A stretch of 64,000 nt of DNA from Amphiscolops sp. MND2022 (lineage: Eukaryota): positions 10,418,001 to 10,482,000 of the forward strand of contig OZ076409.1 of NCBI GenBank assembly GCA_964187785.1, in the 5' to 3' direction. Numbering within the stretch: the first letter of the stretch is position 1; the number at the start of each line of letters is the position of its first letter. The notes beneath the pieces were generated by a model. That model searched no databases. It was not told the DNA's origin and worked only from the letters and a program-made list of their open reading frames with translations. Shown here piece by piece: positions 1-64,000 of the stretch. Made by a program: the position numbers and the translations under genes.

Positions 1-140
1 AAAAATTGAAGGGGGGATCCGATAAAAACAAATTAGAAAAAAGTCGCATAGTTCCGAAAAACACGCCGGTCTCAAAAACAAGAAACGTCATATCCGATAT
101 ACGTTATATCCGGAATTGTTATATCAGGTTTGCGTTAAGG

Positions 141-850
141 AGACCCTTTTGCAACATTGGAAAATTATCCAAAAAACGTTATATCCGGTTTGCGCTAAAT
201 CCGGTATGGGTTGTTATTGTCGAAGGGGACTAATTAGCACTTTTTACAGCTTTGAAAAATTCTCCAAGGACCGTTATATCCGGTTTGCGTTTAATCGGGT
301 TTGTGCCAAAAAAATCCTAAGGGAGACCCTTTTGCAACATTGAACAATTATCCAAAAAACGTTATATCCGGTTTGCGCTAAATCCGGTATGAGTTGTTAT
401 TGTCGAAGGGGACTAATTAGCACTTTTTACAGCTTTGAAAAATTCTCCAAGGACCGTTATATCCGGTTTGCGTTAAACCGGGTTTGTGCCAAAAAAATCC
501 AAAGGGAGACCCTTTTGCAACATTGAACAATTATCCAAAAAACGTTATATCCGGTTTGCGCTAAATCCGGTATGGGTTGTTATTGTCGAAGGGGACTAAC
601 TAGCACTTTTTACAGCTTTGAAAAATTCTCCAAGGACCGTTATATCCGGTTTGCGTTAAATCGGGTTTGTGCCAAAAAAAATCCAAAGGGAGACCCTTTT
701 ACAACATTGAACAATTATCCAAAAAACGTTATATCCGGAATTCGTTATATCCGGTTTGCGCTAAATCCGGTATGGGTTATTGTCGAAGGGGACTAATTAG
801 CAATTTCTACAGCTTTGAAAAATTCTTCAAGGACGGTTATATCCGGTAAC
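141..850. repeat. Tandem array of ~183-bp units (~4 copies) inside a Helitron2/Helentron-like element that ends near 963
   Basis: agacccttt motif recurs at 141, 324, 507 and 691; the stretch ends gcgccaactaaaa like other copies of the family. Confidence 0.85.
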
Positions 851-1632
851 CCTTATTATCCTATTTATCCGGTATAAAGCTTATAAAATCTGTCACTTGG
901 TTGGTCTTGGAAAAGCCAGTGATATAGTCTGCGTTTTCTACGAAAAGAAAGCGCCAACTAAAAACGGAACGCACTAAAATGTTTGAGCTCCCAATGTTTC
1001 AAATAGTTGTCAACATATAATTCTGACCTCTGAACATTACAATTCAGCTTGTCAGTCATTCACTTTTACAACTTTTCTTCGAAGCAAAAGAAGTTTCACA
1101 CATTAAAAATGATCGAAATGGCTGGTAAAGACGTCTAGACATTTTCTGAAAGTTCGGAGCATTATTTGAAGATTTGATTACGTAACCAGAGAATGATTGA
1201 CAGAGAAAGTGGAAGATAATCAGTTACTTGTCTACAAACATTACGATTTAAGAGAGTGATTTTGTGCGTTCCGTTTTTTGGTTACCCTAGTAATAAGTTC
1301 AGCTGACAAGGTTTCGTCTGAGTAGAGGGAGGGTTCCCAATCACAGTGTTGACGGCCGTGATGTAACTACCGGGAAGCGACAACACTGCTATTAGTGGTA
1401 TGGCCCTCATTTAGCGATACTGGCAAGTTTACTCTTCCGATTCTGTTACCAGGGGAACCTTTAGAATGCAGGCGATCGATGTGATTTGAAATTATCGACT
1501 GTCGATTTTTTAAAAAAATATCATATGTGGGTCTTGTAATACTTGTAATAAGTGGAAGTTAATCACAGTTTGACTGAATTACGAAGTGCATTTTTGGACC
1601 AACCTCCACTTATCACTAACTACGCGCCTTGA

Positions 1633-19016
<17,384 letters not shown>

Positions 19017-19034
19017 TATCTCAGCAGTGATGAC

Positions 19035-21248
19035 TGACTCGCTTACAAGCAAGGCTATACGATAAATTTTCTATAGAACAGACATTTATTTCGAAAATTG
19101 TCATAACAATATTTATGCGACATGCTTGGAATCTCGCAGTTCGAAAAATGAGATTTTCAAAATTAATGATTTGAATAAAGAAGAACGACTTTATTCCATT
19201 GAAGGAACTATGTTTAAAGATACATATGGAAGTATTAACAGCAGGGTTTTGACATCGCTAATTTTTTCCGCTAATCGCTAAACCGCTAATTTGAAAATCG
19301 CTATTTCGCTGAAAAGTTTTTTCTGCAAACTATCAAATGTTTAGCGTCAAGTATGTTTCAAAATAACTTCTTCAGTTTTTGGAAGAAAAAAGACTATAAT
19401 TTTTTGTACTGTGCGAGTTTTACTAGGGTAAGTTGGAGTTTTTCCGAAATTCATTCTGAAACACCGTCTATACACAGAAGAAATTTTGGATTTGGACGGT
19501 CTGTTAGTTACCGCTAATTTGAATCGCTAATGAAATCGCTGAAAAATTCCTGGACGGCCGCTAATTCGCTGATTAGCGGTGTCAAAACTCTGATTAACAG
19601 ATACAAATATTCCAGACCTGCGTTCTTTTTCTTAGACGATTTCAATTAAGCGCTTTTTAGTATACCGATAACTTTGTACATTTCGCTTTTAAATGCAACT
19701 AAGTATATATTTTTATATACCGACTCAACTAATTAACATGTTTTCAGCATTCCGAGGTTTGTTCACAGCACACGACACATGATAGTGAAAACATGCCTCA
19801 TTTCACTACTGCGAATTCTATCTGTACAGTCAGGGCAACCTAATGGCAAACAATTCCGTTGACAATTATGTCAAAGACAAAAATTGATCACCAATGGAGT
19901 ACAGAACACAATTGATTAATCATCAGAATTGGATCGTCGTCATCAATCAGCGTTTTTTTAAAAAAAACGCTTCTTTATTCAATATGTGCCACCAGCCCGG
20001 ACGGCAGACAAAAAATTCAACCAACTTAGGAAACATAAAAAATTAAGAAACGAGAAAATTTCAAAATTAATGATTTGAATAAAGAAGAACGACTTTATTC
20101 CATTGAAGGAACTATGTTTAAAGATACATATGGAAGTATTAACAGCAGGGTTTTGACATCACTAATTTTTTCCGCTAATCGCTAAACCGCTAATTTGAAA
20201 ATCGCTATTTCGCTGAAAAGTTTTTTCTGCAAACTATCAAATGTTTAGCGTCAAGTATGTTTCAAAATAACTTCTTCAGTTTTTGGAAGAAAAAAGACTA
20301 TAATTTTTTGTACTGTGCGAGTTTTACTAGGGTAAGTTGGAGTTTTTCCGAAATTCATTCTGAAACACCGTCTATACACAGAAGAAATTTTGGATTTGGA
20401 CGGTCTGTTAGTGACCGCTAATTTGAATCGCTAATGAAATCGCTGAAAAATTCCTGGACGGCCGCTAATTCGCTGATTAGCGGTGTCAAAACTCTGATTA
20501 ACAGATACAAATATTCCAGACCTGCGTTCTTTTTCTTAGACGATTTCAATTAAGCGCTTTTTAGTATACCGATAACTTTGTACATTTCGCTTTTAAATGC
20601 AACTAAGTATATATTTTTATATACCGACTCAACTAATTAACATGTTTTCAGCATTCCAAGGTTTGTTCACAGCACACGACACATGATAGTGAAAACATGC
20701 CTCATTTCACTACTGCGAATTCTATCTGTATAGTCAGGGCAACCTAATGGCAAACAATTCCGTTGACAATTATGTCAAAGACAAAAATTGATCACCAATG
20801 GAGTACAGAACACAATTGATTAATCATCAGAATTGGATCGTCGTCATCAATCAGCGTTTTTTTTTAAAAAAAACGCTTCTTTATTCATTATGTGCCACCA
20901 GCCCGGACGGCAGACAAAAAATTCAACCAACTTAGGAAACATAAAAAATTAAGAAACGAGATAATGCAAACAGAGTTCAATGGACCCATTTCAATTCAGA
21001 AACTCAATGAGGCACGTGAAATGGTAACGATTACAAAGCAAAGAAGACATATATTTCTTGTTGAAACAAAACGGAAATTAAACGCAGATTTACAAGTAGT
21101 AAAGTTAGCTAAATCATTAATTTTGAAATTCTCATTTTTCGAATTGCGAGATTCCAAGCATGTCGCATAAATATTGTTATGGCAATTTTCGAAATAAATG
21201 TCTGTTCTATAGAAAATTTATCGTATGGCCTTGCTTGTAAGCGAGTCA
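19035..21248. mobile_element. Non-autonomous TIR element (~136-bp TIRs) with an internal ~904-bp tandem duplication
   Basis: 19035-19171 is the inverse of 21111-21248; 19157-20054 is repeated near-identically at 20061-20960; no TSD seen. Confidence 0.8.
19242..19592. mobile_element. hAT MITE (duplicated at 20146-20496)
   Basis: TIRs cagggttttgaca/tgtcaaaactctg; 8-bp TSD attaacag on both sides. Confidence 0.85.
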
Positions 21249-22111
21249 ATTGATTAACAGCTTTCATAAAAACTAACCTTATAGTAGCTCCTTTAACGAT
21301 AACACCGGGCATCTGGATCAGAGGAACAGTAGACAACGCGAAAGTACTTTCAGATCCATCAATTTCTAGAAGCAAAAAAGCCTGGAGCTTCAAGTTACAT
21401 TAGAAACTTCTATGGGATCCATCAAACTTGGCAGATTTGGGATCTGACACAGCATCGAAAAGTTCGTTCTGATCTGGAAGTTTTTCATCAGAAAGATAGT
21501 CTATATACTGTGGTGTGATATTCATAGTGATACAAATAAATAAATTACCTACTATTAGCACTGGAAGCGAACATAAACGGTTAAACACCACGTCAGCAGA
21601 GGACCCTCCTTACACGGGTCGTAATGAAAACAACCTGAACAAGCTTTTGTTTGAAACCTTTCTGAGAGACAACGCACGACGATTAACGAACTGGCAGCTT
21701 TTTGAAGCAACGGATTTCAAGGACTCTTCAGATCGGCAATGCGGCCTGTGTTCTAGAAACCTTGAGCGACAGAGATACGTTCGAAGAAACTTATTACATA
21801 TAGCTAATTTTTTTAAACCTCTAACATTGCAGCTTTAAATAATTTTCTACCGGTCGACTGCGATAGTGGCTGGTATGAGTAGTTTGTTGGTTGTTTCTTT
21901 TTGCTACTGGTCTACTGGGATAGTGGCTGGTATGGGGTCCCCACGTTCGTTGCAGACCACGGGTGTGTGTCTTCTCCCAACATGATGATACACATGGCAC
22001 TTGATTAAGAATATAATAATAATAAAAGTTTTATCCATATAGGAAAGGGTTTTGAGCCCTCAAGTTCGCTCATCTTTTCGCCTTTTCCAATGAGTATTCA
22101 AAACTCTCCAA

Positions 22112-22586
22112 GGGCGGTGGGCGTTTGGATCGAATGAACTTGCGCGAATATGCAATCTGTCACTGGATCGAAGTAAAATGGTCAAAGAAAATGAGATCGA
22201 ATCCATGTTTTCAAATACCTAGCGTTTTCAAATAACAATGTTTTTGGCCGTCGGATATGCCCCCCATTTCCTCTAATGCCCCGCGGCCCCTTGGGGCCGC
22301 TTATGTTCCCATCTTGCTAAGCGAGGTCGAACAGGAGCAAAGACCTAGCGGGAACGGATATCGCGAAGCGATGGTAGTGGGAGCTGGTCTTTGCGACGGT
22401 GAGGGCGAGCGTGCATACACCGTATATGATCCCGTATTAGGTGGGGAAGACTACCTAAATAATTTTAAACGCTTTTAAACACTTTACAGGAGCAAAAACC
22501 TAGCAAAACCGGAAAAATTCGATCTCAAAACCATTTTCAATCTCGCTTTTCGCTCACACAAAAACTCGATCCAAAAATACCCCACC
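22112..22586. mobile_element. Mutator-like MITE carrying cassette B, inserted in the LINE 3' end
   Basis: 9-bp TSD ctctccaag (22103-22111, 22587-22595); GG..CC ends with tttggatcga TIRs. Confidence 0.8.
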
Positions 22587-22595
22587 CTCTCCAAG

Positions 22596-25500
22596 TCTTC
22601 TTGTCGTCATAGTCGTAATAAATTGCTAAATACTCCTGATAATACACAGTTAGTTCTGCTTTTATATTGCTCGAATAAATGCTGACTTTCTTGCCAATGA
22701 TCGAATATAGTTGTACGACACGGTACCAAGAGTTTTCTTTGCTTACAGATAAATTAGTCAACGGGTTGTAAAAATCATCTTGAAGATTTTCGTGATTTGT
22801 AGATCTTGTTGGTCTTTTCCCTTGAATGGTAGCAACATGGTCTTGCCAATCAATTTGATATTGTCCTCCAATTTTTTTCCCAAATAGTAAAAGGTCATGG
22901 AGCTCCATATACAAGAGATAGGTAGCAACCCAAGTTTCACCAGTCGACTTTAATAACCATTTAGCCCATGGGAGCAGATCCACTTTAGAGCACGTTTTTG
23001 GAATAATTCCAAGTTTGCCAGAGAAGTTGAATTTGCGTAACATACCTGCATTCCGTACGTTAAAATTGGTACTATATAACTTTTGAACAGATTAAGTTTT
23101 GTTAATAGGGTAGTCACACTTGAGACGTTTCGTTTGATCATGAAAAACGCTGCGTAAGCTTTATTACATCTCCTTTTCCAATGCTCGGTCCAGTGCAGAT
23201 TTGCGCTGACCATTACTCCAAGGTCCTTTTCGACATATTTACGCTTGAAACAACAGTCTTCCGAAAATACAAAAGCTTCATCTTGGTCACCTTTGAATAG
23301 TAAAAACCCACACTTGGCTTCGGGCAATAAGTTCGATTTACTAAGTTCGAATGTGAAATAGTGGAATAAGTTCGAATAGGAATAGTTTCGAGACATCAAG
23401 TTCGAATTTTCATATCGGGCATATCCGGTGTGTCAAGAATAAAATATTACCTTTCGTAAATGTCTCAGAAAATTTTCAATACTTTTCCTTTCTAATGTGG
23501 GGCAAATCCGGTGTATGCACGCTCGCCCTCACCGTCACAAAGACCAGCTCCCACTACGATCGCTTTGCGATCTCCGTTCCCGCTAGGTCTTTGCTCCTGT
23601 TCGACCTCGCTTAGCAAGATGGGAGCATAAGCGGCCCCAAGGGGCCGCGGGGCACTAGATGAATTGGGGAAATATCAGAAGTACGTTTTATACTTACGGC
23701 GGTTTGTTCATAATTCGAACACAGTGATTCGAACTTGTTCCGGTTTTTGGAAAATTCGAACTTAGTCCATTCGAAATTAAAATTCGAACTTATGCGTTCG
23801 AACTTATTACCGTGCCCTCCACACTTGACTCCATTAACTTCCATTCGGTTATCAATGCACCATCTTCTCAATCGAAGAATACCTTCTTCCAAGTCCAATC
23901 GACTGATAGAATATATTTTCAAGTCATCTGCAAATAATTTACAGAGACTGATGAACAATTCAGGAGAGTCGTTGACATAAGTAACGAATAGAAGCGGGCC
24001 TAATATTGATCCCTGCGGGACACCACTTGTTACATCAGCTTCATCTGAGTATTTCCCATTAATTCTGACGCATTGCTTTCGGTCTTCTAAATTGCTCTTG
24101 AGTATTTCGAATAGTGTTCCCTGAATACCTAGTCTCCAAAGTTTTTGCAGGAGAACTCTGTGAGATACTTCGTCAAATGCTTTTTTAAAATCAACATACA
24201 CTGTGCTCACGAAATGATTGCTTCTGTCGCATTTGGCTTTATATAAATAATCAAGATGAATAAGTAACTGAGTCACCGTAGACTTTTTCTTTCAAAAAAT
24301 CAAACTGGTGTTTACTTATTTGATTGCAGAAATGGTCAAAAAAGTCCTCGTAATTTATTTTTTCGTACACTTTTGAAACACAAGCAAGTAGAGCAACTGG
24401 TCGATACATTTCCACATTTGACTTGTCACCGTCTTTGAAAATAGGCGAAATCAATGCTCTTTTCCACTTTGCAGGGAAAATCTTCTTACAGGTAAAATTC
24501 TTCATTAGCAAGAAAATAGATGGAGCAAGCTGTTCACCCAATTTATTCAGGAAAATGTTTGGAACCCCATCTTCGCCACATGCTTTTTGCACATTCAAGC
24601 TCCCAAGAATAGATTTAACATCGTCCAGTGTGAAGTTGATTCTGGTTGAGATACTTTCGGAGATAGGCCCTTGCGGTAGAAAAAAACTCTTCTTTAGCAT
24701 TGTAAACATTGGAAAAGAAATTGTTGAACATTCTTGCTTTGTCAGAATCTGTCTCTGCAGAATACTTTGGTAGTGCATAGTTGAAGGAAGACTATGAGGG
24801 CACTTAATCACTTTGAAGTACTTGTAGATTTTGTCAAACACCCAACTAGAAAACACCGAATTTTCGAATAGGCTGAGATCTTCTTTTGATAGCTCAAGTG
24901 CTGCGGCAGTTAATTGAGATATTTTTGAGAATCTTTTTGCATCAAATCGCATTAATTGTTTCCTCTCTAATGATTTTACAATCCGTAGTATTCTAGAGGT
25001 TCTAGATGTAATCCATGGGGGAAGATTTGTCCGATGCTCAGTTTTTCTTTGAATTGAATTGGTGTGAATTGCATCGATCCAATTATACCATGAATCCAGA
25101 AGGACATCAACATTGCTAAAACAATATGGCCTGAATGAATTTATTCGTATGTATTCTAGTGCTACATTCCAATCCGTAGTTGAGTATGAATATCTCGTGG
25201 CTGTTTTGATCGTATGAGAATAACCTGCTTCTAATACCACTGAGTAGGGATAATGATTACTGAGCTGTTTACCGTTACCACTATACGCTTTATGCACCGT
25301 AATATTGGGGACCCATTTAACAATACTAGAGGTGTTGTTAGTAAGTGTAACTTGAAGAGAGCGACCGCTGATACTATCTTTTAAAATTTGTTGAAAACCA
25401 TCTTCAATAAGAACGTCTGAAACGTGGGATTCAAAAGTATCTGTTGAGGATAAGGTGTCCCAGTTTGTTAGGGCAAAGTTTATGTCCCCTGTGATTAATG

Positions 25501-25801
25501 TCTGATCAATGTCAGATAATTTAATTTGTCTTGATGCAATGCTTTTCCTAACCCCAATAAGGACTCCACCATGACATGTGCAATCATTTGATTTAATAGA
25601 TTGGTTGGTTGATTTAGCTGGTCTGTTTCCACGGTAAATATTGAAATCAGGTAAAAATAGAGCAGTTGAAGGGATAGAATTGGTCAACCAGGTTTCAGAT
25701 AGACACACTATTTCAATTTCCTGTAATGCAAGTGCATTGGCTAAAATTTGACGTCTTTTCAGTTCAAGAATGCTACGAACATTGTATGTAATAACATGCA
25801 T
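22596..25801 (-). pseudogene. LINE ORF2 (APE endonuclease plus reverse transcriptase), frameshifted and interrupted
   Basis: YNVRS, LSETWL, GGV, GDIN; YRPVALL, DFKKAFD, GVPQGSILGPLLF, LFADDLK, KDLGV; KCG duplicated across the 23317-23818 insertion. Confidence 0.9.
23317..23818. mobile_element. Mutator-like MITE carrying cassette B, inserted in LINE ORF2
   Basis: 9-bp TSD ccacacttg (23308-23316, 23819-23827); aataagttcga-repeat TIRs. Confidence 0.82.
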
Positions 25802-25822
25802 GGTTGACTTTCTGTTGCTTAG

Positions 25823-26785
25823 TCACTCGGATTTGGAAGCTGAGTCGGCAGCTTGGCCGAACACGGTGCACCATTCATTTCCTTTGAATTGTTGTAGTTC
25901 AAGGTTGCGGATACGAATAACCCTAGCTGGGATACCGTCCAATATCAACTTTCTACGATGCTTGAGACATTCTCTTTCTTTTGATGCATCCTCAACAGTT
26001 AATTCTGGACTTAGGTAGATAGGATTTTCAAACGCAGAAAAATCCTTGAGTTTGCGTGCTGATTTTAAAAGAAGGTCTTTATCCACTGCATCCTCCAGAT
26101 AGAACAATATTGACCGCGGACGGGGTTTCCCATTCAACTGTTTCCTATCATCGTAAGGACCAATACGTTTGACCTTTGTTATCTTGCCATTATTTTCCAA
26201 GAATTGAAGAACATACTTTATAGAGTTAATGTCCGTTTTCAATCTTTCATCCGATGTTCTTTCCATGGCTTCGGGTATGCCCCTGATTCGAATCCCCAGT
26301 AAGTCATTTCGCTTTTCTTGAATTGGTACGGTAATAGTTTTTCCAGGTTTGACTGAGCGCAGTGCTTCCGTGTAACTTTTTGGTTGATCTCGTTTTAGAG
26401 AATCAATTTCTTTTTGAATTTCCTTAACTACATGAAGAGATTGAATAACATTTTCGTTATATTGCGTGAGCTTTTCGTCGAGGGAGTTTAGATCACTTTT
26501 CTGTTTCTGCTGTTCAGGTGTAAGAATACAAACATCATCCTTACGTTCGTTGGAACAATCATTGCAAACGTGTAACAAATTTCTATTTAGCTTGATGATC
26601 GTCGAGACTTCGTTCTTTGAGAATCCAGTGCAGTCAGCAGTCATGTGTAGTGTCTTCCGGCACATCACACAGCTGAATCGTTCACCATTGATTTTCTTTT
26701 CACAAACTGAACATTGATCACGTTTCGTCTTCGGAATTCCCTCGGTGTTGGCCAGGTTGATCCCCGGCACATCGGTCGTCATCAT
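25823..26785 (-). CDS. LINE ORF1p (PHD finger, coiled coil, RRM-like)
   Basis: CSVC..CVMC..H...CTG..CNDC; IRIRGIPE, RIG, PRPRSI, IYLSPELT motifs. Confidence 0.85.
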   Translation of the reverse strand: MMTTDVPGINLANTEGIPKTKRDQCSVCEKKINGERFSCVMCRKTLHMTADCTGFSKNEVSTIIKLNRNLLHVCNDCSNERKDDVCILTPEQQKQKSDLNSLDEKLTQYNENVIQSLHVVKEIQKEIDSLKRDQPKSYTEALRSVKPGKTITVPIQEKRNDLLGIRIRGIPEAMERTSDERLKTDINSIKYVLQFLENNGKITKVKRIGPYDDRKQLNGKPRPRSILFYLEDAVDKDLLLKSARKLKDFSAFENPIYLSPELTVEDASKERECLKHRRKLILDGIPARVIRIRNLELQQFKGNEWCTVFGQAADSASKSE

Positions 26786-27740
26786 AACGCAAATGAAAAC
26801 ACACTATTTAATAAGTTAATAAGTTTATCACAACAAAAATGACGAAGATCCATGATCTGATAGAGACAAAAAAAACTCTGAGAGACACCTTTCAAAAGTT
26901 GATACTGTAGAAAAACTTTTCGAAGACAATCGAAAAATGTCATTGCGTAGCTCCAGTATATGGAACATAATTGAAATAACTTTCGAAAAATGAAAAACTT
27001 CTGGATTTTCATCAAATGTTAAGTTTCTGTAGAATGATGTCGTTCGCGTGACCATCGAGCCCGTTATTTTTCAAAACATATGGCTTACGATGGCTCTCAA
27101 TGAACTCACAAGAGTATTTGTTCGTCGCCGAAGTCCTACTCAAGGTTGTTTTGTTGAAAAACTTTTTTTCCTCCATCAGATATTATGGATCTTCGTCATC
27201 AATCAAGTGCCATGTGTATCATCATGTTAAGGGGAGAAGACACACACCCGTGGTCTACGACGGAAGTAGGGAACCCCATACCAGCCACTATCCCAGTAGC
27301 AAAAAGAAACAACGGACAAACTACTCATACCAGCCACTATCCCAGTCGACCGGTAGAAATTTTTTCTAGCTGCAATCATGGAGGTTTAAGAAAAGTAGCT
27401 ATATGTAAAAAAAATTCAGTGGGGGTATTTTTGGATCGAATTTTTGTGTGAGCTAAAAGCGAGATCGGAAATGGATCGAAAGTTTTGAGTTCGAATTGTT
27501 CCGATTTTGCTCCGCAAACAGTTTAAAATATTTTAGGTACTTTTCCCCACCTAATATGGGATCATATACTATGTATGCACGCTCGCCGTCACCATCGCAA
27601 AGACCAGCTCCCTCCACGATTGCCTCGCGATCTCCGTTCCCGCTAGGTCTTTGCTCCTGTTCGATCTCGCTTAGCAAGATGGGAACATAAGCGGCCCCAA
27701 GAGACCGCGGGGCACTAGAGGAATCGGGGACATATCCGAG

Positions 27741-28089
27741 GGGTGGGCGGAAATAGGTCGAAGGAATGGGATCGAAAATCAGAGTTAGTCCTCAGGTCAA
27801 CAGACCAAATTTTTGAATGGGATCGAAACAACTCGGATCGAAATTTTTATAACGTAGTCAGATATGTTCACATACCCCTAGTGCCCTGAATGCAGCAGCG
27901 AAGCGGAGCGGAGCGACGTGCCATATGGACATGCCTCAATGTTGCTATTTGGCGAAGGGAGCGAAGCGACCGAGCCATACAACAAATACAACAAAATTCG
28001 ACCGCATTCCTTTCGATCCCTGCAATTCGAACAAAAGGTTCGACCTCTGCCCTTTCGACCAGAAAATTTCGACCTATTTACAGCCATCC
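27741..28089. mobile_element. Mutator-like MITE carrying cassette A, nested in a cassette-B copy (27419-~28115)
   Basis: 9-bp TSD atatccgag (27732-27740, 28090-28098); TIRs aaataggtcgaa/ttcgacctattt. Confidence 0.82.
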
Positions 28090-28312
28090 ATATCCGAGGC
28101 ACGTTTTATGCTTTGCAGCATTCATACATTCTTTTAATCGTGATTTTGACACCAAGATATCCTGCCGTGACGGAGTTCACTTTTCCTTCTTTGGAAATCA
28201 TATTTTCACCCGCATTCTGTCTTTCTATATTTCTCACTATAGTTGTAATTTTATTCATATGTAAATAATCGAATTGTACATATAACTGACCTGACAACCT
28301 TCCCTCAATTCC

Positions 28313-31300
28313 ATGGCAGATCAAACGCATTGTAGTAAATGCAACGGGCATCTGAGGGGCGGAGGTGTATCGTGCAACGAGTGCGGCTACATTCATATAT
28401 GATGCAGCGGTCTGGCATCCGGACGAGACCACTACGCGGGTTTCATCTGTCAAAACTGCAATCTTGCCGCCGCCCCGCAAGATGACACCAACACACCGCC
28501 CGCAGCGACGCCACAAGCCAATCCGCTTACAACTGTAGAAATAGTCCAAAACGACCCTGACACCTCCCCTAATGTCACTCCGCCCACACCCGCTGACTTC
28601 TGGACGAAAAAAACACCAACACATACTGACTTTATCAAAAAAAGCTACTCTGAAATAGTCCACTGGAAGCCCCAATTTGTCACTCTCAGCAAAAATAAAA
28701 CTGGACATTGCTTCATCGAAAGCCTCAGCATTATCTTCGATGAAGTTGCCGAAAAATCGCGAAACTCAAATGTAGCACTTTACTTCGCGATTGTAATGCC
28801 CCATCTAGTTCTGGCCCGTACGAAAGAGAAACGTGAAACATCCATCGGAAAAACCATTCAAAGAAGAATGGAAGCATGGCTTAGCTGCGAATTTGAGGCG
28901 CTCTTCAACGAAGCAAAGGCACTGCAGCTACGTATACCAAAAGTGCGGAAAACCCAAAACCCCGATGAAATGAAAAGTTTAGACATCCAAATGTCATCCG
29001 GGAAAATCTCAAATGCATTGCGGTGTCTGGATGAGTCTCAGAAAGGCAACGTCCTCTCGCTGCAAGAAAGATTGGGAAACAAAACCGTAATGCAAATCTT
29101 CAGGCGAAACACCCAAAACCGATGACATCAAAAGACAGCTACGTCACTAACAAAAATGACCACAACCTCGAACACCATCACAGTTTTTTCGACAAAATCA
29201 ACGCCTCGACAGTCCGAAAAACAGCCATGGTAACGCAAGGTAGCCACGGACCATCCGGCGTCGACGCCAACGACCGGCGCAGGTGGCTTTCACATTTCGG
29301 TCAAGCATCCACGAACCTCTGCAAGGCTCTTGCAGAATGTGCCCGGAGGCTCGCAACAGAACAAATGCATGATCTAACTCCCTACAACGCATGCCGTCTC
29401 ATACCGCTTGACAAAAACCCAGGTGTCAGACCAATCGGAGTGGGCGAAGTCATCAGACGCATAATTGGGAGGAAAATTCTTCGATGCATCGGGAACGATC
29501 TCAAGATCTTGGGCCAGAATAGGCAACTCTGCCTTGGTCAAAAATGTGGCATCGAACACGCCATTCACAGTCTACGTGAGACGTTCGAGCTGCCCGAGAC
29601 AGAAGGGCTTCTCCTGATTGACGCCAAAAACGCGTTCAATAGTCTAAATAGGGATCTGGCCCTGAAAAATATTCAGAAAACCTGTCCATCCATCACAACA
29701 GCGCTCCGAAACTCATATGGTACACCTTCAAACCTTTATGTGAATGGGAAAACTCTCTTTTCGCAAGAAGGAACTCTTCAAGGCGACCCTTTGGCTATGT
29801 CCATGTATGGCATTGCGCATCTACCGTTAATGGACCTCGTGAACGAAGAAGGAGTGCTTCAAAATTGGTATGCTGACGATAGCAATGTAGCCGGTAGCAT
29901 CGAATCGCTCCGAAATCTCTTCAAAAAACTGAAGCTCCACGGTCCCGCATTTGGATACAACATCACTAAATGTCATCTCATCACGAAAGATTCCTCCCAT
30001 GACAAAGTAAAAGAAGACCTCTTTAAAGACGAGGATGTTGAACTAGTGGGAGGACACCGTTTACTGGGGTCCGTTATTGGATCGTCCGAGGCCTGTCACG
30101 CTTTCGAGTACTCCAAACTCACTGAGTACACGAACATTGCAAACAAACTTGCGTCACATGCGGAAAAGTCACCACAGAATGTCTATGATGCATTTACAAA
30201 AGGTGTTCAACACAAACTCACCTTCCTGTCAAGAGCATCACCTGACAAGGAAAATACACTGCAAAACACCGAATCTCTCTTAACGACGAAACTGATCCCT
30301 AACATCACCGGCCATGGTCAGTTATCTATAGCAGAACGTTCTCTTTTCTCCCTACCGCTCAGCAAAGTGGGCTGAATATCCTTTCACCCGAAGACAGAAG
30401 AAACCATCTGCAGTGGTCAAAGGATGTTACTTCTCATCTAGATGAAGAGGATCTAACCACCGCTGAAGCGAAGCAACACTCAACAGTAAACATGATAAAG
30501 AAACAGAAGCAAGAAATTCAAAAAACTAATATAAAGAAGTCAAATGCAACTTGAATGACGAACAACGACACGCAGTTACACTTGTTTCGGAAAAAGGAGC
30601 ATCCAGCTGGCTAGCAGCCCTCCCACTGAAACGCTATGGTTTCACTCTTACGAAGTCTGAATTTCGGGACAGTCTCGCGCTGCGCTACGGTTGGGAGCCA
30701 AAGAATTTACCTGCCAAATGCCCATGTGGTGAACCCTTCACTGTTGCCCATTCCCTACACTGCGGAAAAGGAGGCTACACTCACATGAGACATGACGAAA
30801 TACACGATACGTTCGCAAAGATAATGAAAGACGTTTGCTTCGACGTCGAGGTGGAGCCGAAACTTCAGAGGTTATAAGGGGAATCCTTCGAAAATAAATC
30901 AACTTGCACTGCTAATGGACTCTGGGATTCACGATTCTCGAGAACGTATTTTGACGTCAAAATTTTTAACCCGCTGGCCAAGTCCTGTCCGAAAGAAGTA
31001 AAGGAAGCGTATAAAAATCATGAAACTTTGAAAAAACTGAAGTACGAACAGAGAATCCTTGATGTGGGAAACAGCTCATTCAATCCTTTTGTCTTCGCGT
31101 GTTCAGGAGGCGCAGGTCCATCAGCCTCGAAAGTTATGTCCCGACTTGCTCTGAAGATCAGCGAAAAAGGACAAGACAGCTACTCGGACGCCATAGAATA
31201 CATCAGGACGCAAATTAGTTTCGCTTTGCTACGCAGTTCCGTGCTATGCCTCAGAGGATCTCGATCTACTCCGTCAAACTGAGGATATATTTATCTCTGC

Positions 31301-31330
31301 AATGGTTGAAGAGAGAAGGTTGTCGTGACT
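28313..31330 (+). mobile_element. Decayed CRE-like non-LTR retrotransposon, single ORF (PHD-RT-Zn knuckle-restriction-like endonuclease)
   Basis: YSEIVHW, PLDKNPGVRPIGVGEVIRR, DAKNAFN, QGDPLAM, WYADD, CPCG..HSLHCGKGG..RHD, FDVKIFNP, KKLKYEQRI; several frameshifts and stops. Confidence 0.88.
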
Positions 31331-33739
31331 TACCTCGACGATCCTAATTTGGTGAAACCTGCGATATATTTACAGCCGATGTTTTTTAAAATTATGATAC
31401 GATGCCCTAATTTATAAATCTCTCCTCCACTTGATGTTCTTGGTGCTTGTTTCATTCAGGGGACCGTTTTTGACACTGTGTGGAGGCTCTGCAGCTTGCA
31501 ACGATCTGGCACCTTGCCTATCTTTTTCTGATTGCCCATGCTTCAACTCGGGCTAATTCCATTTCATAAAGACCCTTTTAAAATGGTTCCAGTTCGCACG
31601 TTCCTTCTTTTTATACTTAAAAAGCATTAAATGAAAGCACTACACTTTGGAAAATTTTATTAAAATAAGAAAAAAATTCTTACAATATTGGTCTTATAGT
31701 TTTTCTTCAATTTCAGAATTCTACAAGCTGGTATTCTACAAACTGGACTTAACCAGTTTGTAGAATACCATTTTGTAGAATGCAGTTTGTTGAAAAAAAA
31801 TTCTACAAACTGGACTTCACTTTTCTACAAACTGGATTCTACAAACTGGTTTTCCACAAACTGGTTCCATACCCTTCATCTAATCGTCAAGTGGAAACGG
31901 TAAGGGTTCGCACGACATCTTTGGGATGTTCGCTTTTCCCTCTAGCGACAACGTATTATTTATCGACTCCTGCCACAGAATTTGCGAGTACTTTGCTAAT
32001 AGACTTCTGTCGTATGAGTAAAAGTTCGAACTAAGGCAGACTAATCGACGCAGGTTACTTTTTTGCTCCTCCATTAGTCTGTGTTCGATTTCAGTAAAAC
32101 ACTCCGGGCGTTCGGGTCTTTTCCACTCCAGGAAGTGAACCACGTCTTTCAAATCTTTTGCAATTGTTGATCCTGAACATCCACCTAATTTCGTGGTTAT
32201 GTAGTCCATGTACACGCCGTTTTCGGAAACCCCGCTCTGTTGAAATGTTTTCAAGTAGTGTTTAATAGAGTTCATTTTGTTGAAGATCGACAGCGGTGGT
32301 AGGCTTGTTATAATTTCTGCCATGGATTGGTATACATTGTGTATTGCCCCAATGGATCGCTTTAACATTTCGTACCATATACTATTTCTCCACCGAATCT
32401 TCCTAGTTGTCATCCACACTATAACCCCATGGAGGAGAATCTGAACAAACGTAGTTTTCTTGAGTTTTACTATGACTTGGTGATTGAGACCATTGGTCCT
32501 GTTCGTAAATCTGGTAATCATCCTTCACATCTGTTGCACTTTTCCTTCGCACATTTACCTCAGCAACGAAAGTATTGGTAGTCTGCATTGACAATAAACT
32601 ATCTTTCGAAAATCACAGCGGTAAAAACCTTCAGAAACGAATCTCCAGCAGATAGAGTTGAGGTAATCATCGCAACTAATCATTCAATTACAAAGAAAAT
32701 CAATTAGAAACTTCTCAGTCATTGAATTCTTTTCCTCTTATCAAATCATATTTTTTTAAAAGAATACCTTTCTTGAAGGTCTTACAACACTTTCAGTACT
32801 TTCCCCACCTAATGTGGAGCTTATACTGTGTATGCACGCTCGCCCTTGCAAAGACCAGCTCACAGTACGACCCCGCACAGCAAGATGGAAACATGATCGG
32901 CTCCAAGGGGCCGCTGGGTACTAGAGGAAATAGGGAAATGTCAGAGGCACGTTTCATACTTGAAAAAACGTTAGATAATATTCCCGAAAATACTACTCCG
33001 TTCTCCCCTTGGGTTTCAACCTGCATTTTGTGTCTCATTCCTCATTTTAGGTCTTATTTCCGTTTTTAGGTCTTTCTCCCACTTTTTTTAGGTCTTGTTC
33101 CAGTTTTAAAGCCTTATACAGCAATTAGGTCTTCTCAAAAATTGCAAAGTATGTTAGGTCTTGTTTCCGTTTTCGTTTTCGGCCTTATTCCGTTCCCCGG
33201 AATGGGCTGATGTCTTCCCACAAGTTCGAAAGATCTTGAGTCGAAAAACTAATTTTAATTTCCACGATTCCAAAATTTTTTCTTGCGAAAAAGAAGCATT
33301 CCTATAATAAATTAAGCAAAACTAGCGAAAACTATTTGGTAATCCAAACATTAATTTTTGGGATGCCATGTCTCAATTGTGCCCAAGTATGTAATTAATA
33401 CCGACTTTCAGTTTGTTTCTCGATTTTGTCTAACTAGTTATTTCAATTCAATAAATAGTAAAACTCGTTCTTACGACGCGGAGTATAGCTGATTTTAGTT
33501 AAATACCTGGATGAAGTTGCAGAGTGAACGAAATTGAGAGAAAGCAGATCAACAGTCTTTCGGACTCATGGGAAATAAAATGTATTTTAGGACTCGTGAA
33601 TAGCAATCGACGGGCTTTCCGAAGTGTGTAACGTGAATTTCGATGAAACTTCAAGTTTTCAGCTGATTCTGCTTGCTGAAATGGGTGGTCTCGGGGTTTC
33701 ATCCGCATCATTATTAGCACTTTGGTGCGAGTGACTTTC

Positions 33740-34950
33740 TCACGTCGATTTTCTCGGAAATCTTCAAAGATTTATCGTTCACAAAAGCGCTTGAGAAATG
33801 GCTAAGTTTGACGAATGAACAAGAATGTCTTCTCGATTGAACACAGAAAAATTGGACCCAACTTGTCTACGTCAAAACCGCCCGATTTGTTTCCTGGAAC
33901 GGATGACAATTGTTCAAAAGTGTTTTTAACGATCATCAAGGCAGATTACGACCTCAGTGGCTGAAAGTTGTTCCTTGTAAGAAACTACGCCTGAAACTTG
34001 ATGATCGGCAGCTTCGGATTTCGATTGGTTTATGTCTCGGAGCTATTATCTGTGTTGCCCATACGTGCCACTGCGGTATAAGAGTTGAACGGGACGGTTT
34101 ACACGGTCTTTTTTGCCGGGATTTCACTACCTCCAAAAAATGGCTTTGGGATCAACCAAAATAGTATTGGTATTGACCAAAAATAGGCTAAAAACTTTTT
34201 GATATACCTAATTATTGATAGACTGATGAATGACCAAAATTCAGTTCAATTTCTTGACGATTTTCGGTAGCACCATTTTTGGAGCTATGGCGTTTTGGTG
34301 CTATGGGGTTTTATCAAACATGACATTCCAATAGAAAGTATTGGTATTGAGAAAAACGGCATTGGTTTGGTTTTGGTACTGAAAAATGTTCGAAGTTTTG
34401 GTATTGACCTCCTAAGTATTGGTATTGTGGTATTGGTATTGGTATTGGTATTGCACTTCCTGCTTTCTGGCACGGAGAAAGTCGGTCGCTTCTCACGTCA
34501 TGATACTCTCGATTCTCTCAAAATGCGGACGATTGGACATCTCTACTTGCCTTCAATGCTCGAGCCACCGAACTGATGGCAAACACTCGGACGGTGTTAC
34601 TATGGTTCCTTGGAAAATGTGTAAACAGCTGGTGTGGCATGTCACGGTTGTGGATGCTCTTGCACCCAGCCGTGTGAATCTAGGCTCTTTATGCAACCCG
34701 GGAACAACCGTCACCGATGCTCGTGGACTTGAGAGGTATCGCGAAATAAAAGACAATGGATACATTTTTCAACCGGTGGCCAGCGTTTTTTAGACAATAC
34801 CAATGAAATATTCTTCACTCGTCTCTGGCAAAAGTCTTGGTCGTTCGCACGACGATCACCGAGCCTCCAGCTTTTCGAAGTAACTGATCGCAATGACTCT
34901 TCAGATCAGCAATGCTGCCTGTACTCTAGGAACTGTGAGCGATTGAAGAA
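33740..34950 (+). mobile_element. 3' fragment of a second RLE-type non-LTR element, split by a ggtatt-repeat insertion (~34117-34462)
   Basis: CHCG...DGLHGLFC | GRFSRHD, DGKHSDGVTMVPW...LVWHVTVVDALAPS motifs. Confidence 0.75.
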
Positions 34951-36479
34951 ATTCATTACCTTTTTGAAACCTGTGTATCATTGCAGTTTTTTGGAATTTG
35001 TTTCTACCGGTTGATTGGGATAGTGGCTGGAATGAGTAGTCTGTTGGTTGTTCTTTGTTGTTACTGGTCTTCTAGGATAGTGGCTGGTATGGGGTTTCCT
35101 CCTTTCGTTGCAGACCACGGGTGCGTGTCTTTCCCCCAATACGATGACACACATAGCACTTGATTGATGACAAAGATCCACGATATCAAGTTGTTTCAAA
35201 AACTTGCTACAGGGCGAAGGGAGCGAAGTGACCGAGCAAATAAAATAGGTAAGAACAAACTCTTCAAATAATAACCACAAAATAATCGCTGCTATGGAGT
35301 TTTTTCGACACTTTGAATAGCTTATATTGTTTCGACTAAATGATTATTCTACGAATATAAAAGGTGCCCAAGGTAAAGAGGAAGACAGTCAAAGCGTCAA
35401 AAATTGTCAAAAATTTTCAAAGTATACAGTATTCAGAATTTTCACAGCGTCGAAAATTTTGAAGTATTGAAATTGTCGAAAGAATTCCGTTGCAGCAATT
35501 ATTTTCAGCTTGTTATTCGAAAAGATTACCAAGTTTGTTGTATGGCTGGGTCGTTTCGCTCCCTTCACCAAGTAGCAACATTGAGGCATGGCCATTTGGC
35601 ACGTCGCTTCGCTCCTGCATTGAGGGCACTAGGTGTGTGTGAATAGAGCAGACTATGTTATTGTACTTAGTTCGCACACAAATTCAACCATTTTCATTCC
35701 ACTTTCAATATCCAGCCCATTAGAACGCGTTCAATAACTATATTTCCGCACGATGAAGAGCTTGAAAAATTTTTGGCGCTTTGAATATTCGACGCTTTGG
35801 GAAACTGCTCGGTGGGAGACTCTCCTTACACGGGTCATCACCCAAAAACAAACAACCAGGCATTCGCTTTTGATTCTGTTCCGGCATTACTGCAAACTTT
35901 ATGAAGCTCTTGTTCTTCGCATTCCTCAAAAATCAGGGGCAAAAATTGGTCACAAGTCACTTAGTTTAAAGTCATTTGGCTTAATTGTTTCGTCGAGTCA
36001 TTTGGCCTACAATTTTCTAAACCAACTAACCACAAAATTAAGCCAAGTCCATTTCAACTCAATCGATAGCTAACAGCAACATATTAAAGACCAATATGGA
36101 AATGAATTTTTAAACGAAGTGGTTAAGAAACAACAACAACAATTGAAAATGTTACAAAATGTTTGGCGTATTTTTTGTTTGCCTCGGTTGCTTCGCTCCC
36201 TTCGCCAAGTAGCAACATTGAGGCACGGCCATTTGGCACGTCGCTCCGCTTCGCTTCGCTCTTGCATTTAAGGCACTAGGGACATGTGAACATAGCTGAC
36301 TACGTTATAACAATAAGTTCGACCAAATCTGCCACGCGTTTTCAACTTAGTTATTTTAGGGCAAGTGACCATTTCCAGAGACATTTGGGTTAAAAAACTA
36401 GGCCACGTGACCAAATGTATTATGCCAAATGACTTGAAGCCAAGTGCCTTTGAGCCAAGTGACCAATTACCCGTTGGTT

Positions 36480-36700
36480 ATTTCCTGGGGTGATTCTGAA
36501 AAGTTGTTAGAAACGAGACTAAGTTTCCTACATGTTGGTCGAAAAAGCCCCTATTTGCGTGAATAGCATACTTCAACAGTTCAGAAACAAAAAGGCCATA
36601 GGCGTTCATTATGCCGCTTCGTTTAAACAACTCATCGGACGAATAAGTGTAGGGCAAAATGTTCAAAAAAAATTGAGTCAGAAGTCCTAAGAGACCTGTA
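36480..36700 (-). mobile_element. Probable LINE ORF2 3' remnant
   Basis: SSDELFKRSGIMNAYGLFVSELLKY resembles post-RT LINE sequence. Confidence 0.4.
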
Positions 36701-38366
36701 AAATTGTATCCAATATTGTAACAGATTGCAATGTTTATTAACTTTTCCACTAGCATCCTTTCCTTTTGTTCTCTATTGTACTGACTTGGCTAGTGAAAAT
36801 TGATCTGGTCCTTCAAGTATACTTTTTGTTATTTCAGACATGTAGGTTTCAATACTTATTTTTCTTTCAACACCTCGGACTTGGTGATCTTCTCAGTCGC
36901 TGCTAGAGCAACTTCAGACTCCTTCTTTCAGGCTCTACAGCAAAAACAGACTTCTTGACGGGAAAATATTAGAGACAGCTGTAAGGAAGTAGATCCCCAG
37001 AGTCTGTAAGATCATAGGCAGACCTTGAATCCTTTTTGTAAGTTTTGAATTTACCGCGTTTGTTTCTTCATGAGTATCTTGATTGTTAACGGACACTCCC
37101 GACTCAGTGTCCCTTTGTCCTGAAGACAGTGAACTCATAATATTTTGTATCTCAGGCATAACCTCTGTCACTGATTGTAGAGCATTTTGCCGTATTGAGA
37201 ATGAATCATGTTGATCAGAGAATCTGGGAACGTCTTATATATATGTCATATGAGAAGATTTCCATAGATTCTAACAATCAATCATTTGTTATGATGAACA
37301 AGGTCTCAGTGTCATTATGACTGAGACGGCCTCAGTGTTGTTATGACTAACTGAGCCATTGATGGTGTTTGCTACTTCCTTTTCAATAGAGTTTATGTTC
37401 TCACCACCTAGCATAACGTCAATATTCTAATAAACTGGCAGAATGTCCATTTCCTTTGAAGGCCTAGCTTTAGCTTTCAACGTTTCAACAGAAGGTATTC
37501 AAATTAGACAAATATAACAAATCATCAGTTGTGTCAAAGCCCTCTGCGGCAAACTATATAACCCAGGAATTAAATTAATAAACGTCTTTGAGCTAAATTC
37601 AGCATCTTATATTTCCTGAAAAGCATCATCAATCATCGTTTGAAAATAGAATCAGAACTCGGCTTGCGGAATGTGCGGGAAAGCTCATATTGCCTTTACT
37701 TCCTTGTAGTACAACTCTTCATGTTTCAAACAATGGAATTAATTGCAAAATAACATACATTTATGATACTTCATGTGTCCAAGTATTCGATGGCGTTTGA
37801 CCAAATGGGCCACATGCTACGCGATAGCACATTTACATTTCAAACTATCGTTTTGTTTATTTTACAAGAACGGGGGGGGGGGGTTAGGTTCCAAATCAGC
37901 CATGTAGTCAAATCAATTTTTTTAGCATCTCTTTAAAGGGGTGATTTGAATTATAGCGACTAGTTTCCATCAAGACAGAACATACTTTATTTATTGAACC
38001 TTTCCAAGTAAAGCCAGATACGCCGCATAGCCTCAGCTAGCCGTACAATTTTGTTCAAGCGGCAACTTTAACTATATTAATGCAACGCTGTGTGTGGCTG
38101 ATCATTACTTTGGACCGGTAGTCCACCACACATCAATCGAGAAGACATTCGAACACGTTTTATTCACGCTTGTGTGTTTGGTGTCTAATTTTCTAATACT
38201 GTATGTAGAAACGGTATTAATCTATTACAAAATATGACCCATAAAAAGCCACAATATAAAACAATTTGGTATTTTCCGCCCACATAAATGGGGGAGGAAA
38301 ATCATGATCTGTGATGCTTTGTTTCACAAATTCTGCCAAAACTCCACTTTAACACTCCATATATTA

Positions 38367-38440
38367 GTCAGCGTGGCTCAGTGGGTAGTGCGTCTGCCTG
38401 GCAGACACGAGGTCATGAGTTCGAGCCCGTGCTGGGGCTT
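38367..38440 (+). other. tRNA-like sequence (probable SINE head or pseudo-tRNA)
   Basis: A box tggctcagtgg, B box gagttcgagccc; anticodon arm non-canonical; a second B box near 38474. Confidence 0.5.
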
Positions 38441-39164
38441 GAAGCTTTTTTGTTTCTCAGCCAGTAGGTCGTGGGTTCGAACCTCTCCTTCCCCATACCA
38501 TACTTTTTTTGCAACCAGCGTGTCGCGGAAAATATCCCGGTGCACAGCGGGCATCTTGTTGAATATTAGATAGTTCTTGTTTAACGGGAACATTTATGGC
38601 AGCTTTCTTTGATGACTGTGTTGTATGTAATATACATTCCCGTCGCGGGCGGCAGCCTGTGACAACAGTGGCATCATTTAATCAGAGCAGTTGTCTCTCG
38701 ACTCGGCAAGAATGGGAGTCAAACTGCTCAACAAAATTGTTGCCCTTCTAGTCATTACACGTGTAGGTCGGATTCCAGGACAATGGAATCTTTCGCTGTT
38801 GAGAAGTTCACATTGTTTTCCTTTTCGGAGAAAATCAATGATTTTTCAAAAACATCGAATGTTTTTAGATTTTGTGATAATGCCAGAAACTTGCAGAAAC
38901 GTATCGAAACGTTTTGATATACAACACAAAAGATTTTGGTATGTTACTCTTCAAATTTGGATGTTTCTTCTAAACACTTGAGCAGGTCACATTCCAATCT
39001 GTGATTGTCAAACTCATTTCTCGCAACGAAGTAACACCTCAGCTTTTTGCCGTTTTACGTGGTTTTAATCCAACAGTTTGATTTCCGTTCATGCCGTGTT
39101 GTTACAAGTGCTTGGTTTCCGTTTGCCAAGTTTGATTAAGAAACTAGATCTAGTTTTTTACTCA

Positions 39165-39270
39165 AAATTTTTCAGATAGATAAATCTGATCATCTTTGGA
39201 GAACACTTTTTGATCTCGAGATCAAAAAGTGTTCTCCAAAGATGATCAGATTTATCTATCTGAAAAATTT
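39165..39270. repeat. Perfect 106-bp spacerless palindrome
   Basis: 53-bp arms are exact reverse complements about gatctc|gagatc (39217/39218). Confidence 0.95.
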
Positions 39271-39854
39271 GTGAACTTGTGTTCAACTCAGTGAGAACTG
39301 GTTTGTTTATCGGTAAAAAAAGCTCAGCAGTTCTCAGAAGAGAATAAAACGACATTTAGAGTTTAGAAATTTCTACCGTACCAAAATTGCAATGAAATCT
39401 TATTGAAACATTTTGAGCTCAATTGTTTAAATACGCGTCAATATGGTTCTATACGTACAAAACGGTTCCAATTTACGTTCCCTGTTTACCTGAGTCGTAT
39501 TGAATGGTGGTACCCATGATTGGGTCCATGTAGAATGGCTTAAATTCCCACACACCACACCCTTGGGACTCCGATTTCTGTCTATTTCACCTCTGGGTAT
39601 ACTGTTTTCAACTAACTTTGTATCAGCACTTGTCTGCCTGATTTCCGCTTTTGTCATAGCATTATCATTGGTAGCATCAATTGCACTTCTCCACCTGGCA
39701 TCGATATCTTTCATTCTAACTTGAACATTTGTAGTGAAAGGCATAAACCTTTTTCGACGGTTGCGGTGAGACTACACAATCATTCATCAATCTCTTGAAT
39801 TCTCTGCAGTTTTGGTATAATAACAACCCAAGCTCGACATGATTTTTAAAAAAT

Positions 39855-39933
39855 AGCCATTACAGGACTCGAACCTGCATCTCAAGACAGATCTAGCTAC
39901 TAGTCAAGCGCCTTAACCATTGGACCAAATGGT
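39855..39933 (-). other. tRNA-like sequence (pseudo-tRNA or SINE head) followed by a T-run
   Basis: tggtccaatgg A box, T arm gcaggttcgagtcctgt, TTTTTT downstream; anticodon stem imperfect. Confidence 0.5.
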
Positions 39934-40886
39934 TTATTTAATCTCACAAATCATTCGACTTATCACTACCAACGCCGTTGTTACAGTATTATGTCCATGA
40001 TGTAAACAGGATTTGTTGCTTTAGAAAGCATAATTTTTGATGAGAATTATTTCTTTTCATTTCCTCAAAAGAAAAATTTGACTGATTTTTGTCGGTGAGA
40101 CAAAGTTCAGGACGTTTGAAATACCAATAAAGAAAGTGGTTTCCATGGTCGGAACCATATCTTTCTATCCATACAATCGCATGGAATCCCATGTTGCGTT
40201 GAATCTAGGTATCCTTGGAGATCGATCTCCTTTCAGACTCCAGTTCTCCTAAAACTGTATGGTAATAATCATATTATGGTGCAATTCTTCTCAACTTTAA
40301 ATGGACGATTGAGACAGTTTCGTTCTAAGTGGTTTCTGCAAACTTCTGAAGGCCTTAGCTGAACGTATGGAAAAAACTCTTGAGTAAAATTTTTGTACAT
40401 TAATATATAGCATTGCACGCATTGTCTTGTCACAAAATGTTTATTTGATGTCTTTGAAAGAAACCGAGACCAAAAAATCGAAAAAACAGAGGGCAGATTT
40501 TCAATTTTTCCAGTTTCCATTTGTTTCCACTTTATCCACCGGTATCAAGGTTGGGTCGCTGCGGCCCTAGCATCTATTGAAATTCACTCACTGAATTGCA
40601 ATCAGAGACACGAGGCGAGCAAGGTTTTGGCGAAATTGAAAGCCTCGTTTGTCTTCTTTCCAACGCACTATACTACCTTGTTGGACTCGAGTAAGAAGAT
40701 ATCGCGGTTGAAAGTTCAAGCAAAAGGTTTTTGGCTGGGTTAGGAAACTTTGTTGTCCATTTATGGGGAAAAATTGACACGTTTTGCGGATATCATTATT
40801 GTGCATGAACATTAAGTTTATTGGAACGAACATTGTTTTTTTTTCGACATTTGTGATTGCAAAATCGCTTCGATCTGTTTCATTGT

Positions 40887-43800
40887 TCAGTTCGCGCTGT
40901 CGAGACCTTCTCGTTCTTCCTCATTCTGATTCATCTCAAGTGTCTCTTGATTAGGTTTCTGCGACGCAAGCATTCTGTGTAACAGTATCTCGAAGATCTC
41001 AAACAATGATATAGCGCTGAGCCCCAAACACATTCCAAGAATTCCTCCGACGTTGCTGATGAAAGTTGAGAAGGTAACCAACGGAACAATTTTAACAACT
41101 CTAACTGGCTCGTCGCCCAAGCGAATAAACACGTGACTCATATGCTTCGCAATTTCTTGTTTCTTTGGGATGTCTTGAGAATCTATGCTCATGAAAACTT
41201 GCAAAAGTTCGCTTGCTTTCGTAAAACTGGAATCTGCTGTTTGAGATATGAGTTCAAGATTGCTCTTAACTATGTATTCGGTCCATTTGTGTTGTTTCTG
41301 CAAAACTTGGGTTTCCAAAAGTTTTTGATCGCATCTTTGATGACAATTTGAAGAGCATTCTATAATTTGGTCCAAAAGTTTGGTAATGTTAATTTTCCCT
41401 GTATCCATAAGACAATCCCTGTTCTGTCGTTTATGTAAGCAATCAGTCCTAGTTAGATTCCAGCCAATGAAGTTTGCGCAATCGCAATTCTGATAGTGAA
41501 TTCGGGCATAGCACATATCCACACACGAGGTCACATAGTAATCACTTTGAAAAGGCTCTCCGGTGAAAATGTAGTCCTCTTTCCCGCCCTTGTGAACACA
41601 TTTGGCTTTTTTGAATGATTGAGTTTGTTGTCGGTGTACAACTGACGCTGTTACTACCACTAGTTCATTTGGAGCCACGTGAAAACCTGTGAACAACAAG
41701 AATTGTCGTTTGGGTTTCTAGAAATCAATTTCATTTTTTGAAGTTAAAAGCTGCTTTGAAGTTGAGTTGCTTCTAGTTTTTGGCTCATGTTTGATGTATA
41801 CACATTTGATCAAACAAAATGACACTTTCCCGAATAACACCACTAGGATACCAAAAAGATCTGTGCACCAAGGCTTTTTTTAAAGAGCGAAAATATAATT
41901 TGAAAAATTCATCAACTTTACTTCAACTAGTAACTAATAACCTAATAACGGTATCCTTGGATTTCTTGACATCGTACAAGCGTTTTGGAATAGAATTGTA
42001 CAAATTCTTCATAACTTTTTGGTCGATATTGTTGCAAATTTCATGGACTTTTCCCCAACTTCATAATTTCTCAGTTTTTCTCACCACTGACCGCATATCC
42101 TCAAGGGTAAACAAGATAGGGCTTTAAGGAGGCCATTGCAGAACGTCAGAAACTAATCTTCAACTGTGTGAGGTTTTGTGCGCAGGGGCCATACCTTGCT
42201 GGAAAATAAGTCCAGGAAGGTTCAATTTCTGGTGGAAAACATCCAGAATTTGACATAGTCCGTGCTTTTCATCCTCTCAGCGCATTTAACTAGCATTTTC
42301 CGGCCAATGAATCTGACTGCACCACAGAAAATGAAATATCATCAGTCAGCTACCGTGTTTCGGTTATTTTTCTTTTTTTTTGAAAAAAAACGCGCACCAT
42401 TCCGTCACTGTATAACTGCATTTTAGTCTCCTGAGAGAAAACAACGTTTTGCCAGTAACTGAGCGGCGTCTTCTACCTTTTTTGACACCATTCCGGTCTC
42501 GAACATGGCAAAGAAAGCTGTAAAAAGTAACTTGAATCTTCTTCAAACAAGTTTTTGGGTTTTTACGGACGTCACGGATGAGTTTTTTCTGACTTTTTTT
42601 GACATATTAGTTGGTCGTCCTGTGTGCTTTGCAGCAAGGTAAAAATCGTTTTCCAAGTAACGTTTGTTTTCGAGTTTTGCAGTTAATCGGTTTTTCAAAT
42701 TAAGTTTTGTTTTTGAATTTCTCAACAGAAATAGCTCAAATTTGTTAGTGTCCCAATTTGGCAAACGAGAAATTGATCCAACGGTTTGACCATTGACAAG
42801 CTGAGAATCGGAAATGGAACTGAACAAATGAATAGAAAAAACATTTAGCTTAAACATGTCACGCTCAACATTAATCTCAGAAATTTGATTTGAATTTCAA
42901 GTTTACAGAGATTTTTGGTACCCCAATGTATTTCACTTATGTCGTAACCCACACTCTTTTGTTGAAATAAATGAGTAGACCATATTTAAAATAGTGTAAG
43001 TAATGGACATTAGAATTCGATTTTCCCCCAAACTATGTTATTTTTTCGAAGATATTTGTACTATGACATTCAATTGTTAATCTTCAGCAAGCTTGTTCAC
43101 CTCTTAGCAACCTATCACAATACCCAAATTTCCGCTACTCCAAAAAAGAAAAAATTTAGAATTTGCAAAAGCTTCCCCTGTGAAGGTGGTGTTTTCAGTC
43201 GGCGCCTTTTCTTTTAAGGAAAAAAGCCCGACTATTACAGTGGCTAGTTTTTTTTCTTTTTTTTTCGTCAGACCACAGAGCTCATCGCGTATGTACCACT
43301 TTTTACAGAAACTGATAAGACTACTCAGGCCAAGTCAGGCCAATGGAAACTTAGTGCAAAGGGTCCCCCTTTCATTTTTTACCTTTTTTACGTAACCTAC
43401 AAAACCGGAAGAGACCAAAGGGTTCCCCCTTTCAATTTTTTTTCGGCACTGTGTGAATTTTTTTTTTCGAAAAAAGGTCTCAAAAGAGTTCCCTCTTCGA
43501 GTTTTTTGATATTTTGCAACAGAATGTATGTTAATGAATCCCAAAAGGTCCCCCCTTTTCATTTTTCGGCACTATGCGACATTTTCGAAGTTTTTTTCAA
43601 AAAAAAATTTCAAAAAAAATTCAAATTTTGTTCCCAGTCGGGAAACAGTGATTTTCCAGTCATATCTAGCATGAAAGGCACACTTTGGGTGTCTCGAAAG
43701 TGTTTTCAAAGCTTTTCATGAATACGTCCTGAGCATATTTAGAAAACTTTGCGCTTCTTGAGCCTTAGATATAGCGCCGACTTTAGACGTTCCCGTCTTG

Positions 43801-44420
43801 TTTCGTACATGTGAGACTGAAAAATAGAGGGACCCAAGATTTTTCCACGACTTCTCCAATCGTTTTCAACTTTTCTGCTTTAACCCACTCATTGAGAAGA
43901 AAAAACCTGTCGAAACACCCAGTGATTCATATGATCAATAAAGGGAGGATCTGGATAAAGCATATCTGGAAAAGCAAAACAACAACAAACCCTCTTGCAA
44001 CTTTCTGGAATGTTCCCATTTTCTTTTTTCGTGATCACCTTTATCCTGAAAACGACTTTTCTGTCATTCATCATTCGTCCTTGTGTTTTTTACGAAGAAT
44101 ATCAAAGGTTTATCATATTGTCGAGTCACGGCCCCCTGTTTTTTAAATGGAAAATGATGCTAATAAATTTTGTAGGGAAATTGTGAGACACGAACCATTG
44201 AGTAGTGGAACAAATTGGCCTTGATGGGTCACTCTGACGTAAACACCAAGGTTGTCATTGTACTTCGCCATTGTAAGACTCGGGTCGAAGTAAAAAACAA
44301 GCGAGATGCCCATGAATTTGTCCGAGTGTGTCATGTCTAGTGTGGCTTCGTAACACGACATGAAAAATTCTTGGTAAAAGTGGAAGTTTCTCAAGCAATC
44401 TTCTGCTTTCACAAAACATC
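40887..44420 (-). CDS. DEG/ENaC (ASIC-like) channel, 3' part; exons ~44196-44420 and 40887-41686
   Basis: SCY..GISL..GVYVRVTHQGQFVPLLNG|FHVAPN joins across a phase-1 GT-AG intron; Cys-rich thumb; TM2 ISNVGGILGMCLGLSAISLFE with GxS filter. 5' exons (TM1) not identified. Confidence 0.8.
41900..42700 (-). mobile_element. Decayed Tc1-like transposase remnant in the DEG/ENaC intron
   Basis: Fragments GRPT, ...VKCAERMKSTDY, QQGMAPAH, LQWPP.SP, SIPKRL across frames; TIRs not resolved. Confidence 0.65.
43192..43803 (+). mobile_element. Helitron2/Helentron-like non-autonomous element
   Basis: agtcggcgc ... gcgccgactttagacgttcccgtcttgtt; inverse of the 5993-7080 family. Confidence 0.75.
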
Positions 44421-44765
44421 CTATAGGTACAGCTTGGATCAGTTGATAAAATTATTGATTGTTAGCTACATCATTGTATCAATAATTCATTATTGAAATA
44501 TAACTTTCTCTTCCAGCGTCTAAAGAAATCATTGAACCATTCGCTCAAACATCCACTAATACTGGACAATTTCCGCACGAAAAGATTGTAAACAAAAACG
44601 ACCCCTACCGATAAAGTTGTTAATTTCCAACAGCTGGCAAGAGCGTGCCAAGATCTGAAACATCGCGAAGACCGGTAATTGAACCCGAATTTTGAAGTTG
44701 CGACAAATTGTTTCAAGTTTGAGGTTATTCATGAAAATCCATTTGCAAAAGTGCATTGACTAGTT

Positions 44766-45248
44766 AAAACAAGCCTGGCACCGGCCCAAGTCGGCGCCAT
44801 ATCCAAGTCTCAAAAATAGCAAAAGGACTTCAAGTGTCAAAGTATTCTCTTCTACAGCACCCAAAAAACATTTTGACAAAAAGTCTCACAAAGCCCAAAA
44901 ACTGAAAGGGGGATCCTTTGGGGATTTTCGACATCCATTCTGTCGCAAAACTCAAAAAAGTTGAAGTGGGGACCCTTTGGCGGAAAAAAGTTTTCGAAAG
45001 AAAGTAGCACAATGCCGAAAAAAACTGAAAGGAGGACCCTTTAATCTAGCCCGGTATTGTATGTGAGGCGAAAAAAAAGGAAAAACATTTTGGTTCCTTT
45101 CGCTAGGCCAAAGGGGTTCAATTTGACACCATAAACTTTTGTAGAACTTGCAGAACTAGTTTGGTCATTTCAGGTGTATCAAAAAAAATACTGACGAAAA
45201 GCCATGACTATAGTCGACTCTTTTTTCTAGAAAAGCGCTGACTAAAAA
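44766..45248 (-). mobile_element. Helitron2/Helentron-like non-autonomous element
   Basis: aaaacaagcctggcaccggcccaagtcggcgcc ... gcgctgactaaaaa; same family as 11912. Confidence 0.75.
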
Positions 45249-46098
45249 TGATCCATTTTCTCCGGTACTGCATTACCATGGTGAGTGCCTGAGACTGTTC
45301 GAAAACTGGAGTTAGCCTTAGCAGTCCTTAAGTTCACTGGAGTGTGCTCTAATTGAGACTGCTGGAACTTTTTGCATGGCTGAATGCCGACCTACAGTGT
45401 TCTACTTCATTGCCGACACGATCACTTTTTATTCACACTTTGTTTTCTCAATTACTCATCTGATTTGATCACCGCTTTTCAAATAAGACGCTCAATGTGA
45501 CGCTAATTTGCAGTTTGTTACGCGACTATTTTCGCATTAGTTATTTTGCATTAACTATAAGTTGTTTTGTATTAAAATGGCGGTAACACTGATGGCAACT
45601 TGTTTGCTTTTGAAATTAGAACTGCTTCTTGAAGAAAAATGTAAAATTTCAAGACCTAAAATTGCCGCCAAAACTTTGATGAAATATTAAAATAACTTGA
45701 TAGAAGTCAGATACAACAGAGAAATATTGTCGGACAAAAGTTTCCGTAAGATTTTTAGAAAATCATAATAAAAGCTGCTGGCAACATTAAAGTAAAAATG
45801 CAAATTAAAGCATGCAAGATGTTCAAGCATTTTCTACAAAGGCGGGCATGAAGACTAGAAGCGGTCCAACATCGAATGGTGTTCTAAAATCACGCTATTT
45901 CATCGATTAAATTAGCAAACTTCAAATCCAAGTATCTTGCAAACTGTGCCAAGTACAAAAAAGTCATCAGCTACTAAATAATCACGAAATTCTTTCTCTT
46001 TTACAAAACTACTTCCCGGGTTTCCCGACCAGGCCGATCATAATCTGACCATATTATGGCACCATAGAAATCATACAAATTTCCTTACTTATCTTGCC

Positions 46099-46212
46099 AT
46101 GATCGGCCTGGAATCATATATGGTCCAGAGTATGATCGGCCTGGAATCATATATGGTCCAGAGTATGATCGGCCTGGAATCATATATGGTCCAGAGTATG
46201 GTCAGCCTGGAA
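46099..46212. repeat. 33-bp minisatellite, ~3.5 copies, with an inverted partial copy near 46029
   Basis: atgatcggcctggaatcatatatggtccagagt repeated head to tail. Confidence 0.85.
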
Positions 46213-46618
46213 TAATAAATTTTTGTTCCAAACGTGTGTTGACGTGATATGCAACCCAAACAAAAATTTTCAAATATTGAGAACAGCCAGCTTTATAGGC
46301 TAATGCAGCCACATTCGACCTTTTGTATCTGCGAACGATACATTGCAGGTGAGAACTCCGTTAAGCTCTAAGCGGAGTTAAAGACAAACTATAGTACTTC
46401 AATTTGTTCTCAGCCACTCCTTAGTTAATAACTAACTCTTTTGTTATCGGTGTACCCACTTTGCAGTGTTGTTCTCAATTATTTCGAGAAAAGTTACAAA
46501 TATTTCAGCAAAAGCTGCCAAAAACTGATGATTGCAACCTTGTTTTCAATTTGGTGATTGTATTGGACCGGTGGTTGATGAAGATCTTGTAATTTCATCA
46601 ATGTATGCGTTGATTGAC

Positions 46619-47347
46619 TGTAACGGCAAGCGCTAAGCGTTTGGGGCGAAACATTGGAGTGGAGGAACTGACACTATGGATATGGTCCGGGACAAACCAC
46701 CATAGCACCAGCTCACTTTGTCCTCCTGTGGGTAGCCGGTCCCGAGGAGGGGGAACCGTCCTAAGGGATGCTCTCTGACCTGTTCCAGTCTTTAACTGCT
46801 GAGAATAACGGACATTAGGCTTTTTCTCTTCATAACCACTGTCTAAACAACCTATAAAAATGGGGCTAGTTGCATAGAACTCAATTGAATCGTCCAGAAT
46901 CGTAAATAGCATCAAAAGCTCTCGAATAACAAATTAATCAAACAAATCATTAAAACAGCCTCATAAAAGAGTCAAATCCAGTTTTTGGCGAGCGGTTGAG
47001 CCTAGGTGGCATAGCACCGGCGGTTCTTGGGCTGATCACAACCCTGGGTCTGGGAATGGCAATTATTTCAGCATGTGGGTGGTCTGGCACGATACACTTT
47101 CATCTCGTCGCCGTGGGTTTTCTCGAAGTTTAGCGCATGGGCTAGGCTCTCGAGCTGTTTGGCAGGTCCATTTTACACTTTTTCGGTTCTCTCCGCTTCG
47201 CGGGGTCTGCTCTTTCAGCTTTCTATGCTTTCCTAGGCTGGTACTTCGAGAGAAAACCATGTTTGAGTGCCACGTCATCCTTGAACGAATTTTTCAGCAA
47301 ATTTCGAAAACTTCGAAAATCGTCGTTGATCACAGGATGCCGTTACA
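46619..47347 (-). repeat. 3' LTR (729 bp)
   Basis: 10-bp terminal inverted repeat TGTAACGGCA/TGCCGTTACA; purine-rich tract GGGGAGTGAA directly upstream on the minus strand (47348-47357). Confidence 0.8.
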
Positions 47348-48147
47348 TTCACTCCCCGGGCTTCTGGCTTGTTGTCACTGGCAAGCATCGTAGGGGTCTT
47401 TGCTGAAAATAGGGTTCCGCACATGCTGTGGATACATCTTGAATTCAGACCGCCGTTGCATAGAACAGCTACCTTGGGGCATTGCCTTTTGGATCCTATG
47501 ACAATTTTACTGCAAAACCTAGTATTTTTACAAAAAAACTCAGTCGTTTATAGCACCAGTGCGAGAGTTAGAAATTTTCAATGGCTAGAGCTGTCTGAAG
47601 CACCTTTGGCTGGCTAAAACGTTTTTTTTTTACGGCAAGTACCTGCTAAAAAATGTTTTTATCAGTTTAAACAAGATTCGTTTTTTTTCAGTTTTTTTGC
47701 TAAAAGTGTCTTTTTGTAAGAGCGCATTGGCTCAACTCAAAAGTGGACAATCGATAGAACACACACGATTCAATGTAAGAGTGTCAGACTACTTTAAAAG
47801 ATCTTTTTGCTAGTCTGCTGTGCTAGCGCACCTGGATCTCTTTTTCCGAGCGTCACTGGAGGCATTCATCAAGGAAAAACAATGACTGTTTGTATCTTTT
47901 TGTTGAACTTCGTTAACGTAATATCAGCACGAGGGGCAGGCGCACTCAATGACCGTACACCCAAGGCAAGCAGTGAAATCATTTGATTTACTAACTATCA
48001 ACTAAAATTGCACTGAAATTAATGCAGCACCAAGGTAAGGCTAAAATGTTCAATATGAGTTGGTAGCAGGAATACGGCAAAAGAAGGCCTAGCTTCATAT
48101 GGTTTTGTGCGAGCCCTTGGGCTCACCTACGTATTGGCAGAGGTGCA

Positions 48148-51100
48148 TCATTGGGCAGCAGACCTGTTTCTGCTACAAGGAGAAGTTTCCTTAGGGGGTG
48201 AGGCATCGCTCGTGGAGACGCGTCTGGTAGGCGAAGGTACACTGGTCTCCGCCTCGGTGTCAATGGTTAATTGTCCAATGGGGTCAGCTAGTGCCGCATT
48301 GGGCGTAAGCTCTGCCGTGTGCTCACCGGAAGGACTAGGGGCTACAGGCATAGCTGTCTCAACTGTAACCTCATCTTCCAAGGATGCAGCTTCCACGGTG
48401 AGGGTTTGCTCCAAGGACATGGCCATAACAGGGGCAGCGGTGCTTTGAGATGGTGTGGGAGCATAGCGCTGAGCACGCTCTTCTTCAGCGCGATGGTGAG
48501 CTGCTAAAGCTACACGTTTTGAGATCCATCCGCTTTGCTTCCAAAGCGCACACGCCTTCTTCCATGTTTCGAAATTTGTTACTTCTAGGTGGAGACATTC
48601 GTCATCCCACTCGGCGCGCATTTCTGCGCCCAGCACTTGATTCACAATATCCAACAACGTCAGTGGCGTATCTTCCGACATTGTCATGCGGCCTTGCGGA
48701 CGCCAGACCGGCTCATACTGTATCGGGGCCATCCGGCGGGAAAGATTGCGGTCACGCATCTGCGCAGCGACACTAAGCCATTGTGGCACGTTCGCACAGT
48801 CTGTGTGGCGAAGCTGGTGGTCCAAAAGCTCCTGGCCGCGCGCGATTGGGCGAGCACGGGGATACCCCACGGGCTCTTTCCAGTAGCGATTGGGAACTTT
48901 GATGAATTTGAACTTATAATCCGAGCAAACTGTGGGACTTGCATCCAGACTAGAGTTGATGGTTTTCTTTATAAAGTCCACGGTCCAGGGAAACCGGAAG
49001 GGTTGTCCGTGGAGGTCCATTGGTGCGTTGTACCAGTTGACTGGTCCAAACTCACGAGGAAGCACTGCGGTTTTGCGCGCGCGGGCACCAATGACGCCCA
49101 TCATATTTTCTTCAGCTTGAAGCTCAGTTTTGATGGTCGTGTATGCCTGAGGCATCTCACCGCTCAATGTTTCTTGAATCATGCACTCATATGACATGGG
49201 TGGACTTCCTTGCAAGTAGGTAAATATCGAGACAGTTGCTACTTGAATTGCCATCGAGACGGGTTTGGTGGGATAGCGCAGTACACCCAAAGCTCCAAAG
49301 ATAGGAATCAGTACCGGGGCGATGACAGGGACCAGGTCTTCCACTTCAGCGAGTGTCAAGTCTGCCAATTGATGTGGCGGTGGAAAGCCGGCATTCTCGC
49401 GCGGCAGTTGCGCGTCAGGGTGATGAAGGGGTTGAGCTTGGTCAACTCCTACGAATAAACCTGATGCATAGATCAGAGTCGAGTATAACCAGTGTTGCAC
49501 CGAAGCTCTCATGCGGAACAGGTGGTCGGTGTAGTTGTGCCCATTCTGCAAGAATAGCACCTCTCCGAAACCAAGCAAGCTGGTCAACTTTCCTTGTGCG
49601 AGGACCAGGTAACGTGTAGAATTCTAGAATCCCTCCAGTAGTGATCAAATCTACAAGAATGGCTAGGGGACCAGCCACGAATTTGGTGGGGCCCAAGGCC
49701 AATGCAAGAGCCAGTACCTCATAGACCGTGGTTCGCTGCAGAAAGTCGGTGAGTTTTTTCAACTGGTCATCCGTCAGACAAAATTCGGCGGCAATTACAT
49801 GCAAATGCCAGCCTAAGCCAAAACTTGTTAGCAGCGCCGGAAAGGACGCAGACAATCCTCTGGCTGTCCTTTCCGAGGTAACGGAACCAATCGGTCCTGA
49901 TACCAGTCACCATACGTGACCTCACGCGCCTGGACCAGTTCGTCGAGGGTAACTGCTTCTTGCGCTACCAGGTGCCTCACACCCAGTGGCATTTTGATGA
50001 TTTCAGTATTGTTGGCAAACTGGATCTGAGGAATCGTTCGCTCTATCTCGCGGTTAAGTGGCCGTCTGCCGATTTGATCCCAAACGGCAGCTAGATCCGC
50101 CTTAAGTGTGTTTGGGTGGGCTTCGCCCACCAACCAGTTGTACCGGCGCATATTCTCGCGCTCTTTGAGTGTGGCCTCTGGACGAGTCCGATTGCCATTC
50201 TCATCGAAGGTTAGCGTGCCTAGACGCATTCCATAGTCGTAGTAGATTGCATCGTCCGAAGTGAGCTGTGCATTGCCTCCCTTTTCCACTGGCTGCAATA
50301 AGCGTGAGATCGCTGCCAGGTACGCGTGTGCTGACAGTGCGGCGGGGCGCAAGTCCGCCTTGCCGACGTGCAAGTTGGGCGCGCACAAGTAAAACTCGAT
50401 GCTACGAGCAAGGCACACCTCACTTGGCATGTAAACGAATTGTTGGAACATCCCTCCCCAGTACACCATACCTGGAGGTGAAACAAACAGGGCTGGCACT
50501 CCCAACTGAGTGCGGAGCTTCTCTGCCGTACGCTCCATTGCGGTGGCATATTGGTGCAACAACCTCGATACTTCATTTCTGGCGGGCGTCACAGGTGGTC
50601 ATCACGCGTAGTAGACGCGGCAGGTCTTGCAACTGGCCTTCACAAGCCATATGGTCCATTAAATTGGAGAAAATAATCATCCGCGGAGGTGGCTCCTTCT
50701 GAGGTCCTTCCAGCTCCGGAGCGAACATGGCAATGGCTCTTTCGGCCATCTCTGGCAGTCGTGACAAGGGCATGGTTACTACCAGGACATCCGGAACCAA
50801 GTTGTCAAACGGAAGGTTGCATGCGACCGTTGAATCCATCATCACGCAGTAGCGCGCATTCTTTGAAATGGGTTGGATGGCTCTGAGACTTAGAGGATAC
50901 TGTCCGTGGGTTTTCCAGGTTTCGCCTTGTTGAAATGAGTGTCTGGCGCTGCATTGCACATGCAAGTCGTTCATCATGGGTCCCAAATAGTTGTCATTAG
51001 CAGTAGTAAGTCTCTGAACTACCCGTTGCTCCCATACTGGCTCACCCTTATCAGCGTCAAAGGCTCGCAAGGTCCTCGACACATGAGCTACAATGGATAG

Positions 51101-52432
51101 CTTCTTCAGCTGAGCTTGGTCGGCGCGTGAGGATGGAACCCGCTGTCGATCACGAAATTGCCGCTCATCTAGCCGTGGGGCAACCTGCCATATGCGATTG
51201 GCATCGCGCGTCATCACAGTTCCTGCAACATTATCAGACTGGGGAAAATAAGGCGGTGGTGTTGGTTTCGTAGATCTGGAAGCTGAGGAGGTCACTGATG
51301 TGCTCGAGCGTTCGGCACTGGCTGAAGAACTAGGACTTGGCGCATATCGTTCTATAACTTCGTTCATTGCCATTTGGGGCATGGGTACGCCACGGTAGCC
51401 CACTCTCGTTAGCTCTTGTATAACTACTGAACGCAGCGCATGCTGGCGTTTATCCGGGGGAGGGCGACTTGTTGGACTATCGGTGGTACTGACTGTTGGT
51501 GATTGCCCAAGCGGCGAGGTTCGTTTACGACCCAGCTCTTCATCCGAGACGGGTGACAATCCCGAGATGGGTGAGGGGGCTCTAGTCCTAGTAGTGCTAG
51601 GGCCAGGTGTATTTGAACTGGTGCCTTGACCAGGTGCTTCGAGTAGGTTTTGCAGGCCTGGAAGTTGCTTGGACATAGTCTTGACGAACTCTCTTGACTC
51701 TGGATAGTTCGCCACTGCTTGGAGGGCTTGAATGACTGCCTGCTCACTTGGCGTTCTATGTGACATGTCTGGTGCAGTGATACTGCTGCGAGCACATGAA
51801 GGTGCAGAAGACTGCACTGACTGCACTCTAGCGCTAGACATTGGAGAGGAGCCCTCGGGCTCCTGCTGGGGTGTTGTGCTTAATACCATGTGTGACGCAT
51901 TGGCCGCTGGAGCACTGGCATAATGTGCCATTTGAGCTGCAGGGGGCATCACGGCATGCACATTGGGCAGGTATGCTGCTTGACTCGTCGATTGTATTGA
52001 TGGTGTCTGTGACTGGATCACCAGATGTGCTGGTGGGAGAGGTTGCGGCATCGGTACGTTGGCCATTGGGATCTGCAACGTTGCTTCCTGCTCAATTACA
52101 GTGAGCACGCTGGGACCTCGCACCACGGAAGAGCGATCATCAAGGAAGGGGTGGGTCAAATCGTAGCCGTCGCAAGTGCCGTTTTTACAGGTCATTGTAC
52201 GCTTATAGCCAGCCACGTCGGCGACTATAGAAACTGCCAAGCTAGGCAGCGTGGGCTGTGTCTCCAGTTGTGCCAAAAGGGCAGTGATCCCTGCAATGGC
52301 AGCTGGCGATATGCCATTGCGCAGCCTTTCTTCAATGTACTGCACTTGCCTTACACGTTGTATTCGGGCAACGTCCTGATTGGGTTGGGTCGAGGCAAGC
52401 ATTGCTGCAGGGGCAGTGTGATGGTAAGCCAT
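48148..52432 (-). pseudogene. Gypsy accessory ORF3 (~1400 aa if frameshifts are repaired); Pro/Ser-rich N-half, SGNH-like middle region
   Basis: Overlapping ORFs 50573..52432, 49828..50592, 49442..49855 and 48148..49587. Confidence 0.7.
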
Positions 52433-52698
52433 CCTGGTCTAAAATAGGTGCCTATTAGATTCTTGGTACTGATGTCACTTGGTGCATCATTGAAAACGGT
52501 TCCATGAGGGAACGAGTCAGTGGAAAACATAATTGTAAGTATCGAAAGGTTAATTAAGAGGGCGCTGAAGGCGTTCTTATTTAACATAGATCTCAATGAA
52601 ATTTAATGACAGAAGAGACGTACTCTAACAGAAATTAACCGAATTTACATGAGCTTTCGCTCAAGCAAGATGAACTTGAGAGATGGCACCCAGGTTGT

Positions 52699-54292
52699 TT
52701 AACACCTATCTCTATGCCGAGTATAGACACGTACACGCGATTGTGTAGCACTACTGTGAATGTTCGTGTCCACGAACAAATCCACTAGTACCTTGTACAG
52801 GTTGATCAGGGAGAATACTGGCCTTTCGAGATCCAGTATCGGAAAATGGACTCGGGCAATACCCCTGTCCTCTAGCCATGCCGTTAATTGTCGCATGCAT
52901 AACAGGAAATCATCTGCTATCAGGGGCGCGCTGATTCGCACGGATGATTGGCAAGTGTATGGTCTGGGTGGGTTTATTGGTGATTGCAGGGGTCAGGGTT
53001 AGAATTTCTCCTACCCGGGGGCGTAGTGAGAATACTTGCTCCTTGCCGCATTTCTGCAACACGTAGCGCAGTGCTGCCGAGCTGGTTTCTAAATCCGCCG
53101 GGCACGCCAGGGCTAAATGCCTTTCGACTTGCAAAAAGTCAGTGGTGTCATAGGAAATGTATTCCAACATGTTCGGGCGTAGACTGCCGGGATACACTAT
53201 TTCCCGACCAGGTCCATTATCAGGGGGCAAGCATACGCGTGGGGTGCGACCCTGTATTGCGGCTAAATCCTGCCACACCGAGCGCGGCAACGCTTGGTTA
53301 TCCACACTTGCTCGGACCCACGTATCCAGCGTGTTCAATGCTGCTCTCACTTGCAGGGGCTCCTCAAAAGTATGAATCCATTCGTCCAATAGACGAATGC
53401 GGGGGTAGTTGGTGAAGCACGTTATGATTAGCTCCAACCACCAGCGAAATTTTACTTTCCCACGATACCAGTCAATAAGGTGGAAGCACAAGATTAGGTG
53501 TCCCGTTGTGGAAGTTCTCAAACTTTCCAGGCATAGCAGCAAATGCAGTGGTTCCACTAACGCATCTTTACGTGGTGCAGTTACTAACAGCCACCAGTGC
53601 AGGGCGGGGCTATACACGCCACCTTGTTCTACCTCGACTCCGTATCGGCCCAGCAGCAGGTCAGCAGTGATGCAACTGGCCATTTCCACTGGGTCCCGCT
53701 CAAAGTTGAACGGACCAAACACGATGTTAGGGGGCACTGGGGGTACCACGGTTGCCAGCGTGAATTCTAGGCCTTTGCCATCACTTGTCCATTCCTTAAA
53801 TCGAGGACATGGCGCCTTCGCAACGCCCGGTACGGCGATTCGCTGCAAGATGGTTTCTGCTGAATAATTCTCGGTTCGCTCTAATCCAGCGAAGGTCTTT
53901 TCCGCTCGCACCACGATACGATGAACCAGTTCAGCATTGTGTCGTCCCTCCAGGGGAACTCCCCGGGCTCCAATGGGAACCTCCCGGTTCTCGTGCACGG
54001 CTAGCACGCATACGCAGTCGCGCAAGCCATAGGTGCCACATTTGTATCTGGGCTGCCGTTTGTGTCTCAATTGGTATCTACTTTGGGATCCCGTTTGGGT
54101 GTCTGAAATTGGCGCGTGGACTTTGGACGCTGCCTTGTACGAAGGTTTACGTGGACGGGGTGCCCTTGTCGCTCTTGTCTTTTTCCGAGGTCTCCCCTTC
54201 CCCTTTTTAACAGAAGGAGCAGTGGGTGGTTTGGGCAATGGTGGTGGGGCTTTGGTCCGCTGAGGGTGTAGGCGGACGAGAAGTGGGTGCAC
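52699..54292 (-). pseudogene. Post-integrase extension: AT-hook-like motif plus two divergent TARG1/OARD1-like macrodomains
   Basis: KGRPRKK; MASCITADLLLG..WLLVT..LLLCLESL..ELIITCF; ISYDTTDF..LALACPADL..VGEI..FLLCMRQL..GIARVHFP..LVDLFVDTNI. Confidence 0.65.
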
Positions 54293-54849
54293 TGGTATCT
54301 TCGGCGTGATTGGGCCAAAGAGGGTAATTACTGAGGTAGTCGGTAAGAGAAGGATGCGTCAGCAGCGGAGCAGAGGTACCCGAAGGGGATAGCTCCGGTG
54401 GATTGTCTGACGGTGATAACTGTGGTGAGGGTGAGCGCCTAGGCTCATGATCGGAGAATAACTGCGGAAGGCAGTCGAGCATAGATGTGTCTGACAAAAG
54501 AGCAGGCACTGCGGGGGCTTCGATGATGTCTGCAGATTGTGTCTGCACCAGTTGTGGGGAATGGGTAGGAATGGGGAGCATCGCGTCTGACGTCTCATCG
54601 TCGGTCTCAGACGTGGAATAATCGAACTGTTGGTAATGCTGCCGGGTTCCTCCCGCGCGCAGCTTAGTGCGCAATCTAGTGTCCATCCAATGGCGTTGCC
54701 ATTAGAGGGTGGCGACACATCCGAGGCCTCTGAAAGTAATTGTTCAGAGTGATAGGAGGGCTTGGAGCAATCATCATCAATAGGTTCTACGGAGCGCTCG
54801 GGCTCAGGATCCATTACCACGGCGATGTCACCGGTATCTAATGCGTTGG

Positions 54850-57800
54850 CGGCGAACTCCAGGGGGCCACTATTATGAGGTTTCAAACGTTCAAAGTGGA
54901 CCTTTTGTCTTGTGTCCAGGATGTATACACGCCCATCCTGGAGAGTATGAAAAATGCGATGCGGGCCACGCCAAGCTCGCATCAGTTTCAGTGAACGCTT
55001 TTGTGAAACGTATCGACAAAAGCCCCGACCAAGTCGCCAGGTTTATAGGCTTTGGCCTGTATTGCGCGGTCGTACTTTAATTTTTGCCGCAGCTGAGCTT
55101 GGTGCGTGTTTCTACGCACCAAGTCGTGGATCTCTTGGAGACGTGCCAATACATGATCCACGTAAGCGTCGTGTGTGGGGAAGGACCGTGAGGCAAACTC
55201 GGGATACAGGTACGTAAGGGGTATCGCTTTTCCGGTGCCCCTGGTCAACATGTAGGGTGAGAACCCTGTGGTTGCGTGACGTGTGGAGTTATACGCACCT
55301 AGGACTTCGTCCAGGTGGCGATCCCAATCACGCATTCGTCGCGAACAGAAAACACGCAACAAAGTAAGAGCGTGCGATTCTGGCGTTCCACTAGACCTTG
55401 TGTGCGGGGGTGAACAGCAGTGGAAGTCACCTTCGTGACTTGTGAGGCTTTCATAAACTCATTAGAGACTTCCGCTGTTAAATTCGGAGCATTGTCCGAT
55501 TGCATCCGGGTAGGCGTGCCATGACTGGCAAACCATTTTTGCAAGAGCAATCGCGAGGTGGTAATTGCGTCATACTCGTCATGACTTCAAGGGACTGCCT
55601 CGGCAAATTTAGAAAAGTGGTCAATGATGACTAGGATACCCGTGTTGCCATCATCGGTGGGGCAAAGCTTCATATGATTGTACTGGACCAACTCATTGAA
55701 GTATCCGCTTTGAATATTCTTGAGATGGAACCGAACGTCCCCAGGTTTGTCTCGAACCTGCTGGCACGTGAGACACTGGCTCACGTACTCGCCCACAGTG
55801 CGGCGAATGCCAGGCCAGGTGTGGCGTTCCTGTATTCGCGCCACGACTTTGCCGATGCCTTGGTGACCCATAGCATTGTGGGCCTGGAAGAAAATGTCAT
55901 GTTGATATAACTGAGGCATCACAATCATGCAAAGGCGTTCATGAAGTGGACGTTGGGTTGAGGGGTTTTTCACACAGAGCACGCCATTGGATATTCGGAA
56001 AAGTAGCTCCTTCTTTTGCTTGAAATAGTTCCGAGCCCCCGGTACGTCCCCGGGAAATATATCCTGATCGATGTTTTCCCCATTCACCAGCCTTTTGAGT
56101 ACAAAGACATGCACGTCTCGATTCTGTGCGAGGAGTAGGTCCTTGATGCCATGAACCGTGTGGGTATGCTCGTGCAGCTCGGTACCCACACTGTGAACAG
56201 CCAGTGCGGCTTGCCTGATGTGACCTGGGACATTTTGCATGGTCATTCCGTCAGTGTTTGCTAGGTCAAAGGTGGTACGCGAGGGCACGTTGGTAATGTG
56301 CGTGGGCAGCAGATAATCATGATGAGCTTCTTCAGTCACATCAATCCAGTCCTCTGGATAGTCGGGATAGAAGTCTTCGTGAGCATGAAGGATTGGGGGT
56401 GGCGGTTGAGGCAAAGGTGCTTCCATAGCTTTCTGCCGTTGGTCTCGCCAATATCAAGAGGTGCGGGCTGCAGGTTTTTGAGATGTTCGGGTAGCCCAGG
56501 ATGGTTCAGGATGATTCGACCTTGTACATCGAACCAGGGCGTTGTAGGCAGCTGTTCGTATTCATCTTGAGATAAGAATATCCAGCGCTCTGCTACCGGG
56601 GGCAGCTTCTCGAGTTGTTTCTCCCTCCATCGTTAGTCATTTGTTCGTTTGGACAATCCATCGGCATTGCGATGTTGTGTTCGGGGTCGATGTTCGACCC
56701 GGAAATGGTATTTTTCCAGCGTCATGTTCCACCTACCAATCAGGGCTTGGTCGGTAGAATACGTTTTGAGCCACGAGAGGGTCTGACGTGAACTTACGCG
56801 GGCAAAGGTAGCTGTGATTCTTCACAATGAAGTGATAAGCAGCGTACATCTCCAATTTAGGCGCTCCGTACTTGGCTTGCGTAGCGTTGAGCTTCTTGCT
56901 ACCATAGAGTATTGGACGTAAACGTCGCTCTCCAGGTGGGCCTTGCCACTGGTGGAGGATGCCAGAGATGGCGACAGCACTAGCATCGGTATCCAGTACA
57001 AATTCGCCTTCGGAATCCGGTTGCGCCAGCGTTGTGGCATCGAAGAGCGCCTTTTTTATTTCATTGAAGGCAAGCTGTTGTTCGGATCCCCAAGCAAAGG
57101 TAGCGTTGAGGCCAGTGATGGCATGCAAGGGGGCCACCAGTTTGGCATGCCAGGGAATGAACTTGCGGTAATAATTGGCAAAACATAGGAAGCTTTGCAT
57201 TTCTGTCTTGTTACGCGGAACTTCCCAGTCGCGCAGCTTCGCAAAGGCCTTTATCACTACGCGACCGAAGTACTTGATTTCGGACTTCATGAAATCGCAC
57301 TTAGCAACTCGCATCTTGAAGCCAGCCTCGCGCAAGCAATCGAAAACCTCACGTAGACGTGTCATGTGGTCTTCCACGGTTTCTGTGGCGATGACTAAAT
57401 CATCTATGTAGGCCATTACCATGCTACCTTCACGATTTACGATGTTGCGTAGCGCTCGTGCTATTGCTCTTTGGAAGGTGGCAGAGGCATTGCACATGCC
57501 AAAGGACATGCGTCTCCAATCGAACAACCCTAACTCACATGCAAAGGCGGTTTTTTGGCGGTCAGCTTTCCGAACCGGAATTTGCCAGAATGCCCTTTAC
57601 GGTGATCTCATCCAAAGGGCGGAAGTCACAGCAGAAGCGTAACTCGCCGTTCTTTTTCTTCACCATCACAATTCCGCTTGCCCAAGGGGACAGGGAAGGT
57701 TGGGAAGGGAAAGTTGCGCACTTCTTGATTAACCCGTTCGGCTTTTTTAGGGGAAATGCGCCTTGCACCCTCGCGGTGAGGTATGGCGCCTGGTTTTACC

Positions 57801-59508
57801 TCCACTGGATACTTGGCTATAGTGCTTCGACCAATGTCAGCCTTATGTTTCATGAACAAATCATCAAACTCTGTGAGAATGTTCTCAAGCGCTGTACAGG
57901 CAGCTGGGCCCCAGAGGTCCTGGACCTCTTTAAGCTGTGACTCAGGTCCCGGTATGGGAGCCACAATCTCCGGGCGATCCGAGAGACCTGCTTCCGTTGG
58001 CTCAGTTGAAGACAAAAATTCAAATTCGGACGAAGAGGTTAATTGAGAATCAGTACTATAGTTCATTTTCTCATAAACTCTATTTACAAACGAAAGATGG
58101 TCGTTATTGACCTCAGTTTTGAGGTTATCCGGCGTTTGCTGAGGTAGACCAAGGAGACCGGTACTACATGGCCCTAGCCGAGTTCCCTTCCGCACCCGTT
58201 GAGGGTTACTTGTTAGATTCATCAGGCTGACGAACACCAAGCCTGACTCGCTGACAGTGGCGACGCTGTCCTCTAAAAACACAACATTATGCAACGACGC
58301 GTCAGCAATGGCTGCGTTCAAGGCTACACTTTGAAAGATCAATGGTTCAAGAGTGTCAGTGATGAGCTTAGCTTTAACCACTGTGCGCTCGAAAGGCTGT
58401 AGGACTAAATCGCTGTCCAAGGCAACCGGGGTAGCTAACGAAGTATCACCTACCTGTGCGTGTGCATGATGCAAAACGGGCTTAACGGGTGCTCGCACAA
58501 CGATCTTCATGGAAGTGAGATCCACCAGGACTTGATAGGAACGGAGGAAGTTCCGGCCTAGCAGAAAGTCCTCCACACCCATTGCATCGTCCACTACGAC
58601 AAAGTTGGTTTCAAGTTCGTATCCTCCCAAGTGGAAACGAATCTGCTCGGGCTAGACCAAAGGTCTTTATTGTTTTCCATTGGCAGCGTACAAGTCGATT
58701 TGATAGGGCTTTGGGACAGTACCGGTCCGAGCAGCCACTTGAAGGCGGAGAACGTCAATATCGATACGCCTGAACCGGTGTCCACCAGTCCACGTAGAGG
58801 GATAGGTACCGCATGGGGCACTACGAAAGAAACAACAAACGACGCACGCTCGTCTATACGTGCCTCACCAGTGGGTTCCTGGTGGTTGATGATATAGCAC
58901 TACAGTTCTTGGGGACCCAGACATATGCCAGGTGGGAACACATCCACCACCACACAGGCTTCGAACTTTACATCCACACCATCCATAGTGGCACAGATCG
59001 GCACTGGGGAATACGTCGTCAGGGTTTCAGAATCTCCAGGGGCGTACCATTCTTTGGGACGGGGCAACTCAACTCGTCTATAGAGGAGGGACAGTTCAAC
59101 CCAGAGCTTCGCCAGAGTTAACGTTGGCCTGCGCAGTTGTTCCGCGGCTAACATCAGGTGAATCGAGATCAACGTCCGTCCTTGTGGGTCGAACGTGGTA
59201 GGCTCTAAGCAAGTTTGGACTTGCTTGGCGCCGCAAGTAATTGTTAGCGGGGTGTAGAAGGCTGGCGGTTCCGCCGGATGTAGCATTAATACGCGATCAT
59301 CCTCTATGGGTACTGTGTGCGCAGCGACGCCAGCCGACTCGACCTCCACCCATCGGCTGTAGGCGAATTTGTCATTGGGTTTCGGGGAGTGGGAGTGCTC
59401 ACCACATTGCACATCCGCATGATCAAAAACTCCACAGTTGGTGCATTGACGAATTCCGGGATAGCTTTCCAGAACACCATCAGTCACGTCTTCGGCAGTG
59501 ACTTTCAC
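54850..59508 (-). pseudogene. Gypsy pol (protease, RT, RNase H, integrase), frameshifted
   Basis: LVDTGS..LLGRNFL; SPWASGIVMVKKKNGELRFCCDFRPL; FGMCNASATFQR; YIDD; LDTDASAVAISGIL; H..MGH..C..C; IDHFSKF; SDNAPN; GLVERQN; WRGPHRI. Confidence 0.92.
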
Positions 59509-59544
59509 GCCTTCAGGTTCAGGGACAGCCAGTGGTTTACGAGC

Positions 59545-61915
59545 TTAGTCTCGACCAAAATGCCCAGTTTGGCCACAATTAAAGCAAGCACCCAAGGGTA
59601 AACGCACAACAGGTTGTGCCACTGCTTGATTCGGCGGGGCATTGCTCGCCGGGGGGGGAGGCATCGCCCCTTGAGGTAGCACCATCTTGTTGGGAGGTAG
59701 TGGTGCGAAAGGATGAGGCCTTGACCTCATGGCATATCGAGGGTCAAAGGGCGCCGACCTTGGTCGAGTACGCTGCAGTTGCCGTGTCGTAAATCGCAAG
59801 GATTCGACAGTGGGAGGCTCGGTGACCGTGGATTCGGACGCATAGATAATGGAGAGCTCCCTCCGTAGGGCTGGGTCACGAACGCCTTCGATAAAGCGCT
59901 GCAAGATTTCATAACGTTTAGTCGTGACGGACTCACCAGGGAAGCCTTGGCTTCGCAGCCCCTCCAATGCATCTAAATACTGCATCCAATCTTCCCTGTC
60001 GGATTGCTGTCGCGTTGCAAAGGCCTGACGCACTTGCATGCGATTACCTCCCGTTCCGAATCGACTAGCTAACAAGTCAAAGACTTTTTCCGGTTTGTCT
60101 CTTTCAGACTCGGCCTTGTTGATGATGTAGTTTCTGGCTTCACCTTCTAGGTGCCCAATGATGCTCCATGCTTTGTCATCGGGGGTGGCTTTGGCCTGAG
60201 TGCGTTGGAGGTAGCGACGCATAACTAGGATCCAACCATCAATGGAACCCTCCTTTGAACCTCGGTAGACACTGGGCCTAGCCTGCGTCGGGTCACGCCC
60301 GGCCAGCAATGGGGCTAATTCTTTGGACATGGCCTTGGAAATTGCCGCGGTGAACCGTAACTGCTATTGGGAGACTACTTCTCCTTCCTCACTAGGGGCG
60401 GGAGAATTGTCTCGACTTCCCCTGGTGGCTTGCATGGACAGTTCACCATTTACGTCGTTCTCTTACGAGTGCCACTGGCGCAAGGGTCACCAGTGGGGAC
60501 TCCCTCACTCGCAGTGAGGAACATTGAGGTGATACCTGCTGTTCCGCTTCTGGCAGTGGTGTAAACCTCGTCCTCGGCACTGCTATCGCGTGAGCCATCC
60601 GTTGCCTTGGTATCAGTTAGATCTACGGTTGATGAGGTAGTCGTCATGTGATCCACTGCTCGATTTTGGGTGCGAGTAAATGTTGGTGCCGGCGGTAGCG
60701 ATACGCTACTAAGTGGGTTGGGTGCGCACACGCGCACTTTGTTGGTCTTCTTGCCTGTCGGTGGCGGTTAAGATAATTTGATAATTTGGGTTCAGACTTG
60801 GGGCTCGTTTTCAACGTGATCAGCTGATTGGGAGTGCGCATAGGCACGGTCTTGCTGGTGGATGCGATGGGTTCGGCGGCCTTGGGTTGCTTATCGACAG
60901 GTGCCGCCGTGCGGGACGCAGCGCTCAGGGTATGCATCTGGTTGTTAAGCTCCGCCATCTGGACTTCCATGCGCAGTTCGCGTTGGAGAAGCATGTCTTT
61001 CATCTCTTCCAGACGATACCCCAAGGCGTCAACCTTGGCTGCATGTACTGTTGTCTGTTGGGTGGCAGCCCTCAGGCTATCCTTTACCGAGCTCTGCATA
61101 GCCTCCAGTTCCGCAGTGATAGCTTGGTGTTGTTAATTGCACTCAACGCGGGTGTCGGCTAAACGTGCCAAGGCCCGCTCGGCTTCGGCTTCCGCCTTGA
61201 GCATCGCGGTCCTTGCTGCTGCTGCCTCCTCAACGGCTCTGTACGCCGAGGAACGTCGTGAAGAGGTGCTCGACGTGGTGCCATCGCGATAAGAAGAGGC
61301 ACTGTCACGGGCCAATTCTTCTTGCACGCACAATGTGGGAGGGCGTGTCTTCTGTTTGCCAGCGCTTTTGGCTCGGCTTGCCTCGAGGCGGTATTTAGCA
61401 TAGTTCATGCCACCTACGTAGGTCATATTCTCTAAGACCGCCGCAGTGTCGTTACTGGCTGGACTATCATCGTCTCGGGGTGCTCTCGAGCACCCATCAC
61501 GCGTAAGGGTCATCTGCGCTGCCGTTTGATTTGAGTTGGGCTAGGACCCCGCGGTTTGAGGCGACACCAATTGACCCCGATTGTCTTGGATCCACTGTCC
61601 CGTGCGGATAAGCTCATTGGATACGGGCGAATCCCCACGATTGAGAGTCATGGCATTCTGCTCCTCTCGTCGCTGTTGATCGGCAGTTACGCAATCACTC
61701 ATTGCTTCTTAAAAGGAAGAACCGGTTACCGAGGAATCCACAGAGGACCACGCCGTTAGGCTCAGTTCGCTAGTAGTGCTAGAGTCCTCTCGTTGGATTG
61801 AGCTCCTTTCTTGCGCATCATCCATGTCCACTGCATTGCTGGTACTGGACTCGCTAGTCCTCGACACCCCGCGCGTGAGCAGCTTGGCAATGGCCGCTAC
61901 ACCGGTCCAGAACAT
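59545..61915 (-). pseudogene. Gypsy gag with stops and frameshifts
   Basis: Coiled coil, capsid-like HLEGEARNY..LASRFG..RFIEGV, CFNCGQTGH zinc knuckle; ATG at 61915. Confidence 0.85.
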
Positions 61916-63349
61916 GATGTGTCAATCGAACGACCGCGCAGTGATTTGAATCGACGTACCGATGACGTCCAATCCGTCAACCGATAAGCTATGCGGTCAC
62001 ACGAAATTTTGTCCGCTACACTCCTGCAAGGTTCACCTCCCGTAAAAGGAGTTCGGGGAACTCGGGAAATGCTTAGGGCTCCCGCAATATGCCCTCAGGG
62101 GTTCCCAGGGGGAGTCCGACCTCCAGTCGTTCCAGTGAGGACTTAAGAAATTTTCGACCTTAGCACGTTTCGGGAAGGTCGAAAACACTTCCAACAGTAG
62201 TATCAAGCTCAAATTTACACATGCGGTAGGTATCTACCCACAAGCTCCCAAAGTAAGCCTGGATTCACGCTAGGGGCGTGTGGAGACCAGTGCGGAACGT
62301 TTACAACACTCTCACTATTTTCTCAGACTACGTAAGAAAAAACACAAGTGGCTCGTACTCGTCACTCAACAGTCGGATCTGGCTCAAATATAGCCAGGGG
62401 ATCCTACACACACGTAGGTACACGATGGTGAACGCCGATTTGAGTTTCTTGACTTGTGCGTACTTTTCCCTGGGTACAGACGAGCGGTACTCCCGTGTAT
62501 CAGTTGGGGGTCAAAATGCACTCTAATCACACAATTTCTGAGCACTGGTTGCAGTCAGCAGTCTGGTTTTTTTGCTAGCAGTGTGCCAACTAGTACCAAT
62601 TACGTTGGTAAGTGGTAATCTGTCCTCACTCTCAAGTTAGGTTGTTCGGGGCTTTCAAAAAAAACTTTGCAAAATGGCCTTTTTGCACCCCTTTTTGAGC
62701 GGTACTTTTCGTGCTATTTCTCGACGACTATCGTATCAACCGAAACAAAACTTGGCACGCGTTGCCAGTGGGCACCTACAATGCCGGTTTGATAGTCCAA
62801 TTGAAGCGCCTTGGCTTATTTGGGACTTCGGCTAGGTACCGACACAATCTAAAAAAACCGGTCTTTTTTGACACTTTTTTCACAAATCGGCTAAGAGGGT
62901 CGACACTACAAACGTTGCGGCAAGCTCAGTGGGTTTAAAGTGTTGCCCCACTGATCGCAGCACCGCCACCAACTACCAATTGGCCGTGCCCTTTCTGTGT
63001 AAGACACTGTTGTTCCTAAAGTTTTGGCTTTTTTCGGTTATTTCGGTGCTATCTGAGGTCGAAACGTCACAGAGTTTTTCTCGACTTTGGTGAAAGTTAT
63101 GTTCACCAAATTTTCGGTACCAGCGTTTATTTTAGTGGTGGTTACGAAAAAGTAACCACTTCTTGGCTAGGGTTCAGGGATATATGACCCGACCCTAACA
63201 AATAGACAATCCGGTTTTGTGGAAATTCAGTCAATTTCAGTGCGTTTTTCCACTTTTCTCAACACTGAGTGGGAATTTTTGCACGCAGTTTTTACCACAG
63301 TGCGTTATTTTTATTGTAAAAACAGAAAAAGAGAGCGCATGTAAGTAAA

Positions 63350-64000
63350 GAGTAAATGTTGGTGCCGGCGGTAGCGATACGCTACTAAGTGGGTTGGGTG
63401 CGCACACGCGCACTTTGTTGGTCTTCTTGCCTGTCGGTGGCGGTTAAGATAATTTGGGTTCAGACTTAGGGCTCGTTTTCAACGTGATCAGCTGATTGGG
63501 AGTGCCTATAGGCACGGTCTTGCTGGTGGATGCGTTGGGTTCGGCGGCCTTGGGTTACTTATCGACAGGTGCCGCCGTGCGGGACGCAACGCTCAGGGTA
63601 TGCATCTGGTTGTTAAGCTCCGCCATCTGGACTTCCATGCGCAGTTCGCGTTGGAGGAGCATGTCTTTCATCTCTTCCAGACAATACCTCAAGGCGTCAA
63701 CCTTGGCTGCATGCACTATTGTCTGTTGGGTGGCAGCCCTCAGGCTATCCTTTACCGAGCTCTGCATAGCCTCCAGTTCCGCAGTGATAGCTTGGTGTTA
63801 TTCATTGCACTCAACGCGGGTGTCGGCTAAACGTGCCAAGGCCCGCTGGGCTTCGGCTTCCGCCTTGGGCATCGCGGTCCTTGCTGCTGCTGCCTCCTCA
63901 ACGGCTCTGTACGCCGCGGAACGTCGTGAAGAGGTGCTCGACGTGGTGCCATCGCGATAAGAAGAGGCACTGTCACGGGCCAATTCTTCTTGCACGCACA
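63350..64000 (-). repeat. Second copy of gag segment 60675-61331, running off the window
   Basis: About 16 substitutions and one 9-bp indel in ~650 bp by hand count. Confidence 0.9.

Follow-up and report, generated by a model that had tools for sequence, protein, structure and literature searches.

Why would a Gypsy retrotransposon end its Pol protein in two domains resembling the human ADP-ribose eraser TARG1, and what could such domains do with altered ligand pockets? The question is raised by one decayed element in a 64,000-nucleotide stretch of DNA (hereafter the window, meaning the whole stretch analysed), in which a first-pass annotation had noticed two tandem TARG1/OARD1-like blocks downstream of an integrase.

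A decayed Gypsy element in animal DNA

The window is animal DNA, as evidenced by minus-strand exons of two host genes, an amiloride-sensitive sodium channel (40887-41717, PF00858 E 6e-21) and the WD40 region of BCAS3 (18284-18625, E 5e-12), which lie beside LINE fragments. The minus strand between about 62000 and 48100 has a GC content of 51-55%, compared with 34-47% in the rest of the window, and is occupied by a decayed Gypsy element interrupted by numerous stops and frameshifts. Its Gypsy/Ty3 affiliation is indicated by a gag with a CCHC knuckle, followed by the order protease (PR), reverse transcriptase (RT), RNase H (RH) and integrase (IN). No paired LTRs were seen, in that no repeat pair links the two ends of the element within the 64-kb window.

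All parts of the element lie on the minus strand. The gag is fragmented (59545..61540; Pfam zf-CCHC E 2.5e-5, PNMA E 0.004), with the zinc knuckle at about 59548-59589, and is followed by a frameshifted protease region and spacer ahead of the RT (57595..59286), located by tblastn of the related proteins P0004 and P0006, the latter of which matches Pfam gag-asp_proteas at residues 9-96. The RT and RNase H (56471..57596; RVT_1 E 1.8e-23, RT_RNaseH_2 E 1.9e-22) contain a deletion and breaks, and the next stretch (54704..56453), interrupted by stops and frameshifts, comprises a spacer and an integrase with H2C2 zinc finger, core and C-terminal domain (Integrase_H2C2 E 5e-16, rve weak), 62-75% identical to P0006. 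In addition, a second gag 5' piece at 63350-64000, 96% identical to the one at 60674-61332, breaks off at 63350, which suggests nesting or a partial tandem duplication. An AT-richer stretch (63349-61900) lies between the gag pieces.

The element also has a second long ORF (48160..52369), present here in four pieces with 40-56% identity to the proteins P0255-P0257. In relatives it is a single protein of 1196-1435 aa, belonging to a cluster of 491 members, and its C-terminal half looks folded. It matched nothing in Pfam or PDB, and the idea that it encodes an SGNH hydrolase found no support in these searches. Elsewhere, the window contains a LINE (22537-26803, minus strand) that comprises a Cys-rich ORF1, an endonuclease and an RT, and a second non-LTR element with an RT (E 3e-9) and a Cys/His-rich C-terminal region (28403-31282, plus strand), which we presume may be of the restriction-like endonuclease type. 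Other features are an element whose inverted ends measure 138 nt and whose internal repeat recurs at a spacing of about 904 nt (19035-21248), long nested inverted repeats (11903-18117), and tandem repeats of 183 bp (118-850) and 33 bp (46099-46220).

Two predicted macrodomains at the end of Pol

The ORF and the motifs quoted in the first-pass annotation were located where it had placed them, the ORF running from stop to stop at 52910..54358 on the minus strand. Behind the integrase, the Pol continues with a low-complexity, acidic, Pro/Ser-rich linker (54200..54700; 29-42% identity between lineages) and an AT-hook-like GRP motif, KGRPRKK (54199-54179), which precedes the macrodomains as described. 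It is followed by a feature absent from that description, a Cys4 motif (C-x2-C-x3-C-x-C, 54043-54008), which is a putative zinc site and has lost one Cys in the window copy. The first macrodomain (D1, 53381..53737), the connector (53165..53380) and the second macrodomain (D2, 52713..53164) complete the Pol, with the D1 motif MASCITADLL starting at 53683 and the D2 motifs ISYDTTDFL and LVDLFVDTNI starting at 53158 and lying at 52788-52759, respectively. The frameshift reported in D2 is present, but there are two (near 52925 and near 52757) rather than one, and the final strand of D2 is read in a third frame (52754-52713). Likewise, the domains do lie downstream of the integrase but not directly, as D1 starts about 400 residues past the integrase C-terminal domain. 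Ahead of D1 is a conserved extension of 60 residues (53738-53914), a folded beta/alpha segment with strands and a helix in both predicted models, outside the region covered by structural matches.

Searches of Pfam, PDB and the ESM Atlas with the window ORF as a single sequence returned no match, so relatives were needed to detect the fold. The Pfam matches of the 71 alignment members included no macro family, but the 71-row profile, searched against 177,635 PDB sequences, gave five matches at E <=10, all of them human TARG1 (E 0.004-0.006) and all falling in the C-terminal half of D2. Structure prediction extended this result to both domains. The window's own D1 region, modelled alone, reached a pLDDT of 86.6, and model residues 61-179 (about 53737-53381) matched TARG1 over the whole domain (Z 12.6, rmsd 3.0, 117 aligned), with further matches to BT1257 (Z 11.8), DarG (Z 11.7) and Poa1p (Z 10.7); the top eight Foldseek rows were all TARG1 (E 3.9e-5). 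For P0006, which is 52% identical to the window across ORF 52910..54358, the C-terminal model (pLDDT 79, pTM 0.58) predicted two helices and a flexible stretch in the connector (pLDDT <50 at residues 227-256), and its D2 part only was matched to TARG1 (Z 15.2, rmsd 4.1, 134 aligned; Foldseek E 1e-6) and DarG (Z 14.7, rmsd 2.8, 135 aligned), as well as to BT1257 (Z 12.2) and Poa1p (Z 10.4). In the Atlas, the neighbours of one relative's D2 were phage proteins together with a Macro cluster (0.90-0.92).

Human TARG1 (OARD1, C6orf130; PDB 4J5R, 2LGR) is accordingly the best fold match of both domains and the only protein in PDB hit by the family profile, and the macrodomains nearest to D1 and D2 are those of the ALC1-like class, namely TARG1, DarG, SCO6735/BT1257 and Poa1p. 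The D1 profile had no match among PDB sequences, so the assignment of D1 draws on its predicted fold and on its match to D2 (probability 89, score 40.3, compared with 13.1 for a reversed control and <=17.1 for 60 block shuffles). The same D1 profile gave only 4-8 against canonical TARG1-like domains, versus 86 against the D2 of L001, a sister-lineage locus considered below. Taken together, D1 and D2 are predicted to share the macrodomain fold of the TARG1/DarG (ALC1-like) class; the proposal of two tandem TARG1-class macrodomains thus withstood the suggested structural comparison with TARG1, DarG and Poa1p, in which a compact macrodomain fold was recovered for both models.

Fusion to Pol and conservation among relatives

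At E <=0.001, the 50%-identity representatives included 222 relatives of the region, and 11 long relatives were found among 3893 candidates. In-frame fusion to Pol, which had been left to be checked, was confirmed in several of them. P0006 (cluster of 1094 members) reads PR-RT-RH-IN-D1-D2 in one frame, and P0168 is a single 2966-aa ORF with the order Gag-PR-RT-RH-IN-linker-AT-hook-Cys4-D1-D2. Among 257 proteins, 45 had both domains nearly complete, 11 of these with the integrase in the same ORF, in a set that was retrieved with the domains as query and cannot give the share of copies lacking them. In most relatives, the Pol ends 5-19 residues past D2. Among the 14 other members listed for the P0006 cluster, four had both domains and ten had neither.

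The arrangement of the module is well kept. Of the 52 proteins that extend at least 261 aa ahead of D1, the GRP hook precedes D1 in 50 and the Cys4 motif in 48; moreover, the spacing between the D1 and D2 profile hits is 71-74 aa in 46 of 46, and frames stay open through both domains across lineages at 42-48% identity. Comparison of P0168 with P0234 gave identities of 83% for RT, 67% for integrase, 43% for D1, 45% for D2 and 33% for the linker, so that, judged by sequence, D1 and D2 appear to be kept but fast-evolving and only modestly better conserved than the linker. Both domains are near neutral or acidic, with a net charge of -8 to +4, a crude measure. As a query, the D1-D2 region gave no hit in metagenome contigs (0 of 40 pattern matches), and a search of viral contigs with the integrase alignment was likewise negative (0 of 68).

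The ligand pocket of D1 and D2

Pocket residues were counted in the 45 proteins with both domains nearly complete (seven clusters at 70%), using TARG1 numbering from the PDB chain; an offset of 6 recovers the G43, I44, K84, G123 and D125 of the literature. Besides belonging to a retrotransposon Pol, D1 and D2 differ from TARG1 in being only 10-16% identical to it and in the replacement of Lys84, Asp125 and both glycine loops. In D2, the Lys84 position (Lys80 of DarG) is Arg in 45/45, Gly121 is Asp in 45/45, Gly123 is Glu in 44/45, Leu124 is Arg in 45/45, and Asp125 is never Asp; the Asp20-equivalent is kept in 45/45. The first loop of D2 has Ser at Gly41 in 45/45 and never Gly at Gly43, in a register uncertain by about one residue, two alignments of L001 placing it differently. 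In D1, all 45 proteins have Ala, Ser or Val at the Lys84 position, Asp at Gly121, Tyr or His at Gly123 and Gly at Asp125, and 44 have Arg at Leu124; most of the first glycine loop and the next helix are deleted in the alignment. Asp125, Gly121 and Gly123 are thus retained in neither domain (0/45), and a single Lys was found at the Lys84 position among 32 fragments. Because the new residues are invariant, the site looks rebuilt rather than eroded.

Lys84 and Asp125 form the catalytic dyad of TARG1, yet SCO6735 is active without both of these residues and needs its loop glycine (PMC9411070), so the missing Lys and Asp alone are no proof of inactivity. G43E, I44E and G123E each abolish ADP-ribose binding and catalysis of TARG1, while RNA binding remains intact in G123E and G43E (PMC5928194), and the Glu at Gly123 of D2 is the same binding-null change. 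D1 and D2 are therefore probably not canonical TARG1 hydrolases, a conclusion much surer than any single function, and they may have lost ADP-ribose binding altogether. This agrees with the earlier suspicion that the ligand loops are altered and the domains non-catalytic, the TARG1 catalytic residues and glycines being replaced in all 45 proteins.

A canonical domain in a sister lineage

An integrase-based scan yielded at least 26 loci from 599 pattern matches, and at least four of them carry a canonical TARG1-like domain after the integrase and an acidic linker: L001 (1530-1976), L002 (2066-2512), L003 (2776-3240) and L005 (about 1380-1750). The canonical domain of L002 matched TARG1 at E 4.6e-22, an independent test given that the canonical-profile matches to L001 and L002 are circular, and it also matched 12 phage records at 29-33% identity; by these similarities the donor could be either animal or phage/bacterial. 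Pfam gave no Macro hit on the L002 domain (2066-2512). Lys84, Asp125, Gly123 and the first glycine loop each occur in three of the four canonical copies among the loci listed: L001 and L003 have all four features but in-frame stops, L002 is uninterrupted with Arg at Gly123, and L005 is decayed. In all three pairs among L001-L003, the canonical domain has a pN of 0.20-0.27 against a saturated pS of 0.81-0.89, which argues for purifying selection on it; the pN of the integrase is 0.08-0.10.

L001 additionally ends in an altered D2 (3225-3674; D2 profile E 1e-32, TARG1 E 5e-7), which is 32% identical to the D2 of the window's lineage and has the Arg, Asp and Arg in common with it; no D1 was seen between its canonical domain and this D2. 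The sequences of L006 and L004 stop short of where such an arrangement could be judged. In an integrase tree of 16 rows, the sister lineage and the window's lineage are joined at 100/99. In a macrodomain tree of 26 rows, which carries a long-branch warning, canonical and phage domains are split from all D1 and D2 at 100/100. A canonical domain was not found in the window or in the relatives' proteins, where the best canonical-profile matches were D2 segments, and D1 looks like a duplicate of an already altered D2.

The simplest history, unrooted as it is, would run from capture through duplication to loss. An ancestor of this Gypsy clade would have captured a TARG1-like ADP-ribose hydrolase domain behind its integrase; after duplication, the copy at the Pol end would have lost the canonical active site and fixed an Arg/Asp/Glu/Arg set instead, becoming D2. 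Loss of the canonical domain and duplication of D2 to give the more reduced D1 would then have followed in the window's lineage.

Possible functions of the module

The outcome would be a C-terminal module of AT-hook, Cys4, D1 and D2 on a long flexible linker. Its AT-hook and Cys4 may grip DNA, its pseudo-macrodomains may bind a host protein or a chromatin feature, and the whole may tether the integrase or its DNA complex in the manner of the chromodomains of chromoviruses. That a captured eraser became a non-catalytic adaptor on Pol, tethering the integrase to chromatin or a host protein, is our preferred reading, for which we consider the chances evenly poised. The near-neutral to acidic charge is easier to reconcile with a protein partner than with general RNA binding. 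The protease may cleave the 400-residue linker, in which case tethering would lose its logic; moreover, the invariant charged residues at the old pocket, with the Asp20-equivalent of D2, could form a new active site, and the small margin by which D1 and D2 exceed the linker in conservation, the long-branch warning and the uncertain first-loop register also weigh on this reading.

Such a new site is the substance of a rather unlikely reading, in which D2 is a re-tooled reader or hydrolase of ADP-ribose or a nucleotide, its Arg, Asp and Arg forming a new pocket that counters or reads host ADP-ribosylation. The equivalents of Asp20, Lys84 (Arg), Gly121 (Asp) and Leu124 (Arg) are indeed invariant in 45/45, the Arg, Asp and Arg recur in the distant D2 of L001, and SCO6735 works without the catalytic dyad (PMC9411070). 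However, both glycine loops are filled by larger or acidic residues, D1 lacks the first loop, the Glu at Gly123 is binding-null in TARG1 (PMC5928194), and the matching change impairs SCO6735 (PMC9411070). The suggestion of the first-pass annotation that the module counters ADP-ribosylation by hydrolysis is unlikely for D1 and D2 but accords with the sister lineage's canonical domain; its alternative, chromatin targeting, would correspond to the tethering reading.

Binding of RNA or structured nucleic acid by the D1-D2 pair, to assist the element's translation, packaging or reverse transcription, appears improbable. The SARS-unique domain (SUD) is a precedent, comprising two tandem macrodomains after a canonical one that bind G-quadruplexes and not ADP-ribose (PMC2674928); SUD chains are among the fold matches here (Z 6.6-7.7), and TARG1-G123E retains RNA binding (PMC5928194). 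Against this, SUD and TARG1 rely on basic patches, and the net charge of D1 and D2, a crude measure, is mostly neutral to acidic. It is likewise improbable that the pseudo-macrodomains act apart from the integrase as decoys or inhibitors of a host defence protein such as a PARP or a silencing factor: evolution faster than that of the enzymes, surfaces that are not basic and the sister lineage's canonical eraser would suit such a role, but the conserved DNA-binding-type motifs ahead of D1 suggest DNA or chromatin as the target. That the pair is no more than a neutral, functionless remnant of a captured gene is very improbable, for even if the window copy is itself a pseudogene, fold, spacing, invariant residues and open frames persist between lineages at 42-48% identity.

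Relation to known systems

Ray-finned fish have been described to harbour epsilon-like endogenous retroviruses with macro-domain ORFs (Basta et al. 2009, cited in PMC4977317), which resemble the present case in placing a macrodomain on an LTR retroelement. Those elements are Retroviridae with an additional ORF (PMC4977317), whereas here the terminus of a Gypsy Pol carries two altered copies. Similar to D1-D2, SUD-N and SUD-M of coronavirus nsp3 are tandem macrodomain folds that are unrecognisable by sequence, lack the glycine motif and sit in a polyprotein whose kin have a canonical macrodomain, but they belong to another macrodomain class and to a virus, are lysine-rich and bind G-quadruplexes, making this an analogy and not kinship (PMC2674928). 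Chromoviruses (MAGGY and kin) likewise have an accessory domain at the Gypsy Pol C-terminus after the integrase, and their chromodomains steer integration (bioRxiv 10.1101/2021.11.30.470311; PMC9289625). By comparison, the macro fold seen here is unrelated to the chromodomain and follows a linker of about 400 aa, and a targeting role would be by analogy; no Chromo hit was obtained from Pfam in 17 window ORFs or five long relatives. Burro of planarians and an orchid Gypsy with AlkB have also fixed captured host-like domains and extra ORFs, but with other cargo, and "macro" occurs 0 times in the main text of either paper. The idea of an ADP-ribose hydrolase in Burro elements finds no support in the available text of PMC6431247.

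No macrodomain in a Gypsy Pol was found in full-text searches of the literature, where subscription papers, Repbase reports and supplements could hold prior art; the available portions of PMC4245714, PMC7729036 and PMC6431247 make no mention of retrotransposon macrodomains. As even the canonical copy escaped Pfam, domains of this kind may be widespread but unannotated, and Pfam-based surveys can miss the class. The NCBI Poa1p-like macrodomain model may match certain polyproteins of invertebrate retrotransposons, in which case databases already show the canonical domain and what is new is the rebuilt tandem pair.

Implications

Captured domains in LTR elements point to host systems that the elements have to beat or can exploit, and TARG1 strips ADP-ribose off both DNA and protein (PMC8501950). 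It is conceivable, if unlikely, that ADP-ribose is an animal defence mark on retrotransposon cDNA or proteins, that the present clade of Gypsy elements acquired a TARG1-type eraser on its integrase to strip the mark, one that is canonical to this day in the sister lineage, and that spare copies became a new class of pseudo-macrodomains, which use an Arg/Asp/Arg pocket of their own to read a chromatin mark or block defence, thereby steering or protecting integration. A TARG1-type domain behind the integrase, both canonical and rebuilt within one clade, makes ADP-ribosylation of retrotransposons testable. Moreover, the canonical domain, the D2 of L001, D2 and D1 form a natural series leading from enzyme to pseudoenzyme. 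Should the module steer integration, it would be a targeting device unlike the chromodomain.
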